This document shows, piece after piece, positions 1-64,000 of a stretch of 64,000 nucleotides of DNA; the first letter of the stretch is position 1; each line of letters begins with the position of its first letter. The stretch lies in NCBI GenBank assembly GCA_947372355.1, contig CANBTI010000005.1:103-64102 (forward strand). Reading direction: 5' to 3'. Both the position numbers and the translations under genes were made by a program. The notes below the pieces were generated by a model. It did no database searches, was not told where the DNA came from, and worked only from the letters and a program-made list of their open reading frames with translations. The stretch comes from Bdellovibrionales bacterium (GTDB lineage Bacteria > Bdellovibrionota > UBA1018 > CAIMNF01).

Positions 1-1121
1 CGTGATTCAGAGCTCTCCAGTGATAATTGGAACGAGTAAATCAAACTATCTTTAATGCGCGCGAGATCGGCATTGGGCACACCGTCACGAGCCACCTTTT
101 TAAATTCTCTTTCAATCACCTTGATGGAATCTAAGATCTTATCCGGTTGCACGCCTGCATAAACAATAAATAGAGATGCATCTAAAAAATGAACCGCATT
201 CGCATACACAGAATAAGCCCATCCTTTTTTTTCACGAATCTGATCAAACAAAACAGAGCTCATCCCGCCACCTAAATATTGCTGAAGCATGATCGATGTC
301 ACTCGATCTTTCGAACCTTGAACTGGAGCAGGAATTCCATAAAGTAAATGGGCTTGCTCCGTATTGGAATTGATCCAGTTAAAACCAGATTCAGTTTTCG
401 AAGGAGGATCCACACCCCACTGCGCTTTTCTTTGAGGTTTTTTACGATTCGGCCAAGGTTTCGCTCCCAAATCAGCAAACTGTTTTTTTGCGCGTTCAAA
501 ACTCACTGCCCCCGAAATCGCTAAAACCATATTTTCTGGGCGATAATGTTGATAGAAAAAATTAAAAAGTTTTTTGCGAGTTACCGCAGTGATGCTTTCT
601 TTACTACCAAGAATTTGCCGAGCAAGCGGATGTTTTCCAAAATATTTTGCTAAATACTGATCAAAGCATTCTTCTTCGGGAGTTTCCTTCACCATTGCAA
701 TTTCTTGCAAAATCACTTGGCGTTCTTTCTCTACTTCTTTTGCAGCAAACAAAGGCTGATATAAAATTTCTTTTAAAAGATTGGAACCCAATTCCAATTC
801 ACGCGCTGGAAGATAAAAATGAAAACAAGTATGCTCACGACTCGTGAATGCATTAAAATCCCCACCCACTCGATCCACCGCTTTTGAGATATCTAAAGCT
901 CCGCGTTTCTTTCCACCCTTAAAAACCATGTGCTCTAGAAAATGGGAGAGTCCGGATGAGTCTAGGTCTTCATTTCTGGTTCCCGTTTTAACCCATGCAC
1001 CAATGGCGATCGACATTAACTGCGGTGCTTCATCCACAATGAGGGTGAGCCCATTAGGATAAATGATTTTTTTTACAACCTGGTTCACTGGATTATTCAC
1101 AGAAGTGTGCCCAACCTTCAT
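1..1121 (-). CDS. M16 (pitrilysin) family zinc peptidase, N-terminal ~373 aa; ORF continues beyond window start
   Basis: Uninterrupted minus-strand frame from ATG (rc of 1119-1121) to position 1; translation MKVGHTSVNNPVNQVVKKIIYPNGLTL... contains the inverted zinc motif HFLEHMVFKG (HxxEH) typical of M16 peptidases. It is missing from the ORF track only because it is truncated by the window edge. Confidence 0.7.
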   Translation of the reverse strand, partial: MKVGHTSVNNPVNQVVKKIIYPNGLTLIVDEAPQLMSIAIGAWVKTGTRNEDLDSSGLSHFLEHMVFKGGKKRGALDISKAVDRVGGDFNAFTSREHTCFHFYLPARELELGSNLLKEILYQPLFAAKEVEKERQVILQEIAMVKETPEEECFDQYLAKYFGKHPLARQILGSKESITAVTRKKLFNFFYQHYRPENMVLAISGAVSFERAKKQFADLGAKPWPNRKKPQRKAQWGVDPPSKTESGFNWINSNTEQAHLLYGIPAPVQGSKDRVTSIMLQQYLGGGMSSVLFDQIREKKGWAYSVYANAVHFLDASLFIVYAGVQPDKILDSIKVIEREFKKVARDGVPNADLARIKDSLIYSFQLSLESSES

Positions 1122-1142
1122 TCTATATGATAGAGAATAACA

Positions 1143-2066
1143 ATGGCAAAAAGCACCAAAAAAAAATCCAATTCGGATGAAGTTTTGCCAGTCCTCTATG
1201 AGCCGCAAAAGTCTGATCAATTAGTCAAAGCGAGCGATCCCCTCAAACGTTACATGCAAGAGATCAAGAACTCTCCTACCCTCACCGAGGAGCAGGAAGC
1301 TAATTTGGCCATGCGCATGCATGAAAAAGGGGATGTCCAGGCAGCTAAAATGCTGGTTTCCGCAAATCTTAAAAACGTAGTGCGGATCGCCTACGAATAT
1401 CGCTCGATGTACCACAATCTTCTCGATCTCATTCAAGAAGGAAACATCGGTTTAATGAAGGCCGTATCTAAGTTTGATCCCAACAAAGGGGCTCGTCTCG
1501 GCTACTATGCTACGTGGTGGATTCGCTCCTATATATTGAAGTACTTACTCGATAACTTCAGACTCGTTCGAGTGGGCACGACTCAAGCTCAAAAGCGCTT
1601 GTTTTATCATTTAATGAGGGAAAAACAGCGTTTAGAAGCTCAGGGAATTCCAGCAGCGGCCGCCCTACTTGCCCATAATCTCAATGTGAATGAAAAAGAC
1701 GTCGTAGAGATGCAACAGCGCCTACTGAGTTCAAAGGCAGAGGTTTCAATTGATGCCCCAACCTCTACAGGTGAACAAAACCATTCTCTTCTTAATTCTT
1801 TATTTGATTCAAGAGAAGGTGCGGAACAGGCGCTCGAGCGGGATGAATGGTTACAAATTCTTTCAAAGGAACTTCCGAGTTTTCAGAGAGAGCTGAATGA
1901 TAAGGAGAAAATGGTGCTCAATACCCGTCTCCTTGCAGAAGAGCCTAAAACCCTGCAAGAAGTGGCCGATGAATTCGGATTAACACGGGAGCGGGTGCGG
2001 CAAATAGAGACAAAGTTGATCGAAAAGCTCAGAAAAAAATTGGAACCTTACTTGAATTTGAAATAA
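1143..2066 (+). CDS. rpoH: RNA polymerase sigma factor, sigma-32 (RpoH)-like
   Basis: 307 aa with sigma-70 regions 2-4 (LIQEGNIGLMKAV, region 4 HTH LQEVADEFGLTRERVRQIE) and an RpoH-box-like QAQKRLFYHLMR between regions 2.4 and 3. Confidence 0.65.
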   Translation: MAKSTKKKSNSDEVLPVLYEPQKSDQLVKASDPLKRYMQEIKNSPTLTEEQEANLAMRMHEKGDVQAAKMLVSANLKNVVRIAYEYRSMYHNLLDLIQEGNIGLMKAVSKFDPNKGARLGYYATWWIRSYILKYLLDNFRLVRVGTTQAQKRLFYHLMREKQRLEAQGIPAAAALLAHNLNVNEKDVVEMQQRLLSSKAEVSIDAPTSTGEQNHSLLNSLFDSREGAEQALERDEWLQILSKELPSFQRELNDKEKMVLNTRLLAEEPKTLQEVADEFGLTRERVRQIETKLIEKLRKKLEPYLNLK

Positions 2067-2153
2067 GCGGTCGTAAAAACCTACTTTACACCCATAATTG
2101 ATTCGTGTTACCCAATTTAGACTAAAATAAAAATGAAATAAGGAACTCCATAC

Positions 2154-2444
2154 ATGCAAATGGGAACGACTCGCAAAACAGAAGCGAAAGAAAAAATAGC
2201 ACAAATCGTAAAAGCTTTCGGTAAAACCGAAACTAACACTGGATCTACTGAATCACAGATCGCTTTGATCACTGATCGTATTAATTCACTTCATCCACAC
2301 TTTGAAAAACATAAAAAAGACAACCACTCTCGTCGTGGTCTTTTAAAACTTGTAGGCCAACGCCGTAAGCTTTTGAAGTATCTTCAAGCTAAAGATGAAG
2401 GCAGCTACAAACAAATTCTAGTGAAACTAGAACTTCGTAAATAA
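2154..2444 (+). CDS. rpsO: 30S ribosomal protein S15
   Basis: About 90-aa protein with S15 signature (SQIALITDRINSLHPHFEKHKKDNHSRRGLLKLVGQRRKLLKYL); classical position immediately upstream of pnp. Confidence 0.9.
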   Translation: MQMGTTRKTEAKEKIAQIVKAFGKTETNTGSTESQIALITDRINSLHPHFEKHKKDNHSRRGLLKLVGQRRKLLKYLQAKDEGSYKQILVKLELRK

Positions 2445-2458
2445 TTTTAAATCTTATT

Positions 2459-2534
2459 TCGAGGCACGTGTACTTGACGCTCAACCTAGCGGTTGAAGCA
2501 ACTCCGAAAGGAATATCAAGTCACTGTGCCTCGA
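2459..2534 (+). promoter_or_regulatory. Long irregular stem-loop in rpsO-pnp intergenic region (candidate RNase III processing / pnp autoregulatory leader and partial rpsO terminator)
   Basis: tcgaggcacgtg-t-acttga (2459-2477) pairs with tcaagt-cac-t-gtgcctcga (2516-2534), giving about 18 bp with two 1-nt bulges. The internal loop can fold further (gctcaacc/ggttgaagc), and the stem is followed by ttagttttatc. Confidence 0.45.
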
Positions 2535-2622
2535 TTAGTTTTATCTATACGCCATAGGTGTATCTACAACTTACCAAACATCATCACCTAATACAGGTGA
2601 CCATCATTTAAAGGAAAACATT

Positions 2623-4830
2623 ATGAACATTCAAACTGTCAGCATGGAACTCGGCGGAAAAAAACTTACGCTTGAAACCGGCAAAATGGCAAAACAAGCA
2701 GATGCCTCTGTTTACGTTTCTTACGGCGATACTCGCGTACTCGTAACAGCTTGCTCTGCAAAAGATCCAAAACCAGGCATTGATTTCATGCCACTCACTG
2801 TTGAATACGCAGAACGTTTTTACGCTGCTGGAAAAATTCCTGGAAGTTTTCCTAAACGTGAAGGACGCCCAACTACAGAAGCAACTCTTGCTGCTCGTAT
2901 GATTGATCGCCCGAATCGCCCACTTTTCCCTGAAGGCTATCATCACGATACACAAGTGATTGCTACCATCATGTCACTCGATCACGAAGGTGATGCAGAA
3001 GTGGCAGCATCGATTGGTGCAGGCGCAGCTCTTCATATTTCTAACATTCCATTCAATGGCCCAACTGCAATGGTAAAAATCGGACGCATCGGTGGCCAAT
3101 ACATCGTGAATCCAAGCTGGAAACAGCTCCAAGAAGAAAGCGATATGGAAATCGTTGTTTCTGGAACGAAGAACGCGATCATGATGGTAGAAGGAATGGC
3201 GAAAGAAGTTCCTGAAGATCAAGTTTTGGAAGCGATCTTAAAAGGCCACGAAGAAATTAAAAAAGTTTGCGCATTAATCGAAGACCTTCGCAAAAAAGCT
3301 GGAGTTGAAAAACGTGCTTTTACTCCTGTAGAAACCAATGCTGATCTATTGAAAAAAGTAGAGTCTCAAGCAAAAGAACTTCTAATTAAATCACTTAAAA
3401 CTAAAGAAAAACAAGAACGTTATAAACTTGCTGGTGAAGCAAAAGAAAAAACTCTTGCTGCTCTCGTTCCAGCATCTTTAAAAGATTCTGATCCTACTGC
3501 CTATGCAACTCAATCAGGCGAAGTGAAACGTTACTTCGAACTTGTTCAATTCAACCTCATGCGTGAGATGATCTTAACTGATAAAATCCGCATCGATGGA
3601 CGTAACTCTACTACGATTCGTAACATCACTGTTGAAGCTGGATTACTTCCAAAAGTTCACGGAAGTTCTCTCTTCACTCGTGGTGAAACTCAAGTACTTG
3701 CTGCAGTTACTTTGGGAACTGCGGATGATGAACAAATCATCGATAGCATTTACGTGAATACAATGAAGAAATTCATGCTTCACTACAATTTCCCTCCATA
3801 CTCTGTAGGTGAAACTGGCCGTTTCGGCGGACAATCTCGTCGTGAAATTGGTCACGGTGCTTTGGCTGAACGTTCAATTGAAGCGATGATGCCGAAACAC
3901 GAAGCATTCCCTTACACGATCCGTATCGTGTGTGAAACTCTTGAATCTAACGGTTCATCTTCTATGGGATCAGTTTGTTCTGCTTCCATGGCATTGATGG
4001 ATGCCGGTGTTCCTTATCCAAAACCAGTTGCAGGAATTGCAATGGGATTAATCAAAGAAGGAAGTCGCATCGCGATTCTTTCCGATATCTTAGGTGATGA
4101 AGATCACTTAGGCGATATGGATTTCAAAGTTGCCGGAACTAAAGACGGGATCACTGGAATTCAAATGGATATTAAAATTGAAGGTGTAGATGGAAACATC
4201 ATGAAAACCGCTCTTAGCCAAGCTAACCAAGGCCGTATTCATATTCTTGGTGAAATGTCTAAAGCGATCAGCACTGCACGTGATGATCTTAACGACAACG
4301 CTCCTCGCATTACTTCTATTAAAATTCCTACCGATCGTATCGGTGAGATCATTGGACCAAGCGGTAAAATGATTAAATCAATCGTTGCTGCTACTGGCGC
4401 GAAAGTGAATATTGATGACGATGGAACTTGTAACGTTTCTTCTTCTGATGGAGAAGCGGCGAAAAAAGCAATCGAGATGATTCGCAATATTTTAGCGGAT
4501 GTTGAAGTTGGACAAGTTTACAAAGGTCTTGTGAAAAAAATCACTGACTTCGGAGCATTCGTTGGATTACTTCCAAACAAAGATGGATTACTCCATATTT
4601 CTGAAATTGATTACAAACGCATCAACAACGTTACCGATGTACTTAAAGAAGGTGATGAAGTGGAAGTGAAAGTTCTTGAAGTGGACAGCATGGGTAAGAT
4701 TCGTCTTTCTCGTAAAGCACTTCTTCCAATTCCAGAAGGTTATGTACCACCTGCACCGCGTGAACCACGTCCTCAAGGCGACCGTGGTGACCGTGGCGGA
4801 CGCGGCGGTCCACAAAGACCACGCAATTAG
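2623..4830 (+). CDS. pnp: Polynucleotide phosphorylase (PNPase) with KH and S1 domains and an Arg/Gly-rich C-terminal tail
   Basis: 735 aa; two RNase PH-like domains, KH (IGEIIGPSGKMIKSI), S1 (VGQVYKGLVKKITDFGAFV); tail PAPREPRPQGDRGDRGGRGGPQRPRN. Confidence 0.95.
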   Translation: MNIQTVSMELGGKKLTLETGKMAKQADASVYVSYGDTRVLVTACSAKDPKPGIDFMPLTVEYAERFYAAGKIPGSFPKREGRPTTEATLAARMIDRPNRPLFPEGYHHDTQVIATIMSLDHEGDAEVAASIGAGAALHISNIPFNGPTAMVKIGRIGGQYIVNPSWKQLQEESDMEIVVSGTKNAIMMVEGMAKEVPEDQVLEAILKGHEEIKKVCALIEDLRKKAGVEKRAFTPVETNADLLKKVESQAKELLIKSLKTKEKQERYKLAGEAKEKTLAALVPASLKDSDPTAYATQSGEVKRYFELVQFNLMREMILTDKIRIDGRNSTTIRNITVEAGLLPKVHGSSLFTRGETQVLAAVTLGTADDEQIIDSIYVNTMKKFMLHYNFPPYSVGETGRFGGQSRREIGHGALAERSIEAMMPKHEAFPYTIRIVCETLESNGSSSMGSVCSASMALMDAGVPYPKPVAGIAMGLIKEGSRIAILSDILGDEDHLGDMDFKVAGTKDGITGIQMDIKIEGVDGNIMKTALSQANQGRIHILGEMSKAISTARDDLNDNAPRITSIKIPTDRIGEIIGPSGKMIKSIVAATGAKVNIDDDGTCNVSSSDGEAAKKAIEMIRNILADVEVGQVYKGLVKKITDFGAFVGLLPNKDGLLHISEIDYKRINNVTDVLKEGDEVEVKVLEVDSMGKIRLSRKALLPIPEGYVPPAPREPRPQGDRGDRGGRGGPQRPRN

Positions 4831-4860
4831 TCACAAATAATCCTCTATAATTATTACAAA

Positions 4861-4898
4861 AAGGAGCCAAATTGATACCAATTTGGCTCCTTTTTTAT
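4861..4898 (+). terminator. Rho-independent terminator after pnp
   Basis: ggagccaaatt (4863-4873) / aatttggctcc (4880-4890) 11-bp stem followed by tttttta. Confidence 0.7.
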
Positions 4899-5049
4899 TT
4901 ATTTCATATTTAATAAGTGCCTTAAATTTATATGCACTGCATCAAGTCGATGAAAAATCACATGATTTGTTTGCGTCAAAATTCTTATATTTATTTTGAC
5001 TATTGTCTCGGATTTGTTCAGTTTGATATCAACCAAGGGGGTTATTTAA

Positions 5050-5919
5050 ATGAAAAAGTTACTAACAGCATCAATTCTTACTATCGTTCTTCAAACTTCT
5101 GCGTACGCGCAATCCAGTTCAGCAGTGACTGCTCCAGCAGCATCTGCAAATGAAACGGGCGGACCGGCAGCTGCAACCAGCACTGCTGCTGCTCCTAAAA
5201 AATCACTCATCAACATTAAATATGTTGGTGTGTATGAAGGCCCGAACTTTACCTCTGATGGTAATAACATGCATGGCGACGATACCTCAGTGAGCAATCG
5301 TCCAACTCTTCAAGCTAACTTGGCTGATAACATCAATGCAGGTTTGCAAACTCGTATCAATACTGCTTTCACTAAAGATGGTATTAAAGCGGCAAATGAA
5401 ACTTGGCGCTTATATGGAACTTTTAAAAACGTAGCATCTTACGGAATTTTGAGCTTAGACCTCATTCCACGCATCATGCTTCCAACTTCTAAAAGCAATC
5501 ACAATAAAACCATGACTTTGAGTCCGGAATTAATCGCGGCAATTAACATCAATCCTAAAGATTCACGTTTTAGCTTAGACTACTCTCCACAAATGCTTGG
5601 CTATATTTATAGCGATAACAACGTTGCAACTGCAGCAAATGCAAAGTCTTTTATCCTATTACACAATATCGAAGGAACTTATCAATTAGGAGCTAGCTCT
5701 CAGCTTACTTTTGGTTGGTACCCTGAATACAACGTTGGAAAAACAACTAAATTCACTAACGACAGTAATGAAGTAGATGTTGGCGTGAACTTTGATGTTG
5801 CTAAAGGTTGGGCAATCAATCCATACGTAGGCATTGAACCAGTTGGATTAGGAAAAGACGGAGCAAGCGCTCTAAAAAGTATGGAAGCTGCTCTAGTGGT
5901 TTCTGGAACTTTCCTCTAA
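5050..5919 (+). CDS. Secreted protein, likely outer-membrane beta-barrel
   Basis: Signal peptide MKKLLTASILTIVLQTSAYA; Ala/Thr-rich linker; alternating hydrophobic pattern to C-terminal ...VVSGTFL; own terminator downstream. Confidence 0.55.
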   Translation: MKKLLTASILTIVLQTSAYAQSSSAVTAPAASANETGGPAAATSTAAAPKKSLINIKYVGVYEGPNFTSDGNNMHGDDTSVSNRPTLQANLADNINAGLQTRINTAFTKDGIKAANETWRLYGTFKNVASYGILSLDLIPRIMLPTSKSNHNKTMTLSPELIAAININPKDSRFSLDYSPQMLGYIYSDNNVATAANAKSFILLHNIEGTYQLGASSQLTFGWYPEYNVGKTTKFTNDSNEVDVGVNFDVAKGWAINPYVGIEPVGLGKDGASALKSMEAALVVSGTFL

Positions 5920-5945
5920 TTCAAAAAATAGATCGTCAAATTTTA

Positions 5946-5986
5946 AACACTCGCTTGAAACAATTCAAGCGAGTGTTTTTTTTTGC
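5946..5986 (+). terminator. Rho-independent terminator
   Basis: aacactcgcttgaa / ttcaagcgagtgtt perfect 14-bp stem followed by T9. Confidence 0.75.
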
Positions 5987-6016
5987 TCTTTAGCTACGAG
6001 ATGTTAACCTTAATCT

Positions 6017-7009
6017 ATGTCGGAACATTGGTTTCTAGATCTAGACGGAGTTAGATCAGGACCTTACCAAACAAGTGAAGTCATGAGCTTGGTCGCTGAG
6101 GGAGAAATTCTTCCTCATCATCAAATTGCAACTGATCTAAAAAGTCAGAAGTGGATGACTATATTAGAATGGCGTCTCAATCAAAATAGAAATGCTGAAC
6201 CGAAAAAAGAATTCATTCCTGAAAAAGTTTCAGAAACGCCTAAAACTCAACCAATTGTACCACCGGTAGAACCAATTGAATCTATTCAACTGGAAGAAAA
6301 AGAAGAGTTACAAAAATTTGTAAAAGAAGTTCGAACACCTCCACCGATTGCCTCAAAACCAAAAAGCAAACGGGATCCAATGGCAGAAATGTTTGATATC
6401 CTTCAAAACACAAAGCAAAAACGTGAAGTAAAATCACAACAGTCTCACGCTCAGGCACACTCACAATCTCAAGCAGCTCCCAAAAACCATGTTCCTAACA
6501 TTGTAGAAAAAATACCGGCAACAAAAAGTAACTTAGGTAAAACTATTTTTATTGGTTTGATCATCACTATTTTTGGGTTTGCATTAGGACAACTGTTTCA
6601 ACAAAAGAAATCTTCTGATTCTTTAACCGCCGATACTCAAAATATCTCAAAAACAGTAACCACAACTCCCTCTACACCAGCCCCTGTAAGCACGCCGGAA
6701 CAAATGGGCACCGTGGATCGCAGTACTGAAAAAATGACCATTCGAGCACAAGTGCCTGTACAAGCTGCAGCCACCCCGAGTCCTACTCCTGAACACACGA
6801 AAGACATTCAGGAACTCAGAGATCTCAAAAAAGAGTTATTGGAGCTAAAGGCTTTAAAAGAGGAAATGCACAATAATAACGACTCTGGTCATATGGGCAA
6901 TACTCCAAGATCTAGTGATTCAAATCCTGAAGTTGATTTAAACGCTGAAGATGCCCCAGTGGACTCAAACGGTAATCCAGTAAATCCATCAAACGACGTT
7001 CATTATTAA
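6017..7009 (+). CDS. Membrane protein with N-terminal GYF-like (DUF4339-type) domain and low-complexity Pro/Thr/Ser-rich regions
   Basis: HWFLDLDGVRSGPYQTSEV...QKWMTILEW motif; one TM helix (IFIGLIITIFGFALGQLF); low-complexity tails. Confidence 0.5.
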   Translation: MSEHWFLDLDGVRSGPYQTSEVMSLVAEGEILPHHQIATDLKSQKWMTILEWRLNQNRNAEPKKEFIPEKVSETPKTQPIVPPVEPIESIQLEEKEELQKFVKEVRTPPPIASKPKSKRDPMAEMFDILQNTKQKREVKSQQSHAQAHSQSQAAPKNHVPNIVEKIPATKSNLGKTIFIGLIITIFGFALGQLFQQKKSSDSLTADTQNISKTVTTTPSTPAPVSTPEQMGTVDRSTEKMTIRAQVPVQAAATPSPTPEHTKDIQELRDLKKELLELKALKEEMHNNNDSGHMGNTPRSSDSNPEVDLNAEDAPVDSNGNPVNPSNDVHY

Positions 7010-7039
7010 CGCAAAGCACGTTGACGATCTTCTCAACTC

Positions 7040-7651
7040 TTGAGAAACCTTTATGACATGTTAATTAGTTTTGAAGGAACAGAAGGCTGTGGAAAATCCA
7101 CCCTGATCCGAAATCTTTTAAAAAAATTGGGCAAAGCGAAAATCAAGGCGATCGCCACACGTGAGCCAGGTGGATCACCTGTTGCCGAAAAAATTCGCGA
7201 AATCATTTTAAACAATGAAATGGATCCCCTCACCGAGCTTTTTTTATATGAATCCGCTCGTGCAGAACATTTTGAGAAAATAATTGCTCCTGCACTCAAA
7301 ACGAAAAAAATCGTACTCTGTGATCGATTCATAGATTCCACCATTGCCTATCAGGGCTTTGCGCGTGGATTAAAACTTCCGATGATTGAAACCTTAAATA
7401 AATTGGCAACTCATCATCGCGCACCAGATCTGACTTTCTTCCTAGATCTTCCAGTCGAAGAAGGACTTGCACGAGCTACCGATCCCAATAAATTTGAAAA
7501 AGCAGGAATTGAATTTCAGAAAAAGGTTCGTAAAGGATTTTTGTACTCGATTAAAAAAAATAAAAAACGTTGGAAAGTGATCTCCGTAAAAAACAAAACT
7601 CCAGATGAAGTGACTGAAGAAGTTTTTCAAATCATTGTGAAAAAATTATGA
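7040..7651 (+). CDS. tmk: Thymidylate kinase
   Basis: P-loop ISFEGTEGCGKST, DRFIDSTIAYQG LID/substrate region; about 200 aa. Confidence 0.85.
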   Translation: MRNLYDMLISFEGTEGCGKSTLIRNLLKKLGKAKIKAIATREPGGSPVAEKIREIILNNEMDPLTELFLYESARAEHFEKIIAPALKTKKIVLCDRFIDSTIAYQGFARGLKLPMIETLNKLATHHRAPDLTFFLDLPVEEGLARATDPNKFEKAGIEFQKKVRKGFLYSIKKNKKRWKVISVKNKTPDEVTEEVFQIIVKKL

Positions 7652-8673
7652 AGTCCACCCTTCCTATTGCTCCAGCAATTTTATCCGCGCATGAAGATAA
7701 GTTTATCAACTTGATCGAAAAATATGAGCGCCAACAAAAAATTCATCCCACACTTTTAATCACTGGTTTAGATGGAGTTGGTAAAAGAAGTATGGTTCTT
7801 CAATTGATTCAAAAACTTTTTTGTGATCAACCTGGAAAATCGTTGGAAGCTTGTGGAAATTGTAAATCCTGTAAACGGGCACTTTCTAGTCAGTGGCTTG
7901 ATCTTTATTGGTTAGAACCCGAAACCGGTGATGATGATACAAAACTTGGAACCCACAAGATTGAAGCATTTCGTGAATTAAAAACAAAAATGGGTCTTGG
8001 TCCGATGGAAGAGCCGTTTAAGGTGGTGGTGATTACCAATGCCGATCGAATGACCCTTCAGGCGGCAAATTCAATTCTTAAAACTTTAGAAGAACCACCA
8101 GCGAATTGGATTTTTATTCTTACGGCAACTGATGCATCTCGCTTATTACCCACTATCCTCTCCAGATGCATGGAAATAAAATTGCGTCCTCTTGAATCAA
8201 GAGAGGTTTATACTATTTTACAGCAGATCCAAGGTGCAGAATTTCAATCGTCTAAAGCAAGATTTGCTTCCCGCGCCTCTGAAGGAAGTATCTCCAGAGC
8301 ACAATACTTTATGGAGGATGAAACCTGGAAAGTGCGCGATCAACTTCTGGGGTTTTTAAGTAATCCAGCATCCGAATGGATGAAGCTCATTGAACAACTC
8401 TCTAGTAGCCAAAGAGCGCTTCAATTGAGCTTAGATATTATTGAATCTTTATTCATGGATTTATTAAAATCCTCTATTGAATCAGATTACGCTTGGGTTA
8501 ATGAAGATCAAAAAGAGTTTCTACTTCAGTGGCAAGAATCAAAAAAAATATCCTCCCAAAAAATTGTTGAAGTACTCACGCAAATTGCTGAAAAACGCCC
8601 CTTCATTACCCTAACACTCAATTCTAAATTACTCGCTCAAGAGAGTCTCATCCCCATTTTAGGAATGTTATGA
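7648..8673 (+). CDS. holB: DNA polymerase III delta-prime subunit
   Basis: AAA+ clamp-loader fold (GLDGVGKRS, zinc module CGNCKSCK, SRC-like TILSRC); ATGA overlap with tmk. Confidence 0.75.
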   Translation: MKSTLPIAPAILSAHEDKFINLIEKYERQQKIHPTLLITGLDGVGKRSMVLQLIQKLFCDQPGKSLEACGNCKSCKRALSSQWLDLYWLEPETGDDDTKLGTHKIEAFRELKTKMGLGPMEEPFKVVVITNADRMTLQAANSILKTLEEPPANWIFILTATDASRLLPTILSRCMEIKLRPLESREVYTILQQIQGAEFQSSKARFASRASEGSISRAQYFMEDETWKVRDQLLGFLSNPASEWMKLIEQLSSSQRALQLSLDIIESLFMDLLKSSIESDYAWVNEDQKEFLLQWQESKKISSQKIVEVLTQIAEKRPFITLTLNSKLLAQESLIPILGML

Positions 8674-9365
8674 TTGAGCTAAAAGACATTGAAGTTAAAT
8701 TCAAAGAACGAATGATTTTTGAGTGTGTGAATCTTCATGTTCAAGCAAAAACCTCATTAGCGATTATTGGTCCTTCTGGATCTGGAAAAAGCGTTTTACT
8801 AAAGTTGATTGCAGGATTGATTTGGCCCAGCCATGGTGAGGTAAAAGTAAATTCAGAAAAAGTGAGCATGCTTTTTCAAAAGAATGCTCTTTTTGATTCT
8901 TATACACTTCTAGAAAACTTGCTTGTTCCACTGGCAGAAACTATTGGAATCCATGGTGAAGAAGCAATTGAAAGATCGATGGTAATGTTAACGGCCGTGG
9001 GTTTGGATCAATCAGCAAAGCTTTATCCAGATGAAATCTCCGGAGGAATGCAAAAGCGTCTGGGGATTGCTCGTGCACTCATCATTGAACCAGAAGTGAT
9101 TTTATACGATGAACCAACAGCAGGATTAGATCCTATCACCTCTCGTTCGATTGCCGATTTGATGATTAAGCTTCAAGAAATGAATAAAACCACCATGGTA
9201 ATGGTGACCAATGATTTACAACGTGCCTATCAAGTTGCGGATCTCATCGCATTTTGTGATCACAAAAACATTAATGTGATCGGCACCCCTGAAGAATTAA
9301 AAAACACAAATGATACAGAACTGAGAAGATTCATCTACTCCAATGCATTGGGGAGTAATTCATGA
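8670..9365 (+). CDS. ABC transporter ATP-binding protein, MlaF-like (subunit 1: consensus signature, H-loop His replaced by Asn)
   Basis: Walker A GPSGSGKS, signature ISGGMQKR, Walker B ILYDEPTAGLD, H-loop position MVMVTNDL. Confidence 0.8.
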   Translation: MIELKDIEVKFKERMIFECVNLHVQAKTSLAIIGPSGSGKSVLLKLIAGLIWPSHGEVKVNSEKVSMLFQKNALFDSYTLLENLLVPLAETIGIHGEEAIERSMVMLTAVGLDQSAKLYPDEISGGMQKRLGIARALIIEPEVILYDEPTAGLDPITSRSIADLMIKLQEMNKTTMVMVTNDLQRAYQVADLIAFCDHKNINVIGTPEELKNTNDTELRRFIYSNALGSNS

Positions 9366-10159
9366 GTATTCGATTTGATCATGTTTCAAAAAAGTTTGGT
9401 CCCAAACAAATTTTAGATGATGTTTCATTCGAAGTGAAGCGTGGGGAAATTCTATTTATTTTAGGTAAAAGCGGGATGGGTAAATCAGTAACCCTAAAAC
9501 ACATCATTGGTGTATTTGCTCCCGACGCCGGAAATATCTTTGTGGATGATTATGAAGTGAGTGCGATGAACACTCGCGAGAGAATAGACGAACTCACCCT
9601 TGTTCGCCAGCGCTGCGGAATGGTATTCCAGCATCCTGCACTACTAGATTCACTCACCAATTATGAAAACATTGCTTTCGGCTTAAGATCTCAGCAGTAT
9701 CAGAAAAAAATTGGTAAAAAATTAAGTGAAGATGAAATTCACGAACTCGTTTTAGAAAAATTATCTCTCGTGCATTTAGATCAAGAGATTCTCTCCCTCT
9801 TCCCTCATGAAGTTTCATACGGCGTTCAAAAGCGGGTTTCGATGGCTAGAACTTTAGCCCCAGGTCCTGAATATTTGTTATTTGATGAACCCACCACTGG
9901 ATTAGATCCTCTCAGTACTAGTTCTATTAATGAATTAATCTTTGAGCTTTCTAGAAAACTAAAAGTAACCAGCATCATCGTTTCTCACGATATGGCCTGT
10001 GCACTTTCCATAGCAGATCAAATTTTATTCTTAGATCAAGGAAAAATTTTACTCATCGCCCCTCCCAAAGATGTTGTGAATAGCACCATTCCATTGGTTC
10101 AAGATTTCTTTAAAGAAACGATGGCCCTGCTTCCTCCTAATTGGAGCATTAAAACATGA
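9362..10159 (+). CDS. ABC transporter ATP-binding protein, MlaF-like (subunit 2: degenerate signature, intact H-loop)
   Basis: Walker A GKSGMGKS, signature position VSYGVQKRVS (no LSGG), Walker B LLFDEPTTGLD, H-loop IIVSHDM. Confidence 0.75.
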   Translation: MSIRFDHVSKKFGPKQILDDVSFEVKRGEILFILGKSGMGKSVTLKHIIGVFAPDAGNIFVDDYEVSAMNTRERIDELTLVRQRCGMVFQHPALLDSLTNYENIAFGLRSQQYQKKIGKKLSEDEIHELVLEKLSLVHLDQEILSLFPHEVSYGVQKRVSMARTLAPGPEYLLFDEPTTGLDPLSTSSINELIFELSRKLKVTSIIVSHDMACALSIADQILFLDQGKILLIAPPKDVVNSTIPLVQDFFKETMALLPPNWSIKT

Positions 10160-11031
10160 GTATAGAATCAAGAGTTACGGATGCAATGGAAGGCACTACT
10201 CACACTTTGCAATCAGTGATTTCAAAGTCTGTCAGTGTAGTCGTTCATACCCTTGAAGAACTGGGAAGCGGTTGGATCTTTTTCCTACGGGTGATGCGCA
10301 CTTATCGAAAAACATCTGGATATAAAGATGCCATTATCGAGCAAATTGCCGAAGTTTCTACACGGACGATTTCTACTGTTATCTTTGCAGGATTATTTGT
10401 GGGAGCAATTTTAGTCCTTCAATTTGATGTGATGCTCAAACGTTTTGATGCTGAAACACTTTTGGGTGGTCTCAATACTTCAGCCACCATCCGTGAAATT
10501 GGTCCCATGATCATTTCATTTTTGCTCGCTGGAAAAATTGGTGCTTACACCACTGCTGAACTTGCCAACATGCGCGTGACTGAACAAATTGATGCGGTTG
10601 AAAGTTTGGGTGTTAGTCCGATTCAATATTTAATCATACCCAGATTTATTGCAATTGTACTTTCATCCGTAGTACTCCTTGCGATCGGTTTATCGGTGAG
10701 TGTGCTAGGATCTATTTTTGTAGCGCAATACTTTTGCGGAATGAATATGTATCAATACATTGCTTCAATTCCTAGATTTGCTGGAGCATGGACCATTTTC
10801 GAAGGGCTAGTTCGTTCCATTATTTTTAGTACTATCGTAGCAAATGTTTCTACTCACAAAGGCTACTCTGCAACCGGAGGGGCTCGCGGTGTAGGTAGAG
10901 CGGTAACCCAATCGGCAATTTATATTAACGTTTACATTGTGGTTGCCAATTTCATTTCCTCTTCTTTATTAGAGTGGATTCATGACCTTTTCTTTTGGGC
11001 CAAAAACATTGTGGAAAGGTTAATTTTCTAA
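10156..11031 (+). CDS. MlaE-like ABC permease (subunit 1)
   Basis: About 290 aa, multi-TM, MlaE/YrbE-type conserved ET.QI.A.ESLGV..IQYL..PR-like segment (TEQIDAVESLGVSPIQYLIIPR). Confidence 0.75.
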   Translation: MSIESRVTDAMEGTTHTLQSVISKSVSVVVHTLEELGSGWIFFLRVMRTYRKTSGYKDAIIEQIAEVSTRTISTVIFAGLFVGAILVLQFDVMLKRFDAETLLGGLNTSATIREIGPMIISFLLAGKIGAYTTAELANMRVTEQIDAVESLGVSPIQYLIIPRFIAIVLSSVVLLAIGLSVSVLGSIFVAQYFCGMNMYQYIASIPRFAGAWTIFEGLVRSIIFSTIVANVSTHKGYSATGGARGVGRAVTQSAIYINVYIVVANFISSSLLEWIHDLFFWAKNIVERLIF

Positions 11032-11795
11032 TGGGATTAGATATTTTTAACCGTCATCTGCGTACCCTTTACCTTGCAATTCAGTTGTTGAAAAAAATGT
11101 TCCATCAACTTTCACGTGGACCGCATCGTAAATTAGAATTTTTTAATCAAATGGAAATCATTGGTGTGGGGAGTTTACCCATCATCAGTATTGCCACCGG
11201 ATTCACAGGCCTGGTGATGACCAGTGAAATTGCTTGGCACATGGATTTTGCACTCAGCAATGTTTCTATGATTCCAGGTTTTACAGGCCAATTTGTGGTG
11301 AGAGAACTGGGAATCGCGGTTCCTGCATTACTCATGGTTTCAAAGGTGGGAGCTTCTCTCACTGCTGAACTTGCCAGTATGCGAATCACCGAGCAATTGG
11401 ATGCATTTAAATTATTAAAAATTGATGTCGTCTCTTATCATATTTTCCCTAGATGGGCGGCATGCACAATTTCTACTGTATGCTTAACCCTGATTTCTAT
11501 TGCGATCACGATCATCATTGCCATGATTACCGCAGTAACTAAGTATCATTTTAATTCTCAGGAATATTTCAACACTTTGGCTCAATTCATCAATTCCATG
11601 GATTTGCTCTGTGCTGTAACAAAATCTGCTATTTTTGGGATGGTCATTCCCCCGATTGCCTGTGCATACGCTTTAAAATGCGAAGGCGGCGCACAAGGCG
11701 TAGGACAAGCCACTACCGATGCAGTGGTAACCTGCACTTTGGCCGTGATCACGCTGGATTTCATTTTGACCGCAATTTTTAGTGCGCTTCTCTAA
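11031..11795 (+). CDS. MlaE-like ABC permease (subunit 2)
   Basis: Paralog of the preceding gene (TEQLDAFKLLKIDVVSYHIFPR). The likely start is the ATG at 11031 overlapping the upstream stop (TAATG); the ORF track's 10995 start lies inside the upstream gene. Confidence 0.7.
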   Translation: MGLDIFNRHLRTLYLAIQLLKKMFHQLSRGPHRKLEFFNQMEIIGVGSLPIISIATGFTGLVMTSEIAWHMDFALSNVSMIPGFTGQFVVRELGIAVPALLMVSKVGASLTAELASMRITEQLDAFKLLKIDVVSYHIFPRWAACTISTVCLTLISIAITIIIAMITAVTKYHFNSQEYFNTLAQFINSMDLLCAVTKSAIFGMVIPPIACAYALKCEGGAQGVGQATTDAVVTCTLAVITLDFILTAIFSALL

Positions 11796-11818
11796 ATTCA
11801 GGGATAAACTTTTCTCAA

Positions 11819-12646
11819 ATGAAATGGACAAACGAAGCCAAGGTTGGCGCATTAGTCACCAGTACAGTAGTCATCGCGTTAGGATTTGCATGGCTTCTCG
11901 GATTTAAAAATCCGTTCTTAGATCAAAATTATTTTTATGTTTCTTATAATTTCGCAGGGGGCATTGAACTTGGCTCTCATGTTAGATTATCAGGAATCAA
12001 AGTTGGAAAAGTGGAAGAGATTGAATTCTTTGCGCCATCTCCAAACCAACAAGTATCAATGAAGGAACCTGGCAGTGCCGATACTGATCCAGGCTTAGCC
12101 TACACACCCGTTCGTTTAAAAATTTCAGTGAGAAAAGCAGCTCTTCCTGGAATCAGAAAAAATTCACACTTCTACATCAATCTCGCTGGCTTGATTGGCG
12201 AGCGTTATATTGAAATCACACCAGGCTCCATCGACTCTGCTCAATTGCATCCTGGAGATATGGTTGCAGGTGTGGATCCTCCTCGTATCGATCAACTCAT
12301 TTCTCAAAGTTTCAACTTGGCTGGAAAAATTCAAGATCTGATTGAGAAAAACAAAGGTGATATTACTAAATCGATCGAACTTCTTTATAAATTAAGTAAC
12401 AACTTAAATAAAACTTTAGAAAAAATTGATCAAAGTAAAATCTTATCTAGAGATCTTGCTTCCTTGATCACTAACCTAATGGAAATGACTAACGATCTAA
12501 GAGAAGTCACCAAAAACACCCGCACTACCGAAGGACAAAAAACACTTAAGCTTTTGCACGATATCTTATGGCGTTTAGAGCCTCTTGATTCTGATCGAAT
12601 TAAGCAGTTCCTTCAAAAAGACGGCGTAAAAGTTAAAATTTTCTAG
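11819..12646 (+). CDS. MlaD-like MCE-domain periplasmic substrate-binding protein
   Basis: N-terminal TM anchor then MCE domain (VRLSGIKVGKVEEIEF), C-terminal helical region. Confidence 0.75.
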   Translation: MKWTNEAKVGALVTSTVVIALGFAWLLGFKNPFLDQNYFYVSYNFAGGIELGSHVRLSGIKVGKVEEIEFFAPSPNQQVSMKEPGSADTDPGLAYTPVRLKISVRKAALPGIRKNSHFYINLAGLIGERYIEITPGSIDSAQLHPGDMVAGVDPPRIDQLISQSFNLAGKIQDLIEKNKGDITKSIELLYKLSNNLNKTLEKIDQSKILSRDLASLITNLMEMTNDLREVTKNTRTTEGQKTLKLLHDILWRLEPLDSDRIKQFLQKDGVKVKIF

Positions 12647-12663
12647 TATTAAGAGGTTTAAAA

Positions 12664-13398
12664 ATGAAGTCCCCATTTGAATTTTATAAAAAACAACTTC
12701 CCATCCTTTTGGTTCTACTCGCGGTAATTTTGGGAATTCGCTCTTCCATTATTGAGCCTTTTCGAATTCCAACACGCTCCATGCTTCCTGGTTTGATCAC
12801 CGGAGATTTTTTATTCGCTGATAAAATGCATTATGGATTCCATGTTCCATTTACTGATACATTTGGATCTCCCGTCTATTTGAACCAAACCAAAAAGCCA
12901 AACCGTGGAGATATTATTATTTTCACACCGCCAGAAGCAGGACAAGAAAGCTTGTACATCAAACGCGTTGCTGGCCTACCTGGTGATCGCATTCGTTTTG
13001 ATGGTAAAAATGTAGTGATCAATGGCAAAACATTGAGTAAAATCGAACTCACCGGTGTTGATCGTGATCAGGTTCTAAATATGAAGGGCTTTGATCCTGA
13101 AGCTCGTTATGAAAAAAGCAAACTTCATGTATTTAAAGAAACTCTCATGACCAAAGATCAAGGTGGAGTTGAAAAAAACTATCTCGTACTTGAGGATGAT
13201 AGTTTTGAAAATACCAACTCTTCTCAAGAGTTCAACATACCTGAAGATCATTATTTCGTACTCGGGGATAATCGTGATGATACCCGCGATAGTCGTGTTT
13301 TTGGGGTGATTTCATTCAGTTCCATTCGTGCAAAAGCACTCGTGATCTGGTTCTCATGGTCTTTCCAGCTCGATCGTATTGGAAAAATGATCAACTAA
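12664..13398 (+). CDS. lepB: Signal peptidase I
   Basis: Catalytic Ser box (IPTRSMLPGL), Lys box (YIKRVAGLPGD), box E GDNRDDTRDSR. Confidence 0.85.
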   Translation: MKSPFEFYKKQLPILLVLLAVILGIRSSIIEPFRIPTRSMLPGLITGDFLFADKMHYGFHVPFTDTFGSPVYLNQTKKPNRGDIIIFTPPEAGQESLYIKRVAGLPGDRIRFDGKNVVINGKTLSKIELTGVDRDQVLNMKGFDPEARYEKSKLHVFKETLMTKDQGGVEKNYLVLEDDSFENTNSSQEFNIPEDHYFVLGDNRDDTRDSRVFGVISFSSIRAKALVIWFSWSFQLDRIGKMIN

Positions 13399-14657
13399 TT
13401 TCTAAATGCTTTTTGAATTACGAGTCCATCTTTAACTCCGATGAATTCAAATTCCACTCTTCTATTTTTTGCCCAGGCTGCTTTATTGTGAGCTTTTGAT
13501 ATTGGTCGATTAGGACCATAACCAACAGCCTTAATTTTATTGATCGGAGCTCCACCTTCGCCCAACAGTTGGCGAACAGTATCCGCGCGAGCTTTAGAAA
13601 GTTTTAAATTATAAGCCTTTTTACCTTGCTCATCGGTATGCCCGGAAACGATCATTCGATCCCAACTATTCTTTTGTTCACCTAAAAATCTTCCAATTTC
13701 CTTCACACGATCTTGGTTGTATTTCGGTAAACGAGCACTATCACTTTCAAATGGTAATGTATTTAAATCCAAGGTCATGACCATTTTTTCTTGAGGACCA
13801 GCTAACACCGGTGCTGGAGTTTCAATCGGTGCCGGTGTGCTCATCACTTCTGGTTCTGGTTCAGCAATGACTGGTGGTTCTGGAGTGGGTTCAGGGGTTG
13901 CAACAGGCATTGGCTCTGGAGCTACTTGTTCCAAATCAGATTGCTTTAATTCTTCAACATATCTTGGCTTTTCCGGATTTCCTCCGGGAGAAAATCCGAT
14001 TTGGAAAAATACTTGGAATAAATTTAGATTTCTTGCATCTATATTTAAATCAGTATTCCAACGAGCTCCTAAACGATATTTAGTGGGATCTTGATCATTC
14101 ATCCACTCATAAATTAATTGAACCCCACCTAAAATTGCATTGTTGGGCGATGATGAAAAAATATCTGCATTTAATCCATTATCAGTTCCAAACCAATACT
14201 GTAACTCTGGACCAAACTGCCAATTTTGATTAATGCGATAACGAGGGGATAAATCTGCAAAAATAGTGCGGGTATAAACCTTAAGTTTATCATTAGTGGA
14301 ATTTGTTCCCGAACTGGAAATAAAAGTAAACCCAAGACCACCATCGATGATCCATTTTTTAGAATAAAACGCTGCCAACCCTCTAATGCCAACTCCTAAA
14401 CCACTTTTTGCCACATCCGTAGTGACGATAGATTCTGAATAACTTGCATATCCGAGATCAATCCCACCAAAGAGATAGAATTTTTTTTCGTTCCAAATTT
14501 CTTTAGGAGAATAATCAGAATTATATTGTTGATCACTATATTTTGAAGAATTTGATTTGACTGGAATCTTTTTTCCACGCACCGGCGCTGCATCCGCAAA
14601 TAGGTTTATACCACTCAACAGCACTACACCTAGGCACCACAATTTTTTATTCTTCAT
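13395..14657 (-). CDS. OmpA-family outer membrane protein (N-terminal beta-barrel, PEP-rich linker, C-terminal OmpA peptidoglycan-binding domain)
   Basis: Signal peptide; linker PEPMPVATPEPTPEPPVIAEPEPEV; OmpA_C motifs VSGHTDEQGKKAYNLKLSKARADTV. Confidence 0.8.
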   Translation of the reverse strand: MKNKKLWCLGVVLLSGINLFADAAPVRGKKIPVKSNSSKYSDQQYNSDYSPKEIWNEKKFYLFGGIDLGYASYSESIVTTDVAKSGLGVGIRGLAAFYSKKWIIDGGLGFTFISSSGTNSTNDKLKVYTRTIFADLSPRYRINQNWQFGPELQYWFGTDNGLNADIFSSSPNNAILGGVQLIYEWMNDQDPTKYRLGARWNTDLNIDARNLNLFQVFFQIGFSPGGNPEKPRYVEELKQSDLEQVAPEPMPVATPEPTPEPPVIAEPEPEVMSTPAPIETPAPVLAGPQEKMVMTLDLNTLPFESDSARLPKYNQDRVKEIGRFLGEQKNSWDRMIVSGHTDEQGKKAYNLKLSKARADTVRQLLGEGGAPINKIKAVGYGPNRPISKAHNKAAWAKNRRVEFEFIGVKDGLVIQKAFRN

Positions 14658-14671
14658 TAACTATATAATAA

Positions 14672-16285
14672 TTACTTAGTGAGCTCGTCGGCAAGAGCTT
14701 TTTCCAACATTGGAAACCATTCCGCGCCGTGATCTTGACGGCATAAGTACAGGGGTTGCCTTCTGCGGATGAAATCTTCCACCTTCATCACCATTTGGTT
14801 TCGAACCGAATATCTAAATTGCGCCTCTAACATTGGAAAACCATCAGGATCTTTCATCGTTTGATCACAAAAATCGAGGTGAATTTGATAAACATCAAGC
14901 GCCTCAGCTCCATAACGTTCATATAATTTTTCTGGAATGCTCCAGTCCTTACCTCTTGCCACTTCTCTTGCCCTTAAAATTGCAGCAGGAAGAGCTGCAG
15001 GAAATAGTGCTGAATCGGTTGCTGGATTGATTCTAGGCTGTCCACTCGTTGCAAAATCAACGATCTGTTCCGCCATTTTTCTAAAGGTAGTGTATTTTCC
15101 ACCTGCCACAATGACAGAATCTCCTGGTCCATGATCAATCGTGTGTTCACGAGAAACTTTTTGAAGATTTTTTTCTCCTTCACTACTGTGCCCACGGTCT
15201 GGTCTCACGAGAGGTCTAATTCCGATGTAATGATTGATTACATCTTGATCGGTTAGTTTTAGCTCTGGAAAATATTTTGAAAGTAACTGGAGAAGATAGG
15301 TTTGATCGGTAGTGATATCCGCTTGATCGTCTTCTACTTTATCGGGATTAGCGGGAGCTGGTCCGTCGGTAGTTCCCACAATCGTAATGCCTGGTCCGTA
15401 ATCAGGACGAGGGATTGCGAATGCAATTCTTCCATCTTCAATTTGCATGGTCACGGCACCGGGAAGAGGAAAACGTGCGAGTGAAAACACAAGGTGAGTT
15501 CCTCTGCTGGGAGCAAGCCATGATTCCCAAGAATCTTTACCTTGAACGAGGGTTTTACCCACTTCATCAGTCCACACGCCGGCACAAACGATTAATTTTT
15601 TAAATTTTACATTAATCGATTTTTCAGCCGTATTTCCAACTTTTTCAGCGGTCACGGTCATCGATGTGATTTTATTTTCAGAATTATATTCTGGTTTTTG
15701 AGCTTTCGTTCTGGAAACCACACAAGCTCCCAGGGATTGTGCTTTGGCTAGTACATCGATGGTAAGTGCATCATCCCACATGGAAGCATCGTAATATTTA
15801 AAACTGCAAATGAGTCCGTCTTTTTTCATTCCGGGAATCGTACGGATCGTTGTTCCTTTAGAAAGTTTTTGATGAAGAGCGGGCGCTCGAAAAGTTGAGA
15901 GCAAATCGTAAAACCACATCCCTGCACTCAACAAATATGATGAATGCGGACTATCTTCGTACACGGGCATATAAAATGGAAGCGGACGCACGAGATGCGG
16001 ACAATTCTCAAGTAAGTAAGTGCGCTCATGAAGTGCTTCGAACACTAATCCGAATTCATAATTCTCAAGATAACGTAATCCACCGTGAATGAGCTTTGAA
16101 CTTCGAGAAGATGTTCCTTGAGCAAAATCATCTTTCTCTACTAGCGCTACTTTATATCCGCGAGAAGCTGCATCCCAAGCCACTCCGGCTCCAGATATTC
16201 CCCCACCGACGACTAAAAAATCAAATTCTTCTGTTTCAAGACGTTTGAGATTTTCGTTGCGGGTTTTGAAGGAGAATTGAGTCAT
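14672..16285 (-). CDS. glpD: FAD-dependent glycerol-3-phosphate dehydrogenase
   Basis: N-terminal dinucleotide fold DFLVVGGGISGAGVAWDAASRG, GlpD-family length (537 aa). Confidence 0.8.
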   Translation of the reverse strand: MTQFSFKTRNENLKRLETEEFDFLVVGGGISGAGVAWDAASRGYKVALVEKDDFAQGTSSRSSKLIHGGLRYLENYEFGLVFEALHERTYLLENCPHLVRPLPFYMPVYEDSPHSSYLLSAGMWFYDLLSTFRAPALHQKLSKGTTIRTIPGMKKDGLICSFKYYDASMWDDALTIDVLAKAQSLGACVVSRTKAQKPEYNSENKITSMTVTAEKVGNTAEKSINVKFKKLIVCAGVWTDEVGKTLVQGKDSWESWLAPSRGTHLVFSLARFPLPGAVTMQIEDGRIAFAIPRPDYGPGITIVGTTDGPAPANPDKVEDDQADITTDQTYLLQLLSKYFPELKLTDQDVINHYIGIRPLVRPDRGHSSEGEKNLQKVSREHTIDHGPGDSVIVAGGKYTTFRKMAEQIVDFATSGQPRINPATDSALFPAALPAAILRAREVARGKDWSIPEKLYERYGAEALDVYQIHLDFCDQTMKDPDGFPMLEAQFRYSVRNQMVMKVEDFIRRRQPLYLCRQDHGAEWFPMLEKALADELTK

Positions 16286-16296
16286 ATTGGATCTTC

Positions 16297-18117
16297 CTAT
16301 TTAGCTTTCACAACCATCACATTGAGTTCATGCAACTGAGCTGGTGAAACTTCAGATGGAGTTCCAGCCATGATATCGGTTCCTTTTTGTGTTTTAGGGA
16401 ATGCCATCACATCGCGGATCGGGCCTACACCACAAAGAAGAGCCGCTAATCGTTCCACACCAAATGCGAGTCCTCCGTGGGGAGGCGTTCCGTATTGAAG
16501 CGCATCGAGGAAAAATCCAAATTTAGTTTTTGCTTCTTCAGGGGTGAGACCAAGAAGCTTAAACATTGCCGCTTGAACATCAGAACGATAAATCCTGAGT
16601 GAACCACCGCCTACTTCCACACCGTTTAGAACCATATCGTATGCAGAAGCCTCTAAATTATCCATGTTGCGGCTATTGATGAAATCATCAAAAAATTCCG
16701 GACGTGGTGAAGTGAAAGGATGATGGCAAGCAAAGTAGCGTCCTTCTTTATCATCAAACTCAAGGAGTGGAAAATTCACTACCCACAAGAATGCAAAGTT
16801 TTTTGCTTCTGGAGGAGGAATCACACCCAAACGCGCACCTACATCTAAACGAAGAGCGCCGAGCGCATCGTAAACCACTTTATTTTTATCAGCCACGATC
16901 ATCACCAGAGATCCTGGTTTAAGCGATAAACGCGCTGTTAAAGCTGCTTTTTCTTCAGGAGTGAAAAATTTCGCTGCTGGAGATTGCATCTCTCCCTCAG
17001 GAGTGATTTTAATCCAGAGCAAACCCTTTGCACCATATTGGGAAACGTGTTTGGTCAAATCATCTAAATCTTTACGTGAAAACTTTTCCGCTTCACCGTG
17101 AACCACAATCCCGCGAACGGAACCCTTAATCCCACGAGCATTTGGAGCAAGTGCATTTGAGAACACTTGAAAAGTGGACGTAGCAAAAATATCCGAAAGA
17201 TCTTGAAGCTCTAATCCGAAACGAACATCTGGTTTATCCACACCAAATCGATTCATGGCATCTTTATAAGCCATGCGAGGAAATGGAATTTGCACATCCA
17301 CGTTCAGAATTTTTTTCCAAAGTTTTTGAATCATTCCTTCCAAAATTGGAAATAAAGATTCTTCATCTAAAAATGAAGTCTCAATATCAATTTGGGAAAA
17401 CTCAGGCTGGCGATCCGCACGTAAATCTTCATCTCGGAAACAACGCGCTATTTGAAAATAACGATCCATTCCTGAGATCATGAGTAATTGCTTTAAGGTT
17501 TGAGGAGATTGAGGGAGTGCGTAAAATTCTCCAGGGCTCAATCTTGAAGGAACGATAAAATCGCGAGCGCCTTCGGGAGTGCTCTTATAAAGAATCGGTG
17601 TTTCCACTTCAATAAAGCTATTTTCGTCAAGATGTTGACGAACGATCTGCAGCATTTTATGACGCGTAATTAAGTTATTTTGAAGATAAGGACGGCGTAA
17701 GTCTAAATATCTGTATTGAAGACGCACTTGCTCTGCAACATCCACTTCATCTTCAATTGGAAACGGAGGGGTTTTAGCTTCAGATAGAATCACTAAATCG
17801 TGACAAGCAACTTCAATGGCACCAGTCGTTAACTTTGCGTTAGTCATACCATCCGGGCGGGCACGAACTTTACCCTTACACCAAAGTACATATTCAGAAC
17901 GAAGCTTTTCTGAAAGTGAGAAAACGGCTGCGTCACTCATATGAGCTGGATCGAAGACAATTTGCGTTATTCCGTAACGATCACGAAGATCGATGAAGAT
18001 GAGTCCGCCATGATCACGACGCTTTGCCACCCAACCACAAAGCATCACTTCTTGGTTCAATTGTTTGACTCCTAATTCACCGCAAGTATGTGATCGTTGT
18101 GTCTTTTTCATTGTCAT
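16297..18117 (-). CDS. aspS: Aspartate--tRNA ligase
   Basis: 606 aa; class II aaRS motifs, OB-fold anticodon-binding N-domain (GWVAKRRDHGGLIFIDLRDRYG). Confidence 0.95.
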   Translation of the reverse strand: MTMKKTQRSHTCGELGVKQLNQEVMLCGWVAKRRDHGGLIFIDLRDRYGITQIVFDPAHMSDAAVFSLSEKLRSEYVLWCKGKVRARPDGMTNAKLTTGAIEVACHDLVILSEAKTPPFPIEDEVDVAEQVRLQYRYLDLRRPYLQNNLITRHKMLQIVRQHLDENSFIEVETPILYKSTPEGARDFIVPSRLSPGEFYALPQSPQTLKQLLMISGMDRYFQIARCFRDEDLRADRQPEFSQIDIETSFLDEESLFPILEGMIQKLWKKILNVDVQIPFPRMAYKDAMNRFGVDKPDVRFGLELQDLSDIFATSTFQVFSNALAPNARGIKGSVRGIVVHGEAEKFSRKDLDDLTKHVSQYGAKGLLWIKITPEGEMQSPAAKFFTPEEKAALTARLSLKPGSLVMIVADKNKVVYDALGALRLDVGARLGVIPPPEAKNFAFLWVVNFPLLEFDDKEGRYFACHHPFTSPRPEFFDDFINSRNMDNLEASAYDMVLNGVEVGGGSLRIYRSDVQAAMFKLLGLTPEEAKTKFGFFLDALQYGTPPHGGLAFGVERLAALLCGVGPIRDVMAFPKTQKGTDIMAGTPSEVSPAQLHELNVMVVKAK

Positions 18118-18180
18118 AGGGAATACTCTACCGATTGACGAATAGCTTTACAACACTTACGGTTTAATAAAGTACTTTTT

Positions 18181-20973
18181 ATGGAAAATTCTGAAACTAA
18201 TCACGAATTCAATGTCGGCAACTTCAATTACCTCCGCAGTTTGAACGCGGATTACATTGATGAGATTTATTCGAAATACCTTGAGGACGCAGATTCTGTA
18301 GATCCCACTTGGAAATATTTTTTTGATGGCGTCTATCTGGGCGAAGCCACCGTTCGCGCAGAAAATGCAGCTGCCGCACCATCCACCGATTGGTTGGGCG
18401 AACTTAAAGTTTATCAACTCATCCAAGCTTACCGTGAGCAAGGACACTTGATTGCCAAACTCAATCCAATTTTTGAAAATCAAACCGCTCACGCTGAATT
18501 GGATTTGGAAACTTTCGCACTCACGAATGATGATCTTGAAAAAACTTTTACTTCTGCCCGTTTTTTAGGACTAGAAAACACCACCCTCTCCAACATCATC
18601 AGTTACTTGAAAAAAGTTTACTGTGGCTCCGTGGGTGTAGAAGTGAATCAAATTCAAAACTCAGAAGAACGCACTTGGATTGAAAAGAAAATTGAATCTT
18701 TGGATGGCAATTACTCTGTTTCCATTGTTGATAAAAAATTTATTTTAAATCGTCTTACTGCCAGCGAATCACTTGAGAAATTTATTCACACTCGCTATGT
18801 TGCACAAAAAAGATTTTCAATCGAAGGTGGAGAAGCCCTCATTCCAGCCCTGGATTGCGTGATTGAAACTGCAGCCCAGTTAGGCGCTGAAGAAATTGTA
18901 ATGGGTATGGCCCATCGTGGACGCCTGAATGTACTCATCAATACTTTTAAGAAAAAACCGGAATACTTGTTTTCAGAGTTTGATGATAACTATCGCTTAT
19001 CAACCGATCACGGTGAAGGCGATGTTAAATATCATAAAGGTTACTCACTGGATGCAGTGACTCGCCAAGGAAAAGAAGTCCATCTTTCTATGGGATTTAA
19101 TCCCTCTCATCTAGAGTTCATTGATCCAGTCGTAGTGGGAATGTCGAAGGCCAAACAATTTCAACGCAAAGACACTGAAAAGAAAAAAGTGCTCACCATC
19201 ATGATGCACGGTGATGCTGCGTTTGCGGGTCAAGGTGTGGTGTATGAAACTCTTCAAGCATCTCAATTAAAAAGTTACAGCGTAGGCGGTACGATTCACA
19301 TCATCTCTAACAACCAAGTTGGTTTCACCACGAATCCTAGTGATGCGCGCTCAACTCGATACTGTTCTGATCTTGCTCGTATGTTGGATGCCCCAATTTT
19401 TCATGTGAATGGGGATGATCCTGAAGCACTTTGGCATGTGATTCAAATTGCCACTCAGTTTCGTTATCAATTCAACAAAGATGTTTTCATTGATATGATT
19501 TGTTACCGTAAATTCGGACACAATGAAGGCGATGAACCCTCTTTCACTCAACCCAATCTCTATAAATTAATTTCTTCACACTCCTCACCTCGTGAAGTTT
19601 ATGCAAAACGTTTGATTGCCGAAAATATTTCATCTGAAAGTGATGTTCAAGCCGAATTGGATTCCGCCATGACTCCTCTCACTCAAGCACTTGAAAAAGT
19701 ACGCGCTGAAAAACCTGAGCCCTATCATTCGGAATATCAGGGTAAACACTGGTCTAAACTTCATGCTGCTCATAGCGAAGATTTATTCAAAAAAGTGAAC
19801 ACTTCAGTTTCTGCAAATGATTTGATCACCACCACCAAAGCGATCAATCATTTTCCTTCCACAATTACCATTCACCCAAAACTTCAACGTATGTTTGATG
19901 CTCGCATTCAAACCGTTGAACAAGGTAAAGGAATTGATTGGGGAAATGCTGAAGTGCTTGCTTATGCAACACTCCTCAAAGAGGGCATCAATGTGCGCAT
20001 GACCGGACAAGACGTTCAGCGCGGAACATTTACCCATCGTCACGCAGCTGTGACTGATTTTAATTCCAATCAAACTTACATTGCGATGAATGAACTTCAT
20101 CCATCTGCAAAAATTGCTATTTATAACAGCCATCTTTCTGAAACGGCTGCAATGGGAATTGAGTTCGGATATTCAGTGACTGATCCAGATACCTTAGTGA
20201 TCTGGGAAGCGCAGTTTGGAGATTTCGGTAATGGCGCACAAGTGATCATCGATCAATTCATCGCCACTTCTGAAAGCAAATGGCATCGCGCAAGTGGTCT
20301 CACTCTTTTACTTCCTCACGGTTTTGAAGGACAAGGCCCAGAACATTCTTCAGCGAGACTAGAACGCTTTTTGCAATTATGCGGTAAGGATAATATTTAC
20401 GTAACTTACCCAACCACTCCAGCACAGATTTTTCATCTGTTACGTCGCCAAGTGAAACGTGATTTCCGTAAACCTCTCGTGGTGATGACTCCGAAGAGCT
20501 TGCTTCGTCATCCAAAAGCAATTTCAGACCTGAGTGATCTTTCTAACCAAGGCTTTCAAGAAGTTCTTGATGATGCTGGTGCAAACGCAAGTGAAATTAA
20601 ACGCATCATGATTTGCTCTGGAAAAATTTATTATGATCTTTTAGAAGAACAAATTGCACGAAAATCAACCGATGTTGCAATCGTACGTTTAGAACAGCTT
20701 TACCCATGGCCAGAAGATCTGCTTGCTGCAACTCTTTCAAAATATTCAAATGCAAAAGAAATTTTTTGGATTCAAGAAGAACCAAGAAATATGGGCGCTT
20801 GGATGCACTTTCAAGGCATGTGGGGCGGAGCACTGGCAAACTTTGGATCTAGATTTCCAAAACTACGCCTAACTTATGTGGGACGTGAAGTTTGTGCGTC
20901 TCCAGCAGTGGGTTCAAAAAAATTACACGATAAAGAACAAAAAGAAATTATCTTAAGAGCATTTCAAGATTAA
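18181..20973 (+). CDS. sucA: 2-oxoglutarate dehydrogenase E1 component
   Basis: 930 aa, ThDP-dependent E1 motifs; followed by E2 and E3 genes. Confidence 0.95.
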
Positions 20974-20999
20974 GCGGAAAGAAGAAAAAGGAAACAAAG

Positions 21000-22208
21000 A
21001 TGAAACACAACATTCTTGCCCCCCTAGTTGGTGAATCCATCACTGAAGTGAGCATTCTCAAGTGGAATAAACAAAATGGCGAAGCAGTTAAAGCCGGAGA
21101 ACAGATTTTAGAAATCGAATCTGATAAAGCGACGGTTGAAATTGTTGCCGAGCAAAGCGGCATTCTCAATATCTTAAAACAAGCGGGTGAACGCGTTTTG
21201 GTAAAATCCGTAATCGGAATGATTGATGATGCTGGAACAGCAACGGCAACATCATCTGGAGCAACAGTACCAGCTCCAGGAAAACCATCCACTCCCCCTC
21301 CTGCTCCATCAGCAGCAGCGCCAACTACTTCGACAGAGGGATTGAGTCCGGCGGTGAGAAAAGCGGTGGTTGAAAATAATGTAAATCCTGCTCAAGTAAA
21401 AGGAACGGGAAAAGATGGCCGCTTAACCAAGGGCGATGTATTTGCATTTTTAGCTGCAGGTGGTTCTTCACAAGTGAATGCGCAAGCACCTAAACCAAAA
21501 GATAAACAGGGCGATCGCCGTGTTCCAATGCCGATGATTCGTCAGCGCATTGCTGAAAGATTGGTATTTGCTCAACACACTGCTGCGATTTTATCTACTT
21601 TCAACGAAGTGGATATGAAACCAGTGATGGATGTACGCGCTCAACACAAAGATGCATTTGAGAAAAAATACGGCGTAAAACTTTCATTCATGAGTTTTTT
21701 CACTCGTGCTTGCACATTGGCATTGAAGCAAATTCCAGCAGTGAACGCTGAAATTCAAGGTAAAGATTTCTTATTCCATGATTATGCTGATATCGGCGTT
21801 GCCGTGGGAACCGATCGCGGACTCGTGGTACCAGTGGTTCGTGGTGCAGACAAACTCACTTTTGATGGTATTGAAAAAGCCATCGGTGAACTTGCTCTCA
21901 AGGCTCGGAACGGAAAACTTTCGATCAACGACATGAGCGGCGGAACCTTCACTATCTCTAATGGTGGAACTTATGGCTCCCTTCTCTCCACGCCTATTCT
22001 TAATCCTCCACAAAGCGGGATCTTAGGCATGCACAAGATTATGGATCGCGCAGTAGTGATCAATGGAAAGGTGGAAGTACGTCCGATGATGTATCTTGCT
22101 CTTTCTTATGACCACAGAATCATTGATGGTAAGGAAGCCGTAACCTTCCTCGTTACCGTTAAGGATTTATTAGAAAACCCTACAAAACTAGGATTGGATT
22201 TTTTATAA
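21000..22208 (+). CDS. sucB: Dihydrolipoyllysine-residue succinyltransferase (E2)
   Basis: Lipoyl domain ([11 protein letters not shown]), Ala/Pro linker, catalytic domain with DHRIIDG. Confidence 0.9.
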
Positions 22209-23621
22209 ATGGAACAATTTGATTTGATCGTGATTGGTGCTGGTCCGGCGGGTTATGTTGCTGCAATTCGTGCTGCACAGCTTGGCATGAAAGTAGTTTG
22301 CATTGATAAGCGCCCAACACTGGGTGGAACTTGTTTAAATGTGGGCTGCATTCCTTCAAAAGCATTACTTGAATCGAGCGAACACTTTGCAACCGCTCAA
22401 CACAAGTTCCAAAAACACGGCATTGAAGTATCAGGGCTAAAAATTAATCTTGAGCAAATGATCTCTCGTAAAAACGCTGTAGTGAAACAACTCACTACCG
22501 GTATTGCAGGATTATTCAAAAAAAATAAAATTGATTGGGCTCAAGGTTACGGAAAATTTACAGGCATCGAAGGTGATCAAAAAATAGTTGAAGTAGAAGG
22601 GGTGACAGGTAAACGCACTCTGAAAGCGCCTAAAGTTTTAATTGCAACCGGTTCAGAGCCTGTTGAACTACCTACACTTAAATTTGATGGCAAAAAAATC
22701 ATTTCAAACGTGGAAGCATTAAACCTCAATCAAGTGCCAGATCACCTCGTAGTGGTAGGTGGTGGTGTAATTGGGCTTGAGCTTGGATCCGTATGGAAAC
22801 GTCTTGGTTCAAAAGTAACCGTAGTGGAGTTCGCCGATAAACTCTTGCCTATGATTGATCAACAAGTGGCTGTGGAAGCGAAAAAATCTTTCATCAAGCA
22901 AGGTCTTGAGTTCAAACTCAATACCCAAGCATTGGGTGCAAAAGCTGCGGGAAATAAAATGCTGATTGAAGTGATAGACCGTGCTTCTCAAGCAAAAGAA
23001 AATATTGAATGCGACATTATTTTAGTGGCAACGGGTCGTCGTCCTTTTACGGATGGACTTGCACTCGATAAAGTTGGCTTAAAAGCAGATGATAAAGGCC
23101 GCATTGATATCAATGATCATTTCGAAACTTCTGTAAAAGGCGTTTACGCCGTGGGTGATGTGGTTCGCGGAATTATGCTCGCACACAAAGCGGAAGAAGA
23201 AGGAATTGCTGCAATAGAAATCATGGCTGGTCTTGCTGGGCACGTAAATTACAATGCAATTCCTAATGTGATTTACACTTGGCCAGAACTTGCTGCAGTA
23301 GGATCTACTGAAGAAGAACTAAAAGCTAAAGGAATTGAATACAAATCTGGAACTTTTCCATTTTTAGCCAACGGACGCGCCATCACCATGGATGAATCCG
23401 AAGGATTAGTGAAAGTGTTAGCGGATGCTAAAACAGATCGAGTGTTAGGTGTTCACATCTTCGGCCCAAGAGCCTCAGACATGATTGCAGAAGCGGCGAC
23501 AGCGATGGAATACGGTGGATCAGCTGAAGACATCGCTCGTACTTGTCACGCTCATCCCACACTTTCAGAAACAATGAAGGAAGCGGCGCTCGCCGTGGGT
23601 GGACGAAAAATTCATATGTAA
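22209..23621 (+). CDS. lpdA: Dihydrolipoyl dehydrogenase (E3)
   Basis: GAGPAGY FAD fold, redox-active disulfide GGTCLNVGCIPSK, C-terminal HAHPTLSE. Confidence 0.9.
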   Translation: MEQFDLIVIGAGPAGYVAAIRAAQLGMKVVCIDKRPTLGGTCLNVGCIPSKALLESSEHFATAQHKFQKHGIEVSGLKINLEQMISRKNAVVKQLTTGIAGLFKKNKIDWAQGYGKFTGIEGDQKIVEVEGVTGKRTLKAPKVLIATGSEPVELPTLKFDGKKIISNVEALNLNQVPDHLVVVGGGVIGLELGSVWKRLGSKVTVVEFADKLLPMIDQQVAVEAKKSFIKQGLEFKLNTQALGAKAAGNKMLIEVIDRASQAKENIECDIILVATGRRPFTDGLALDKVGLKADDKGRIDINDHFETSVKGVYAVGDVVRGIMLAHKAEEEGIAAIEIMAGLAGHVNYNAIPNVIYTWPELAAVGSTEEELKAKGIEYKSGTFPFLANGRAITMDESEGLVKVLADAKTDRVLGVHIFGPRASDMIAEAATAMEYGGSAEDIARTCHAHPTLSETMKEAALAVGGRKIHM

Positions 23622-23628
23622 TGGAGAG

Positions 23629-24663
23629 TTACTTATTCGTTGGTTTATAAATTTTATTTATACCAATCATAGAATCAGTGAACTCTAAATGATTAGTGGG
23701 AATCCATAAAAAATCAGGATGATCACTTCCATTGATCCATTCGCCACCAATAATATTATTTCTTGCATCTAAATCTAAAATATAGTCCATTTCAATTTTA
23801 TCTGATTTGAAGTTCGGCGTTCCAACAACAGGATCCCAACTTGAATTTTCTAATTCATCTGTATAACGAAAAGTTCCATGCACTCGAAGTCCATGATCTC
23901 CATCCTCTGATTCTTCTGAGCCTAATATTTGAAAATCATAAGCATAAGCAGGCTGATTCCAAATTTCTTTACCAGGATCTCTTTCCACCACAAATGCTTT
24001 TTTCAATAATCCAAGCTGATTTGCTAATACTACATGCATCGCTCCAGGATTTATGTCTGAGCATGGACTCACCAAATCTACACCTCTACACTTCATACCA
24101 ACCTGTCCCGTTCTAACTTTAAAATGAACAGCAGCAGCGAAAGACAACAATCCCTTCACATCCGAAGATCCGAAAGGCACGAGCACTCCATCAGGATTTG
24201 CCAAAATTACTGGGGCAGGTTCTGAATATTGAATTGCAGCAATAGACCAACCATCACAGATTCCATACCAATAAGCTGCTCTAGGATTACCATAGGATCG
24301 AACTTCATTATAAAGAGGATAATCATAATTACCCATGTATAGATCGTATTTTTCTGCTGGAGATAGCATCTTCAATTCTTCTAATGACATTTTTAATATT
24401 TGAGATTTTGAAAAGGGAATATAATAAAACCCATCATGATCAGGTGAATTCCATCGGTAATTGATACTCCCTTTATTCATAGGCCAAAAAGTTTCTGACC
24501 AGGGAGTGAGCGCAGTAGCGGCATGCAAAGGCAATTGATTTACATTATAATTATAATTCCTTTCTACATCCATATTAGCCGGATTGTTATAACCGTCCCA
24601 AGTTCCTGCTCGAACGAGGACAGAATTAAAATTAATCAAAAGTAACAAAATAAGTATTTTCAT
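23629..24663 (-). CDS. Secreted protein, possible transglutaminase-like/cysteine-hydrolase fold
   Basis: Probable start at ATG 24663 (MKILILLLLINFNSVLVRA signal peptide; the track's start at 24693 is a TTG). YGICDGWSIAA resembles the G-x-C-W nucleophile motif of transglutaminase-like cysteine enzymes. Confidence 0.6.
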   Translation of the reverse strand: MKILILLLLINFNSVLVRAGTWDGYNNPANMDVERNYNYNVNQLPLHAATALTPWSETFWPMNKGSINYRWNSPDHDGFYYIPFSKSQILKMSLEELKMLSPAEKYDLYMGNYDYPLYNEVRSYGNPRAAYWYGICDGWSIAAIQYSEPAPVILANPDGVLVPFGSSDVKGLLSFAAAVHFKVRTGQVGMKCRGVDLVSPCSDINPGAMHVVLANQLGLLKKAFVVERDPGKEIWNQPAYAYDFQILGSEESEDGDHGLRVHGTFRYTDELENSSWDPVVGTPNFKSDKIEMDYILDLDARNNIIGGEWINGSDHPDFLWIPTNHLEFTDSMIGINKIYKPTNK

Positions 24664-24712
24664 AAAGTCCTCAATTCGAAGAATGATTTGCAACTATCGC
24701 GCCATCAAAAAC

Positions 24713-24727
24713 TGGCTCAATAGTTGC
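24713..24727 (+). promoter_or_regulatory. Candidate sigma-54 (-24/-12) promoter upstream of CBS gene (1 mismatch)
   Basis: TGGCTC-aatag-TTGC; the -12 element lies 26 nt upstream of ATG 24753. A second 1-mismatch match in the opposite direction (TGGCGC-gatag-TTGC, rc of 24690-24704) faces the secreted-protein gene. Confidence 0.3.
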
Positions 24728-24752
24728 TGTTATAAAACAAGAGGTAATTTAA

Positions 24753-25244
24753 ATGAAAAGACAAACCAGAGAAGATGAAGTTTCCGTCAATAATAGTTTC
24801 ATGGCTAACTTCATGCGAACTGATGTGATTTGTGTTGATCAAGACACTCCGATCATGGAAGTTGCATTAACCATGAGTGAGCAACAAGTGGCTGATGTTG
24901 TCGTCACCAAGCTCATTAACAATAAAATAAAGCCGGTTGGATTAATTACAGATCGAGATTTAATTATGAGCTTAGTCAATCAGCATACAGCAGCTGAATT
25001 TTTGAGGGCTTCAGATTTAATGACCAGACCTGTTCGAGTGGTTTACGATACGGATGACATCCACGATATGATTAAAGTTATGCAACATGAAGGACTTGGG
25101 CGTTTGCCTATCGTAGATTCAGATGGAGATTTAATGGGAATCATCACTGCAAAAAAGATCCTGCAGCTACTGGCTCAAGAATTTTATGAGCTCACTCACC
25201 GAGCAAAGAGAAAGAACATGTACAAAACAGTGATTGAACATTAA
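24753..25244 (+). CDS. CBS-pair domain protein
   Basis: Two CBS motifs (VICVDQDTPIMEVALTM...; GRLPIVDSDGDLMGIITAKKI). Confidence 0.75.
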   Translation: MKRQTREDEVSVNNSFMANFMRTDVICVDQDTPIMEVALTMSEQQVADVVVTKLINNKIKPVGLITDRDLIMSLVNQHTAAEFLRASDLMTRPVRVVYDTDDIHDMIKVMQHEGLGRLPIVDSDGDLMGIITAKKILQLLAQEFYELTHRAKRKNMYKTVIEH

Positions 25245-25633
25245 CCCCTTCGATGGTTGAACAATGTTCCGGAGGTAAATTCAATAACCAGGGGGAGATG
25301 GGGGGCATCATCCAAATTATTGAAAAGCATTGTTCAACACACCAAAAGAGTTCTGTAGAAACGAATGAATATCCGAGAATACCCACGAAAAAATCATAAT
25401 TTAAAACAAATATTTTTCACATAATAATTAGATATAAATATTAAAAATTAAATCATATTTATATTTGCACTTAGACTGAAATGCGCGGCATTTAAATTAC
25501 CAATTCGTTAAGTCGCGGTATTTCATCAGTTTGCTCTGTGATAAATATTTTTGTGCAATATTGAATAAATAATTTATAAAAAATATTTAATTAAGATTAT
25601 TTTGTGTCGCAACTGGCTTGTGCAGAGTGAAAA

Positions 25634-26749
25634 CTACAGATTTACAACTTTCAATTCAGGCTTTCGAATATTTAAAAAATTCATGACTCTTTGCGAACTA
25701 TAACCGTCACCATAAATACTAAGATCATCTTGAAGGCTTCTATAAAATGACTGGTCATGAATGGCTCGTTCTAACGAATAAATAATTTTTTCTTGATTTG
25801 AACCCACTAATACCGCCACTCCTGCTGCAACCCGCTCTGCCCTTTCCGTTGAATCTCGCAAAACAAATACAGGTTTATGAAGAAATGAAGCTTCTTCTTC
25901 AATGCCTCCCGAATCGGTGAGTATGATATCGCTCTCGATCATTAACTCAGTAAAATCTTCATAACCTTGTGGCTCAATCAATTGAATTCGATCATTTTTA
26001 CCTAGTTTAAATCTAACCAAACTTTCAAAATGAGGATTTCGATCTAATTGAAAAATTAACCTTACATTACTATTGTTTTCTACCACCTTTAAAACTGCGC
26101 TACAGATAGATTCAAGAGGCTTACCAACATTTTCTGGATTATGGCAGGTCATTAAAATTATTTTTTGCTTTTTATAAAATCGATTATTCGAAAACGTTGT
26201 TTTTCCTATTTTTTCAAGAGTGAGTCTAAGCGCATCGATACCAGTATTTCCAGTAACCCAAACATTCTTTCTAATTCCTTCATCAAGTAAGTTTTGCCTT
26301 GAATCATCGGTAGAGGAAAAATTATAATCAGCAATGGAACTAATAATTTTTTTATTTTTTTCTTTATGCGATTCAAACTGATGCTCACTAGATCTCAATC
26401 CAGATTCAATATAAACAATTGGAAAATTTTGATAGTAAGACGAGAGTGCTACCGCCGTGGTAACCAAAGAATCACCTTGTACAAAAACTAAATCTGGTTT
26501 TTCAAATTTTAAAATTGGTTGTAGAGAGTTTAATACAAACACACTTAAATCAGTGGCTGAATCATTTGAAAATTGAAGATCGTAATCCACTTTCAATTCA
26601 AAATGATTCAAAAATGATTTAAGAGAAAAATCTGTTGATTCTATCAAAACTAAAACCACCTTTTGTTTCCGGTTTAATGCCTCTAAAACTAAAGGTGCAA
26701 TTTTAATCGCTTCGGAACGTGCGCCAATACAAAACAATAGCTTCTTCAT
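25634..26749 (-). CDS. wecB: UDP-N-acetylglucosamine 2-epimerase (non-hydrolysing)
   Basis: N-terminal CIGARSEAIKIAPLV and C-terminal DSGGIEEEASFLHKPVFVLRDSTERAE motifs of the WecB/MnaA family; orphan, flanked by long AT-rich non-coding DNA. Confidence 0.8.
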   Translation of the reverse strand: MKKLLFCIGARSEAIKIAPLVLEALNRKQKVVLVLIESTDFSLKSFLNHFELKVDYDLQFSNDSATDLSVFVLNSLQPILKFEKPDLVFVQGDSLVTTAVALSSYYQNFPIVYIESGLRSSEHQFESHKEKNKKIISSIADYNFSSTDDSRQNLLDEGIRKNVWVTGNTGIDALRLTLEKIGKTTFSNNRFYKKQKIILMTCHNPENVGKPLESICSAVLKVVENNSNVRLIFQLDRNPHFESLVRFKLGKNDRIQLIEPQGYEDFTELMIESDIILTDSGGIEEEASFLHKPVFVLRDSTERAERVAAGVAVLVGSNQEKIIYSLERAIHDQSFYRSLQDDLSIYGDGYSSQRVMNFLNIRKPELKVVNL

Positions 26750-27000
26750 AGGAAAACAACTCCTTTCTGAAAACGAAACTTACTAGCAAATGTGAGGTAA
26801 TAAAATGATTAGTTTTGTAGACGGCAATTATTTTTAATCAACAATAATCTTGAACGACAAAATGTCACTTCAACATGATTAAATTACCCCTAGAAACAAT
26901 CAACGCAGTTACGCGGCACGTTGTCTCGATTTTACTTGTGTGAAGTCGCAATTAATAACAAAATTTATTGAGTAGATTATATTTATCAATCGGGGGATTC

Positions 27001-28413
27001 ATGAAGAATTTTAAGTTTATATTTTTAGGTATGTTAGCACTTTCAACTATGGGCCTTAGTTCAGCTCCCAAAAAGGGAACCGCCACCTTTGAATTAAGTG
27101 ACTGGCCAAAACAAATGAGCAAAATTCATTCGATGGAACTTGATTTAGCTGGTGTGAACCTAAATCAAAAGCAAGTGGATCTCATCATCAACAATGATCA
27201 AATTGAATCATTAAAAAAATTGGGATTTAAATTAATCAGCACCAATTTTAATTCAAATAAATCATCTCCAGATTCTGGCTATCAATCCCCAGTAAAAATC
27301 GAATCCAGCTTAAAACAATATGCAGCTAAATTTCCAAACTTAGCTCAACTCACTTCAATTGGAAAATCTCTCGAAGGAAGAGATATTTGGGCAATTCGTC
27401 TTACTAAAGACGTTGCAACCAATAACCCAGCAAAACCTCACATACTTTTCAATTCCATGCATCATGCGCGCGAAGTGATGACTGCTGAAGTTGGTTTAGA
27501 TATTGTTGATCAATTGCTCACCCAATACGGAAAAGACGCGAGCATCACTCAATGGATGGATTCATATGAAATTTGGGTGATTCCAATGTTTAACGTAGAT
27601 GGAAATAATTTAGTATGGACTCACGATAGCATGTGGAGAAAAAATGCTCGCGGTGGGTATGGTGTGGATATTAACCGCAATTATCCATATGCTTGGAATA
27701 GTTGCAATGGATCCGGAAGTTCACAAAGTGCTCAAGATTTCCATGGAGCAAGCGCTGCTTCAGAACCTGAAACAAAAGTAATGATGAACTTCGTTAATCA
27801 AGTTCGCCCGGTATTTGAAATTTCCTATCACTCCTACAGTGAATTAGTGATTTACCCTTATGGTTGCCCAAATCAGCACACACAAACAAAAGATGTGATT
27901 GAAAAAATCGGTAAAGAACTCGCTAGTAAACTCGTTTCCGATAACGGTAAAGGCACCTACACCGCCGGAACTGCACCAGAACTTCTCTATGCAGTAGATG
28001 GAGGCGATATTGATTGGCTCTATCACGAAGCACAAGTGATTCCATTTGTGATTGAAATCAATTCAAACGGTCAAGGCTTTCAACCTTCTTATTCAAAATG
28101 GCGAGATATTACAGTTCAACGCCAAAGAGAAGGATGGAAGTATTTATTGAATCGCATGAGTGGTTCGGCAATTCACGGCCAAGTGACAGATCAAAAAGGC
28201 ACTCCAATCACTAATGCAAAACTTCACATCACTGGGCCTACCAACCAAGATTATGCCGTAAACAATGAAGGATATTTTTTCGTAATTCTTAACCCAGGAA
28301 ATTATTCAATTACCGTTCAAGCACCTGGAACTGAAAATACCTCAAAAAATATTACCGTTGCTAACAAACCGATTGAATTGCCAATGAAGATGTTTACTGC
28401 CAAATCCCTGTAA
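27001..28413 (+). CDS. M14 zinc carboxypeptidase with C-terminal carboxypeptidase-regulatory-like (transthyretin-like) domain
   Basis: Signal peptide from ATG 27001 (MKNFKFIFLGMLALSTMGLSSA); zinc ligands HHAREVMTAE; C-terminal IHGQVTDQKGTPITNAKLHITG...NYSITVQAPG beta-sandwich. Confidence 0.8.
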   Translation: MKNFKFIFLGMLALSTMGLSSAPKKGTATFELSDWPKQMSKIHSMELDLAGVNLNQKQVDLIINNDQIESLKKLGFKLISTNFNSNKSSPDSGYQSPVKIESSLKQYAAKFPNLAQLTSIGKSLEGRDIWAIRLTKDVATNNPAKPHILFNSMHHAREVMTAEVGLDIVDQLLTQYGKDASITQWMDSYEIWVIPMFNVDGNNLVWTHDSMWRKNARGGYGVDINRNYPYAWNSCNGSGSSQSAQDFHGASAASEPETKVMMNFVNQVRPVFEISYHSYSELVIYPYGCPNQHTQTKDVIEKIGKELASKLVSDNGKGTYTAGTAPELLYAVDGGDIDWLYHEAQVIPFVIEINSNGQGFQPSYSKWRDITVQRQREGWKYLLNRMSGSAIHGQVTDQKGTPITNAKLHITGPTNQDYAVNNEGYFFVILNPGNYSITVQAPGTENTSKNITVANKPIELPMKMFTAKSL

Positions 28414-29230
28414 TCGGAGTAGCAGTTACATCACCGTTGCCAAGATTCCCGATACCAAAATGATCTTCAATCATTTTTAATATGGAATAATGATTATGAG
28501 GCAAGTTTACCACTGAGCCTGGTTTTACATTTGCACCATAGAATGCAGTAAATATTTGGTTTTTACTGAAAATATTTTCAGATTCATCAAAGGTAATGAT
28601 CAAAAGAGTATCCTTCATGAATTTTGAATCATTTAATATTCCACCAAAATTATCTGAAAACCATTGGGAAGCAAAAGCAGAACTGGTGTTGTGCCCATCA
28701 TTTTTTAAATTAGGAATATACATAGAAAATGCAGGCACAGAATTAGAAGCAATATCAATTTTCAATTGCGCAGAAGGAACTACCTTTAAACATTCATTCC
28801 TATTATTTTGAACATTAGTAAAACTAAGAAATGGAACATGCTTCCTCGCATAGAGACCACTATCAGAACCTAAAAAACACGGTTGAGGCAAGTCTTCTGC
28901 GTAAACTTTCCATGATAAGTTTTTCTTCGCTAGTAGACCACCAATATGTTCGGCATTGATACTTACTGAATCATCATTTCTCACACCTTGAGTACTACCA
29001 GAAATCATCGCTAAGTAATTAGGCTGAGAAGGATGAGCTTCTGCTGAGAACTGAGTAAAGAGAGCACCTTCATTTGCCAATTTCGCAAAAAAGGGCTGCT
29101 TTAATGCAACACTATAGTTTGCATTTTCAAAAACAACAATCATCACACGATTAAAAGAAGACTCAGCTGCCCAAACACTAGAAGAGTTAAAAAATGTAAG
29201 CATCAGGAAAACAAACAAAAACTTAATCAT
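28394..29230 (-). CDS. Secreted phosphoesterase-family protein (PLC/AcpA-like)
   Basis: Signal peptide; MIVVFENANYS resembles the V-V-x-E-N-R-S-F-D motif of the phosphoesterase family. It is shorter than typical members, hence moderate confidence. Confidence 0.5.
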   Translation of the reverse strand: MIKFLFVFLMLTFFNSSSVWAAESSFNRVMIVVFENANYSVALKQPFFAKLANEGALFTQFSAEAHPSQPNYLAMISGSTQGVRNDDSVSINAEHIGGLLAKKNLSWKVYAEDLPQPCFLGSDSGLYARKHVPFLSFTNVQNNRNECLKVVPSAQLKIDIASNSVPAFSMYIPNLKNDGHNTSSAFASQWFSDNFGGILNDSKFMKDTLLIITFDESENIFSKNQIFTAFYGANVKPGSVVNLPHNHYSILKMIEDHFGIGNLGNGDVTATPITGIWQ

Positions 29231-29287
29231 CTGATTGTATTATCACTGATCTAAGTTCTCGGTTATTTTTAATTTTATTCAATCATT

Positions 29288-30190
29288 TTAGATACTTGCT
29301 TCGGAATCTCGAATCTGTTTCACTTCATAAGCAAACTCACCCCAAACCCAAACGGGAACTATTCCACTTCTGAAAATATCTTTAGAAACACTCCCAAAAA
29401 CCGTACTCTCCCAAGGTCGAAGTGTAGAGGAGACTCCAACCAATTCAACTTTTCTTTTTTTACAAGCCTCTAGAATAGACTTACTCACCGTATTTGGTGA
29501 ATCGATCACCATGGTAGAGATTTTTATTTGTGAATTAATATCTTTATATTTTTTTGCCCACACAGATAATTCTTTTTCGTCTTCATCATTTTTTCTCAAA
29601 AAATTATTCGGGAACATGGCCGGGACGCCGATTGCACTATATACACCCAAGGCTTCCACCAACGATCGACCTGCATGAAAAATAATAATTTCATCAATAC
29701 TACCCTCACAAAAATTTATAAAGTTCTTAAAAGCAACTTCTGAGTTTTTTGAAAAATCAGTAGCAAAAATTGCTTTTTTTGAAAGGTCAAAGATAGATTC
29801 AGTTAGAAAAAGAATGGGTATTGGGGAAATATTCAGCAATTTCTCAGCAAAACTTCCCATGACTAAGCGATCAATCCCTTTTCTTCCATGAGAAGAGAGC
29901 GCTATTGCAGAAGCCTTATTCTCTAAGGCAAAGATTAAAATCTTTTTTATATAATCATCCCGATCATACGAATCACTGATCAAAACTTTTGGTTGATGAA
30001 AATTACAGATCCCTAAACTCACGAGATAAGAATATAATTTATTCTGCGTAATTTCTTGATCTGGAGAAGTAATCGAAACTGGATAAACACTTTTACTTTC
30101 TAAAAACTTCAAAGTGGAAAAAGATGGCTTTACTGTTTCATCATCAGGATCAACAGCCCAAATTACAATTGAATGCTTAGAGTGTATCAT
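29288..30190 (-). CDS. Tandem universal stress protein (UspA) domain protein
   Basis: ALSSHGRKGIDRLVMGSFAEKLL matches the Usp ATP-binding G-x2-G-x9-G(S/T) motif; two Usp-like halves. Confidence 0.6.
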   Translation of the reverse strand: MIHSKHSIVIWAVDPDDETVKPSFSTLKFLESKSVYPVSITSPDQEITQNKLYSYLVSLGICNFHQPKVLISDSYDRDDYIKKILIFALENKASAIALSSHGRKGIDRLVMGSFAEKLLNISPIPILFLTESIFDLSKKAIFATDFSKNSEVAFKNFINFCEGSIDEIIIFHAGRSLVEALGVYSAIGVPAMFPNNFLRKNDEDEKELSVWAKKYKDINSQIKISTMVIDSPNTVSKSILEACKKRKVELVGVSSTLRPWESTVFGSVSKDIFRSGIVPVWVWGEFAYEVKQIRDSEASI

Positions 30191-30222
30191 TAACCCTCCT
30201 GATCATTGAGAATGAATCCTAA

Positions 30223-31659
30223 TCAAGATTCATCAGTTGTTTCCAATTGATTTTCTTCACTTTCGTCTGCAGAAGACAATCCGTATTCTTGTTCTTTACG
30301 ATAAAGAGTTCGACGATTAATGCCAAGAATTTGAGAAGCTTTATCTTTTCTTCCGCCAGTTTTTTCAAGAATCAAACGAATATATCTTTCTTCTAATTGA
30401 TTAATTGAAGGAAAATCAATGGTAGATGTAGAAAAGAACTTATCAGCACTTTGTTCCTCAACAGATGGTAAATCCACCTCATCTACTAAATTTGAAGTGC
30501 ATAAAACTACAGCGCGTTCCACAACATTTTCTAGTTCACGAACATTACCATCCCAACGCATACTCATTAATTTTGAAATTACTCTTTTGGTAAAACCTTT
30601 AACATTAATATTATTTGCAGCAGCGTGCTTTCTAAGGAAATGCTCGGCTAGAAGAGGGATGTCATCCACTCTTTGTCTTAGTGGTGGAATGACAATTGGA
30701 ATTACACTCAGTCGATAAAATAAATCATCTCTGAAAAGACCCTCTTTCATTGCTGATTTTAAATCCTTATGTGTAGCAGAAATAATTCTAACATCGATAT
30801 CTCGAGCAATATTTTCACCTACCGCACGTACCTTTTTTTCTTGAATCACTCTTAATAGTTTAGCCTGAAGTGATACATCCATATCTCCAATTTCATCTAA
30901 AAATATAGTTCCGCCGTTTGCTTCCTCAAATAAGCCCCTTTTTCTTTGAGAAGCTCCAGTAAAAGAACCTTTCGCATGACCAAAGAGCTCAGATTCTAAG
31001 AGATTTTCAGGAATCGCGGTACAGTTGATTGCTACAAAAGGTTTGTTTGCTCTTGGTCCGCCGGCATGAATTGCTTGTGCAACCATTTCTTTTCCAGTAC
31101 CACTCTCACCCGTAACTAAAACATTGGATGTAACCTGTGAAACGCGATTCACTAAATCAAAAACAGATTTAATCGCTGCACTTTTTCCAATCATGCTTCC
31201 TAACGACCAATTACTTTTTAATTCTTGTCGAAGCGCTGTATTATCGCGTTGAAGCTGACGATACTCAATTGCTCTTTCAACATTGACGAGCATTTCAGTA
31301 AGTTTAAAAGGTTTTACAATGTAATGGAAAGCTCCTTTATTCATTGCTTCAACTGCAGTTTCAATTGATCCAAATGCAGTGATTAAAATTACTGGAATTT
31401 CTGGTCGAAGAAGTTTTAACTTTTCAGTTAACTCTAAACCGCTCATTTGTGGCATTTTAATATCTGAAATAATTAAATCAATATTGCCTTCAGTTTTATT
31501 TGAAGCATGAATCCCATCACTTGAAAAAGATTGTAGTGCATCATTTGCAGATGAAAAACAAATCACCTCATAACCGTCACCGGTTAGATAATCATCAAGT
31601 AGGGCTCTCATTTCTTTGTCATCATCAATCACTGCAATTTTAGCTTTAGAGATTTTCAT
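30223..31659 (-). CDS. Sigma-54-dependent response regulator (NtrC family: REC + AAA+ + HTH)
   Basis: REC (AVIDDDKEMR...ISDIKMPQMSG), Walker A GESGTGKE, sigma-54 contact loop ESELFGHAKGSFTGA, C-terminal Fis-type HTH. Confidence 0.85.
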   Translation of the reverse strand: MKISKAKIAVIDDDKEMRALLDDYLTGDGYEVICFSSANDALQSFSSDGIHASNKTEGNIDLIISDIKMPQMSGLELTEKLKLLRPEIPVILITAFGSIETAVEAMNKGAFHYIVKPFKLTEMLVNVERAIEYRQLQRDNTALRQELKSNWSLGSMIGKSAAIKSVFDLVNRVSQVTSNVLVTGESGTGKEMVAQAIHAGGPRANKPFVAINCTAIPENLLESELFGHAKGSFTGASQRKRGLFEEANGGTIFLDEIGDMDVSLQAKLLRVIQEKKVRAVGENIARDIDVRIISATHKDLKSAMKEGLFRDDLFYRLSVIPIVIPPLRQRVDDIPLLAEHFLRKHAAANNINVKGFTKRVISKLMSMRWDGNVRELENVVERAVVLCTSNLVDEVDLPSVEEQSADKFFSTSTIDFPSINQLEERYIRLILEKTGGRKDKASQILGINRRTLYRKEQEYGLSSADESEENQLETTDES

Positions 31660-31813
31660 ATTTTTTCCTTAGGGTATGTGTAATTCAAACCAGTCAAAAA
31701 CACAAAGGAATAGCAGGGGAAATTGATAATTATTTAGTTTAAGTATATTTAATTTTATGCTAATAATTTAGTAGAAAACGGCCAACAAGAATCAGACCAA
31801 CAGTTAAAAAAAT

Positions 31814-32950
31814 ATGACTAAATTAAAAAATTACAGCATCTTGGTGATTGGTAACCAAAATGATTTTCTCGAAATAAATGGGCACTTAAAAAAATTAAAA
31901 AATTTTGAGGTAGAGCTTTTAACTGAAATCACTTCAGACAAATTACATGCCAAAGTATTTGATCTTTACTTTCTGAAACTCTCTCCTCAATCAAAAGAAG
32001 AACTTAAAACCTTAATTGATTTAAATCTTCATACCCACACTACCCCCATCATCATTTACTCCAATAAATATGACCACCAAATGGCACTGAAGGTAGTAGG
32101 ATTGGGAGCATCTGATTATGTATCACTTGATCAAATCGATGAGTATTCTCTAGAAAAATCGATATTTTATACCATTCATCACTCCAATGAAATCAAAGCC
32201 CTGTTGGTGAATAAAATTGAAGCTGCAATTCAAGACAGACTCTCCACTACAGAAATTCTCGCTTCAAGTTTAGCTCATGAAATTGGAACTCCTTTAGGAA
32301 TCATTCGCGGTAGAGCCGAGTTTATGCAACTTCAAACAAAGGAAAGCTCATTCATTCAAAAAAATCTAGAAACTATTATTTCTCAAATTGATCGTGTTTC
32401 TCATCTTATTAACTCTCTTTTAAAGATTTCTAATGGTACCGATTCAGAATCTTCAAATGCCTATTTTGCACAAGATATGATTAAAGAAGTAATTGAATTG
32501 CTAGATTATGAATTTCGAAAGCTTAATATTAATTTCATTAATGATTTTGAAAACTCAGATCCCACCCCACTAGGATCAGAGGTGAAACATTTTCATAAAG
32601 TTTTAATGAATATTTTAATGAATTCTATTCAGGCTATTCAAAGTGCTAAAGAACAAGGAAGAACAGAACAGCATTCGATTAAAATCACCAAAGAAATTCA
32701 CAATGATTTTTTACGCATTACCGTAAGCGATACAGGTTGTGGGATCCATGAAGCAAAACTAAAAAATCTATTCACTCCCGTTTTTAAAACCATTGATTTT
32801 GATCAGAACCCTGGTTTTGGTTTAGCAATTACTCATCGGATCGTGGAATCTTGGGGTGGTAAAATTGAAGTTACCAGTAAGCCAGATTTAGGCACTCAAG
32901 TTTCCATTCAACTTCCAAATAAATTAAAAACTAAAAATATTAGTGAATAA
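31814..32950 (+). CDS. Cytoplasmic sensor histidine kinase with N-terminal pseudo-receiver-like domain
   Basis: H-box SSLAHEIGTPLGIIRG, HATPase_c (SDTGCGIH...GFGLAITHRIVESWGGKIEV); divergent from the NtrC-like regulator. Confidence 0.8.
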   Translation: MTKLKNYSILVIGNQNDFLEINGHLKKLKNFEVELLTEITSDKLHAKVFDLYFLKLSPQSKEELKTLIDLNLHTHTTPIIIYSNKYDHQMALKVVGLGASDYVSLDQIDEYSLEKSIFYTIHHSNEIKALLVNKIEAAIQDRLSTTEILASSLAHEIGTPLGIIRGRAEFMQLQTKESSFIQKNLETIISQIDRVSHLINSLLKISNGTDSESSNAYFAQDMIKEVIELLDYEFRKLNINFINDFENSDPTPLGSEVKHFHKVLMNILMNSIQAIQSAKEQGRTEQHSIKITKEIHNDFLRITVSDTGCGIHEAKLKNLFTPVFKTIDFDQNPGFGLAITHRIVESWGGKIEVTSKPDLGTQVSIQLPNKLKTKNISE

Positions 32951-33260
32951 CTTTTAAAGTATCTTTTGGAATAGCAACTAATAGCAAACCATCACGATAT
33001 TGAGTTGCAATATTTCTTCCATGTGAACGTACAATCACATCTTTAGGTGAAAAACCATTTCCATTATCTTTACTTCCATCTCCTTTGATCACCAATTGAT
33101 CATCGAGTAGTTCTATATCAATCACATTACCTGTAATAAACCTTCCATCAATACTTAGTACATAATGAGTATCTCCTTCCTCCACATCAAAGATTGGATA
33201 TAACGGATAAGCCAAAACAAGGGCCTGCTGAATTTTTGAATAGGGTTGTTGTAAAATCAT
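32940..33260 (-). CDS. Small heat-shock protein (Hsp20/alpha-crystallin-like)
   Basis: PIFDVEEGDTHYVLSIDGRF...LVIKGD...LLLVAIPK fits alpha-crystallin domain pattern. Confidence 0.5.
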   Translation of the reverse strand: MILQQPYSKIQQALVLAYPLYPIFDVEEGDTHYVLSIDGRFITGNVIDIELLDDQLVIKGDGSKDNGNGFSPKDVIVRSHGRNIATQYRDGLLLVAIPKDTLKVIH

Positions 33261-33289
33261 GTTTCCGTATCTCCTAGGGAATTAGTTAA

Positions 33290-33304
33290 GCAAGAAAGGG
33301 GCCA
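33290..33304 (-). promoter_or_regulatory. Sigma-54 -24/-12 promoter upstream of Hsp20-like gene
   Basis: Minus-strand TGGCCC-ctttc-TTGC (rc of GCAAgaaagGGGCCA); -12 element 30 nt upstream of ATG 33260; RBS aggagat. Confidence 0.5.
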
Positions 33305-33374
33305 GCAATGAGTCGTTCAATTGGTTTTGAGTGAAGGATTTATTGTAAAAATGTGTTTTTTGAGCAAATTTGTC

Positions 33375-33683
33375 TCATTTTTTTATTTTAACCTGGTGAG
33401 TATTCATAAAATTCTCATATTTATAGGCTATTTGATTCAGAGTTAATTTATCTTTACGTTCGATCGCAGAATCCATCTCTCGAGCCAGTTCTACAATGTA
33501 ATGGTAACCAAATGATCCTGGCGTACCTAGAAGTCGGTGGCTAAGTTTTTTTAATGAGTGATAATCTGAAAATTCAATTCCACTTCTTAATTTTTCTAAA
33601 TCTTTCCACCTCATTTCAATAAAAGTAGGTAGAACTGGTTCCAAAACTCGCTCTACATTCACCACCCAATTTTGATTTTCCAT
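33375..33683 (-). CDS. Hpt (histidine phosphotransfer) domain protein
   Basis: LKKLSHRLLGTPGSFGY matches Hpt H-x-[LI]-K-G-s-s-x-x-x-G. Confidence 0.5.
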   Translation of the reverse strand: MENQNWVVNVERVLEPVLPTFIEMRWKDLEKLRSGIEFSDYHSLKKLSHRLLGTPGSFGYHYIVELAREMDSAIERKDKLTLNQIAYKYENFMNTHQVKIKK

Positions 33684-33686
33684 AAG

Positions 33687-34109
33687 TTATCCCACTCTTT
33701 TTTCATGAGATTTTTTGGTAAATAAATTTTGTCTCATTGTGGTTGGAGCAGTTCTAAACTCACCAATCGTTTTAATAAAATCAGGAATCTTAAAAGGTTT
33801 TTGAATTACTCCAACTACTCCTTGGGGCAATTTCATTTGCTTTAATCTGGGTACAGCGGAGAAAAACATGATGGGTGTATTTTCTAATATTCTTTCAGTT
33901 TTAACTGCAGACAAGAACTCATCGGACTTCATATCCGGTAGAGTTAAATCCAATAATATTAAAATCACCTCTGGACGAGTTCTTAAGATAGCAATTCCTT
34001 CTCCCGCTGTTGCAGCAGAAATGATATGATATCCCTCTTGTTCCAATAGCAATCTTAAAAGATCCTGCATTTCTCCATTATCTTCAATCACCAAAATATC
34101 GTTATTCAT
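33687..34109 (-). CDS. Single-domain response regulator receiver
   Basis: ILVIEDNGE...ILLDLTLPDMKSDEF; Lys near C-term. Confidence 0.8.
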   Translation of the reverse strand: MNNDILVIEDNGEMQDLLRLLLEQEGYHIISAATAGEGIAILRTRPEVILILLDLTLPDMKSDEFLSAVKTERILENTPIMFFSAVPRLKQMKLPQGVVGVIQKPFKIPDFIKTIGEFRTAPTTMRQNLFTKKSHEKRVG

Positions 34110-34148
34110 ACGTAGTTCCCAATACTATTTACGTTAAATAAAAATTAA

Positions 34149-34649
34149 CTAAACTGCTCTTTGAAAATGAAACCTTAAAAGATCAACAATCTCAGAGATG
34201 GGTTTCGTTTTTTTCACATGAGCAAGATACTTAAAATGCTTTGTGTAAGGCGGCTTACACTTTGATTTTTCACAGCTGGATAGAATAATCACTGGAACTT
34301 TTTTATTTTCCCATTCCAGTGGTAAGTTTGGCTCGAATTTGAACCCCTTTTCAGCTGCCACTAAAGTTTCATGGCCATTGAGTTTTGGAAGATCCCACTC
34401 TAATACAATTAAGTCGTAGGCATGTTCGGTCATCAAATCCATCGCTTCGAATGGGTCTTGGGCAACGGAAACCTTCAAGTCTCTGTCAAATTGCAGAAGT
34501 AATTGAATTTGGTTTGCCATTGCTTGATCATCATCAATGATGAGTACTCTTTTATACTTTTTTGTCTTGCTCAGATTTCGCAATGGCAACAGTGGTAAGA
34601 AGAAAGAATCATATGTTGTTAAACTACCGGCTACGAAATTAGAAAGCAT
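34149..34649 (-). CDS. Atypical receiver domain protein with Glu at the phospho-acceptor position
   Basis: RVLIIDDD (acidic pair) ... YDLIVLEWDLPKLNG aligns residue-for-residue with PhoB DLILLDWMLPGGSG, which places E at D53; ILSS and KP (T/K equivalents) present. Confidence 0.65.
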   Translation of the reverse strand: MLSNFVAGSLTTYDSFFLPLLPLRNLSKTKKYKRVLIIDDDQAMANQIQLLLQFDRDLKVSVAQDPFEAMDLMTEHAYDLIVLEWDLPKLNGHETLVAAEKGFKFEPNLPLEWENKKVPVIILSSCEKSKCKPPYTKHFKYLAHVKKTKPISEIVDLLRFHFQRAV

Positions 34650-34686
34650 GCATCACCCCTTTAATGTTTGTTCTGCATTCATCAAA

Positions 34687-34701
34687 GCAAGCACAATGCC
34701 A
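34687..34701 (-). promoter_or_regulatory. Sigma-54 -24/-12 promoter upstream of REC-REC-Hpt operon
   Basis: Minus-strand TGGCAT-tgtgc-TTGC (rc of GCAAgcacaATGCCA), 38 nt upstream of ATG 34649; strong RBS aaagggg. Confidence 0.55.
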
Positions 34702-34794
34702 ATTCTAAATAGCTGAAAATACTTGGATTGAAATCTCATTTATTTAATTTTACTTGATTTGACTCAAAATAGAGACTTATTGCCCCTGATAAGC

Positions 34795-35958
34795 CTATTG
34801 ATCACTTTCAAGTACTTTATACGATCGTCCCTCAAGTGAGGCACAAATTGACTCATAGATAAGTTTTTTGCAGGTTGAACAAAACAACTGTTTATTTTCA
34901 TCAAGACCCTTTAGGTTTACCATTTCAATCATTGATTTTTTTTCACAGCTTTTACAAATCACCTCAAAAGAACTACCGCTCACTGCAATGTCATTAAAAG
35001 GATGTTTATTCTTTAATAATCGAGCCTTTTTAAAAGCAGAATAGATTTGAAGATCAGCGATGTTAGCCCCGTTTGAGAATACCGTTACAGGGCCATCTTC
35101 TGAGATGGTGAATACGATTACATCTTCATGATCGTAAGAATATCTAACAGATGAAGTGTGTCGCGTGCCTTTGCACGCAGGAACAATTTTACGGCTTTTT
35201 TCAGAGTATTTAAGGTGTTCACCAGTACTCATTAATAATCCCTTAGAATCCAAAAATGTTGCACCATCCACCTGTGAGAGCAAATGACAAAACAACCGTG
35301 AATGAGAATCATTCATGATCGATAGTTGAAGAGATGCCAAATCTGAAGAAACTTTGTTAATTTTACCCAACTGCCAAACAATGACTCCCCCAGCTCTCAT
35401 GGTTGGGCTCATTAAATGGAACGAAAATTCCAAAATACTACTCAAAATAATCTTATCAATATTGGTAACGCATTTTGAAACTTTCCATGCGGCTTCTTTA
35501 ATATTAGGCTTACTAAACCAACGACGATTTTCGTGAATGATAATTCCATTATTTTGATAAAATTTTGCTAATCCACTGGATTCTTTTTGAATGATTAATC
35601 CAGCAGTAAGTGGGAAATTTCTAATCATTTGAAGTTCGTTGTTTATGGAGTGATTAAAACGGGCTAAGCCAAAAAAACTATCCTTTTCATACAATACAAA
35701 CCACTCCTTACCATCAGCCATCTTTCTAGCTATTTCTAATTGCTCATTTTGGAGTGAAATCACTTCGATATTTTCCAACTCAGAAATATTCTCAGCAAAT
35801 ATAATCCCACTGGAAAACATCTTGCCCTCATGCACCTCTGGTATAATTGCTCTTATACATTCTTGCGTAATGCTTTTTGACAATAACCAATCAAATTGAT
35901 TAGATCGCACACCATTTAATTCTAACTCTTGTGCGATCAGACTTTGCATTACCGACAT
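34795..35958 (-). CDS. DAC (diadenylate-cyclase-like, DisA_N/CdaA-type) domain protein with N-terminal unknown domain and C-terminal CxxC-x23-CxxC zinc ribbon
   Basis: MRAGGVIVWQ (GALI-like), SQVDGATFLD (DGA motif), ACKGTRHTSSVRYSYDHEDVIVFTISEDGPVTVFSNGANI aligns with CdaA [37 protein letters not shown] but with RHR->RHT; CKSCEKK...CSTCKK. Confidence 0.6.
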   Translation of the reverse strand: MSVMQSLIAQELELNGVRSNQFDWLLSKSITQECIRAIIPEVHEGKMFSSGIIFAENISELENIEVISLQNEQLEIARKMADGKEWFVLYEKDSFFGLARFNHSINNELQMIRNFPLTAGLIIQKESSGLAKFYQNNGIIIHENRRWFSKPNIKEAAWKVSKCVTNIDKIILSSILEFSFHLMSPTMRAGGVIVWQLGKINKVSSDLASLQLSIMNDSHSRLFCHLLSQVDGATFLDSKGLLMSTGEHLKYSEKSRKIVPACKGTRHTSSVRYSYDHEDVIVFTISEDGPVTVFSNGANIADLQIYSAFKKARLLKNKHPFNDIAVSGSSFEVICKSCEKKSMIEMVNLKGLDENKQLFCSTCKKLIYESICASLEGRSYKVLESDQ

Positions 35959-36063
35959 AAACGTATTGAATGCATAAAATCGGCCATCATAGTATTTAAT
36001 AAAATGTCGGCATACTTATTGATAATAACAATTGTGTCATTCAATGGACTTGGGGGAAGTAGA

Positions 36064-36504
36064 ATGGAATCTACAAAGAAGCGGAAGTCCGTATACGTTA
36101 TCGAAGATGATATTGAAATGTCTACGATCATTGATCGTGTTTTAAAGAGCATTGATCCAAGTATTATCTTAGATTGGTCTACGAGTGCGGAAGAGGCGAT
36201 ACTAAAAATCCAATCAGCTCTAAAGAAAGGCGTTAAAAAACCATATGATTTGATCATTACCGATGTTCTTTTGGATGGTTCACGCAGCGGAATAGACTTT
36301 TGGCAATTCTGCCAAAATGAATTCAGCAAAATACCCATTGTGGTTACCTCCGCTTGCAGTAAAGATTCACTATTTAAGACAAGTACGCCCCTTCCGAAGT
36401 CTTTAATATTTCTGCAAAAACCTTTTTCAATTTCAGAAAGTAAAAAGCTTTTTAAAAAACTTCTACTCGAAAAATCAAATACAACACAAAGCCAAAACTT
36501 ATAG
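36064..36504 (+). CDS. Single-domain response regulator receiver
   Basis: SVYVIEDDIEM...YDLIITDVLLDGSRSGIDF...LQKPF; probable start ATG 36064 (the track's 35929 start overlaps the upstream convergent gene). Confidence 0.7.
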   Translation: MESTKKRKSVYVIEDDIEMSTIIDRVLKSIDPSIILDWSTSAEEAILKIQSALKKGVKKPYDLIITDVLLDGSRSGIDFWQFCQNEFSKIPIVVTSACSKDSLFKTSTPLPKSLIFLQKPFSISESKKLFKKLLLEKSNTTQSQNL

Positions 36505-36507
36505 GGT

Positions 36508-36522
36508 TGGTACACAACTTGC
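36508..36522 (+). promoter_or_regulatory. Sigma-54 -24/-12 promoter upstream of REC-HK pair
   Basis: TGGTAC-acaac-TTGC with exact spacing; -12 element 40 nt upstream of ATG 36561; RBS tggggg. Confidence 0.5.
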
Positions 36523-36560
36523 TTTTAATATCTTTTACTTATTATTAATGGGGGCTTGCT

Positions 36561-36935
36561 ATGAGTAATCAGGGCATTTTAATCATTGAGGATGAAGATT
36601 GAATCAGAGAAGGACTAAGTCTTTCCTTGGAACTAGAAGGCTATACTACCTACACTGCTTCAAATGGTCAGGAGGGATTAGACATTTTGTCTCAGATCTC
36701 ATCTCCGAGTCTCATTCTTTTGGATTTAATGATGCCCGTGATGAATGGGTGGGAATTTGTTGAATCCATTAAAAAAATCAAAAAACTATCCAAAATTCCT
36801 ATTGTAATCATATCTGCATTTTACGATCAATCGAATAATATTCCTGTCCAGGGTCATTTGAAAAAACCAATTGCACTAGCCAATTTATATAAGACCATAA
36901 AAGATTTGGAAGTAACAAATGAGCAAAATGCTTAA
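36561..36935 (+). pseudogene. Receiver-domain gene interrupted by in-frame TGA at codon 14 (36600-36602)
   Basis: atg agt aat cag ggc att tta atc att gag gat gaa gat TGA atc aga gaa... = MSNQGILIIEDED*IREGLSLSLELEGY..., same frame as ORF 36627..36935; close paralog of intact REC at 39988..40356 (IIDDDETVRNTL). Confidence 0.6.
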
Positions 36936-37685
36936 TAATGACGAATATAAACAAACACTGACATTAGAAAAACATGCAAGGCAAGAAGCAGAAAAATCAC
37001 TCAGGCAGCGTGATGAATTTATTTCAATCGCCGCTCATGAGCTCAATACGCCACTCGCAGCCCTGACATTACAATTACATCTTCTTAAAAACTTGTCATT
37101 GAAGGTAATCATAAAAAAAATAATCATAAAATTGTTTCAAATTTATTAAAAAACTCAAATCTTCAAGTTGAAAGGCTAACAGGACTAGTAGAAAACCTTT
37201 TAGATACTACAAGAGCCAGCAATGGAAAATTATCCATTGAAAAAACTAAAACCGATTTATGTAAAACTGTACGCAGAGTAATTAAATTACATAAATTGGA
37301 TATTATAAAAAACAAATCTACTTATAGTCTTAATTTAGTGAAATCAGCAATTGGGCTTTGGGATCCCATCAGAATTGAGCAAGCAATTTCAAACTTGGTA
37401 AGTAATGCAATTAAATATGGAGCAGGAAAACATATTATTATTTCGGTTGGCATTGATAGCTTAAATGCTAAAATAACAGTGGAAGATCATGGAATTGGAA
37501 TGAGTAGCGAAATACTTTCCAAAATATTCAATAGATTTGAAAGAGCTGCTACCATTAAAACTTATGCAGGATTAGGTCTCGGGTTATTTATTACTAAAGA
37601 AATCATCAATGAGCATGGAGGAAAGATAGTTGCTGAAAGCAAACTTGAAGAAGGATCAATTTTTACGATAGAACTTCCTATTTAA
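36919..37685 (+). pseudogene. Sensor-less histidine kinase interrupted by a -1 frameshift in an A8 tract (37113-37120)
   Basis: Frame 1 encodes H-box FISIAAHELNTPLAALTLQLHLLKN and stops at 37149. From 37089, frame 0 continues KIVSNLLKNSNLQVERLTGLVENLLDTTRA...HATPase_c (GLGLGLFITKEIINEHGGKIV) to 37685. The switch site is the run aaaaaaaa. Confidence 0.65.
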
Positions 37686-38786
37686 ATTTAGAAAACTTAA
37701 AATTTTAAATAAGTAATTATGACTCTCCTTTTTTTGATTCTGAAGCCTTTGATTTAGTAGCGCATTATCTAAAGCAAAACTAATCCTATTACAAACATCT
37801 TCGGCTAGTCGTAAATCTTCCCAGGTGAATCTTCGTTCTATGTTAGAAGACATAAAGGTAATCACTCCATAGGAATGATCTCTAATGGTTAATGGAACGA
37901 GCATCATTGAATAAATTTTTAGTTTTTCCAATACTTCATTAAACGAAGAGTTTAAAAAAACTTCTCTTAGAATTAATTCAGAAGTCTCACTATACAACTC
38001 TGACTTTCCATCATGGATCACTTTGGGTATCCCTGTTGCTCCTAGAGAACTGATCCCTTGCTTTTGCCGACAATCCTTACCTATTATCGATAACGATTGA
38101 TCTGGATAATAAAAATCTAAGCATTCAATTTGTCCATTTTCATCCAATATATCAATCGAATAGGATTCAGTAATTTTTGGAACGATCATTCTACGGATCG
38201 CCCTTAGAGTGTCTTCCTGCATTACACAATGAGCCAATGTTCCATTGATGAGATTTAAGTAAACCGATTTTGAAGAAAGATCATGCAATAGTTTTTCAGT
38301 TTTAATTCGTTCGGTAATATCCCTAAAACTCCATGTTCTTCCTATTGCATTTCCATTCCTCATTTGCCCTTTAGAAAAACGCTCATAAATTCTGCCATCC
38401 TTAAATTCAATTAGATCTAAACTTTCACTGATATGATCGTTATACAGTGCTCTCACTTTACTGAGAAACATTTCCGGATCTTTAACTTGATCAATTACAA
38501 AAACAAGAAGCTGATCGTCATCTAAGGCTGCGGCAACTGATTCTGGTATTTTCCATAATTCTATAAACTTTTTATTAAATGAAGTAATTTTACCCTGGAT
38601 ATCTACAATTAAAACACCATCAATGATCGATTCAATTGTTTCTTTGATGATTGAATTGCAATTTAAATATTCACTTGATTTAACGCCACTCAACATTGAT
38701 CGAATTTCTCCCATTTCTTTTCTCAACGATTCGATCTTAGTAAAATTCGTTTCCTGTTTTTCCATTATCATTGACTTAGAATGCAA
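37656..38786 (-). CDS. PAS-GAF sensor protein without output domain
   Basis: N-terminal PAS (IIDGVLIVDIQGKITSFNKKFIELW...RDITERIKTE) followed by GAF-like region; 3' end overlaps convergent HK by 30 nt. Confidence 0.6.
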   Translation of the reverse strand: MHSKSMIMEKQETNFTKIESLRKEMGEIRSMLSGVKSSEYLNCNSIIKETIESIIDGVLIVDIQGKITSFNKKFIELWKIPESVAAALDDDQLLVFVIDQVKDPEMFLSKVRALYNDHISESLDLIEFKDGRIYERFSKGQMRNGNAIGRTWSFRDITERIKTEKLLHDLSSKSVYLNLINGTLAHCVMQEDTLRAIRRMIVPKITESYSIDILDENGQIECLDFYYPDQSLSIIGKDCRQKQGISSLGATGIPKVIHDGKSELYSETSELILREVFLNSSFNEVLEKLKIYSMMLVPLTIRDHSYGVITFMSSNIERRFTWEDLRLAEDVCNRISFALDNALLNQRLQNQKKESHNYLFKILSFLNLNRKFYRKN

Positions 38787-38812
38787 TTTTTATGCTCTCG
38801 AACGAATATAAA

Positions 38813-38827
38813 CGGCATCAACATTGC
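38813..38827 (+). promoter_or_regulatory. Sigma-54 -24/-12 promoter upstream of patatin-like gene
   Basis: CGGCAT-caaca-TTGC exact spacing; -12 element 26 nt upstream of TTG start 38853. Confidence 0.55.
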
Positions 38828-38852
38828 TAACTTTCATTGCAGGAAGTGAAAA

Positions 38853-39991
38853 TTGAACAAAAACCTAGGATTAGTATTAATGAGCGGAGGGGCACGAGGC
38901 GCCTACCAAGCTGGCGCGTTGCGAGCGATTGCTGAAATATCAAAAACTGAAACCTTACCCTTCCCCTACTTAACTGGAATATCTGCAGGAAGCTTGAATT
39001 GTGGATTTTTAGGTTGCTATGCAGATAACTTTAATCAAGCGGTCAGCAAACTAACAGACCTTTGGTATAACATTACACCAAGTGATATCTTCACCACTGA
39101 TCCATTAAAACTTGTTAAAAATGGACTTGGATGGATTAAAGATTTTAGCATTGGTGGCGTGGTAGGAGGCGTGAAAGGACGTTCATTACTAGACACCGCT
39201 CCTTTAAGAGAACTCTTAATTAAAAATTTAGACATGACCAAATTGGTTGATCACATATCCACAGGAAAAATTAAGGGTTTTGCAGCTTCGGCAACTAACT
39301 ATTACACAGGAACTTCAGTAGTTTTTTTTGACGGAATGCCTTCTATTGAACCTTGGATTCGTAATACAAAGATGGGAATACGCACTACCATCACCATCGA
39401 GCACCTCATGGCATCATCTGCAATTCCATTTTTTTTCCTGCAGTTAAAGTGGGTAATGCATTTTACGGAGATGGGTGCATTCGAATGCATTCTCCACTGA
39501 GTCCGGCCATCAATATGGGTGCAGAAAAAATTATCGCGATTGGAGTACGACACGAGCGATTAGTAAAAAAATCCAGCGATTTAGAAACTCCTTATTTTAT
39601 ACATTATCCCTTATTTGCAGAATTGGGCGGAATGATCTTTAATGCCATATTTTTGGATTCTCTAGAAGATGACATTGAACTTTCACATTCAAAAAATGTT
39701 ATCTTTTTACTTACTTCAAAAAAAAAACAATCCGACACTCGAATAAAACATATTCCCACTATGCTTCTCAGACCATCAATCGATCTTGAAAATTTAGTAA
39801 GGAAATCAGCAAAAAAGTTTCCTATGACTATTCAACATTTTTTAAAAGGCATGGGAGCATCTAGTGAAACTGGCTGGAATTTGATGAGTTATCTTGCCTT
39901 TGATTCAACTTATACCAGTCGATTAGTGGAACTTGGATATGAAGATACAATTTTAGCCAAGAGCAAATTAACCGATTTTATGGAAATTTAA
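38853..39991 (+). pseudogene. Patatin-like phospholipase split by a frameshift in a T8 tract (39429-39436)
   Basis: ORF1 has the oxyanion hole GGARGAYQAG and GISAGS (GxSxG nucleophile); ORF2 (frame -1) has AVKVGNAFYGDGCIR (catalytic DG) and the rest of the fold. Restoring T9 gives AIPFFFPAVKVGNAFYGDG in one frame. Confidence 0.7.
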
Positions 39992-40356
39992 CAATTCAGT
40001 TTTTTTAAAGTTTCCAACAATCGTTTTAGATCGATTGGTTTTTTTAAAAAAGCATTTACTTTAATTTTTTTTGCTTGTTCACTAAATGCACTGATCACCA
40101 CTACTGGGATTTTAGAAATTAATCGATCATTTTCACGAAAATCCAAGAACTCCCATCCATCCATAATTGGCATCATGAGATCCAATAAAATCAAACAAGG
40201 TCTCGGAATTTTTTCCAAAACTTCAATCCCCTCTTGACCATTAGATGCTGCAAAAACCGTATAATGTTCTTTTTCAAGAACCTCAATTAATGTATTTCGA
40301 ACGGTTTCATCATCATCAATAATTAGGATAACTTGATTCTTCATATCTATTTTCAT
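39988..40356 (-). CDS. Single-domain response regulator receiver (CheY-like)
   Basis: ILIIDDDETVR...LILLDLMMPIMDGWEF...LKKPI. Confidence 0.8.
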   Translation of the reverse strand: MKIDMKNQVILIIDDDETVRNTLIEVLEKEHYTVFAASNGQEGIEVLEKIPRPCLILLDLMMPIMDGWEFLDFRENDRLISKIPVVVISAFSEQAKKIKVNAFLKKPIDLKRLLETLKKLNC

Positions 40357-41581
40357 GGCTGAAACTTGACTTCATCCAAACTAAAGATTCATTTACCAAA
40401 TGATCGATATTCCCCACCATTAACTTTGCATTTGATTCCGGCATTAAATCTATAGCGATTCGATTTGAAAAAATGAGTTCACTATGATCAGACTCTATTA
40501 TAAATAAAGTTGGGCACTTAATTTTTTGAAGTGGAATCAGTAAATCAGGTTTTCCATTCAGTGAAACCATGCCCTGTGTAAGAGGTTCAAATAAAGAAAC
40601 ACAATGTAAAATTGCCGCAACACCAGAGCCTGATCCAAAGAATGCTATTGGCAATTGATCAAAAACAACATTATTTTTCAACCATTGCGTGATCATAGAT
40701 AATCTTTGCGAAATAACATCAACATGATAATAATTCGAATTGGAATTAATTTCATCTTCAGTAAAGAGATCAAAAACCAAAGTTCCATAACCATTTTCAT
40801 TCAAACTTTTGGCAATTTTAAGATTTTTAATGTTTTTTCTGCAACTGCCCTTACCATGTACAAAAATAACCCAACCAGATATTTTTTTAGGCTTCACCAA
40901 TTCCCCAACAATTTTTTTACCAAACACTTCAATACTAACTTCGTTGAATGAAAAGTTTTTTAATTCTCTTTTAATCAGATCAACTTCTAAGGTTGGATAT
41001 TCTTCATACCACTCACCAACCGAGCCAAAAATTGAAGGTGTATGAGCAGAGAATAGATAATCTGCTTCTGATTTTACCAATTGGTATCCAGTAGGTGAAG
41101 CCACTGGTACTACCACAGTGATCTCTTTGGCCCCCTGAATTCTAAGCGAACGGAGCGCCACTAACATCGAAGCTCCTGATGAAATTCCATCATCTACTAA
41201 AATAACGGATCTATCCCTCACATCCATTGGATTCAATTTTAATTGAAAGATTCGTTCTATATTTTGAACTTCCATCATCGATCGTGCAATTGTTTTATCC
41301 AATTGAAATTGGTTAATATTTAAAAAATTAATTAATTCATTATTTAACCAAATCTGATAGCTATCACCTACAGCACCAATTTCATAATTTGGATTAAGTG
41401 GGGTTCCTATTTTACTGACTGCAATCATCTCTAATGAAGCTCTTAATTTTTTCGCAATCGCCTTTGCCACTGGAACGCCAGTCAACGATAAAGCCACAAC
41501 AACTGCATTTTTATACTTCCATTCGTTATAAATTGCATTTGCTAATACGATTCCTGCTTGTTCTCTATTTTTGAAATACAC
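40316..41581 (-). CDS. Fusion protein: N-terminal type-I phosphoribosyltransferase-like domain (COG1926-type) + C-terminal alpha/beta hydrolase (dienelactone-hydrolase-like)
   Basis: PRPP loop VILVDDGISSGASML; hydrolase GWVIFVHGKGS, nucleophile elbow FFGSGSGVAA, His in NIDHL; GTG start at 41581. Confidence 0.6.
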   Translation of the reverse strand: MYFKNREQAGIVLANAIYNEWKYKNAVVVALSLTGVPVAKAIAKKLRASLEMIAVSKIGTPLNPNYEIGAVGDSYQIWLNNELINFLNINQFQLDKTIARSMMEVQNIERIFQLKLNPMDVRDRSVILVDDGISSGASMLVALRSLRIQGAKEITVVVPVASPTGYQLVKSEADYLFSAHTPSIFGSVGEWYEEYPTLEVDLIKRELKNFSFNEVSIEVFGKKIVGELVKPKKISGWVIFVHGKGSCRKNIKNLKIAKSLNENGYGTLVFDLFTEDEINSNSNYYHVDVISQRLSMITQWLKNNVVFDQLPIAFFGSGSGVAAILHCVSLFEPLTQGMVSLNGKPDLLIPLQKIKCPTLFIIESDHSELIFSNRIAIDLMPESNAKLMVGNIDHLVNESLVWMKSSFSHENRYEESSYPNY

Positions 41582-41599
41582 GGTTTAATCCCCTAAGCA

Positions 41600-41866
41600 T
41601 TATTTTAAGATAATTTTTTTATCGTGATATGCAAAAACTGGTGGTGGCCTTTTGGGTGGGTATTTTGAATGGGTGTTTTGAATATGATTTGAATTTTCAA
41701 CAACCTGATTGGGCGGATTAAGCACTTGTTGTAATTGTATAATACTAAGGCTCACTAAAGTGATGCAATACACTTTCGACATTAATTTTCTCATCAGCGA
41801 TGAAAAATGTTTGAATTTATAACTTTCAGCAGAAGTTGAATAATACATAAGTTGAGCCCATCCCAA
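41600..41866 (-). CDS. Small membrane protein (first gene of sigma-54-driven operon)
   Basis: TTG at 41866 or ATG at 41848 (MYYSTSAE...); hydrophobic VYCITLVSLSIIQL; perfect-spacing sigma-54 promoter immediately upstream supports expression. Confidence 0.4.
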   Translation of the reverse strand: MGWAQLMYYSTSAESYKFKHFSSLMRKLMSKVYCITLVSLSIIQLQQVLNPPNQVVENSNHIQNTHSKYPPKRPPPVFAYHDKKIILK

Positions 41867-41876
41867 ATATTTATTA

Positions 41877-41891
41877 GCAACCTATATGCCA
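41877..41891 (-). promoter_or_regulatory. Sigma-54 -24/-12 promoter upstream of small-protein/PRTase-hydrolase/REC operon
   Basis: Minus-strand TGGCAT-atagg-TTGC (rc of GCAAcctatATGCCA). Confidence 0.55.
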
Positions 41892-41954
41892 TTAGCATTT
41901 CCAATGGACTTCAAGCAATTTTAGTTCATTGGGTTTAAAAAATCTGAATGAGAC

Positions 41955-42002
41955 AAAAAATACAATTAAGAAAGGGATGGTCCATTTAAGTCCCATCCCC
42001 TT
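41955..42002 (-). terminator. Candidate rho-independent terminator after gene 42054..42602
   Basis: aagggatgg (41972-41980) / ccatcccctt (41993-42002) stem, followed on minus strand by T-rich cttaattgtattttttgtctc. Confidence 0.4.
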
Positions 42003-42053
42003 CTCATTATTTTCCAACTCAATTATTAGTGATTTAGAAAAAAACTCCCGTCA

Positions 42054-42602
42054 TTAACGGCCATTATTGTTGTCACATGGTGTTGGAGTTGGAGTTACGG
42101 TAGATCTTGTAATATGTGCTTTAACTACACAATAGATCACTGCTCCAACAATCACCACTCCGATTACTCGCATTGCCCAACGGTAACTACCTTGACCCCC
42201 ACTATAATTAGCTCCGTGTTGGTAACTACCAGCCATGAAATTCATCGCTAGATTACCAGCTTGCTCAGCAGAAACTTGACTTGTATCAATGGAAGTTAAT
42301 AAACGATCAAAATCCGCTCTTGCAGCTTCATCTAGAGTTGTGGTGCGCATGAAATCCATGATTTCAGTTGGTGCAATACCTTGCGCTTGTAAATTTTCTA
42401 ATTTTTGTTTGAAATCTGTAATAGCAACAGTTTGAAAGTTTGGATCATTAGGATCAACTTCAACTGTCATTTTATATCGAAATTCATTAAATGTTTTAGC
42501 AATCATTTTTGAATGTAAATCAATGTTATCATTTCCTACTGCAGCGAATGCCGAGTTAGAAACCATAGCTAAAACTGTGAACAGACTGAATACTTTTTTC
42601 AT
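42054..42602 (-). CDS. Secreted/membrane-anchored protein, paralog A (signal peptide, conserved ~130-aa domain, C-terminal TM)
   Basis: MKKVFSLFTVLAMVSNSAFA; shares TFNEFRYKMTVEVDPND...RADFD.LL.S...VS.E.AGNLAM.FMA..YQ.GA.YSGG and the TM (VIGVVIVGAVIYCVV) with 42788..43777. Confidence 0.6.
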   Translation of the reverse strand: MKKVFSLFTVLAMVSNSAFAAVGNDNIDLHSKMIAKTFNEFRYKMTVEVDPNDPNFQTVAITDFKQKLENLQAQGIAPTEIMDFMRTTTLDEAARADFDRLLTSIDTSQVSAEQAGNLAMNFMAGSYQHGANYSGGQGSYRWAMRVIGVVIVGAVIYCVVKAHITRSTVTPTPTPCDNNNGR

Positions 42603-42645
42603 TACCGACTCCTTTGATTATTGTTTTGTAGACGAATCCCTAAAA

Positions 42646-42660
42646 GCAATCACTATGCCA
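42646..42660 (-). promoter_or_regulatory. Sigma-54 -24/-12 promoter upstream of paralog A
   Basis: Minus-strand TGGCAT-agtga-TTGC (rc of GCAAtcactATGCCA), 44 nt upstream of ATG 42602. Confidence 0.55.
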
Positions 42661-42711
42661 CCGCAAAATTAAATATAATGAATTAAACTTTTAAATTTTG
42701 GTCATTTTGTC

Positions 42712-42764
42712 TCAAAATAAAAAAGGTGGTAGAAATATTGAGACTTAACTCAACTTCTACCACC
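42712..42764 (-). terminator. Rho-independent terminator after paralog B
   Basis: ggtggtagaa (42725-42734) / ttctaccacc (42755-42764) 10-bp stem, followed on minus strand by ttttttattttgag. Confidence 0.5.
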
Positions 42765-42787
42765 TCTATTTTCAGCCATGTAAATCC

Positions 42788-43777
42788 TTAATTGAAGCCG
42801 TGGTCAGGAGGTCCTAACTTAATGCATAACTCGGGATAAAGAACAAACTCCAATGCTTCACCATGATCACATCCGGTAGGACTAGCTGGAACCACATGTC
42901 CACTCACTGTATTGCAACACCATCCGTAGTCAGTGTTAGTATGGGTATCTGTGCAAGTATTAGTTACTGTATTTGTTATAGTATCAGTAAGTGTATTTGT
43001 AATAGTATCCGTTACTGTATTAGTTAACGTTTCAAAATTAGTAATAGTATTATAATTGGTAACGGTTTGAACAGAGGTCACAGTATCAGTAGTTACCACT
43101 GTATTATAATTTGTTACTGTTTCTGTATTATTAATTGTTTCTACGTTCGTTACTGTTTGAGTATTCGTTTGAACTTCAGTAGTTGTCACGGTATCGGTAG
43201 TTGTTTGAGTTTCTGTGTTAGTTTGTGTTTGAGTGTTAGTTCTTGTGACCGTATCTGTTACCGTTTTTGATCGCTGATCTTTACAATGCTTAATCACTAA
43301 ATAAGTGACAACCCCAACAATGATCACACCGATCACGATTAATGCAGCCTTATAATTTGCTCTACCACCACCACTGTAACTCGCACCTTGTTGATATTTA
43401 GCTGCCATAAATCTCATTGCAAGATTACCGGCTTCTTCACTTGAAACTTTATCGAGATTCAATGAAGAAAGCATGAGATCAAAATCAGCACGAGTAGAAG
43501 AATCAAGAACTGATGAACGCATGTAATCCATCACTTCTTCAGAAGAAATCCCTTTGGCCTGCAGATCAGCCATACGGTTTTTAAAATCTTCCATTGCTTT
43601 AGCTTTATACTGCGTATCGCTTGGATCCAGTTCAACAGTCATTTTATATCTAAAATCATTGAATGTTTTAGAGATCATATTCCTATGAGAAGAATTTATT
43701 CCTTCATTCGTTATGCCAGCAAGTGCTGAATTGGAGAGCATCGTGATAATGGTTAATAACCCTATTATTTTTTTCAT
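42788..43777 (-). CDS. Secreted/membrane-anchored protein, paralog B, with long Thr-x-Thr repeat region and Cys-rich C-terminus
   Basis: MKKIIGLLTIITMLSNSALA; conserved domain and TM as paralog A; then TVTDTVTRTNTQTQTNTETQTTTDTVTTTEVQTNTQTVTNVETINNTETVTNYNTVVTTDTVT...TDTHTNT; C-term DYGWCCNTVSGHVVPASPTGCDHGEALEFVLYPELC. Confidence 0.6.
   Translation of the reverse strand: MKKIIGLLTIITMLSNSALAGITNEGINSSHRNMISKTFNDFRYKMTVELDPSDTQYKAKAMEDFKNRMADLQAKGISSEEVMDYMRSSVLDSSTRADFDLMLSSLNLDKVSSEEAGNLAMRFMAAKYQQGASYSGGGRANYKAALIVIGVIIVGVVTYLVIKHCKDQRSKTVTDTVTRTNTQTQTNTETQTTTDTVTTTEVQTNTQTVTNVETINNTETVTNYNTVVTTDTVTSVQTVTNYNTITNFETLTNTVTDTITNTLTDTITNTVTNTCTDTHTNTDYGWCCNTVSGHVVPASPTGCDHGEALEFVLYPELCIKLGPPDHGFN
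42950..43270 (-). repeat. Degenerate short-period coding repeats (gtNacN units) encoding the Thr-x-Thr tract
   Basis: Repetitive gtaac/gttac/gtatc units across about 320 nt inside gene 42788..43777. Confidence 0.6.
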
Positions 43778-43856
43778 TTATTTTTTCCTATTCTTGTTTT
43801 CTATTTTTTAAATACAATTTGCATTCAGCGCCTACCAATCGCGCCAAAAAGTGAAA

Positions 43857-43871
43857 GCAATGAATATGCCA
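43857..43871 (-). promoter_or_regulatory. Sigma-54 -24/-12 promoter upstream of paralog B
   Basis: Minus-strand TGGCAT-attca-TTGC (rc of GCAAtgaatATGCCA), 80 nt upstream of ATG 43777. Confidence 0.55.
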
Positions 43872-43930
43872 TTTTAAATTAAAATATATTTGATGTTTGA
43901 ATCGAGAATCGGAAGTTTAGTCTCATTTTT

Positions 43931-43973
43931 AAGCCCTTAAAAAGAAAAAAGGTGGTGATTTTAACCACCACCT
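43931..43973 (-). terminator. Orphan terminator-like hairpin (minus-strand orientation) between paralog B promoter and pfkA
   Basis: aggtggtg (43949-43956) / caccacct (43965-43972) with 8-nt loop; on minus strand followed by tttttctttttaaggg; no annotated minus-strand gene ends here. Confidence 0.35.
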
Positions 43974-44088
43974 TCTTTGGGTCATCGCAGACGTGGGCAG
44001 AATTAACAATACAAACTGCATAAAGTTAGCTCTACGCTGCCTTTGTCGACCCATCCATGAAGATTTAAAAGCATAATTTATGCCATTG

Positions 44089-44094
44089 TATAAT
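44089..44094 (+). promoter_or_regulatory. Candidate sigma-70 -10 hexamer (TATAAT) for pfkA
   Basis: Perfect TATAAT 54 nt upstream of ATG 44148, weak TTAAAA -35-like 18 nt upstream. Confidence 0.25.
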
Positions 44095-44147
44095 CGTTTT
44101 AATTTATTCTTTTTCCCAACTTTCAGTAAAACTGTTAATCTCTTTTC

Positions 44148-45174
44148 TATGAGAATTGGAATCATGACCGGTGGTGGAGATGCTCCAGGATTAAATGGAA
44201 TTATTGAATCAGCATCTCGCGTGTTGTTAAATAATGGGGTCGAAGTTGTCGGTATACTCGATGGTTTTGAAGGGGTATTTCAAGAACGCACCAAAACGAT
44301 CACTATGGATGCGATCATCGGCATTCACAGCGAAGCGGGTACATTTTTAGGCACTTCTAACAAATCTAAAATATTAGGTCGTGCGGATGAATTTCAAAAA
44401 TGTTTTGCTCATTTAAATCTAGATGGTTTGATTGCTGCTGGTGGAGATGGCACATTTAAGGGATTACTGGAGTTAGCACCAAAATTAAAAATCATTGGAG
44501 TCCCTAAAACCATTGATAATGATTTACAAGGAACTGAAATCACATTTGGTTATGATACTGCCTGCACTGTGGTGGCTGATGCTGTCGATGCGCTCCGAGC
44601 AACCGCGAATGCACATCATCGGGTGATGGTGGTAGAAACGATGGGAAGATCTGCAGGTTGGATCGCACTCGGTGGAGGATTGGCTTCAAGTGCTGATGCG
44701 ATTCTCATTCCTGAACGTCCTTTCTCTAGAGAAAAATTTGCCACTTATTTAACAAAAGCACATGAATCTAAAAAACCTGGAATGGTGATTGTTGTTTCTG
44801 AAGCCGCAATGGCCGAAGGTGAAGACGCCGTTTTCTCAGAGAATTTAAAATCTTCTACAGGAATTCGCTTTGGCGGAATCGGTGAACGAGTTTCTCGCTG
44901 GATTGAAGAAAACACTCCATGGGAAGCACGTCATGTGGTTCTAGGCCATTTACAAAGGGCACATCAACCCACCACCACGGATCGTTTTCTCACTGCGGGA
45001 ATGGGTGCAAAGGCTGCTGAACTGGTTTTAACTCAAAATTGGAATCGCGCTGTGGTATACCGCGACGGAAAAATTTTGGACGCCCCACTTTCAGATATTC
45101 AAGGACCACCGAGAAAAGTGCCCCCATCTCATCGCTGGGTTAAACTTTGTGAATCTCTTGGAATTTTTATTTGA
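44148..45174 (+). CDS. pfkA: 6-phosphofructokinase
   Basis: MRIGIMTGGGDAPGLNG, GGDGT, PKTIDNDL, MGRSAGWIALGGG; the track's start at 44080 extends into non-homologous N-terminus, ATG 44148 preferred. Confidence 0.85.
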
Positions 45175-45653
45175 CGCCACCCCGTCATTATCTTATTAAA
45201 CTAGATATGATGTACCTGATTTTTACAGTAATTTTTGCTCATTCTGCCCTTGCCGAAACCACTCCAATTTTAACCTTGGATCAATACTCTGGCAGAACCT
45301 CTCCTCAAAATGCTGTAGAAGCACACTGCACTTTCGATTCCAACAATCACCTCATTGCGAAAATTCTAAAAGACCACACCAACGATACTTGGCAAAGCGA
45401 AACAAATATTGATGAAGTAAAAACCGATGCTGAACTCAATCAAGTTTTAGCTTGGATTGAAGAAGCGGCAGTTGGACCTTTCAAACAAGGAATTAATCCT
45501 TGCGATGTGGGGACAGTAAAAATATCGACACAAAATTATCCACTCTTTTTTTCTCAAGACTGTAAGAAAAGAATTGAAAATCAAAATCCTTCAGCAATCA
45601 AATTAATCAACTGGTTTCGCCAGGCTTGTTCAATTGAGGCAAAAAAACAATGA
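45171..45653 (+). CDS. Small secreted Cys-containing protein (unknown function)
   Basis: Signal peptide ...[16 protein letters not shown]; 4 Cys; ATGA-coupled to pfkA and to downstream ABC ATPase. Confidence 0.45.
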
Positions 45654-46417
45654 GTGCAGCACAGAATCTAATCGATCCCAATTGCAATATGGTTGAAGCA
45701 ATTAATGTAAGTAAAACATATGATAGTAATTTTGAAGCTCTAAAGGAAATCAATCTTACGGTAAAAAAAGGTGAAGTGGTGGTGATCATTGGTCCTTCTG
45801 GATCAGGAAAAAGCACGTTCATCAGAACACTCAATCGCCTTGAAACTTTTGATTCAGGTGAAATCATCATTGATGGAATTAAACTCTCAGATAGCGAACA
45901 CATTGAAGCAATCCGCAAAGAAGTGGGAATGGTGTTTCAAAGCTTTAATCTTTTCCCTCATTTGAATGTGCTTGAAAACATTACTTTGGCGCCGATGAAG
46001 GTGCGTGGTCTTTCCAAAGAAGATGCTGAAAAACAGGCGATGGATTTACTAAAGCGTGTAGGAATCACTGATAAAGCACTCAAATACCCAAGTTCACTCT
46101 CCGGCGGACAACAGCAGCGTGTAGCCATTGCACGAGCGCTGGCAATGCAACCACGATTAATGCTTTTTGATGAACCCACTTCTGCACTTGATCCTGAAAT
46201 GGTCAATGAAGTTTTAGCGGTAATGAAGGAATTGGCAAATTCAGGAATGACCATGATTGTAGTGACCCATGAAATGGGTTTTGCTAAAGAAGTTGCAGAT
46301 CGAATCATCTTTTTTGATCAAGGTAAAATTATTGAAGAAGGTGAACCTCAACACTTTTTTAAAAATCCAAAAGAAGAACGCACTCGTGCTTTTTTAGGAC
46401 AAATTTTAAGTCACTAG
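45650..46417 (+). CDS. Polar amino-acid-type ABC transporter ATP-binding protein (GlnQ/HisP-like), orphan
   Basis: [10 protein letters not shown]-loop, [35 protein letters not shown]; no permease or binding protein adjacent. Confidence 0.8.
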
Positions 46418-46454
46418 TTTCATCTCTAGGCATAGATATTGAATTATCCTATGC

Positions 46455-47336
46455 ATGATTACTCGTAGCTCATTTCAACAATTTAATTTTAATTTTCTAG
46501 AGATTGAATCCGAGGATGATTCCGGCTCACTCCTTCGCTCACTTCCGGATCAAGGATTGGCGATTGTGGGCACTCGATATCCTCAACAGAAATCCTTTGA
46601 ATTACTTGAAAATACGATCAAAGATCTTGCCGGTTCTAATTTAGTTATTGTTTCTGGATTTGCTAGAGGTGTTGATTCTCGTGCGCATGAACTCGCGATT
46701 GAACATGGATTAAAAACAATTGCCATCTTAGGCTGTGGTTTGAATATCGACTATCCGAGAGAAAATCGGGCCTTAAGAAAAAAGATTCTAGATCATGGAG
46801 GAATGATCATCTCCCCTTTTGAGCGGGATGAACCCGCATTACCAAGAAATTTTTTAAATCGGAATCAACTCATCGCCTATTTCTCGAAAGCGGTTTGGGT
46901 AGTAGAAGCGGCGGCCATCTCTGGAACGCTCAATACCGCAAAACATGCTTCCGAACTGAATCGTGATTTATATGCAACTCCCTGTTTTCCAAATGATCCG
47001 TTTTTTGAGGGAAATCAAAAACTGCTTTCTCAACAAAATTCTGAAAAATATCCCGTTGCTGATCTATTTTATGGCGTTAATTCATTCGGTAAAACTTGGA
47101 AAAACATCAGCATGGTGAATACGATTCATAAAACTACCAAAAGAAAAAATAGGAGCAAAATTCAAAATTGGATTTTAAATCTACAATTTGAACAAGGCGA
47201 ATGCAGAGTTCAAAGTTTGATGAATTTTGCTATATCAAAAGGAATCACTGCTGGGCAGTTTTATCAGGAATATGAAATTGAGCTCAATTCAGGGAAAATT
47301 ACTGAAAACCTGCTAGGGATAGTAGATCTAAAGTAA
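46455..47336 (+). CDS. dprA: DNA-processing protein DprA (Smf)
   Basis: LAIVGTRYPQQKS...VIVSGFARGVDSRAHELAI...TIAILGCGLNIDYPREN...RNQLIAYFSKAVWVVEAAAISGTLNTAKHASELNRDLYATP Rossmann-like DprA core. Confidence 0.7.
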   Translation: MITRSSFQQFNFNFLEIESEDDSGSLLRSLPDQGLAIVGTRYPQQKSFELLENTIKDLAGSNLVIVSGFARGVDSRAHELAIEHGLKTIAILGCGLNIDYPRENRALRKKILDHGGMIISPFERDEPALPRNFLNRNQLIAYFSKAVWVVEAAAISGTLNTAKHASELNRDLYATPCFPNDPFFEGNQKLLSQQNSEKYPVADLFYGVNSFGKTWKNISMVNTIHKTTKRKNRSKIQNWILNLQFEQGECRVQSLMNFAISKGITAGQFYQEYEIELNSGKITENLLGIVDLK

Positions 47337-48480
47337 TGGGGCCCTTTACCCATTGATTCATCAATTGCTCTACAGTTCTCTCCAACTCTCCAATATTTCC
47401 CCGCCACTCTTGATTCATAAACCAAGTTTCAACTAAAGGATCAATCTGGACTGGTGGTACTCCACGTTTTCTACAAGCCTTATCAAAAAAATAGGGCAGT
47501 AAATCAGTTTGAATATCTTTTTTTCGTTCCCGGAGCGGCTTTAATATAATTTTATCTAAAGTGAGCTTTGCATAGAGTTCAACATGAAAAGTTCCATCTT
47601 TCACTTTTTGAGAAAGATCTTTTGAACTGGTAGCAATGATTCTAAAATCGACAGGAAATTTTTTTGCACCACGAACCCGAGTGAAAAAATCATTTTCAAG
47701 TGCTGAAAAAAGGGCATTTTGCGCTTCAACACCAAGGGCATCCACTTCATCTAATAATATCGTGCCCCCTAAACCTAACTCAAAAGATCCTGGTTTAGAA
47801 AAAAAGCTCATTGGCATCGCACCTTTTTCTAGCCCAAACAACTCTCCTACTTGAAAAACATTTGGTATGGCGTCGCAATGGACTTGAATAAATGGATTCC
47901 TCGCCCGATCAGATTTACGATGAATTTCATAAGCAATACTTCTTTTGCCTGAGCCGACTTCACCAAACATAAATACATGAGAGTTAGTAGCCGAAATCCT
48001 TTCAGTTTGCTCGCGTAATTGAATGGTACTTTGCTCAGTACCAAATAATGGAACCGGAACAGGTCCCACTCCCTGTGCATTCATCATTTCAAGAGCAGGT
48101 TCTCTTTTTTTACGTTTACGGGTTTGAATCGCTTTTTTCAAAATGCGTGAAAGATCATCTTGATCAAAAGGTTTTAAGATAAAGTCAAAGGCTCCACTTT
48201 TCAGTGCCGTCACCGCGGCCTCAATAGTACCAAATGCCGTGATTAAAATAACGGGTAAATCAGGCGAGTAATCCTTACAGTATTTTAAAACATCTAATCC
48301 TGTATGCTCAGGCATGGAGAGATCAGTAATCACCACACTGACATCTTCAGTGTTCAATGTTTCCAAAGCATTCTTAAAGCCATCGAAACTAAATACCTCA
48401 TAACCCTCTCGGGTGAGAAGGGCATCTAAGATTTTTCTAATATTCGGTTCGTCGTCTATGACGATGATTTTATCACGCAT
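47299..48480 (-). CDS. NtrC-family REC-AAA+ regulator lacking an intact GAFTGA loop and lacking the C-terminal HTH
   Basis: REC (IIVIDDEPNIR...ITDLSMPEHTG), AAA+ Walker A GEVGSGKRS, but sigma-54 contact loop reads VGELFGLEKGAMPMSFF (GAFTGA->GAMPMS) and protein ends right after AAA+ domain (393 aa). Confidence 0.75.
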   Translation of the reverse strand: MRDKIIVIDDEPNIRKILDALLTREGYEVFSFDGFKNALETLNTEDVSVVITDLSMPEHTGLDVLKYCKDYSPDLPVILITAFGTIEAAVTALKSGAFDFILKPFDQDDLSRILKKAIQTRKRKKREPALEMMNAQGVGPVPVPLFGTEQSTIQLREQTERISATNSHVFMFGEVGSGKRSIAYEIHRKSDRARNPFIQVHCDAIPNVFQVGELFGLEKGAMPMSFFSKPGSFELGLGGTILLDEVDALGVEAQNALFSALENDFFTRVRGAKKFPVDFRIIATSSKDLSQKVKDGTFHVELYAKLTLDKIILKPLRERKKDIQTDLLPYFFDKACRKRGVPPVQIDPLVETWFMNQEWRGNIGELERTVEQLMNQWVKGPITLDLLSLAGFQ

Positions 48481-50429
48481 AACTTAATTTTTACGCTAGT
48501 ACCCTCTCCCTCAGTGGATTCTAAGGATATTTCTCCCTGACTAAACTTTACCAGTCTTTCACAAATCGATAAACCTAAACCAGTGCCTGTTTCAAATGTA
48601 GTAAAAAAAGGCTGAAATACCTTCTTTTTAACATCTTCGGTCATGCCCACACCATTATCTTTAATGTAAAACCCAGAGTCTTCTAACCCTACTTCAATCA
48701 ACTTGGCCTGAGCTTTTAATGCATTTTGAATCAAATTCATTAGGATTTGCTGTATGTGATCGGCAACACCCAAAACCATAATGGGTTTTAAGCTGTGAGC
48801 TTCAAATTTAATCTCTGCTTGCTTACCATAAAATGTAGAAAGATTTTGAATGGAACGTTCAAGACATTCACCGAGGTTGAGTTCTTCCAACTGATCACCG
48901 GGCGCATTCGCGAATTCAAGAAACTGATTCACCAAGCGATTCAATCTTTGAACTTCATCTTGAATTACTTTTACCCAAGGATCAGAACTGGATGCAATGA
49001 GGTTGGTTGCCCCTTGAATAGCCCCTAGAGGATTGCGAACTTCATGTGCCAATCCTGCAGCCATTTCACCTAATAAAATCAGCCGATCCCGTTCACGGGC
49101 ATAATCAATTTGAGAAATCTTCACCGAGGTTTTTTCAACTTCCTGGAGCGCTTTAAATATTTTGGAATATAAACTATAGTCCTCGTGCCAATCATCAATA
49201 GAAACAGCAGCAGAAAGCATCACAAACATAATCGGAATAGGATGTTTGAGATCTGAAGAGTAAATAGGAAAAATCACATCTACTTCCATCAAATCTAAAT
49301 AGTTGAGAATCCCTTCAAGATTTTTTTGTAACTCACTCGTCACTACCTGATCTTTTTCCATCTGGATGAGCTCTCGATGAATGATCGGAATGAGTGAAGA
49401 ATTAGAGTTTCGATATAAATATTTCTCAACTGCTTCAGGAAGCTTCGTTGTTCTTTCTAATTCTAATACTTTTGTTTTGGAATTTGGAATCCAAATTAAA
49501 AATGATTTTTGAATCAACTCTTCCAGTTCATTTTTACTCGTGATGAAAGGAAGAGAGGTTAAAAATTTATTGAGTTGAAGTTCACCCAATTGGTTCTTAC
49601 CCACTAATAACTTTCTACCAAGAAAACGAAAAAATGAAATGAGCGGATTCCATAAAATCAACACCGCAAAAGTAAGTAAAAAGGAATTGAGAAAAAAGAG
49701 CGGAAAACTTTCACTCATGTATTGATAAAGAAGAGCGAAAAACCCGGTAATAACCAGGGAAAGAATCACGGTTGCGAAAAAACGGGTGGTGAGAGCCTGT
49801 ATACTCAAAATTTTCTGAGGCGATACCAATTGACTAATAAAGATTAAATAAATGGTGAGTAAAAGATTACCCAATGCTGGAATCGTGAAACCCAATTGAG
49901 GGATATGATCAAATGAACAGGTGATTAAACTCACTACTAACCCAAAATATAGCCCAATTCTTTTTGTGGGTGAAAAAAAGTCTACGCTCACAGGAACGCC
50001 TAAAAATAAATCTTTGGCCATCACGTACATAAATTCAAAAACAACAAAGACCGGCCAAAAGGAAACAATGTTCCAAAATACATCACCACTTCCGAGTGAA
50101 AAAGAAATCATCACACTTAAAATCAATGCACCAAAAACACTGATCCAGCGGAGCGACTTACTCACCCCATCCTCACGGGAAAGAATTTTTGAAAGGATGG
50201 TTACCCCCACCGGCACTAGCCAAACGTGAAAAATCCAATGAATATCTTTGGATAGCCTTCCAACCAACGTGGCGTAAGAAACAAAACTAAGTGCCCAGAT
50301 GGAAATGAATAAACAAAGTACGGTGAAGAGGATTGCTAGTTTTTGTTTCCAGTTTCTATAAAGGGTCCAAACGCCGATGGATAAACTGGCTAGCCCTAAA
50401 ATGAGCGATGTTTGCTTTAGAAGATTCAT
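48456..50429 (-). CDS. Membrane sensor histidine kinase with large N-terminal multi-pass TM sensor region
   Basis: About 9 predicted TM helices in first 300 aa; H-box MAAGLAHEVRNPLGAIQG; HATPase_c (GLGLSICERLVKFSQGEISLES); 25-nt overlap with downstream regulator. Confidence 0.8.
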   Translation of the reverse strand: MNLLKQTSLILGLASLSIGVWTLYRNWKQKLAILFTVLCLFISIWALSFVSYATLVGRLSKDIHWIFHVWLVPVGVTILSKILSREDGVSKSLRWISVFGALILSVMISFSLGSGDVFWNIVSFWPVFVVFEFMYVMAKDLFLGVPVSVDFFSPTKRIGLYFGLVVSLITCSFDHIPQLGFTIPALGNLLLTIYLIFISQLVSPQKILSIQALTTRFFATVILSLVITGFFALLYQYMSESFPLFFLNSFLLTFAVLILWNPLISFFRFLGRKLLVGKNQLGELQLNKFLTSLPFITSKNELEELIQKSFLIWIPNSKTKVLELERTTKLPEAVEKYLYRNSNSSLIPIIHRELIQMEKDQVVTSELQKNLEGILNYLDLMEVDVIFPIYSSDLKHPIPIMFVMLSAAVSIDDWHEDYSLYSKIFKALQEVEKTSVKISQIDYARERDRLILLGEMAAGLAHEVRNPLGAIQGATNLIASSSDPWVKVIQDEVQRLNRLVNQFLEFANAPGDQLEELNLGECLERSIQNLSTFYGKQAEIKFEAHSLKPIMVLGVADHIQQILMNLIQNALKAQAKLIEVGLEDSGFYIKDNGVGMTEDVKKKVFQPFFTTFETGTGLGLSICERLVKFSQGEISLESTEGEGTSVKIKLCVIKSSS

Positions 50430-50444
50430 CGCTTCACCATTCCC

Positions 50445-51104
50445 CTAGACTCCGAAAATAAGAAAAGTTACCCAAAGGGCGAGTCCGCTCACAATCGGAA
50501 TCGAAAAATTATCATCGATCTCTAAAGGAATCATCTCAGCCCCACCCCCAGCGAGTCCGCCGGCTAATGCAATCAGAATTGCAGGACCAGCTGGAATCGA
50601 GTTCATGAGCATCGTGATAAAAGTAATCACACAACAAATCCCCATTCCTGCTGCAGTTCCAATTAATGATTTACCATTAGAAAAACGGGGGCCCAAATCA
50701 CCCCAAAGAATTCCAAAAATTGAGGATATTGGATCCCCAAAGGCTAAATACAAAATTGATAAAATCGCGATCAATTTGGGGAAAATAATTACCGAAAGCA
50801 GTACAGAACCAACGTAAAATGGAGTTCCACTGATTCGATCTACCTCACTCTTACGCATGATCGGCCCCATCACCTTGATGGCAACGTTATTAAGGCCGGG
50901 TAAATTTAATCGCGCATATTCAATTCCCGTGAAGATCACGAATGCGATTAGCAAAATGGTGACTGCTTGGGGTTTAGTGATCCCTAATCCATAGATCAAG
51001 GCCATGGAAACACCCATTCCACAGTGCCAAAATTTACGGGCAAGGTGCAAATCATTACGAAGCTTTAATCGCCAAGGCGATGACATCTCTAGTTTTTCTT
51101 GCAT
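50445..51104 (-). CDS. Integral membrane protein (unknown; possibly lipid-modifying CTP-transferase/kinase-like fold), first gene of HK/RR operon
   Basis: 6-7 TM helices, Gly-rich C-terminal TM region; 16 nt upstream of HK. Confidence 0.5.
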   Translation of the reverse strand: MQEKLEMSSPWRLKLRNDLHLARKFWHCGMGVSMALIYGLGITKPQAVTILLIAFVIFTGIEYARLNLPGLNNVAIKVMGPIMRKSEVDRISGTPFYVGSVLLSVIIFPKLIAILSILYLAFGDPISSIFGILWGDLGPRFSNGKSLIGTAAGMGICCVITFITMLMNSIPAGPAILIALAGGLAGGGAEMIPLEIDDNFSIPIVSGLALWVTFLIFGV

Positions 51105-51139
51105 GCAGTGTTTAGTATACCCTATTCTTAATACTAATC

Positions 51140-52081
51140 ATGTGGAATCCATCATCTCAGAGACAGATTTGGGCAGTAGGAGGCGGTAAGGGCGGAGTAG
51201 GCAAGAGCCTCATTGCGTCTTCGATCGCTTATACCATTGCGCGTTTAGGCTTTCCAGTGATCGCTATCGATCTGGATTTGGGTGGAGCAAATCTTCACAC
51301 CGTTCTCGGACAACAGCCACCCCAAAAGTGTCTTTCTGATTTTTTATCTAATCCAAATATTTCACTCATGGATTGTGTAGTAGACACTCCCTATCCAAAT
51401 TTAAAAATGATTGCCGGTGCAAAAGATGATCTCAATATCACTCAACTCACCGAAGAAAAAAAATACCGTTTAATGCAGGAAATTCAGTATATTTCTGGTT
51501 ATTTTGTGGTGCTCGACTTAGGTGCTGGAATTAATCAATATACTTTAGATTTTTTTAATCTCGCGGATACAGGAATCATTACGGTGTTGCCTGAACCTAC
51601 TTCGATTGAAAATGCATATCGTTTTTTAAAGGCCGCTTATTATCAGCGCTTACTTAAAAATCCGATGCTAGAAAACATTCATCCTTTGATTGAAGCTGCA
51701 ATGACTCCAAATAATATTCATGGAATTCATTCTCCAACGGATCTGCTCAATGAAGTTTCTTTTCAAGATAAAATTCTTGCTGCAGACCTTAAAAAAGTGA
51801 TTAAAGAATTTCGCCCTAAGTTAATTTTGAACCAATCCAGGTCACAAACTGATATCGATGTTGGCTTTTCGATGAAGAGTGTCGCAAAAAAATATTTTGG
51901 TATTGATTTAGATTATCTAGGGTATCTTGAATATGAGCCAAATGTTTGGCAGTCGGTGAGACGAATGCGTCCGATACTGGCAGAATATCCAAATTCAAGG
52001 ATTGCACTTCATATGGAAAGAATTTGTAACTACTTAATCAGGCAAGCAAGAACAGGACAAACTCTCAATGCAGTTGAATGA
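51140..52081 (+). CDS. ParA/MinD-family P-loop ATPase
   Basis: Deviant Walker A AVGGGKGGVGKS; about 310 aa. Confidence 0.75.
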   Translation: MWNPSSQRQIWAVGGGKGGVGKSLIASSIAYTIARLGFPVIAIDLDLGGANLHTVLGQQPPQKCLSDFLSNPNISLMDCVVDTPYPNLKMIAGAKDDLNITQLTEEKKYRLMQEIQYISGYFVVLDLGAGINQYTLDFFNLADTGIITVLPEPTSIENAYRFLKAAYYQRLLKNPMLENIHPLIEAAMTPNNIHGIHSPTDLLNEVSFQDKILAADLKKVIKEFRPKLILNQSRSQTDIDVGFSMKSVAKKYFGIDLDYLGYLEYEPNVWQSVRRMRPILAEYPNSRIALHMERICNYLIRQARTGQTLNAVE

Positions 52082-52721
52082 TGAACCACTGAGTTATTAC
52101 GATACTCTTGAATTAACAGCGGATGCCACTCCTCAGGAAATTCGTTCAGCTTATCTCCGCTTAAAATCCTCATATTCTAAGGATAATGTTGCCAATTATT
52201 CAGTTTATACCCGCGAAGAAACGGATGAAATGCTGAAAAAAATTGAAGAGGCATATTTGATTCTTTCCAATCCCGAAAGAAGAAAAGCTTACGATTTATC
52301 TCACCAAGGTCATTCATCGGTAAGTTCTCAAGCCGAACACTCTTCCTTCCGCGCTGAAGCCGCCCCTACTCCAATCATGCCTTCTATTTCTGGAAGCATG
52401 AGCAGCACTCCTGAAGTAGATCCTTTTTTTGCTCATTCCGAAGCTGATAGCATTGCTTCGACAGAACAAGAATGGTCTGGCAGTTCCATTCGAAGAATTC
52501 GTGAATCAAAAAGAGTGACGATCGAAGATTTAGCCGATTATACCCGAATCTCAAAAAGCTATCTCATCGCACTCGAAGAAGAAAATTATCAAAAGCTTCC
52601 TGCAGTGGTTTATGTTCGAGGCTTTTTACAGCAAATTAGTAAACGATTAAAACTGCCAACAGAATTAGTGGTTCAAAAATACATTGAACGCTTGAAGACT
52701 GCACGTCCTGATAAGTTTTAA
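52068..52721 (+). CDS. J-like domain (HPD replaced) fused to RodZ-type HTH (XRE-like) domain
   Basis: N-term YYDTLELTADATPQEIRSAYLRLKSSYSKDNV...ILSNPERRKAYD = J-domain helices II-III with SKD in place of HPD; C-term IRRIRESKRVTIEDLADYTRISKSYLIALEEENYQKLPAVVYVRGFLQQ matches RodZ N-terminal HTH. Confidence 0.5.
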   Translation: MQLNDEPLSYYDTLELTADATPQEIRSAYLRLKSSYSKDNVANYSVYTREETDEMLKKIEEAYLILSNPERRKAYDLSHQGHSSVSSQAEHSSFRAEAAPTPIMPSISGSMSSTPEVDPFFAHSEADSIASTEQEWSGSSIRRIRESKRVTIEDLADYTRISKSYLIALEEENYQKLPAVVYVRGFLQQISKRLKLPTELVVQKYIERLKTARPDKF

Positions 52722-53719
52722 TGCAAGTTTTTACCCTCATTGCTGATTTAGAATCATCTGAACGAGCGGACAAATACCTTCACTCCTTATTTCAACAAAC
52801 AGAGGACCTCACCCACCTCTCCCGCTCACAAATTCAAAAACTACTAGAAAACGGCTCTATTTTAGTCAACAGCAAATCAATTGAAGGGAAATTTAAAATC
52901 CCATTGGGAGCTGAAATTACGGTAACGATTGCAGATCCCACCCCCCTTGAGGCACTTCCTGAAAATATTCCCATTCACATTTTATTTGAAGATGAAAACC
53001 TGATAGTGGTCAATAAACAACCCAATCTCACCGTTCATCCCTGCGATTCTCAAGCAAGTGGAACGCTGGTGAATGCATTATTATTTCATGTAAAAAACTT
53101 AAGTGGCATTGGTGGAAAGCTACGCCCAGGAATTGTTCACCGTATTGATAAAGATACGAGTGGAGCTCTCGTGATCACCAAAGACGATCTGACCCACCAA
53201 GGTTTATCAAAACTATTCTCCACCCATACGATCTCTCGTAAATATTGGGCCTTGGTTTACGGAGCCCCCAAGTGGGAAAATCAAACAGTGAAAACAACTC
53301 TGGGTCGGAGTCCGAGTGATCGAAAAAAAATGGCGGTAAATGTGGAGGGTGGTCGTGAAGCGATTTCCCATTTTCGACTCTTAGAAGAGTTTTTAATCCC
53401 TGGTAAAAATGCATATGCATCTCTTATTGAAGCAACCCTAGAAACGGGTCGCACGCATCAGGTTAGAGTTCATTTAAATCATCTTGGTCATTCACTTTTG
53501 GGTGATCCAATTTATGGCACGCCTTCTGATTCTCAGGCAAAGTGGAAATCGCTCCCCACACTAGTTCAAGCTGCTGTTCGAAAATTACCCGGACAAGCAC
53601 TTCATGCTAGAGAGCTAGGCTTTGTTCACCCCATCACTAAAAAAGAACTCCATTTTGAAGCAGCACCCTTTGAAGATTTTCAAAATTTAATCGATATTTT
53701 ACGTCAATTGAACAAATAA
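52721..53719 (+). CDS. rluD: Ribosomal large-subunit pseudouridine synthase (RluD/RluC, RluA family)
   Basis: S4-like N-domain, catalytic HRIDKDTSGALVI, RluA-family core. Confidence 0.8.
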   Translation: MQVFTLIADLESSERADKYLHSLFQQTEDLTHLSRSQIQKLLENGSILVNSKSIEGKFKIPLGAEITVTIADPTPLEALPENIPIHILFEDENLIVVNKQPNLTVHPCDSQASGTLVNALLFHVKNLSGIGGKLRPGIVHRIDKDTSGALVITKDDLTHQGLSKLFSTHTISRKYWALVYGAPKWENQTVKTTLGRSPSDRKKMAVNVEGGREAISHFRLLEEFLIPGKNAYASLIEATLETGRTHQVRVHLNHLGHSLLGDPIYGTPSDSQAKWKSLPTLVQAAVRKLPGQALHARELGFVHPITKKELHFEAAPFEDFQNLIDILRQLNK

Positions 53720-53723
53720 AAAA

Positions 53724-53750
53724 GGCCCGCTTGGTATTACCAGGCGAGCC
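53724..53750. terminator. Candidate bidirectional terminator between convergent rluD and lipoprotein gene
   Basis: ggcccgcttgg / ccaggcgagcc 11-bp stem (one mismatch, one G-U) flanked by A-run upstream and T-rich downstream. Confidence 0.4.
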
Positions 53751-53775
53751 TTATCGTTAATTTTATATTTATGAC

Positions 53776-55260
53776 TTATTCATCATTGCCACAATGTCCT
53801 GGCCCAACTTCACCATTATTATAATGGTCTAAAGTATCATGCCAGTTTGAAACATTATCTTTTTCGTTATCATCTAAGTTTTGCCAGTCATTTTGATTGT
53901 GATTGGAGAGGAATTGGTCACATTGGCTAATGATCGATGATACAGCTGATGTATCAGAGCCATGAGCTTTACTTAATTTAGCTGCAAGTAATTGTGCATA
54001 AAGTTTAGTAATTCCATTTGAAGACGATCCATAAACTTTTTGTCCAAGTACATCGATTGCTGTAGAAGTGGAAACAATGTTAAAAGACTTTGTTCCACCC
54101 ACTGTTCCTAGACATTGAACTAAGTTAGGAGTAACCGCAGCCATGTGATTTTTCCAATATCCAATTGTGTAAGTACAATTGTTTCCGCCAGTAGGGTAAG
54201 GAGTTGCTGTTGGAGTCGCAGTCGGTGCTGGAGTCGGAGTCGCAGTCGGTGCTGGAGTCGGAGTCGCAGTCGGAGTCGCAGTCGGAGTCGCAGTCGGTGC
54301 TGGAGTCGGAGTCGGTGCTCCGTATGGCAAGCAACCTTTGAATATATGATGATTATATTGACCTGCACCGTATGCAGATTGAGCAATAAAATGTCCATTC
54401 AATTGTCCTGATGGGAAAGTAACATCAGCAAATGGAGCCAAAATTGAACCTTCAAAAGAAATGTTTCCGATCCAGATTGATTGAGCGGTTGGAAAGTTAA
54501 ACACTACATGACTTTGATCTGTACCGTGCAATTCCATTGCAAAACTTGCAATCGTAATTGCAGAGCCTTTTACGTTGATCAATGCTGTTGAATCTGCAGG
54601 AATGGTTAAACTTAAAAATTGTGAACGTTCGAGATCATCCGTAGTCATAGTAAAAACGTTGATCACTGGATCAGTACCCACTAAAATAGTGTCGTGTCTT
54701 GAACTGATGTTTTCTAATGTCACCGTTGAATTAGAAACCAACCCACCTAAAGTAGTGGACATCGATTTTAAGTAGTCACCAGAATTTGCAAAACTAAGAG
54801 GGCTTACATGTTGAGTAAATCCACCAAAAGCAGACGTTGCGAATTTAGTTAAAGACCCACCATAAATAACCTTACCTTTATTTACAGCACCACTTTGAAA
54901 ATTTAAATCTCCATTAACGATGAGGTCTACTCGATTAGCATCTTCATCAAGAATTTCACCTACACTATAGTTTTGAATAGTTGCATTTCCGCCAACCGCT
55001 AATCTTCCTTCTGTATCCGAGCTTGGCGCTTCAAAATTACCTAGTGTAAAAACGTTGAAATCCCATGCATCTGATAAAGCTGCTTCATAACAAACACCGT
55101 AATTTGGCGTAATATGGGATGCCGATTGACTTAAATCAATGGAGTAAGATGGGTCAGTACCAGGAAGTACACATCCTGAAACAATGAACATCGTTCCTAA
55201 AATTAAAGAAACATTTTTAAAATTTTTATTAAACGAATTTTGTTTTCTCATAGATCTCAT
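53776..55260 (-). CDS. Lipoprotein with N-terminal choice-of-anchor-A-like domain, Pro/Thr/Ala repeat linker and Cys-containing C-terminal domain
   Basis: Lipobox IVSGC; DAWDFNVFTLGNFEAPSSDTEGRLAVGGNATIQNYSVG resembles choice-of-anchor A family; linker APTPTPAPTATPTATPTATPTPAPTATPTPAPTATPTATP. Confidence 0.6.
   Translation of the reverse strand: MRSMRKQNSFNKNFKNVSLILGTMFIVSGCVLPGTDPSYSIDLSQSASHITPNYGVCYEAALSDAWDFNVFTLGNFEAPSSDTEGRLAVGGNATIQNYSVGEILDEDANRVDLIVNGDLNFQSGAVNKGKVIYGGSLTKFATSAFGGFTQHVSPLSFANSGDYLKSMSTTLGGLVSNSTVTLENISSRHDTILVGTDPVINVFTMTTDDLERSQFLSLTIPADSTALINVKGSAITIASFAMELHGTDQSHVVFNFPTAQSIWIGNISFEGSILAPFADVTFPSGQLNGHFIAQSAYGAGQYNHHIFKGCLPYGAPTPTPAPTATPTATPTATPTPAPTATPTPAPTATPTATPYPTGGNNCTYTIGYWKNHMAAVTPNLVQCLGTVGGTKSFNIVSTSTAIDVLGQKVYGSSSNGITKLYAQLLAAKLSKAHGSDTSAVSSIISQCDQFLSNHNQNDWQNLDDNEKDNVSNWHDTLDHYNNGEVGPGHCGNDE
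54205..54320. repeat. Tandem 12-nt DNA repeats (gtcggagtcgca / gtcggtgctgga variants) encoding the PT(A) linker
   Basis: Near-perfect tandem units visible directly; spurious ORFs 54120..54398(-), 54125..54334(-), 54145..54411(+) arise from this repeat. Confidence 0.8.
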
Positions 55261-55272
55261 ACCTTAAATAAA

Positions 55273-55287
55273 GCAATTGCGGTGCCA
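55273..55287 (-). promoter_or_regulatory. Perfect-consensus sigma-54 -24/-12 promoter for the lipoprotein gene
   Basis: Minus-strand TGGCAC-cgcaa-TTGC (rc of GCAAttgcgGTGCCA). The -12 GC is only 13-14 nt from ATG 55260, which implies a leaderless or very short-leader mRNA, or the start at the in-frame ATG 55251. Confidence 0.65.
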
Positions 55288-55348
55288 AGCAATCTCCATC
55301 AATTCATGTTTATATTCATGAGTGTATTGAGCGACACTACTCAAACTA

Positions 55349-55386
55349 TTGACAGGATGATACTTTAGTTGACACATATAGTCAAC
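55349..55386 (+). promoter_or_regulatory. Direct TTGACA repeats and inverted repeat GTTGAC-N7-GTCAAC upstream of EPS-type operon (candidate operator/promoter)
   Basis: TTGACA at 55349-54 and 55369-74; palindrome agttgac-acatata-gtcaac at 55367-55386, 50-90 nt upstream of ATG 55438. Confidence 0.3.
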
Positions 55387-55437
55387 AACAAATGTGTAAG
55401 AATTCTTTAGCCATGCATCAATGATTTTAATTTTACT

Positions 55438-56466
55438 TTGCATGGCGCACCCAACCTCAGGTTTAATAGAAAAGTGATGAATTTGTTCATTGGATTATTT
55501 TTAGCTATTTTTATGGCATTTTTTACGCCCATTTCTGCTCAAGCAAAACCAACATGGTCTGCTTATGTGGCAGATTGGGGAAATATTTCAGATTCAACTG
55601 TTTTAATTGAAAATATACAAAACGTGGATACAGTTTGGCTGAGAATGTTTAGTGTTCTGCCGAACGGACACCTAGACACCAAGTGGAATCCTGCCGGCCC
55701 AGTTACACCAGTTTTACAAAAGTTGATGAAAATAAAGAATGGACCTCACTTTGGACCCATCATTCACAACGCCGGAGCGAATGGATTTTCACAAACATTC
55801 GGACGGCTCATTTTAAAATCTGCTGATCTATGGCTTCCTGAAATTTTAACACTCAAAAAAAAATGGAAATTTAATTCTCTTCAATTAGACATTGAAGAGA
55901 TGGACCCCGAAGATGCAATTCTATTCGAAGATACCGTCAAAAAAGTATCAATTTTTGCAAAAAAAAATAATCTCGATTTTTCGATCGCACTTCATGCACA
56001 AACAGAAAATATTCCTAAGAATGTTGGCGCTCGATTCCAGCGCTGGTCTGAATTAAAACAAATTCCAGTAAAAAAAATCGTCATGGGACTCGATTATTCA
56101 TGGGCCGGTGGAGAGCCGGGTCCGATTGCTCCAACCGAATGGCTTCAAAAAATTGTCGCTCATGCACTATTATTTTTTAAGCCTCAGGATTTGGTGGTTA
56201 CTTTACCATTGTATGGTTATCATTGGAGAAAAGGTAAACTCGGCGAATCTGCATTACCCGAAGAGTTTATCAGCAAAGTGACCCAAGATAAAAAATGGAA
56301 ACGAGATGTCATTCAAAATGAATCAGTTTATCGCAAAGAAGAAGAAGTTATCAGTTTTGAAAATACTGAATCCGTTCTTCAGAAAAAAACTGCCATCGAG
56401 AAATTGGGAATACACTCTTTTGCAATCTGGAGAGCCGGCGGCGAACTATCCAATCTCTATCGTTAA
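55438..56466 (+). CDS. Secreted GH18-like (chitinase-like TIM-barrel) glycoside hydrolase
   Basis: Signal peptide; GH18 landmarks in order: WSAYVADWG, IIHNAGANGFS (SxGG), NSLQLDIEEM (DxE catalytic), VMGLDYSWAG (MxYD), LPLYGYHW, FAIWRAGGE. Confidence 0.55.
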   Translation: MHGAPNLRFNRKVMNLFIGLFLAIFMAFFTPISAQAKPTWSAYVADWGNISDSTVLIENIQNVDTVWLRMFSVLPNGHLDTKWNPAGPVTPVLQKLMKIKNGPHFGPIIHNAGANGFSQTFGRLILKSADLWLPEILTLKKKWKFNSLQLDIEEMDPEDAILFEDTVKKVSIFAKKNNLDFSIALHAQTENIPKNVGARFQRWSELKQIPVKKIVMGLDYSWAGGEPGPIAPTEWLQKIVAHALLFFKPQDLVVTLPLYGYHWRKGKLGESALPEEFISKVTQDKKWKRDVIQNESVYRKEEEVISFENTESVLQKKTAIEKLGIHSFAIWRAGGELSNLYR

Positions 56467-57997
56467 ATATATCTTACCCACTCTCTTCATTGGATTGAAT
56501 GCTCATGCCATAAATAATGATCCGTGTAGCTTGCAAAGTTTAGATGAATTTAGAGCTGCCGCTCAAATGCAAAATCCAAAAACGGAAAGTTTATACAAAA
56601 ACATTAAAGATTGCGGTGCGCTCAGAAGTGAAGTTTTAATTTGGATGAGTTATTACGATCGAACGGTAGGAGGTAACTCTACAAGGTTGCTTGAAAACGA
56701 TTCTGAATCGAGCGATGCCCTCAGCGAGAGAGATGCACTCATTGCAAAAGCAAATCGAAATCTATACCAACCTCTAGAAGAAGTCGTTTATAATGAATCC
56801 AGCTCATACCATCATGATGCAGAGGCAATTCTTGTTTTAGCCAGAGCATTTACCCGAGGTTCAGAATTTACAAAAGCGCGTGAGTGCTATTTAAATTACT
56901 TAAAGTTAAAGCCTGATGATACTGAAATCGAAGTTGAGTATGCATATACATTTTTATGGGCCGGTGACACCAAAAACGCCGAAAAAAATCTAAAAGATCT
57001 TGAAATCAATTCTAAAAATGCCGAACAATCACGAGCAGCAAGAGAAGGCCTTAAAAGATTAAAACTAATGGGGCATCCAGCTTTTTCAGATATTATTTCT
57101 AGGCTAGAACATTTCAGTGTTGGACTTGAACGATACAATAATAACTTTTTTAATTTCTCTAGAACTTCTACCCTCCTCGAATATGGAAATAAAGGGTGGT
57201 TACTATTAGGATCTGCAGATTTTTTAAATTCTTCTCAATATTCTAATGCAGGTGGAGGTGGGCTCACCGGTAGTAAAAGTTTCGCACTCTCCCCTACGGT
57301 TTCAAGCTATGTAAAATTAGGATTTTTTAGTGCTGGAAAAGGCGGAGTTCCGGTTTTCCATTTGAATGTAAAAAAGGAAACTAAATCGGGATTAATTCCT
57401 GGAATTGGCTATTACAATGAAGCACTCGCTCATGATGTGCCCCTTCCATCCAGTAATTTGAATTGGTCACGTTCAGCCTTTTATGGAAGATTACAATTCA
57501 AACAATGGCTTGATTATAGAATTGAGTTTAGATCACTTGGATCTGGAACAGGTGGAACCACATCTACTGATCATCAAGTGCACATTAATATTCCAATTAA
57601 AGCAAATGAAGATGGTAGTCACCCATTAGAACTTTATATTTTAGCCGAGAATGAAGCATTCACCAAGGCAAGTACCTTTGTATATTCTCCGAATAGCTAC
57701 ACCGCACTCAAGGGTGGTTTACTCTATCAAGATCGCATGAACGATGAAATGGATTTAAAATTAAATCTTGAATATGGTCCATTTTATGAATCTGCAGCAA
57801 AGACTTCAGCACTTACTTATGGAAGCGCTGCTAACCTTTTGGGCATCGGCGGAGCATTCACTTACAAACTTGAACCGGATTTATTTGCCAATTTTAAATT
57901 CAGATATGATCGCACCCAATCCGATGAAGCAGGAACGACTTATGCTGCAACGGTTTTTGGATTAAATGTAACTTGGCTACTACAGGATGAACCATGA
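56306..57997 (+). CDS. TPR-repeat + C-terminal beta-barrel outer-membrane export protein (PgaA/PelB/BcsC-like); start ambiguous
   Basis: Signal-like KYILPTLFIGLNAHA, TPR-like helices (AEAILVLARAFTRGSEFTKARECYLNYLKLKPDD...), then about 330 aa of amphipathic beta-strands ending ...FGLNVTWLLQDEP. The first 160 nt overlap the GH18-like gene in another frame. Confidence 0.55.
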   Translation: MSFKMNQFIAKKKKLSVLKILNPFFRKKLPSRNWEYTLLQSGEPAANYPISIVKYILPTLFIGLNAHAINNDPCSLQSLDEFRAAAQMQNPKTESLYKNIKDCGALRSEVLIWMSYYDRTVGGNSTRLLENDSESSDALSERDALIAKANRNLYQPLEEVVYNESSSYHHDAEAILVLARAFTRGSEFTKARECYLNYLKLKPDDTEIEVEYAYTFLWAGDTKNAEKNLKDLEINSKNAEQSRAAREGLKRLKLMGHPAFSDIISRLEHFSVGLERYNNNFFNFSRTSTLLEYGNKGWLLLGSADFLNSSQYSNAGGGGLTGSKSFALSPTVSSYVKLGFFSAGKGGVPVFHLNVKKETKSGLIPGIGYYNEALAHDVPLPSSNLNWSRSAFYGRLQFKQWLDYRIEFRSLGSGTGGTTSTDHQVHINIPIKANEDGSHPLELYILAENEAFTKASTFVYSPNSYTALKGGLLYQDRMNDEMDLKLNLEYGPFYESAAKTSALTYGSAANLLGIGGAFTYKLEPDLFANFKFRYDRTQSDEAGTTYAATVFGLNVTWLLQDEP

Positions 57998-59283
57998 TCG
58001 TTAGAATGTTCATTGCGCTTTTTTTACTATTTGGGACCAGTATATTTTTTGATCCAGCAAAGATTCCACGTTTATCCACTACGGGATTCCTTGGATTCAT
58101 TAACTTTGGAATTATTTTTTATATTTTAATTTTAGCACTCAGGCATTTTGTCATGCTTTTTTTCTCAGCGCTTGAAACTGCACGCAGAGAAGGATTGCCA
58201 CAACCAAATTTCTTTCCTCCGATTTCGATTATCGTTCCTGCCTATAATGAGGGTGTTGTGATTCAAAGAACGATTGAACAACTGGCGCACATCAAATACC
58301 CAGTTTTTGAAATAATAGTTGTGGATGATGGAAGTAAAGATAACACTTACGATTTAGCTGTGGAAACTGCCAAATCGCATTCGCAAACGAGGGTATTAAC
58401 CAAGCCAAACAGCGGCAAAGCCAATTCTTTAAATTTTGGAATTAAAGAAGCTCGTTATGATTATGTGTTTTGTATGGATGCAGATTCCATCGTGCATGTA
58501 AACGCGCTCAGCATGGGTGCAAGACACCTCGTCGATCCATATGTTGTTGCAGTTGCAGGCTCAGTACTAGTACTCAATACCAACTCCATTGTTGGAAAAT
58601 TCCAAACACTTGAATATTTAACCGGGTTAAATTTTTATAAAGCAGCACAAAGTTTTTTTGGTCTAGTGATGATTATTCCAGGTCCTTCAGGATTATTTAG
58701 GAAATCTGCTTTGAACGCAATCGGCGGTTATGAAACAGATACTTTTGCAGAAGATTGCGATGTTACCCTTCGATTACTCATGAATAATGGGCGCGTGGTA
58801 TTTGAACCCGACATGGAAGTGAGAACGGAGGTTCCTGCTGATTTTTTACAATTAATTAAGCAACGATACCGTTGGAATCGCGGAATTCTTCAAGCAACTC
58901 GAAAACACATTGGCAAAATTTTTACATTTTATCAAGATCCAGCTTCAGCTGTAGTGGTTTCCTATATGTTTGTTGAATCAGTAATGTTACCCATCACTAA
59001 TATTTTCATCGGCGTATTATCTTTGTTTTACGTTTTTTACGCCATGGATTTTACGGTTGCTTCTTTGTGGCTGGTTCAACTCACGTTGATGGATCTTGCT
59101 GTAGTCGTGATGACCCTTTGGGATCAACGCTGGAGTTTAAATCTTTTATTTTATGCATTTTTCAATCGTTTTACTTATGCCTTCTTTCAAGACATTGTAA
59201 AAGTATTCTCCATGCTAGAGGAGTTTGCCGGAATTAGAATGAACTGGGGAAAATTAGATAGAACTGGGGTTTCTGGTTCATGA
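57994..59283 (+). CDS. Family-2 processive beta-glycosyltransferase (PgaC/IcaA/NodC/BcsA-like synthase)
   Basis: 2 N-terminal + 3-4 C-terminal TM helices; VVDDGSKDNT, FCMDADSIV (DxD), QRYRWNRG (QxxRW at 58861-58875). Confidence 0.85.
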   Translation: MIVRMFIALFLLFGTSIFFDPAKIPRLSTTGFLGFINFGIIFYILILALRHFVMLFFSALETARREGLPQPNFFPPISIIVPAYNEGVVIQRTIEQLAHIKYPVFEIIVVDDGSKDNTYDLAVETAKSHSQTRVLTKPNSGKANSLNFGIKEARYDYVFCMDADSIVHVNALSMGARHLVDPYVVAVAGSVLVLNTNSIVGKFQTLEYLTGLNFYKAAQSFFGLVMIIPGPSGLFRKSALNAIGGYETDTFAEDCDVTLRLLMNNGRVVFEPDMEVRTEVPADFLQLIKQRYRWNRGILQATRKHIGKIFTFYQDPASAVVVSYMFVESVMLPITNIFIGVLSLFYVFYAMDFTVASLWLVQLTLMDLAVVVMTLWDQRWSLNLLFYAFFNRFTYAFFQDIVKVFSMLEEFAGIRMNWGKLDRTGVSGS

Positions 59284-62210
59284 CACTTTTTGATGCAATC
59301 TTAACCTTGATTACGATTTTATCCGCATTCACTGTTATCCATTTCTGCTATAAACAACGAAAGCTAAAATACGCTAAACTAGGAATGGCAATCGGAATCC
59401 TTTCAATCCTTTATTGTGCTAATCCAATTTTGAGTTGGTATAAGATGAAGAATCTTAAATACTCCGGTCTGAATGAATCGGAGACTCAATCCGCATCGGG
59501 CGTTCCAATGGCACACGGGATTCCCACTCGTTGGACAGGTGAAGCCCTTTTGTTTGATCTCACCGTTGCTGGTAAATCGATTCAAAATTATATTGATGAA
59601 GCAGGACAAAAAAATAAACTTTTAATCTTTAGTGCAGAGAATGGAATTTTACCTGAATACCAAGCTTGGGCAGAAAAGGAATTTGGTAAAATTTTACCTG
59701 TAGATTCAGAAATAAATAATGTATGTTTTCGTCGTCAACCTGAAGTTCCTTATGCAAGTGGTATTTGTAGAGAGTTTAAAGCACGTTATTCACTTGTTCC
59801 TTCAGCTTCTGCATATGCAATCAGCTCAGATGGGAAAAATTCCTTTATTCACTTAAAACAGTCTGGTTTATCTCGATATGGAATTACTACTATTTCATTA
59901 GATGGTAGTCCTGAAACTTTGTGTTTATCTGAACTATCTAAAGGATCTGCCTGTGCTGGAGTAGAAATTTTGCCAGATGGTGCACTTTCAGTTTTATTTT
60001 TAGAAGCAACCGATCCAATCCAAAAACATGTAATGGAAGAATTTAAAGTTCCAGATATGAGTTTGGGAGAACTTCATTTGCAAAACTCCGATCATCAATT
60101 TAACTGTGGGGGGTTTGATTTAAAGAACAACCTCACCACCATTACCCATACTTCTTTAAAAACCAGACTCAGTCAAATCAACAGTGAAAATGAACTCACT
60201 GAAGTGATTCAAGATCTGAACTCTCACCTGCCTTGTCCTGGCCCGATCTCTCTTGAAGTTCCTGTTTTTCTAAATAGGAAACTAGAGCCAACCACTCGTT
60301 CATTTCTCACTCAGGTTCTTGAAAAACCATTCTGGGTTACTCCTCCAGCGAGTTATTTTGGAAGAAAACAAAAAATCGAAAAAACCGAACTTTTTCAAGA
60401 TGGATATAAATTGGTAGTTAAATCTCCAATCGAAATTAAAAACTTTGCAATTACCATCATGAGTCCCGTTACTTTTGATGAGGAGATCCTTCATTTCATT
60501 AAGCCCTCAAACATCAATGATTTTAAAATTTACAGAATCGGCGCCACTACCTTTAGGCTAGTTTCAAACCTAGTGAAGGATCTTGATTTTTCAGTAGATA
60601 CTGCTCCACTGCTTCGAGGAACTAGTGCCAGTAACGCATCTACCGTTTCAGACTGGACTGGATTTAATCGATCAATGTTGTTTGCTCTTTCTTTGGCTCT
60701 CATCATCAGTTGGCTTCAAGGATTTGCAACAGCACGCACAGAAAAACAGGTCTTTTTCCCCATGACCTTCTTTTATATTTGCTTCATTGGTTTACTTTGG
60801 TTTTTCTTAAGCAGTCGCGCTTCTTACTTAGGAGATCAAGGGGTTGCAAACTTAACTGAAGAGAGATTATCTGATCCACAATATATTACCGTGAGAGATT
60901 GGAATGAAAATTGGTGGAAAAAAGATCTTGAGGATCAAGAAGTGCATCAAGCAAGCAGTCAATCTAATAATGCCTCATGGAGAGCGGAAGTTGAACTTGC
61001 CAGAAAAGCTTCAAATTCAAATATTCCAACTGCAGAAGCAATTAAGTTTCTTGATTTAAATCCAAGTGCTAATCCAAAATATTTATCACAAGTGAGAATT
61101 CAAGTATGGGATGCACCTGAAGTTCGCAATTGGTACTTTAGAAAATCACCTTCGTACGCAAGCGCTCTTACGGCTTGGCAATCCTTACTTCAATTTCCAG
61201 AAATCAAGGGCGAAATTGATTCAAGCGCAACTCTAGATTTTAATCACATCAATCATAATACAATCATTGTAGTTCTTGATTATGCACTTCTTTCTGAATC
61301 AAATCAAAAAGCACTCAATGATTGGATCAGTAATGGAGGCACAGCCGTATTCCATACAGCGCTCGACTCTGCACTGAGTAAGGATCCTGAATTATTTCAA
61401 AAGAAAAATTACTCAAAAATTCCAGATGCGTTTGGAGTACCTCTAGAAATTAATCGAACTCACTTCATACAAAGTAAAACCGGAGATTGGTTCAATATTA
61501 AAAAAATTGGTAGTGGAAGAAAAGTGTTTGCAGGGGTTGTTCCATACCAAACAAACTCACTTCAATTGTTAAAGGAACTATTACACGGATTAAATCGATC
61601 AAGCGTGGTCGTGAATTCATTTCATGATGATGGCTGCCACACCGCTATTTTTGCAGAACCTTATGGTGCAAGTTCTGAAACTTTGCGAAGCTTTTCGAAT
61701 CACTTAAAAGCTACTGGTGTAAATATTCAATGGGCTATTTCTGCGGAAAGTTTTGCTAGAATGGCCCCAGAGTGGAAAAATACATTTACCCCTCAAAACA
61801 TAGCCTTTTTAGATGATGGAAAGCCGATCATGCGCGCATTCTCCACAGAACTTTATCAACGGTTCTTTAAAGTAACCAGTAAACCAGTATTCATAACGAT
61901 TAAGGATGAAAAACCAAACTTGATTGGACCCGAGGCGTTGTTAGTGAGAGCGGAAGTTCTTGAATCGGTTGATCTTTGGGAGTCTAGCTGCATTACAGGA
62001 GTTTCTCGTCCTAGACTCCTCACTTCAAACGAAATCAAAAACTCAATTGGAATTTGGCAAAACAAGATTTCCTCTTTAAAAACATTCCATTTTCAAACTG
62101 GAATTCAACTTTTAGATAATGCACCACTTTTATCATCTCCCGGAAAACGTAAGTGGATTAGTAATGAATCGAACCCCATGAAGTACGCCCCCGAAAGGAC
62201 CTCACCATGA
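59280..62210 (+). CDS. 976-aa multi-pass membrane protein of EPS-type locus (unknown; C-terminal region with possible class-I glutamine-amidotransferase-like fold)
   Basis: TM helices at N-terminus and around aa 470-520; ATGA-coupled to GT2 gene; C-term IIVVLDYALLSESNQKALNDWISNGGTAVF. Confidence 0.55.
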   Translation: MTLFDAILTLITILSAFTVIHFCYKQRKLKYAKLGMAIGILSILYCANPILSWYKMKNLKYSGLNESETQSASGVPMAHGIPTRWTGEALLFDLTVAGKSIQNYIDEAGQKNKLLIFSAENGILPEYQAWAEKEFGKILPVDSEINNVCFRRQPEVPYASGICREFKARYSLVPSASAYAISSDGKNSFIHLKQSGLSRYGITTISLDGSPETLCLSELSKGSACAGVEILPDGALSVLFLEATDPIQKHVMEEFKVPDMSLGELHLQNSDHQFNCGGFDLKNNLTTITHTSLKTRLSQINSENELTEVIQDLNSHLPCPGPISLEVPVFLNRKLEPTTRSFLTQVLEKPFWVTPPASYFGRKQKIEKTELFQDGYKLVVKSPIEIKNFAITIMSPVTFDEEILHFIKPSNINDFKIYRIGATTFRLVSNLVKDLDFSVDTAPLLRGTSASNASTVSDWTGFNRSMLFALSLALIISWLQGFATARTEKQVFFPMTFFYICFIGLLWFFLSSRASYLGDQGVANLTEERLSDPQYITVRDWNENWWKKDLEDQEVHQASSQSNNASWRAEVELARKASNSNIPTAEAIKFLDLNPSANPKYLSQVRIQVWDAPEVRNWYFRKSPSYASALTAWQSLLQFPEIKGEIDSSATLDFNHINHNTIIVVLDYALLSESNQKALNDWISNGGTAVFHTALDSALSKDPELFQKKNYSKIPDAFGVPLEINRTHFIQSKTGDWFNIKKIGSGRKVFAGVVPYQTNSLQLLKELLHGLNRSSVVVNSFHDDGCHTAIFAEPYGASSETLRSFSNHLKATGVNIQWAISAESFARMAPEWKNTFTPQNIAFLDDGKPIMRAFSTELYQRFFKVTSKPVFITIKDEKPNLIGPEALLVRAEVLESVDLWESSCITGVSRPRLLTSNEIKNSIGIWQNKISSLKTFHFQTGIQLLDNAPLLSSPGKRKWISNESNPMKYAPERTSP

Positions 62211-63583
62211 GTAACCCATTTCACTGGAATCATCGAAGTTTAGATCAGGTGTGTGAAAAACTACAAGATTTTAGCACTTTGCTTTTGAGTGCAAAAGATG
62301 CTGCCGATCTCGATACACTTTGGAAATTAGCAAAAGATCGCTTATATCCCAATATTTTAAATGCTTCGCTTCAAACATATATTTTTGATGAGCGAAATAT
62401 GGATATTCAGGAATTAAAATCGATTAACGTGAAAACTGCAGATGTAATCTTATTTAGAAAGAAAAGTGCTGGTGGCTCTTGGGATCAAACCATCTTAAAA
62501 GATCTAGCAGAACTCCCAGGTGCGGTGCTGGCATTTTCAGAAACCACACCCCTAAATTGGAATACTCTATTTGATATCGTTTTAGAACTGAAAGATCCCA
62601 TTTGTAGAATACATAGAAAAAATGATCCTAAGCATGAGGAAGTTGCTTTTACGTTTACTGAAAAGAAGGCTACCACCACTACTCAATCGTTAAGTGAAAA
62701 GGCCAAAGGAATTGTTTACTTTCTAGATGTAGATCCAACTCTTCAAAAAAGTATCACTCGTGGAATTGCTTTCGCAAATTTAGAAGTGCATTCCATTGAT
62801 CAGGATCAATCCATTCCTAGCTTTTCCCAAGGTGATTTTTTAATTACGGATCTAGCAGAAGATCACCCTAAACTTGTAGAATGTTTTGAACTTGCCAGAT
62901 CAAACTCCGTTCCGGTGATTGTGATCGGTAAAAAACTGAAACGAGTTGAAGATCGACTCCGGTTGTATGATTGGGGATCCACTTTTATACTACCTAAGGA
63001 TGCCTCTAACGCTGAACAAATTGCATCGATCACTTCCATTTTGAAGTTTTCTGGCCATAATCAAGTTTCATCCGTATTTGCGATGGATGAGTGGGATATT
63101 GAACTTCAACGCCTTTCTCAAAAAGTAAAAAGAGATCTCTCCTGGAACGAGAACCAAACACCAGAATTGATCAATTACTATAAAGCGTTTGTTTCTCACT
63201 TAATCAAACGCTCCCAACATTCAGGCACACCATGCGGAGTGATTAGAATCCCTCTGCCAGATCTCTCCGCAATTGCCGCTGAAAAGGCATCTTGGATTAA
63301 TTTAATGCGTAGAACACTTTTGCAAAGCCTAATCGCTACCGTAAGACAAAGAGACATTACCTTTGTATTCGAAGATCACTTGGTTATTATTTCTGGCGAT
63401 CTTTCTCCATTAGGATCTACGTACGTGGTGAATCGAATTCAAGCACAATTAAAATCTTTGGGTGAAACTCCAGCTAAAGTTGAACGACTTTCATTCATTC
63501 CAGAAAATTATCAAAGAAATGGGGAAGCTGAAGAATTATTAAAAAAAGCGGTCTCCAAATTCTTCGGGAATGAAGGTACATGA
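62207..63583 (+). CDS. Cytoplasmic protein with C-terminal degenerate GGDEF-like domain retaining an RxxD I-site (candidate c-di-GMP receptor, PelD-like logic)
   Basis: VRQRD-ITFVF-EDHLV: RxxD (63344-63355) followed 5 residues later by the position of GG(D/E)EF, which reads EDHLV; flanking segments (GVIRIPLPDLSAI..., STYVVNRIQAQL) fit GGDEF secondary-structure pattern. Confidence 0.45.
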   Translation: MSNPFHWNHRSLDQVCEKLQDFSTLLLSAKDAADLDTLWKLAKDRLYPNILNASLQTYIFDERNMDIQELKSINVKTADVILFRKKSAGGSWDQTILKDLAELPGAVLAFSETTPLNWNTLFDIVLELKDPICRIHRKNDPKHEEVAFTFTEKKATTTTQSLSEKAKGIVYFLDVDPTLQKSITRGIAFANLEVHSIDQDQSIPSFSQGDFLITDLAEDHPKLVECFELARSNSVPVIVIGKKLKRVEDRLRLYDWGSTFILPKDASNAEQIASITSILKFSGHNQVSSVFAMDEWDIELQRLSQKVKRDLSWNENQTPELINYYKAFVSHLIKRSQHSGTPCGVIRIPLPDLSAIAAEKASWINLMRRTLLQSLIATVRQRDITFVFEDHLVIISGDLSPLGSTYVVNRIQAQLKSLGETPAKVERLSFIPENYQRNGEAEELLKKAVSKFFGNEGT

Positions 63584-64000
63584 AGTTTTACTTGTTTCTC
63601 TCGAATCTGCTTTTTGGGATCACCCTACTCACCTTCGCGGTGGCAGTGAGCCACTTCCTGGGAATTATTTTAATTAAGCGTTTACCGCACATGCCGATAG
63701 CAGTAAAAAAACAATTCCGTTTTCTACTTCTTTTTGCATTCATATCCATCAGTATGTTTCTATTCTTTGGTAAATTGATAGGAGTAGGTGCGCATTCTTT
63801 GCGTTTTGCTGATGAAGCAAGAATTACCGAAGGCTTAGTTCCCAGACTCATTCAGTCTCAAGTTGCCAAAGAATCCAGTTTCGTTGAAACTCCAATCTCT
63901 TTAGAGCAAAGCATCACATTATTTAATCCAGAAGTTGAAAGTGAATCTGAAAAATACTCCTCACTTGGATTATCGATGCGTTTTATTTCCAGTGCTAAAG
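63580..64000 (+). CDS. Membrane protein, 5' portion (continues beyond window end)
   Basis: ATG 63580 overlaps upstream stop (ATGA); open frame to window end; two TM helices (LFLSNLLFGITLLTFAVAVSHFLGIILI; LLLFAFISISMFLFFG). It is absent from the ORF track because it is truncated, and the minus-strand ORF 63588..63851 is its antisense. Confidence 0.5.
   Translation, partial: MKFYLFLSNLLFGITLLTFAVAVSHFLGIILIKRLPHMPIAVKKQFRFLLLFAFISISMFLFFGKLIGVGAHSLRFADEARITEGLVPRLIQSQVAKESSFVETPISLEQSITLFNPEVESESEKYSSLGLSMRFISSAK

What the first reader, a model, noticed from the sequence alone, without database searches (positions are those of the whole stretch)
8670..11795. Mla/MCE-type transporter with heterodimeric ATPases whose defects converge on one nucleotide site, plus duplicated permeases
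The operon encodes two different MlaF-like ATPases and two MlaE-like permeases but a single MlaD. ATPase-1 has a consensus signature (ISGGMQKR) but Asn in place of the H-loop His (VTND). ATPase-2 has the H-loop His but a degenerate signature (SYGVQKR). In a head-to-tail dimer, both defects map to the same composite site (Walker A of subunit 1 + signature of subunit 2). This predicts one catalytic and one degenerate site, the hallmark of asymmetric heterodimeric ABC transporters. That is unexpected for an Mla/MCE importer-type system, which is normally a homodimer. The operon is also co-transcribed with tmk-holB upstream and lepB downstream via overlapping stop/starts.
Basis: inference. Interest (0 to 1): 0.6.

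Follow-up and report, generated by a model that had tools for sequence, protein, structure and literature searches.

The report
MCE lipid transporter with asymmetric ATPase pair
This operon encodes an Mla/MCE-type lipid transporter built from two different ATPases and two different permeases, and its sequence defects all fall on one of the two ATP sites, a design known from drug exporters and CFTR but, as far as I could find, not described for this transporter family.

Summary
Window 8670-12646 (+) encodes two MlaF-like ATPases (F1, F2), two MlaE permeases (E1, E2) and one MCE protein (D).

- **Motifs in the window.** Aligned with E. coli MlaF, F1 has a consensus signature (ISGGMQKR) but Asn at the H-loop His. 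F2 has the His but a degenerate signature (VSYGVQKR).
- **Conservation.** Both features are fixed in 120/120 (F1) and about 117/120 (F2) metagenomic homologues.
- **Distribution.** The five-gene order recurs in about 20 Bdellovibrionota loci, including Bdellovibrio bacteriovorus. Fifty-three single-ATPase loci from other phyla are consensus at every motif, except one at the H-loop.
- **Different lesions, same site.** Other lineages damage the same composite site differently. F1 Walker B Glu becomes Asp (Bdellovibrio clade) or Ser. The F1 H-loop is Asn, Ser, Thr or Gly. F2's own catalytic motifs and F1's signature stay intact.

Only an F1:F2 heterodimer gives one fully canonical site. The most likely mechanism is one hydrolytic site plus one ATP-binding, poorly hydrolysing site.

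Physical heterodimerisation, substrate and transport direction are untested. No paper describing this was found. Verdict: a new variant of a known kind, of moderate to high interest.

The parts
7040..7651 (+). tmk (dTMP kinase), first gene of the tightly packed gene string. The true start may be the internal ATG a few codons downstream.
   Evidence: Pfam PF02223 and TIGR00041. ATGA overlap with holB.
7648..8673 (+). holB (DNA polymerase III delta'). Its stop overlaps the F1 start.
   Evidence: PF13177 and TIGR00678. ATGA overlap. The tmk-holB-F1 order is shared by L001, L002, L020 and L092.
8670..9365 (+). F1, an MlaF-like ATPase of 231 aa. It carries the non-catalytic half of the degenerate site and supplies the consensus signature to the canonical site.
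   Evidence: ABC_tran. Best PDB sequence hits are MlaF. AF2 model pLDDT 88; top Foldseek hits are E. coli MlaF at TM 0.85-0.89, followed by MceG.
8769..8792 (+). F1 Walker A, GPSGSGKS. It is intact, so ATP binding is probably retained. The fifth position varies widely among orthologues.
9036..9059 (+). F1 signature ISGGMQKR (consensus), which completes the canonical site.
   Evidence: Present in 120/120 homologues. Aligned with MlaF LSGGMARR.
9096..9116 (+). F1 Walker B, VILYDEP. Glu148 is kept in the window clade. It is Asp in the Bdellovibrio clade and Ser in L085.
9210..9212 (+). F1 Asn181, at the H-loop His position (VTNDL).
   Evidence: Aligns with the MlaF VSHDV His. Invariant in the 23-sequence alignment A1. 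Asn, Ser, Thr or Gly in wider relatives.
9362..10159 (+). F2, an MlaF-like ATPase of 265 aa. It carries the catalytic half of the canonical site and supplies the degenerate signature to the other site.
   Evidence: ABC_tran. PDB hits include MceG and MlaF. 40% identical to F1.
9812..9835 (+). F2 degenerate signature VSYGVQKR. Tyr153 replaces the first Gly of SGG.
   Evidence: Aligned with LSGG. S-[Y/F]-G in 117/120 homologues and in all F2 proteins of the loci.
9872..9994 (+). F2 Walker B (YLLFDEP), D-loop (TTGLD) and H-loop (VSHDM), all consensus.
   Evidence: DEP in 120/120 and SHD in 120/120 homologues. Coordinates.
10156..11031 (+). E1, an MlaE-family permease of 291 aa.
   Evidence: PF02405 at 190 bits. 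Best PDB sequence hits are MlaE, with weaker hits to YrbE1A/B.
11031..11795 (+). E2, the second MlaE-family permease, 254 aa from ATG 11031 and 26% identical to E1.
   Evidence: PF02405 at 182 bits.. E1 and E2 each form their own clade. TAATG junction.
11819..12646 (+). D, the single MCE-domain protein of 275 aa. It has an N-terminal TM helix, an MCE beta-barrel and a C-terminal helical region of about 110 aa.
   Evidence: PF02470. AF2 model pLDDT 68. Foldseek hits are Mce1 subunits and MlaD. It is well conserved: the listed close homologues are 96-77% identical.
12664..13398 (+). lepB (signal peptidase I), the last gene of the string, 17 nt after D with an AAGAGG ribosome-binding site.
   Evidence: PF10502 and TIGR02227.. 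No strong terminator-like hairpin between 7040 and 13398.

Best explanation
The five genes encode one MCE/Mla-type ABC lipid transporter of probable composition F1-F2-E1-E2-D6.

**Architecture (inferred).** The two ATPases form a head-to-tail heterodimer.
- Site B is made of F2 Walker A, Walker B Glu and H-loop His plus the F1 ISGGMQ signature. It is fully canonical and hydrolyses ATP.
- Site A is made of F1 Walker A, Walker B and H-loop Asn plus the F2 SYG signature. It still binds ATP, because the A-loop Phe, Walker A Lys and Q-loop are conserved. It hydrolyses poorly or not at all.

**Mechanism (inferred).** Site A probably acts as an ATP 'glue' or regulatory hinge, as in ABCC and ABCB exporters. 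The asymmetric nucleotide cycle is matched by an asymmetric E1/E2 membrane pair beneath a homo-oligomeric MCE ring with a helical extension.

**Shown here:** gene content, motif states, their conservation, and the lineage-independent convergence of lesions on site A.

**Inferred, not shown:** heterodimer assembly, loss of hydrolysis at site A, hexameric D, lipid substrate and transport direction.
For: 1. **Family assignment.** All parts belong to the expected families.
2. **Registers.** Verified against E. coli MlaF.
3. **Conservation.** F1 has ISGGMQKR in 120/120, and an Asn-type H-loop was recognised in 118/120 with no His. F2 has S[YF]G in 117/120 and DEP plus SHD in 120/120.
4. **Gene order.** F1-F2-E1-E2-D occurs in about 20 Bdellovibrionota loci, including B. 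bacteriovorus (L008) and Bacteriovoracaceae (L002).
5. **Independent lesions, all on site A.** Walker B DDP in the Bdellovibrio clade, DSP in L085, and H-loop Asn, Ser, Thr or Gly. Two loci have Gly for Ser in the F1 Walker A, and the fifth Walker A position varies widely. No lesion was seen on site B.
6. **Match to known degenerate sites.** Glu to Asp or Ser in Walker B, together with H-loop and partner-signature deviation, is the pattern described for degenerate sites in ABCB, ABCC and CFTR (PMC7756269).
7. **Logic of pairing.** An F1 homodimer would have two H-loop-defective sites. An F2 homodimer would have two signature-defective sites. Only F1:F2 yields a canonical site.
8. **Co-inheritance.** F1 and F2 each form their own clade with broadly matching internal branching. 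F1 evolves faster than F2: 43-54% against 51-68% identity to the window orthologues.
9. **Partner test.** Four of four informative divergent F1-like proteins have an adjacent SYG or SFG partner.
10. **Controls.** All 53 single-ATPase loci from other phyla have SGG and DE, and 52 of 53 have the H-loop His.
11. **Translational coupling.** Stop/start overlaps run from holB through E2 in the window.
Against:
- **The window's own site A is only mildly degenerate.** In the window clade F1 keeps the Walker B Glu, leaving just His to Asn plus SYG. In ABCC1, His to Asn at the active site retained transport (PMC7756269). Site A may therefore be slow rather than dead in this organism.
- **F1 and F2 are not always coupled.** They are separated by inserted genes or gaps in some relatives (L005, L014, L015; an 89-nt gap in L008).
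- **L085 keeps the H-loop His in F1.**
- **The literature check is limited.** It covers open-access papers and bioRxiv only, so prior description elsewhere cannot be excluded.
Confidence: 0.75

Rival explanations
1. F1 and F2 form a heterodimer, but both ATP sites are catalytically active. Asn at the H-loop and Tyr in the signature would be tolerated variants that only tune the kinetics. The asymmetry would then be mild and quantitative, not one live site and one dead site.
For: The window-clade F1 keeps Walker A Lys, the Q-loop Gln and the Walker B Glu. The ABCC1 NBS2 His-to-Asn or His-to-Gln mutants kept wild-type-like transport (PMC7756269).
Against: - In most relatives the same site also lost the catalytic Glu, to Asp or Ser.
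- The H-loop position drifts among Asn, Ser, Thr and Gly. This looks like relaxed constraint, not a tuned catalytic residue.
- The signature change (first Gly to an aromatic residue) is fixed across the clade.
- F1 evolves faster than F2.
Confidence: 0.13
2. There are two separate homodimeric transporters, F1 with E1 and F2 with E2, sharing or alternating on one MCE ring. They would simply be co-encoded after a tandem duplication of an F-E module.
For: Both ATPases and both permeases are duplicated. Francisella has two independent Mla systems with separate mlaF genes (PMC3312209). Homodimeric MlaF and MceG are the rule in solved structures.
Against: - Each homodimer would carry two identical defective sites, which is hard to reconcile with strict conservation over a whole phylum.
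- The gene order is F1-F2-E1-E2, not F1-E1-F2-E2.
- There is only one MCE gene.
- The defects are complementary, and further lesions always fall on the same composite site.
- No locus was seen with F2-E-D alone and a consensus signature.
Confidence: 0.07
3. F1 is not a transporter subunit. It would be a regulatory or decaying ATPase-like protein that happens to sit upstream, with F2 working as the real homodimeric motor.
For: F1 is the fastest-evolving ATPase of the pair. It has lost 15 residues between Walker A and the Q-loop in the window clade. In some relatives it is separated from F2 by inserted genes. An F1-like orphan exists (P0386 in L086).
Against: - F1 has a confidently predicted MlaF fold (pLDDT 88, TM 0.85-0.89 to MlaF).
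- Its signature, Q-loop, D-loop and Walker A Lys are invariant.
- An F2 homodimer would have the SYG signature at both sites.
- The F1 consensus signature is exactly what F2 lacks.
Confidence: 0.05

Closest known systems
E. coli, P. aeruginosa and A. baumannii MlaFEDB (PDB 6XBD, 7CH8, 6Z5U)
   Same: It has the same three core families: an MlaF-type ATPase, an MlaE permease and an MCE-domain protein with an N-terminal TM helix. F1 and both permeases hit solved Mla subunits best by sequence; F2 ranks MceG and MlaF just below oligopeptide and betaine importer ATPases. The F1 model superposes best on E. coli MlaF.
   Different: - Mla has one mlaF and one mlaE gene, giving homodimers with two consensus ATP sites. 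Here there are two of each and one degenerate site.
- No MlaB (STAS), MlaC or MlaA gene is in the operon.
- D is longer (275 aa against about 183 aa) and has a C-terminal helical region of about 110 aa.
- F1 lacks the MlaF C-terminal extension: its alignment to MlaF ends at MlaF residue 246 and only about 7 residues follow.
Mycobacterial Mce1/Mce4 transporters (YrbEA/YrbEB, MceG dimer, MceA-F; PDB 8FED)
   Same: Both have two different MlaE-family permeases forming a heterodimeric membrane unit, and MCE proteins with a helical domain after the beta-barrel. Foldseek's top hit for D is an Mce1 subunit. MceG is among the best hits for F2 and F1.
   Different: - Mce uses one orphan ATPase (MceG) as a homodimer and six different MCE proteins. 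Here there are two ATPases in the operon and a single MCE gene.
- E1 and E2 score higher against proteobacterial MlaE than against YrbE1A/B, so the permease duplication is probably independent.
Heterodimeric or pseudo-heterodimeric ABC exporters with a degenerate nucleotide-binding site (TM287/288, BmrCD, TmrAB, TAP1/2, ABCC1, CFTR)
   Same: The lesions follow the same logic. The Walker B Glu becomes Asp or Ser, the H-loop deviates on one NBD, and the signature deviates on the other NBD. All lesions cluster on one composite site while Walker A stays intact (PMC7756269).
   Different: - The membrane fold is unrelated: MlaE-type here, not the exporter fold.
- The NBDs are separate polypeptides.
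- The partner is an MCE ring.
- The asymmetry arose independently within the MlaF lineage.
Two-ATPase ABC importers (OppD/OppF, EcfA/EcfA')
   Same: Two different ATPase genes are encoded side by side in the operon and presumably act as a heterodimer. This rests on my own knowledge of those systems.
   Different: To my knowledge both sites are usually consensus in those systems, and their membrane subunits are unrelated to MlaE. I did not test this here.

Membership tests
MCE/Mla-type ABC transporter | MlaE-family (PF02405) permease | tested here: met
   E1 scores 190 bits and E2 182 bits to PF02405; TIGR00056 also hits. The best PDB sequence hits are MlaE.
MCE/Mla-type ABC transporter | MCE-domain protein (PF02470) with an N-terminal TM anchor | tested here: met
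   D hits PF02470. The AF2 model has helix 5-26 and a beta-barrel at 36-153. Foldseek hits are MlaD and Mce1 subunits.
MCE/Mla-type ABC transporter | MlaF/MceG-type ABC ATPase | tested here: met
   NF008809 (MlaF) is among the top NCBIfam hits for both proteins, although below the equivalog cut-off. PDB sequence hits include MlaF and MceG. The F1 model matches MlaF at TM 0.85-0.89.
Canonical MlaFEDB (Proteobacteria) | A single mlaF and a single mlaE gene, giving homodimers with two consensus ATP sites | tested here: not met
   There are two ATPase and two permease genes. F1 has the H-loop Asn and F2 the SYG signature.
Canonical MlaFEDB (Proteobacteria) | MlaB (STAS) partner, plus MlaC and MlaA, encoded with or alongside the system | tested here: inconclusive
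   None is in the operon, nor among the roughly 30 window ORFs scanned with Pfam. The rest of the genome is not available.
Actinobacterial Mce transporter | Two distinct YrbE-type permeases | tested here: met
   E1 and E2 are 26% identical and both hit YrbE1A/B at E 1e-13 to 1e-18.
Actinobacterial Mce transporter | Six different MCE genes (mceA-F) and an orphan homodimeric MceG | tested here: not met
   There is one MCE gene and two ATPase genes in the operon.
ABC transporter with a degenerate nucleotide-binding site | Two non-identical NBDs whose non-consensus residues all map to one composite site (Walker B or H-loop of one NBD, signature of the other) | tested here: met
   Motif tables, and the alignment. 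The site definition comes from PMC7756269.
ABC transporter with a degenerate nucleotide-binding site | The asymmetry is conserved among orthologues while the other site stays canonical | tested here: met
   Shown by 120 plus 120 homologues, about 20 genomic loci, 50%-identity cluster representatives, and four of four divergent cases with an SYG or SFG partner.
ABC transporter with a degenerate nucleotide-binding site | The two NBDs physically form one dimer, and the degenerate site binds ATP but hardly hydrolyses it | not testable with these tools
This needs biochemistry or cryo-EM.

The most novel reading that the evidence does not exclude
Bdellovibrionota may have evolved a fully asymmetric MCE machine (F1/F2 and E1/E2 under a homo-oligomeric MCE ring). 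This would be independent of eukaryotic and Gram-positive exporters. A permanently ATP-occupied degenerate site would serve as the hinge or regulator, functionally replacing MlaB. It would impose a one-sided power stroke on the two different permeases, possibly fixing the direction of lipid flow. This would make it the first non-exporter ABC fold in which the role of a degenerate site can be studied, in a genetically tractable predator (B. bacteriovorus).
Probability: 0.3. Interest if true: 0.75.

Novelty: new variant of a known kind. Interest (0 to 1): 0.62.

Why it matters
All MCE/Mla systems whose ATPases turned up here among solved structures (Mla, Mce1) use a homodimeric ATPase. How ATP hydrolysis is coupled to lipid movement, and in which direction, is still debated.

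A phylum-wide natural variant with one canonical and one degenerate ATP site, plus two different permeases, offers three things:
- **A built-in handle for mechanism.** Single-site mutants could be made without engineering heterodimers.
- **A case of convergent evolution.** The same Glu-to-Asp/Ser, H-loop and signature lesions seen in CFTR and MRP-type exporters arose in an unrelated ABC fold. This argues that degenerate sites confer a general mechanistic advantage.
- **An annotation flag.** The envelope lipid transporter of predatory Bdellovibrio-like bacteria is currently annotated only as generic 'ABC transporter ATP-binding protein' or 'MlaF'.

Tried and rejected
- **Complex modelling.** I submitted an F1-linker-F2 fusion for AF2 as a substitute for a complex prediction.
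- **Apparent natural fusion.** P0380 (416 aa) looked like an F1-F2 fusion and would have been Rosetta-stone evidence. The alignment shows a frameshifted, error-ridden assembly, so I rejected it.
- **Tandem-fused ATPases.** The top hits of the representative search are tandem-fused MlaF-like ATPases (P0361-P0364) with a degenerate second signature. P0362 sits alone next to mreBCD-pbp2-rodA with no MlaE or MCE gene nearby. It is therefore not evidence for this system.
- **Orphan ATPase.** P0386 (Walker B DD with the H-loop His) is an orphan ATPase.
- **Origin of the duplication.** NJ trees show F1, F2, E1 and E2 each forming their own clade. They cannot resolve whether F1 and F2 (or E1 and E2) arose by duplication inside Bdellovibrionota or by recruitment.
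- **Literature.** Searches for heterodimeric or duplicated MlaF/MlaE, for Bdellovibrio with MCE, and for two-ATPase MCE systems found no description. The mlaF1/mlaF2 hit refers to two independent Mla systems in Francisella, and the MlaE2 hit was only the subscripted stoichiometry MlaE2F2D6B2 in a Brucella preprint.
- **Sequence search of D against PDB.** It was nearly empty. The fold search was needed instead.
- **Pseudogene decay of F1.** I rejected this because of the invariant motifs and the confident fold.

Full report
**1. What is in the window**

Positions 7040-13398 on the + strand hold a tightly packed gene string. Pfam and NCBIfam identify the genes:

| Gene | Coordinates | Product |
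|---|---|---|
| tmk | 7040-7651 | dTMP kinase |
| holB | 7648-8673 | DNA polymerase III delta' |
| F1 | 8670-9365 | ABC ATPase, 231 aa |
| F2 | 9362-10159 | ABC ATPase, 265 aa |
| E1 | 10156-11031 | MlaE permease |
| E2 | 11031-11795 | MlaE permease |
| D | 11819-12646 | MCE/MlaD-domain protein |
| lepB | 12664-13398 | signal peptidase I |

- The tmk/holB, holB/F1, F1/F2 and F2/E1 junctions are ATGA overlaps, and E1/E2 is a TAATG overlap.
- E2-D and D-lepB are gaps of 23 and 17 nt.
- Strong terminator-like hairpins occur only upstream, at 4858-4895 and 5945-5978. None lies inside the string.
- Co-transcription is therefore likely but inferred.
The MCE gene lies just beyond it.

**2. Motif check**

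phmmer alignments to solved structures put F1 'VTNDL' on the MlaF 'VSHDL/VSHDV' H-loop. They put F2 'EVSYGVQKRV' on 'ELSGGERQRV' and 'EFSGGQKQRI'.

A direct multiple alignment with E. coli MlaF, the B. bacteriovorus pair and a canonical Bdellovibrio MlaF confirms all registers:
- **F1:** Walker [10 protein letters not shown]-loop, signature ISGGMQKR, Walker B LYDEP, H-loop Asn181.
- **F2:** Walker A GKSGMGKS, signature VSYGVQKR (Tyr153 for the first Gly), Walker B LFDEP, H-loop His.

In an ABC dimer, one site is built from Walker A, Walker B and the A-, Q- and H-loops of one NBD plus the signature of the other (PMC7756269). Both defects therefore fall on the site formed by F1 Walker A and the F2 signature. 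The reciprocal site is fully consensus.

F1 is also 15 residues shorter than MlaF between Walker A and the Q-loop. It still folds confidently as an MlaF-type NBD: pLDDT 88, with the best Foldseek hits on E. coli MlaF at TM 0.85-0.89, followed by MceG.

**3. Not chance: conservation**

- Among 120 F1 homologues (down to 56% identity), all have ISGGMQKR. The script recognised an H-loop motif in 118 of them, always [TS]ND with Asn and never His.
- Among 120 F2 homologues (down to 62% identity), 117 have S-[Y/F]-G and all have DEP and SHD.
This is consistent with co-location.

**4. Distribution**

A scan of one genome per GTDB species with an F1 profile returned 80 loci.
- The order F1-F2-E1-E2-D occurs in about 20 Bdellovibrionota loci. 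These include Bacteriovoracaceae (L002), Pseudobdellovibrionaceae and Bdellovibrionaceae, B. bacteriovorus strain kdesi (L008), and MAGs labelled Oligoflexia.
- The other 53 loci come from Acidobacteriota, Bacteroidota, Alphaproteobacteria, Kiritimatiellia and others. They have the canonical E-F(-D) layout with a single ATPase carrying SGG, DE and, in 52 of 53, the H-loop His.
- A Bdellovibrio sp. (L038) and a Pseudobdellovibrio sp. (L051) also have a canonical E-F-D locus with a long D.
- The two-ATPase system is therefore a distinct paralogous system, not the phylum's only MCE system.

**5. The decisive pattern**

Different lineages damage the same composite site in different ways and never damage the other site.

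| Lineage or locus | F1 Walker B | F1 H-loop | F2 signature |
|---|---|---|---|
| Window clade | DEP | Asn | SYG |
| Bdellovibrio/Pseudobdellovibrio clade | DDP (Glu to Asp) | Asn | SYG or SFG |
| L085 | DSP (Glu to Ser, as in CFTR) | His | SFG |
| L020 | DEP | Ser | SYG |
| L037 | DDP | Ser | contig ends |
| L090 | DDP | Ser | SYG |
| L091 | DEP | Gly | SYG |
| L092 | DEP | Thr | SFG |

- L037 and L084 have Gly for Ser in the F1 Walker A, and the fifth Walker A position of F1 varies widely.
- In a search of 1.84 billion cluster representatives, about 45 of the best 150 are F1-like. Their H-loop is Asn, Ser, Thr, Gly or Pro and their Walker B is DE or DD.
- I picked divergent F1-like representatives for context checks. 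Every informative case (L085, L090, L091, L092) had an adjacent F2 with an SYG or SFG signature. Where the contig was long enough, two MlaE genes and one MlaD gene followed.
- Walker B Glu to Asp or Ser, together with H-loop and partner-signature deviations, is the pattern the literature describes for degenerate sites in ABCB, ABCC and CFTR (PMC7756269).

**6. Evolution**

- F1 and F2 are 40% identical, and E1 and E2 are 26% identical.
- In NJ trees each of F1, F2, E1 and E2 forms its own clade. The internal branching of the F1 and F2 clades broadly matches. This fits co-inheritance since before the Bdellovibrionia/Bacteriovoracia split.
- F1 diverges faster than F2: 43-54% against 51-68% identity to the window orthologues over 16 loci.
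- D is well conserved: its listed close homologues are 96-77% identical.
- The origin of the duplications is unresolved.

**7. The other parts**

- E1 and E2 hit solved MlaE best and YrbE1A/B more weakly.
- The AF2 model of D has moderate confidence (pLDDT 68). It shows a TM helix (5-26), an MCE barrel (36-153) and a helical C-terminal region of about 110 aa. Foldseek finds Mce1 subunits over the full length and MlaD over the barrel.
- No MlaB, MlaC or MlaA gene was seen in the operon or among the scanned window ORFs.
- In the Bdellovibrio clade, a conserved gene follows D. It encodes a 180-216-aa protein with a signal peptide, no Pfam match and a C-terminal aromatic residue, and may be an outer-membrane partner. 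The window has lepB at that position instead.

**8. Mechanism**

- An F1 homodimer would have two H-loop-defective (and often Glu-defective) sites.
- An F2 homodimer would have two signature-defective sites.
- Only F1:F2 produces a canonical site.

I therefore conclude that the system is one transporter with a heterodimeric motor. It has one hydrolytic site (F2 catalytic motifs plus the F1 signature). It also has one ATP-binding, hydrolysis-impaired site, which probably acts as a stable ATP-mediated hinge or regulator. This motor is coupled to an asymmetric E1/E2 membrane unit. My confidence is about 0.75.

The heterodimer, the loss of hydrolysis, the oligomeric state of D, the lipid substrate and the direction are all inferred.

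The main caveat is that the window clade keeps the F1 Walker B Glu, and His to Asn can be tolerated in ABCC1. Site A may therefore be slow rather than dead here.

**9. Novelty**

Full-text searches returned nothing describing this arrangement. The searches covered heterodimeric, degenerate or duplicated MlaF/MlaE, Bdellovibrio MCE, and two-ATPase MCE systems. The broad phylogenomic survey of Mla mentions duplications of MlaDE but not ATPase asymmetry.

Heterodimeric permeases are known from Mce1, and degenerate sites are known from exporters. This is therefore a new variant of known kinds, not a new category. The literature library is open-access only, so prior mention elsewhere cannot be excluded.

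**10. Context**

The window is a housekeeping chromosomal region of an uncultured Bdellovibrionota-like MAG. An identical F1 is found in GCA_947379695.1. Surrounding genes include a sigma-70 family sigma factor, pnp, an OmpA-family protein, glpD, aspS, sucAB-lpd and pfk.

Noticed in passing
L008:9942-10592, L085:7117-7668 and homologous positions in L005-L007, L009, L010, L016, L018, L019, L052: In the Bdellovibrio/Pseudobdellovibrio clade a conserved 180-216-aa ORF directly follows the MCE gene. It has a signal-peptide-like N-terminus, no Pfam hit and a C-terminal ...YYF or ...WYF. This looks like a small outer-membrane beta-barrel and could be the outer-membrane partner of the system. The window has no homologue and carries lepB there instead.
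   Followed up: partly
L081:6001-7668 (protein P0362; also P0361, P0363, P0364): These 546-581-aa tandem-fused MlaF-like ATPases have a consensus first half and a degenerate signature (S[S/A/N]G) in the second half. P0362 is encoded alone beside mreB-mreC-pbp2-rodA, with no MlaE or MCE gene nearby. They may be a separate asymmetric ATPase family of unknown partner.
   Followed up: partly
L014:5986-10482: In this MAG the F1-type gene is followed, with overlapping stop/start, by two ABC exporter half-transporter genes (ABC_membrane plus ABC_tran) in place of F2-E1-E2-D. L005 and L015 also carry inserted genes between F1 and F2. The F1/F2 junction seems prone to insertions.
   Followed up: partly
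L059:2589-3368: This single MlaF-like ATPase from a Rhodospirillaceae MAG has Walker A GGSASGKT and 'ITSN' at the H-loop position. It is the only non-His case among the 53 single-ATPase loci, and no adjacent MlaE was detected by my script.
   Followed up: no
window 11819-12646: The MCE protein D is well conserved: its listed close homologues are 96-77% identical and almost all exactly 275 aa. In the separately ranked F1 search, homologues fall to about 63% identity by a similar rank. This is unusual for an MCE subunit.
   Followed up: no
window 23629-24693 (-): This ORF matches Pfam TGase_elicitor (PF16683, E 4e-33), a family I know mainly from oomycete transglutaminase elicitors.
   Followed up: no
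window 24000-44000: G+C drops to 0.33-0.36 here, against 0.38-0.43 on either side. The genes include a UDP-GlcNAc 2-epimerase, an M14 carboxypeptidase, a sigma-54 activator with a histidine kinase, a DAC/DACNK diadenylate-cyclase-like protein and a GAF-domain protein.
   Followed up: no
window 5050-5919 and 6017-7009 (+): Two poorly characterised ORFs lie just upstream of tmk. One is a signal-peptide protein with a weak DUF6733 hit and is followed by a strong terminator-like hairpin. The other is a 330-aa protein with a weak GYF-like N-terminus, a low-complexity Pro/Ser-rich middle and one predicted TM segment.
   Followed up: no
L008, L014, L085 upstream regions: In the Bdellovibrio clade the operon is divergently adjacent to TCA-cycle genes (icd, mdh, sucCD). 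In the window clade (L001, L002, L020, L092) it follows tmk-holB. The system's genomic neighbourhood therefore differs between the two major clades.
   Followed up: partly

Follow-up and report, generated by a model that had tools for sequence, protein, structure and literature searches.

Gene content of the island

The window, by which the whole analysed stretch of 64 kb is meant, stems from a Bacteriovoracaceae relative of predatory bacteria, and the island under study covers its positions 29288-41581 (12.3 kb). Seven of the eight REC-bearing ORFs of the window fall into this range, as counted with a REC HMM whose training set was the island's own receivers. The genes of the island and its surroundings are the following:

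24753..25244, forward strand: CBS-pair protein, possible regulon member (Pfam CBS, 83.7 bits)
28394..29230, reverse strand: phosphoesterase-family protein; a homologue adjoins the receiver-cyclase pair in L003
29288..30190, reverse strand: tandem universal stress protein, USP (Pfam Usp, two stretches)
30223..31659, reverse strand: NtrC-type sigma-54 activator, REC-Sigma54_activat-HTH_8 (Pfam)
31814..32950, forward strand: HK1, cytoplasmic kinase with pseudo-receiver, HisKA and HATPase_c (Pfam; orthologue in L007)
32940..33260, reverse strand: 106-aa protein, weakly alpha-crystallin/Hsp20-like (Pfam 19.4 bits, below the cut-off of 20.8)
33375..33683, reverse strand: Hpt histidine phosphotransfer protein (Pfam 26.4 bits, cut-off 24.6)
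33687..34109, reverse strand: REC140, canonical stand-alone receiver (Pfam)
34149..34649, reverse strand: REC166, atypical receiver with a conserved insertion (Pfam)
34795..35958, reverse strand: cyclase, DACNK and DAC (diadenylate cyclase fold; Pfam) with a C-terminal four-Cys zinc ribbon
36064..36504, forward strand: REC146, divergent stand-alone receiver (Pfam 31.8 bits, just over the cut-off)
36561..36935, forward strand: disrupted receiver, in-frame TGA at 36600-36602 (codon 14)
36919..37685, forward strand: HK2, HisKA-HATPase kinase, frameshifted by -1 within 37089-37149
37656..38786, reverse strand: PAS-GAF protein, no output domain (Pfam)
38853..39991, forward strand: patatin-like phospholipase (Pfam), frameshifted, split at the T8 run 39429-39436
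39988..40356, reverse strand: REC122, canonical stand-alone receiver, overlapping the end of the PRTase gene
40316..41581, reverse strand: phosphoribosyltransferase (PRTase) domain (Pfam) plus a C-terminal half
42054..42602, reverse strand: 182-aa signal-peptide/TM protein, function not known
42788..43777, reverse strand: 329-aa protein with a Thr-rich tail, paralogous to the 182-aa one
47299-48480, outside the range: second REC-AAA+ protein
48456-50429, outside the range: third kinase

The dense phosphorelay cluster of the preliminary description stands with corrections, as Pfam confirms the REC, Hpt, HisKA-HATPase, PAS and GAF assignments and also finds the DACNK-DAC cyclase. Instead of six stand-alone receivers there are five, to which the receiver of the one NtrC-type activator adds, and of the three kinases and two NtrC-type regulators only two kinases and one activator lie in the range, the rest about 6 kb outside. 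The genes at 47299-50429 are an ordinary two-component pair, and its regulator, which possesses neither GAFTGA nor an HTH, is probably not a sigma-54 activator. The receivers proposed at 33687, 34149, 36064 and 39988 are Pfam-confirmed, but the fifth, at 36561, is interrupted by the TGA, and REC166 has Glu at the phospho-acceptor position here and in L007, where its other orthologues have Asp.

The REC-like part at the N-terminus of HK1 scores 20.3 bits, below the Pfam threshold, and lacks DD, D57 and K109, and it is therefore a pseudo-receiver, as had been claimed. HK2 had been described as a sensor-less kinase, and it is indeed of the HisKA-HATPase type, but it is not intact: it consists of two ORFs in different frames, and one A added to the A8 run 37113-37120, which probably is the frameshift site, yields a 255-aa HisKA-HATPase protein. 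It is closest to kinases that adjoin the cyclase in L003, L009 and L013. Both the Hpt protein, whose His belongs to an HxxxG motif and does not vary across 10 orthologues, and the PAS-GAF protein, which has a 44% identical stand-alone orthologue in L007, are what they had been said to be. The activator carries the acceptor Asp in its REC domain and a GSFTGA loop in its AAA+ domain, and it is proposed to be the terminal acceptor of the relay. The USP gene follows 3' of the activator gene after a gap of 32 nt and is therefore probably co-transcribed with it in the same operon; a USP homologue is found near the module also in L012 and L013.

Predicted sigma-54 promoters and putative effectors

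A search of the window for the -24/-12 pattern TGGYAY-N5-TTGCT gave 6 exact matches where 0.18 were expected, and no shuffle gave more than one. Five of the six lie at 34.6-43.9 kb, all intergenic, correctly oriented and directly upstream of island operons, and they end 37-79 nt upstream of the starts, with one at 295 nt. Matches with one mismatch were likewise in excess (14 vs 3.9 expected) and precede the Hsp20-like, patatin and CBS genes, whereas sigma-70-like sites were not enriched (50 vs 61.7 expected). The sites concerned are:

24713..24728, forward strand: sigma-54-like, one mismatch, TGGCTCAATAGTTGCT, 25 nt upstream of the CBS gene
33289..33304, reverse strand: sigma-54-like, one mismatch, TGGCCCCTTTCTTGCT, 29 nt upstream of the 106-aa gene, conserved in L007
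34686..34701, reverse strand: sigma-54, TGGCATTGTGCTTGCT, upstream of the REC166-REC140-Hpt operon
36508..36523, forward strand: sigma-54, TGGTACACAACTTGCT, upstream of the disrupted receiver-kinase pair
38813..38828, forward strand: sigma-54-like, one mismatch, CGGCATCAACATTGCT, 25 nt upstream of the patatin gene
41876..41891, reverse strand: sigma-54, TGGCATATAGGTTGCT, 295 nt upstream of the PRTase start
42645..42660, reverse strand: sigma-54, TGGCATAGTGATTGCT, exact match
43856..43871, reverse strand: sigma-54, TGGCATATTCATTGCT, exact match

In intergenic alignments with L007, which are divergent overall, the -24/-12 block is the best conserved part. The REC166 gene is preceded by a sigma-54 promoter in all seven loci that have it, and loci without the activator have neither REC166 nor such promoters. 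Sigma-54 matches precede most of its operons, which makes the island look like a regulon under its own activator. The tie between activator and promoters is one of gene neighbourhood only, and these promoters could instead be served by other sigma-54 activators that the genome encodes. TGAGAC, which occurs 51-73 nt ahead of five promoters of the island and also ahead of some in L007, L003, L012 and L019, is a candidate upstream site, the motif having been derived from the same sequences that were used for scoring; in more distant relatives it is not conserved.

Patatin, a PRTase-hydrolase, Hsp20 and USP had been named as putative effectors; of these, the patatin gene is broken, the Hsp20-like protein, which has orthologues in L007 and L012, stays below the cut-off, and for the "hydrolase" half of the PRTase protein Pfam gives no match, so that HG and GxSxG motifs are all it shows. 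A sigma-54 promoter before each of the Hsp20-like, patatin and PRTase genes, and the probable operon of USP and activator, tie these candidates to the system more firmly than the preliminary description could tell.

A conserved module around a putative diadenylate cyclase

The signalling gene cluster is real and conserved. Synteny with L007 and L008 extends over eleven genes, with the cyclase at 63% identity, and the order is kept in L007, so that the scattering which the preliminary description had named as counter-evidence is not seen there. Among 16 Bdellovibrionota loci, a REC146-type receiver adjoins the cyclase in 14, the Hpt gene lies about 1.3 kb or less downstream of it in 10 (5.6 kb off in L003), and the activator is found within 4 kb in 8, while among about 69 cyclase homologues from cyanobacteria, actinobacteria and other groups not one has a REC146-type receiver beside it. 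The REC146 gene is transcribed away from the cyclase, its conserved partner, and the REC146 family is small, with 29 proteins that share contigs with cyclase homologues. In L011, L015 and L021, there is a 4-nt overlap between the cyclase gene and the Hpt gene, and USP, Hsp20 and P-type ATPase genes lie near the module in relatives too. What is conserved as the core is not the kinases but the DACNK-DAC cyclase together with a divergent receiver, Hpt and a further receiver, frequently joined by the activator.

A DAC-like protein had been regarded as a separate sensor to which sensing is delegated, which is not borne out: the cyclase is no peripheral sensor but the module's most conserved member. 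Its DGA and GTRH motifs are invariant, and its AF2 model (pLDDT 87.8) matches CdaA/DacA structures with a Foldseek probability of 1.0, at marginal similarity to PDB sequences (best E-value 0.014). It has RHT in place of the RHR of characterised enzymes and may therefore be inactive or form another product.

It is rather unlikely that there are several independent circuits (receiver and cyclase, receiver and PRTase, kinase and activator) in place of one relay, which would be grouped only through genomes rich in orphan two-component genes and common sigma-54 control. REC146 is a specific partner of the cyclase, REC122 shares an operon with the PRTase gene, the gene content round the core differs among relatives, and in six Bacteriovorax-type loci the receiver-cyclase-Hpt-receiver core has no kinase, activator or sigma-54 promoter in its vicinity, so that a link between the cyclase branch and the activator branch is not obligatory. 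Yet in 8 loci the core is accompanied by one Hpt and one activator, the sigma-54 promoter of REC166 goes with the activator in every case, and both the eleven-gene synteny and the crowding of receiver genes into 12.3 kb argue for a unit.

Less probable still is an accessory island of foreign origin that is in decay and largely non-functional in this strain. The GC content of the island is 0.344 compared to 0.39-0.41 in the flanks, and it holds a nonsense mutation and two frameshifts; the TGA, A8 and T8 lesions all recur in the NCBI MAG and Logan assemblies, three in total. Judged by the intact orthologue in L007, the run in the patatin gene should be T9, and the frameshift comes before the catalytic Asp. 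The disrupted receiver, 53% identical to REC122, is with its kinase a duplicated pair absent from L007, and this pair and the patatin gene are, as read from their ORFs, inactivated in this genome. With three island genes broken, part of the circuit is therefore non-functional in this strain, but 14 others are intact, key residues and promoters are conserved, the module occurs widely in the phylum by vertical descent, with a GC content in relatives equal to that of their own genomes, the GC3 difference is small, and neither an integrase nor a tRNA nor repeats were seen to border the island.

An anti-phage system of the CBASS/DS-2 type, in which the signal of the DAC-family cyclase activates the nearby patatin, is highly improbable. 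DAC proteins with uncharacterised N-terminal DACNG/DACNH domains have been reported as signal synthases of defence systems (bioRxiv 10.64898/2026.08.10.743927), and the patatin gene lies 2.9 kb from the cyclase gene here and close to it in L007. These are, however, the only loci with such a neighbourhood, the conserved neighbours being receiver and Hpt; PADLOC matches neither cyclase nor patatin, the patatin gene is frameshifted and preceded by a sigma-54 promoter of its own, and in relatives the module does not lie in a defence island. Just as little can be given to the A8 (HK2) and T8 (patatin) frameshifts being reversible phase-variation switches and not dead genes, for which there is a precedent in the sigma-54 two-component pair FlgS/FlgR of Campylobacter that phase-varies through homopolymers, and although both are single-base losses in 8-nt runs where one added base restores full length, many other 8-10-nt runs (more than 15 of at least 8 nt) sit in intact ORFs, all three assemblies have the same off state, and the neighbouring receiver has a plain nonsense codon, consistent with decay.

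The proposed relay and known systems

On balance, the island is probably a unit of signalling genes and their regulon that is specific to the lineage of Bacteriovoracaceae-type bacteria, and with similar, moderate confidence it can be seen as a multistep relay of the LuxU/LuxO kind that is coupled to an uncharacterised diadenylate cyclase and controls a sigma-54 regulon of stress-type genes. The His-Asp-His-Asp relay proposed earlier has all its parts with key residues (the H-box of the kinase, receivers with an acceptor Asp, the His of Hpt and the REC-AAA+-HTH regulator) and a conserved synteny, but one receiver and one kinase are disrupted. HK1 would autophosphorylate, as HK2 may formerly have done, and the phosphoryl group would pass from the kinase via REC140 and Hpt to the receiver of the activator, this order being a guess at one among several possible wirings. 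The activator would open the promoter of the REC166-REC140-Hpt operon in a feedback loop, and likewise those of the Hsp20-like, patatin, PRTase-REC122 and CBS genes and of the two secreted paralogues. We infer a role in the relay also for the cyclase, which with its dedicated receiver REC146 may form a second branch, where either phosphorylation sets c-di-AMP synthesis or the N-terminal domain of the cyclase informs the relay.

As in the Vibrio relay from LuxN/LuxQ/CqsS via LuxU to LuxO, a stand-alone Hpt would feed a REC-AAA+-HTH sigma-54 activator, several kinases and receivers would converge on one Hpt, and the output would come from -24/-12 promoters. The island activator is no orthologue of LuxO (NCBIfam LuxO 363.8 bits, cut-off 800), the first receiver is a protein apart from the kinase (the relative L012 does have a hybrid kinase), the module contains a diadenylate cyclase, and the proposed targets are protein-coding operons, a search for a Qrr-like RNA having found none here. 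The Bacillus sporulation relay from KinA-E via Spo0F and Spo0B to Spo0A likewise has four steps, a single-domain receiver as intermediate and soluble, sensor-poor kinases with several inputs, but in the island a true Hpt of the four-helix type stands in the place of Spo0B, the terminal regulator is a sigma-54 activator, and there is no sporulation context. HK1 shares the REC-HisKA-HATPase layout and size of Leptospira LvrA/LvrB (88 bits to the NCBIfam LvrB model over residues 74-368, cut-off 500), whereas its N-terminus is a pseudo-receiver without acceptor Asp.

With CdaA/DacA, DisA, CdaS and CdaM the island cyclase has the DAC fold and the DGA and GTRH motifs in common, but it carries DACNK and a four-Cys zinc ribbon where characterised enzymes have TM helices, HhH or CdaS helices, and its gene context is receiver and Hpt, whereas known regulators are CdaR, GlmM and RadA; in the literature searched, no receiver- or Hpt-linked diadenylate cyclase was found. 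The mycobacterial DosR dormancy regulon comprises USPs, the alpha-crystallin HspX, the CBS protein Hrp1 and the PRTase-type Rv0571c. Its regulator is a LuxR-type protein with sigma-70 and not a sigma-54 activator, but the island may resemble it in a similar stress-type mix of USP, small Hsp20-like, CBS and PRTase fusion proteins under one two-component regulator.

Gene content of the island and its conservation

Most of the gene calls between 29288 and 41581, a range that the preliminary description had read as a phosphorelay island, are borne out by ORF listing and Pfam scans across the range, but some of the counts have to be corrected and three of the genes are broken.

Genes in the range 29288-41581, with Pfam assignments
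29288-30190, minus: tandem USP protein
30223-31659, minus: activator of the NtrC type (REC-Sigma54_activat-HTH_8)
31814-32950, plus: kinase HK1 (HisKA-HATPase, N-terminal REC below threshold)
32940-33260, minus: 106-aa protein, Hsp20 match below threshold
33375-33683, minus: Hpt (26.4 bits, cut-off 24.6)
33687-34109, minus: receiver REC140
34149-34649, minus: receiver REC166
34795-35958, minus: DACNK+DAC protein (the cyclase)
36064-36504, plus: receiver REC146 (31.8 bits, barely over the cut-off)
36561-36935, plus: receiver
36919-37149 and 37296-37685, plus: HisKA and HATPase_c pieces of kinase HK2
37656-38786, minus: PAS-GAF protein
38853-39500 and 39449-39991, plus: patatin in two pieces
39988-40356, minus: receiver REC122
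40316-41581, minus: PRTase protein

The stand-alone receivers number five and not six, and the range holds two kinases instead of three and one NtrC-type regulator instead of two. A 657-aa histidine kinase (48456-50429) lies outside and overlaps by 25 nt with the gene of a REC-AAA+ protein (47299-48480, minus, 393 aa), the pair being located 6 kb past the island range. The REC-AAA+ protein matches Sigma54_activat with 133.7 bits, but it has no HTH_8, and where a GAFTGA loop would be expected it reads GAMPMSFFSKPG; it probably is no sigma-54 activator despite the match. With a REC profile, which was trained partly on island receivers and also picked up the independent REC at 47299, the 64 kb show eight ORFs that contain a REC, and the 12.3-kb island accounts for seven. 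REC, Hpt, HisKA, HATPase, PAS and GAF domains were all recovered by Pfam as proposed, and the Hsp20 assignment is tentative: the 106-aa protein reaches 19.4 bits with a gathering score of 20.8 for HSP20, and its homologue at the related locus L012 is only a faint HSP20 match. Among the island proteins, no NCBIfam equivalog scored above its cut-off. The stand-alone PAS-GAF protein might be regarded as a truncated kinase, but L007, a locus with a related cyclase module, has a stand-alone orthologue, and the hybrid kinase of the related locus L013 is matched by the GAF end only.

Some further genes lie in or near the range. The 295-nt gap between the sigma-54 promoter match and the GTG start of the PRTase gene (41582-41875, minus) contains an 88-aa ORF (41600-41866) without Pfam match, perhaps a leader, a remnant or the gene of a small protein. 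Just beyond, 42054-42602 and 42788-43777 (minus) encode paralogous signal-peptide/TM proteins of 182 and 329 aa, each with its own sigma-54 promoter match, TGAGAC site and terminator, and the longer one ending in an extended Thr-rich stretch of TxTxT type; in relatives, the surroundings of the module showed no homologues of the two. At the low-GC boundary, the product of 23629-24693 (minus) is secreted and has a transglutaminase-elicitor domain (115 bits), which is better known from oomycetes.

The source organism is a member of the Bacteriovoracaceae/Bdellovibrionota that is known from metagenomes only. Homologues of the cyclase are 40-63% identical, one being annotated as from a Bacteriovorax MAG, and the species-representative matches belong to Bdellovibrionales, Bacteriovorax and Bacteriovoracaceae MAGs. 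Homologous contigs were found with an alignment-based scan, the single cyclase protein as query having given no matches. The island is conserved in relatives: at L007 and L008, which stem from separate samples and whose cyclase is 63% identical to that of the window, eleven genes stand in the same order, namely REC122, patatin (intact), PAS, REC146, cyclase, REC166, REC140, Hpt, the 106-aa gene, HK1 and activator. The broken receiver-kinase pair is absent from both. One contig labelled as Nitrosovibrio sp. Nv4 MAG (L018, CALPVV020000001.1) is identical in module gene sizes and phmmer scores to the Bdellovibrionota-type locus L010 and is probably mis-binned.

Broken genes and the origin of the island

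The receiver at 36561-36935 has a TGA at codon 14 (36600-36602). The sensor-less kinase that had been placed at 36919-37685 does possess HisKA and HATPase_c as in HK1, but split over two frames, with the switch between 37089 and 37149, and if the A8 run at 37113-37120 is lengthened by a single A, an uninterrupted HisKA-HATPase frame of 255 aa results. In the patatin, the frame changes at the T8 run 39429-39436, across which the intact 393-aa patatin of L007 reads FFFPA(I/V)K, so that T9 is needed. As a putative effector, the patatin has its domain (63.9 bits) with the GGARG and GISAG motifs, but the catalytic Asp (YGDGC) lies past the shift and is thus not in one frame with them. A broken form of a fusion such as the REC-kinase of the related locus L009 was considered for the receiver and HK2 and set aside, since this receiver proved to be a REC122 paralogue.

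All three lesions are found also in the NCBI MAG GCA_947377415.1 and in the Logan assembly of ERR10482440, which match the window with 100% identity in the lesion parts and are possibly not independent at read level. Long ORFs that are intact contain more than 15 further homopolymers of 8-10 nt. As the same lesions occur in other assemblies and similar homopolymers in intact ORFs, the lesions are taken as real and not as generic assembly errors, and there is good support for a partial decay of the island that comprises these three genes. One MAG contig (L002) is 99.82% identical to window positions 25890-36294, with 18 mismatches and 1 gap over 10.4 kb, other contigs of this MAG being 100% identical to the window, and this divergence suggests strain-level variation in the sampled population.

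The case for a recent horizontal origin of the island is weak. The GC content is 0.344 in the range versus 0.39-0.41 in the flanks, the difference in GC3 is small, and scans of the window found no tRNA genes, integrases or flanking repeats at the island. The genomic surroundings of the module differ between genera, and the module itself is conserved.

Parts of a proposed relay and predicted sigma-54 promoters

[quoted passage not shown] HK1 has HisKA (43.7 bits), HATPase_c (72.7 bits) and the H-box SLAHEIGTPL, and as none of the key receiver residues (acidic pair, acceptor Asp, Thr/Ser, Lys) is present in its N-terminal domain in the alignment with CheY, this domain is a pseudo-receiver, just as had been proposed. 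The same alignment shows these residues to be present in REC140, REC146, REC122, the receiver at 36561 and the receiver of the activator. REC166 has a Glu at the acceptor position (LEWDLP), as has its L007 orthologue (IEWNLP), and five more distant orthologues have an Asp there (LDWNLP); the two Glu-bearing loci (34149-34649 in the window, 4752-5252 in L007) are the only ones with an extra canonical receiver between REC166 and Hpt. The Hpt had been recognised correctly at 33375..33683, and the phospho-accepting His of its HxxxG motif is invariant in ten of ten orthologues.

The activator matches Sigma54_activat with 238 bits and has the Walker A motif GESGTGK and the loop GSFTGA, a one-residue variant of GAFTGA. 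A scan with the generic -24/-12 consensus TGGYAY-N5-TTGCT gave six exact matches in the window versus 0.18 expected, with at most one in every shuffle, and five of the six lie within 34.6-43.9 kb, all of them intergenic, on the coding strand and a short distance upstream of a gene.

Predicted sigma-54 promoters
34701: exact match, before the REC166-REC140-Hpt operon
36508: exact match, before the broken receiver-kinase pair
41891: exact match, before the PRTase-REC122 operon
42660 and 43871: exact matches, before the two paralogous signal-peptide proteins
33304: one mismatch, 25-29 nt before the Hsp20-like gene
38813: one mismatch, 25-29 nt before the patatin gene
24713: one mismatch, 25-29 nt before the CBS-pair gene

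The sixth exact match, TGGCACCGCAATTGCT (55272-55287, minus), is located 12 nt before the gene of a 494-aa protein (53776-55260) with a pAdhesive_15 domain (ice-binding-like adhesive). With one mismatch allowed, 14 matches were found versus 3.9 expected, and sigma-70-like sites are not enriched (50 versus 61.7 expected). The -24/-12 block is the best-conserved segment of the orthologous intergenic alignments with L007, the REC166-type gene is preceded by a sigma-54 promoter match in all seven loci that have it, and loci without the activator have neither REC166 nor such promoters.

A candidate site for the activator, judged from the sequence, is the element TGAGAC (reverse complement GTCTCA), which precedes five island promoters at a distance of 51-73 nt; for the longer form TGAGAC(A/T)AA, the distance is 54-73 nt. 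In relatives, there is one such TGAGAC site in L007 between divergent sigma-54 promoters and single cases in L003, L012 and L019, the element not being conserved in distant relatives; window-wide, TGAGAC occurs 8 times versus 3.8 expected, a motif chosen post hoc and not significant alone. In L007, a 64-aa ORF between cyclase and REC166 (4350-4583) has its own sigma-54 promoter and shares the TGAGAC site with the divergent REC166 promoter; it has no counterpart in the window.

Parts, residues, synteny and promoters together support the multistep relay of the preliminary description, which would end in the sigma-54 activator of the island and control the surrounding genes, and the activator may form a feedback loop on REC166-REC140-Hpt. 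We infer the order of phosphotransfer, that the activator serves these promoters, and that the cyclase is active and is either regulated by the relay or feeds it.

The predicted diadenylate cyclase and its proposed place in the relay

The putative coupling of a diadenylate cyclase to the phosphorelay is the most interesting element of the island. The DAC domain of the cyclase has 38.9 bits in Pfam with a cut-off of 27, and DGA and GTRH are invariant in the family. The second Arg that characterised enzymes have in their RHR motif is a Thr (RHT) throughout the family, another Arg being invariant five residues later, and the C-terminal ribbon contains four invariant Cys. At the sequence level, solved cyclases are only marginally similar (E 0.014); the AF2 model (pLDDT 87.8, pTM 0.82) matches CdaA/DacA with probability 1.0 and a target-normalised TM of about 0.5. 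DACNK alone (residues 1-166, pLDDT 91.5) gave weak Foldseek matches, of which the best are DAC domains (probability at most 0.97, TM at most 0.42), and hhalign of DACNK with DAC profiles gave 0.14% probability. It is possible, judging from the models, that the protein is a tandem of pseudo-cyclase and cyclase that arose by ancient duplication, but with weak structural matches and a negative profile comparison such an internal duplication is unproven. DACNK is not mentioned in any paper found in a literature search. A 2026 preprint (bioRxiv 10.64898/2026.08.10.743927) calls the related domains DACNG and DACNH uncharacterised and shows DAC proteins to act in phage defence. For the island, a defence system of the CBASS, DS-2 or Panoptoo type was rejected, as PADLOC had no match for cyclase or patatin and made no defence assignment, and the patatin is not conserved as a neighbour of the cyclase in relatives.

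Among 16 distinct Bdellovibrionota loci, the divergent neighbour of the cyclase is a REC146-type receiver in 14. Hpt is encoded downstream within about 1.3 kb in 10 (in L003, it is 5.6 kb away), and an NtrC-type activator lies at most 4 kb from the cyclase in 8. Several Bacteriovorax-type loci show a 4-nt overlap between the genes of cyclase and Hpt, with a receiver gene immediately behind. The module neighbourhood was found at none of about 69 DACNK-DAC loci from cyanobacteria, acidimicrobia and other groups. REC146-type receivers form a small family of 29 proteins (E <=1e-5), several of them apparently on contigs of cyclase homologues. The stress-type genes that recur near the module in relatives are those of USP, Hsp20, P-type ATPases, phosphoesterase, mechanosensitive channels and a TrkA_C-containing Na/H exchanger.

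As a tentative reading rather than a probable one, this uncharacterised class of diadenylate cyclases (DACNK-DAC-zinc ribbon) could belong to a His-Asp phosphorelay of Bacteriovoracaceae as one of its integral parts. The operon form would consist of a divergent receiver and translationally coupled cyclase, Hpt and receiver genes, and in many members there would be a further coupling, to a stress regulon under sigma-54 that includes USP- and CBS-type products. USP- and CBS-type folds are known elsewhere as c-di-AMP receptors, and c-di-AMP synthesis is controlled by partners of the CdaR, GlmM and RadA type. In the literature on c-di-AMP synthesis, no link to two-component phosphorelays was found described, nor a counterpart of a relay module in which a diadenylate cyclase stands beside a receiver of its own. 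If the reading is true, there would for the first time be an example of two-component phosphotransfer that directly controls how much c-di-AMP or a related nucleotide is made, or of a cyclase that is the input of a relay. The conserved receiver-cyclase-Hpt-receiver operon would link c-di-AMP synthesis to phosphorelays in a directly testable system and give the DACNK domain, so far a Pfam entry only, its first context. For the poorly studied and mostly uncultured Bacteriovoracaceae, it would also delimit a compact regulon of sigma-54, complete with promoters, a feedback loop and a candidate site upstream.

The closest working analogue of the island relay is LuxU-LuxO of Vibrio, from which it differs in that the activator is no LuxO orthologue (363.8 bits in NCBIfam with a cut-off of 800) and in that sigma-54-dependent Qrr small RNAs were not found, as an Rfam scan of the window matched no family, including Qrr-like RNAs and c-di-AMP riboswitches. 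If the coupling to the cyclase is one of neighbourhood only, the island would still be a clean natural relay of the LuxU/LuxO kind, built from separate single-domain parts, and like in the Spo0F relay of Bacillus, its first receiver is a separate protein.

Follow-up and report, generated by a model that had tools for sequence, protein, structure and literature searches.

The question raised by this locus, a low-GC signalling/effector island within the 64-kb stretch of DNA analysed here (the window), is whether the closely spaced TGGCAY-N5-TTGC motifs upstream of its genes are genuine sigma-54 (RpoN)-dependent -24/-12 promoters and, if so, whether they answer to a single activator. On the basis of the sequence, we consider it very probable that they are genuine promoters of this class in an uncultured Bdellovibrionia bacterium. 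The position and orientation of the sites, their statistics and their conservation in other genomes all speak for this core reading, in which predicted sigma-54 promoters head separate transcription units. The regulation envisaged is of the ordinary kind, in a lineage in which sigma-54 control has hardly been mapped: RpoN genes are reported for Bdellovibrio bacteriovorus (bd0843) and Bacteriovorax marinus (PMC3464611, PMC3526173), and no sigma-54 regulon of the Bdellovibrionota was described in the literature searched, so that "previously unannotated", as the original prediction had it, is a fair description. No rpoN gene was found within the 64-kb window.

Detection and statistical assessment of sigma-54-type promoters

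All seven originally predicted sites were located at the coordinates and on the strands given below, and are intergenic and co-oriented with their genes. GG and GC are intact in each, with at most one mismatch per site, and the start codon lies 25 to 79 nt from the C of the -12 element (29, 37, 38, 25, 28, 43 and 79 nt, in coordinate order). The claimed excess over chance was likewise recovered. The window contains 5 exact-consensus matches where 0.33 would be expected (15-fold above chance), and 0 of 100 shuffles reached that count. A sigma-54 weight matrix, which is approximate in that its frequencies follow the published consensus and not a curated set, returned nine matches of ≥14 bits. 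All nine fell in sense-strand windows from -150 to +30 relative to a gene start, a portion amounting to 8.3% of the searched sequence, whereas 500 dinucleotide shuffles of these windows gave 0.07 such matches on average and never more than 1. Matches are not equally dense in coding sequence, since only one of ≥13 bits lies inside a gene (29620, plus strand; 13.9 bits). Four sites are additional to the earlier list (24690-24704, minus; 24713-24727, plus; 44071-44085, minus; 55273-55287, minus), and with the 44071 site the island holds eight sigma-54-type promoters within 11 kb. Sigma-70-like consensus sites showed no enrichment (31 found versus 46.9 in shuffles), and none was found in the spacers of these promoters. 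Terminator-like hairpins were enriched (15 versus 5.4); several promoters are preceded by one, and each unit would be insulated by such a hairpin directly ahead of it.

Predicted promoters of the signalling units and the patatin gene

The predicted promoter of the 106-aa Hsp20-like gene (32940-33260) is intergenic at 33290-33304 on the minus strand (TGGCCCCTTTCTTGC, TGGCCC..TTGC; 15.0 bits; 29 nt to the ATG) and is kept in relative L013, one substitution (TGGCCC to TGGCCT) lowering the score to 13.3 bits; a similar site, with GTCTCA at -55, precedes an HSP20 gene in L022. The naming of this product as Hsp20 is borderline, as PF00011 is matched at 19.4 bits, under the cut-off of 20.8. The operon comprising REC (34149-34649), REC (33687-34109) and Hpt (33375-33683) genes is headed by an exact-consensus site at 34687-34701 (minus; TGGCATTGTGCTTGC; 18.0 bits; 37 nt to the ATG), with a terminator-like hairpin (34787-34771) upstream, and the orthologous REC gene has a counterpart of this site in front of it in L020 (4698), L021 (17217) and L022 (11554).

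On the plus strand, the putative promoter of the REC (36561-36935) and histidine kinase (36919-37685) pair, at 36508-36522 (TGGTACACAACTTGC, TGGTAC; 15.4 bits; 38 nt to the ATG), is identical in L014. That of the patatin gene (38853-39991), at 38813-38827 (plus; CGGCATCAACATTGC, CGGCAT; 25 nt to the start codon), scores lowest, 11.6 bits, owing to a T-to-C change at -26; TGGCAT is present in L014 (15.1 bits), L005 (16.8 bits) and L020 (16.0 bits), in all of which the patatin gene that follows is intact (370-393 aa). The operon of a small open reading frame (41600-41848), a PRTase/hydrolase gene (40316-41581) and a REC gene (39988-40356) has an exact-consensus site at 41877-41891 (minus; TGGCATATAGGTTGC), 28 nt from the start codon. 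In the alignment of this spacer among the window, L014 and L005, the block ATGGCATATAG(G/A)TTGCT is invariant and the rest divergent. Upstream of this site, a terminator-like hairpin at the end of the Thr1 unit (41970-42000, minus) is kept in L005 through compensatory changes.

Predicted promoters of the Thr-rich proteins and additional sites

Exact sites also precede the genes of Thr-rich membrane protein 1 (42054-42602; site 42646-42660, minus, TGGCATAGTGATTGC, 16.8 bits, 43 nt to the ATG) and Thr-rich membrane protein 2 (42788-43777; site 43857-43871, minus, TGGCATATTCATTGC, 15.4 bits, 79 nt to the ATG, retained in L014); because Thr1 and Thr2 are paralogues, the two promoters represent one evolutionary event. 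Thr-family relatives in L005 (22.1 bits), L015, L016 and L019 have sites, and none was found before those of L017 and L018. In these proteins a signal peptide is followed by a single membrane helix and then by the Thr-rich tail; their surface location is putative.

The best-scoring site of the window (19.4 bits; TGGCACCGCAATTGC) lies at 55273-55287 (minus) before a gene for a choice-of-anchor-A/pAdhesive_15 protein (53776-55260), with only 12 nt between the -12 C and the first ATG. A divergent, back-to-back sigma-54-like pair at 24690-24727 (24690-24704, minus; 24713-24727, plus; 15.1 and 15.2 bits) precedes TGase-elicitor-like and CBS genes, whose ATGs are 26 and 25 nt away, and is identical in L013.

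A candidate activator and its putative enhancer

Sigma-54 RNA polymerase would be expected to wait as a closed complex at the GG (-24) and GC (-12) elements and to fire only after ATP hydrolysis by an AAA+ enhancer-binding protein bound some 80-100 bp ahead of the transcription start. The likeliest activator is the neighbouring response-regulator-type protein encoded at 30223-31659 (minus), an NtrC/AtoC-type enhancer-binding protein with REC, sigma-54 interaction AAA+ and HTH_8 domains according to Pfam, NCBIfam and its sequence. Its loop had been described as an intact GAFTGA; it reads GSFTGA, in which the central F-T is retained. The gene is divergent from that of a candidate cognate histidine kinase (31814-32950, plus; weak REC-like N-terminus, HisKA, HATPase_c), an arrangement shared with L013 and L020, and in L020, L021 and L022 it likewise lies linked to DAC, REC and Hpt genes. 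Phosphorylation of the activator may proceed via the divergent kinase, the Hpt phosphorelay or both, and as the latter itself lies under a predicted sigma-54 promoter, positive feedback would result.

The motif TGAGAC occurs at -51 to -84, in either orientation, at 10 of 36 promoter-like sites from 11 loci (chance, 2.5% per site; P ~1e-8, a value that is optimistic because the loci are related), and fits an enhancer site. Within the island, it is found before the 106-aa gene (33372-33377, minus; extended TGAGACAAATTTGCTCA; 73 nt upstream of the TGG at 33304; identical in a relative), in reverse orientation before the small-ORF/PRTase operon (41949-41954, plus; 63 nt upstream of the TGG at 41891, with TTTTGTCTCAT invariant among the window, L014 and L005), and before Thr1 (42709-42714, minus; TGAGACAAAATGACC, repeat family D18) and Thr2 (43920-43925, minus; identical in L014), in both cases 54 nt upstream of the TGG (at 42660 and 43871, respectively). 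The same motif stands at -52 before the promoter in L016 that is analogous to the small-ORF/PRTase one; over the four island promoters and those of relatives, the distance of TGAGAC(AAA) is 51-73 nt. The conserved element TGAGAC(AAA)-N-TG(A/T)C is a probable enhancer for at least these four units, with which REC-REC-Hpt, where variants occur, is probably to be grouped.

The coherent regulon originally proposed is only partly supported: TGAGAC is absent at the REC-HK and patatin promoters, so that the units may answer to two or more activators. There is close to an even chance that the promoters are real yet do not form one regulon, several enhancer-binding proteins, mostly encoded elsewhere, each serving a subset, and the neighbouring activator controlling at most the adjacent operons. 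TGAGAC is also missing at the TGase/CBS and adhesin promoters, the RNA-type promoters described below have a -12 variant of their own, and delta-proteobacterial lineages average ~33 activators per genome (PMC3162934, which also cites 53 reported activators for Myxococcus xanthus). Against such a division of control are the presence of eight promoters inside 11 kb of one low-GC island, the upstream motif common to four or five of them, and the linkage of the activator to the island core in L020-L022.

Conservation of the predicted promoters and disruption of genes

Sites precede orthologues of the patatin, small-ORF/PRTase/REC, Thr-rich and REC-REC-Hpt genes down to ~67% DNA identity. Relative to a ~93%-identical genome, 5 changes were observed in 150 promoter positions, intergenic identity averaging 91%; four leave the consensus pattern intact, three of them lying in the N5 spacer, where any base is allowed, and one at the Y position, where either pyrimidine is, and the fifth is the patatin -26 change. 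In L005 (~67% DNA identity), the spacer has diverged but stretches of identity persist at the -24/-12 block and at TTTTGTCTCAT, and sites are retained before the patatin, PRTase-operon and Thr-family orthologues. The REC-operon site is kept in L020, L021 and L022 (DAC 55-63% identical), and the patatin site in L020 too.

Disruptions affect three genes of this genome, which belong to two of the seven units: the REC gene 36561-36935 (nonsense codon TGA at 36600), the histidine kinase gene 36919-37685 (frameshift near 37086) and the patatin gene 38853-39991 (1-nt deletion at 39439). Both the REC and patatin genes are intact in L014, where the kinase gene is frameshifted at another place. These lesions, together with the weakened patatin promoter and the deletion of PolX downstream of the 44071 promoter, would suit a decaying island whose ancestral sigma-54 promoters are in part no longer used. 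We regard this as unlikely: the genes of the other five units are intact, the -24/-12 core bases are all conserved relative to the related genome, the single change in 133 nt of RNA behind the 44071 promoter points to selection, and single-base indels can arise as consensus errors when metagenomes are assembled.

It is highly improbable that the motif instead serves an ordinary DNA-binding protein as its operator, or that composition produced it by chance. The arms of the 24690/24713 pair do form a 38-bp palindrome (GCAACTAT-N3-GCCA-N8-TGGC-N3-ATAGTTGC) that would suit a dimeric repressor, making an operator conceivable there. Dyad symmetry is missing in the other nine sites, however, and every site faces a gene 12-79 nt from its start codon, with GG-N10-GC spaced exactly and with the TTGCTT tail that is typical of sigma-54; none is part of an extended repeat or mobile element, and chance is excluded by the shuffles.

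Comparison with known sigma-54 systems

Taking the sites as sigma-54 promoters, the candidate activator resembles NtrC, AtoC and ZraR of Escherichia coli in domain order (REC, AAA+ sigma-54 interaction domain, Fis-type HTH), in the divergent histidine kinase gene alongside and in a candidate upstream activating site ~80-100 bp from the start in either orientation; it differs in its GSFTGA loop. Its scores stay under every NCBIfam equivalog cut-off (AtoC, 466 bits versus 714), so that no named regulator is its orthologue. The NtrC site is TGCACC-N5-GGTGCA, from which the island's candidate site, TGAGAC-N5-G(T/A)C, differs.

The RpoN regulons of delta-proteobacterial lineages such as Geobacter sulfurreducens (PMC2725144) and Myxococcus xanthus likewise comprise TGGCA-N6-TTGC promoters over many units, signalling, envelope and stress targets and not nitrogen genes alone, and activator genes adjoining their targets. 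The island differs in its host, an uncultured Bdellovibrionia bacterium, and in its genes (patatin, PRTase-hydrolase, Thr-rich membrane proteins and REC-REC-Hpt). The predicted membrane-anchored, adhesin-like and phospholipase targets also recall sigma-54 as "controller of the bacterial exterior" (Francke et al. 2011, PMC3162934) and the Chlamydia regulon in which sigma-54 governs membrane proteins and effectors (PMC7482065), whereas about half of the island units encode phosphorelay components and the location of the Thr-rich proteins is putative.

A predicted RNA downstream of the putative 44071 promoter

The variant promoter at 44071-44085 (minus; TGGCATAAATTATGC, TTATGC; 13.3 bits) would drive a conserved, ORF-free RNA relic of ~110 nt (about 44059-43940), which ends with a strong hairpin and T-run (43977-43945) and has a predicted fold of -43.3 kcal/mol (z = -4.36). 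One mismatch in 133 nt separates it from L014, against an intergenic average of 91% identity. Promoters of this type are also present in L005, L008 and L022, the RNA-type promoters sharing the -12 variant (T/A)ATGC; in relatives, the promoter is followed by a group II intron-like, ORF-less RNA of ~700 nt, and in this genome PolX is deleted downstream of it. Unlike group II introns, the RNA lacks a reverse-transcriptase ORF and an RF00029 (domain 5/6) match, its triad helix base is non-canonical, only the ~110-nt remnant is retained in the window, and a 5' exon would be lacking because conservation begins at the expected transcription start. Similarity to such introns is nevertheless apparent in L005 and L008, whose RNA scores above the gathering cut-off of Rfam RF02003 (group-II-D1D4-4), that of L022 being just below, and in a domain-5-like hairpin with a 2-nt bulge at the canonical place.

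Sigma-54-type promoters in the window

The seven TGGCAY-N5-TTGC sites of the original prediction, located at 33290 (-), 34687 (-), 36508 (+), 38813 (+), 41877 (-), 42646 (-) and 43857 (-), were all recovered by pattern search at these positions and on these strands, among a total of 15 matches carrying at most one mismatch. Exact copies of the motif number five in the window against 0.33 expected, a count which was reached in none of 100 shuffles. The C of the -12 element precedes the start codon at the seven sites by 29, 37, 38, 25, 28, 43 and 79 nt, respectively. Four further sites were identified at 24690 (-), 24713 (+), 44071 (-) and 55273 (-), bringing the number of sigma-54-type promoters in the window to eleven, eight of which are positioned within 11 kb and several of which have a common candidate enhancer. 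The GG and GC dinucleotides and their exact 10-nt spacing are present in all eleven. Both strands were scored with an approximate sigma-54 weight matrix, based on base frequencies of the published consensus YTGGCACG-N4-TTGCW; nine of the sites scored between 14.5 and 19.4 bits, and the remaining two scored 13.3 and 11.6 bits. The local consensus, nTGGCAT-N5-TTGCTT, agrees with the extended YTGGCAC-N5-TTGCW form against which it was tested.

On both strands of the window, all matches scoring 14.5 bits or more are intergenic and oriented toward a gene start, and matches of at least 14 bits fall without exception (9/9) inside the sense-strand interval from -150 to +30 of gene starts, which represents 8.3% of the sequence searched. 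The density of matches in coding DNA does not equal that in upstream regions, as only one in-gene match reaches 13 bits. This match (29620-29637 [+], CCGGGACGCCGATTGCAC, 13.9 bits) is on the antisense strand of the Usp gene, which follows the candidate activator gene on its downstream side.

Sigma-70 promoters were considered as an alternative means of transcribing these genes, and no good consensus site was found in the relevant spacers, with the exception of one facing the phosphofructokinase gene; sigma-70-type consensus sites are likewise not enriched (31 versus 46.9 in shuffles). Dispersal of the motif by a repeat or mobile element is equally at odds with the repeat search, which returned just the motifs themselves and the paralogy of Thr1 and Thr2, two Thr-rich membrane protein genes. 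An origin by chance or base composition is ruled out by dinucleotide shuffling of the whole window and of the upstream regions, 500 shuffles of the latter producing a mean of 0.07 matches of at least 14 bits and a maximum of one. The sites are, in our assessment, very probably sigma-54 promoters, and the main interpretation of the original prediction stands: a cluster of sigma-54-type promoters which is conserved in the lineage and has an NtrC-type activator encoded alongside.

The cluster adds a further case of a familiar regulatory system, from a class that has received little study, rather than a new kind of system, and existing knowledge of the sigma-54 mechanism is unaltered by it. According to published reports, Bdellovibrio bacteriovorus and Bacteriovorax marinus possess RpoN genes (PMC3464611, PMC3526173); the literature searched notes only the existence of the gene and contains no description of a sigma-54 regulon in Bdellovibrionota, where such regulation is essentially unmapped. 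The window supplies a high-confidence promoter set together with a local consensus, TGGCAT-N5-TTGCTT.

Among the additional sites, 24690 (-) and 24713 (+) form a divergent sigma-54-like pair (24690-24727), arranged back to back and 8 nt apart. This pair constitutes a 38-bp palindrome between transglutaminase-elicitor-like and CBS-domain genes, and is identical in a relative of ~93% identity. The strongest site of the window, at 55273 (-) (19.4 bits), precedes a choice-of-anchor-A/pAdhesive_15 adhesin-like gene. Because the first ATG of this gene lies 12 nt after the -12 C, the mRNA (55242-55287 [-]) would be leaderless unless the second ATG is used, which is located 9 nt beyond the first. The site at 44071 (-) represents a promoter variant with a TTATGC -12 element (TGGCATAAATTATGC).

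Gene content and transcriptional organization of the island

The proteins encoded in the window were found in the metagenome-assembled genome GCA_947377415.1 and on an NCBI contig of 68 kb, and the aspartyl-tRNA synthetase shares 83-84% identity with proteins labeled "MAG: Bdellovibrionales bacterium" and 74-75% with those labeled "Bdellovibrionia bacterium", which places the source among the uncultured Bdellovibrionia. No tRNAs were found in the window. The segment between approximately 24 and 44 kb has a G+C content of 33-36%, compared with 38-43% in its flanks; this low-G+C segment (24000-44000) corresponds to the signaling island and contains 10 of the 11 sigma-54 sites. Outside it, at 1143-2066 (+), a gene for an RpoH-type (sigma-32) factor was observed (NCBIfam PRK06596, 260.6 bits; cut-off, 241).

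Most of the gene labels proposed originally were confirmed by Pfam; Hsp20 (PF00011) falls just below the cut-off. The assignments comprise an activator with REC, sigma-54 AAA+ and HTH_8 domains (30223-31659), a divergent histidine kinase (31814-32950), a 106-aa protein (32940-33260), a REC, REC, Hpt set (33375-34649), a DACNK-DAC cyclase (34795-35958), a REC and kinase pair (36561-37685), a GAF/PAS protein (37656-38786), a patatin (38853-39991) and an operon consisting of a small ORF, a PRTase fused to a probable hydrolase, and a REC (39988-41848). These are followed by the paralogues Thr1 (42054-42602) and Thr2 (42788-43777), whose products each possess a signal peptide, a domain of ~120 aa, one membrane helix and a Thr-rich tail. 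The 106-aa product scores 19.4 bits against PF00011 (cut-off, 20.8; E = 0.0012; profile positions 2-88 of 102); a resemblance to Hsp20/alpha-crystallin is plausible from this profile match, which is below the gathering score for membership.

The island has an excess of terminator-like hairpins (15 versus 5.4 in shuffles), and these are located directly upstream of the REC-REC-Hpt, small ORF/PRTase, Thr1 and Thr2 promoters, thus bearing out the proposal that these are separate transcription units. The window also suggests that phosphorelay proteins, the patatin phospholipase and the Thr-rich membrane proteins are turned on jointly by a signal, and such joint switching would be relevant to a change of state in these (often predatory) bacteria.

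Conservation of the island in related genomes

The whole island, with identical gene order, is present in a relative of ~93% identity (ENA scaffold_225, loci L013 and L014). Five changes were observed across 150 promoter positions, against a mean intergenic identity of 91%; four are at consensus-tolerant positions (the N5 spacer for three, Y for the other), and the fifth is a T-to-C change at position -26 of the patatin promoter. The comparison with L005, a locus from a relative at ~67% DNA identity (PRTase, 52% identical), is the more telling. In L005 the small-ORF/PRTase operon is preceded by ATGGCATATAG(G/A)TTGCT, the patatin gene by TGGCATTAAGATTGC and a Thr-family gene by TTGGCACGAGGGTTGCTT (22 bits). 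Three-way alignment of the PRTase spacer with L005 revealed distinct conserved blocks amid diverged sequence, namely, the spacer start by the upstream gene, the terminator hairpin (which is kept via compensatory changes), the 11-nt TTTTGTCTCAT and the -24/-12 element.

A search of metagenomes with the Thr-family domain identified five more loci (L015 to L019). Three of these (L015, L016 and L019) carry a sigma-54-like site ~57-78 nt before the Thr-family start codon, L016 harboring four such units in a row, and no sigma-54-like site was found upstream of the Thr-family genes of L017 and L018. Starting from homologues of the DAC protein, three additional loci were identified. In L020 (63% identical) the whole island is repeated, including the activator, with sites upstream of the patatin gene, the REC-REC-Hpt operon and a divergent 64-aa gene; L021 and L022 (55-56% identical) have kept the DAC/Hpt/REC/small-protein/activator module and a site before the REC gene. 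Sites are thus conserved before orthologues amid diverging spacer sequence in L005, L015, L016 and L019 to L022. A PRTase query against the genome collection returned only distant matches from Actinomycetota and Chloroflexota, none being from this lineage. The PRTase homologues at L008 and L009 were set aside as island comparators, as they are not syntenic.

Relative to L014, three genes (REC, kinase and patatin) are disrupted in the window. The REC gene carries a TGA at 36600 (codon 14), which is GGA in the relative; recoding of TGA as an explanation for this stop was rejected on reading the sequence, since TGA terminates neighboring genes such as that encoding Hpt. In the adjoining kinase gene, the frame changes near 37086 in the window and ~40 nt further on in L014, and each genome therefore has its own disruption. 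The patatin gene combines a 1-nt deletion at 39439 with a weakened promoter. In addition, a 1.7-kb segment encoding PolX is absent between ~43930 and 43938. These disruptions and the loss of PolX may represent real pseudogenes, i.e., independent gene decay, or assembly errors.

Candidate activator of the sigma-54-type promoters

The protein encoded at 30223-31659 unites a REC domain, an AAA+ sigma-54 interaction domain and a Fis-type HTH in one chain (PF00072, PF00158 [238 bits], PF25601 and PF02954). It scores below the cut-off of every NCBIfam equivalog (AtoC, NtrC, ZraR, GlrR and others) and is therefore no orthologue of any of the named regulators. The GAFTGA loop, originally described as intact, in fact reads GSFTGA; the central Phe-Thr is retained, these being reported as the most critical residues of the sigma-54 contact loop (PMC3162934). 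Because it stays linked to the core of the island in L020 to L022, this protein is considered the best candidate activator. We regard the likelihood that it activates the island promoters as a little short of even, and the window in this way offers a concrete activator-to-target hypothesis. For delta-proteobacterial lineages, a mean of ~33 activators per genome has been reported (PMC3162934). A scan of window proteins, representing part of the window ORFs, turned up no rpoN gene.

A second NtrC-like protein (47299-48480 [-]; REC and AAA+) carries GAMPMS where the GAFTGA loop would be and lacks an HTH or other DNA-binding domain; its gene is co-oriented with, and overlaps, a gene for a 657-aa histidine kinase (48456-50429). 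On account of these two deficiencies, in loop and DNA binding, this protein was set aside as a candidate regulator and is probably not a sigma-54 activator.

A shared upstream element

De novo k-mer searching of upstream regions returned mostly A/T-only words; of the words with G or C, TGAGACAA and AATGAGAC were the sole standouts. Exactly five copies of AATGAGAC exist in the window, all five between 33 and 44 kb. At four promoters of the island, namely, those of the 106-aa gene, the small ORF/PRTase operon (in reverse orientation), Thr1 and Thr2, the TGG is preceded by the motif TGAGAC at a distance of 54-73 nt. The REC-REC-Hpt promoter has the variants TGAGTC and TGAGAT, and the motif is absent from the REC-HK, patatin, 24.7-kb pair and adhesin promoters. 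The repeat search independently recovered the TGAGAC elements (families D18, I10, I14 and I16).

Promoter-like sites scoring at least 14 bits number 36 across 11 loci, and 10 of them have TGAGAC or GTCTCA between -51 and -84 from the TGG. With 2.5% expected by chance for each site, the binomial P is ~1e-8, a value that is optimistic because some of the loci are related. The bearers elsewhere include an HSP20 gene in L022, a PRTase-type unit in L016 and a REC operon in L020, in which one TGAGAC site is common to a divergent promoter pair. Aligned instances follow the pattern TGAGAC-AAA-n-T-(G/T)-n-C, with a weak dyad, GAGAC-N5-G(T/A)C. A position ~80-100 bp from the expected transcription start, independence of orientation and conservation are as expected of an enhancer site; from these sequence properties, we consider the chances that TGAGAC is the enhancer to be evenly balanced. 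The candidate motif could seed genome-scale regulon prediction across the class.

Further copies of TGAGAC occur inside coding sequence at 36689-36694, 36709-36714 and 33731-33736 (all on the minus strand). Two of them are 20 nt apart, ~170-190 nt downstream of the REC-HK promoter, and one copy, TGAGACAAAATGTCTAA, shares 88% identity over 17 nt with the Thr1 upstream site.

A candidate ORF-free RNA behind the 44071-type promoter

The promoter at 44071 is followed by ~110 nt which are free of ORFs and contain two hairpins, one long and one strong, the latter having a T-run in the manner of a terminator (43938-44085 [-]). The predicted fold energy of this RNA candidate is -43.3 kcal/mol (z = -4.36), and the stretch differs from L014 by one change in 133 nt. 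In the ~93% relative the stretch is followed by PolX, a gene deleted from the window. A promoter of the type TGGCA(T/C)-N5-(T/A)ATGC is also found in L005, L008 (which nevertheless carries the RNA) and L022, in each case before a homologous ORF-free stretch of 700-790 nt (2247-3000, 6830-7650 and 4066-4860 of the respective loci).

These three stretches score 50.1 (L005), 52.4 (L008) and 47.5 (L022) bits against the Rfam family group-II-D1D4-4, whose gathering score is 49. They share an invariant hairpin shaped like domain 5 of group II introns, which has a 2-nt bulge in the usual place, whereas its base is non-canonical. Neither a reverse transcriptase ORF nor a match to RF00029 was found in the three, and there is no apparent 5' exon, conservation beginning at about the expected transcription start. 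In the window, no Rfam family reached the gathering score, including for the RNA behind the 44071 promoter. The hairpin in the window corresponds by homology to one located inside the relatives' RNA, and the three sequences compared show two compensatory pairs. Judged tentatively on these sequence features, the RNA looks like a sigma-54-transcribed derivative of a group II intron, represented by three full-length sequences and by a conserved remnant in the window.

A broader reading, which we put forward tentatively and consider rather unlikely as a whole, is that the island forms the core of a lineage-specific, self-amplifying regulon comprising sigma-54, one activator, a phosphorelay and an undescribed enhancer, TGAGAC-N5-G(T/A)C. 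Within this regulon, one type of promoter would give rise to a stand-alone, ORF-less, group II intron-derived RNA, of ~700 nt in L005, L008 and L022, with a conserved 110-nt derivative in L014 and in the window (43940-44059). If true, this would constitute a domesticated group II ribozyme-like RNA with its own sigma-54 promoter, instead of a mobile intron. The genes beside the relatives' RNA encode Dps/PolX, FtsH, HSP20 and eRF1-like (Host_attach/baeRF) proteins, functions associated with stress and DNA repair.
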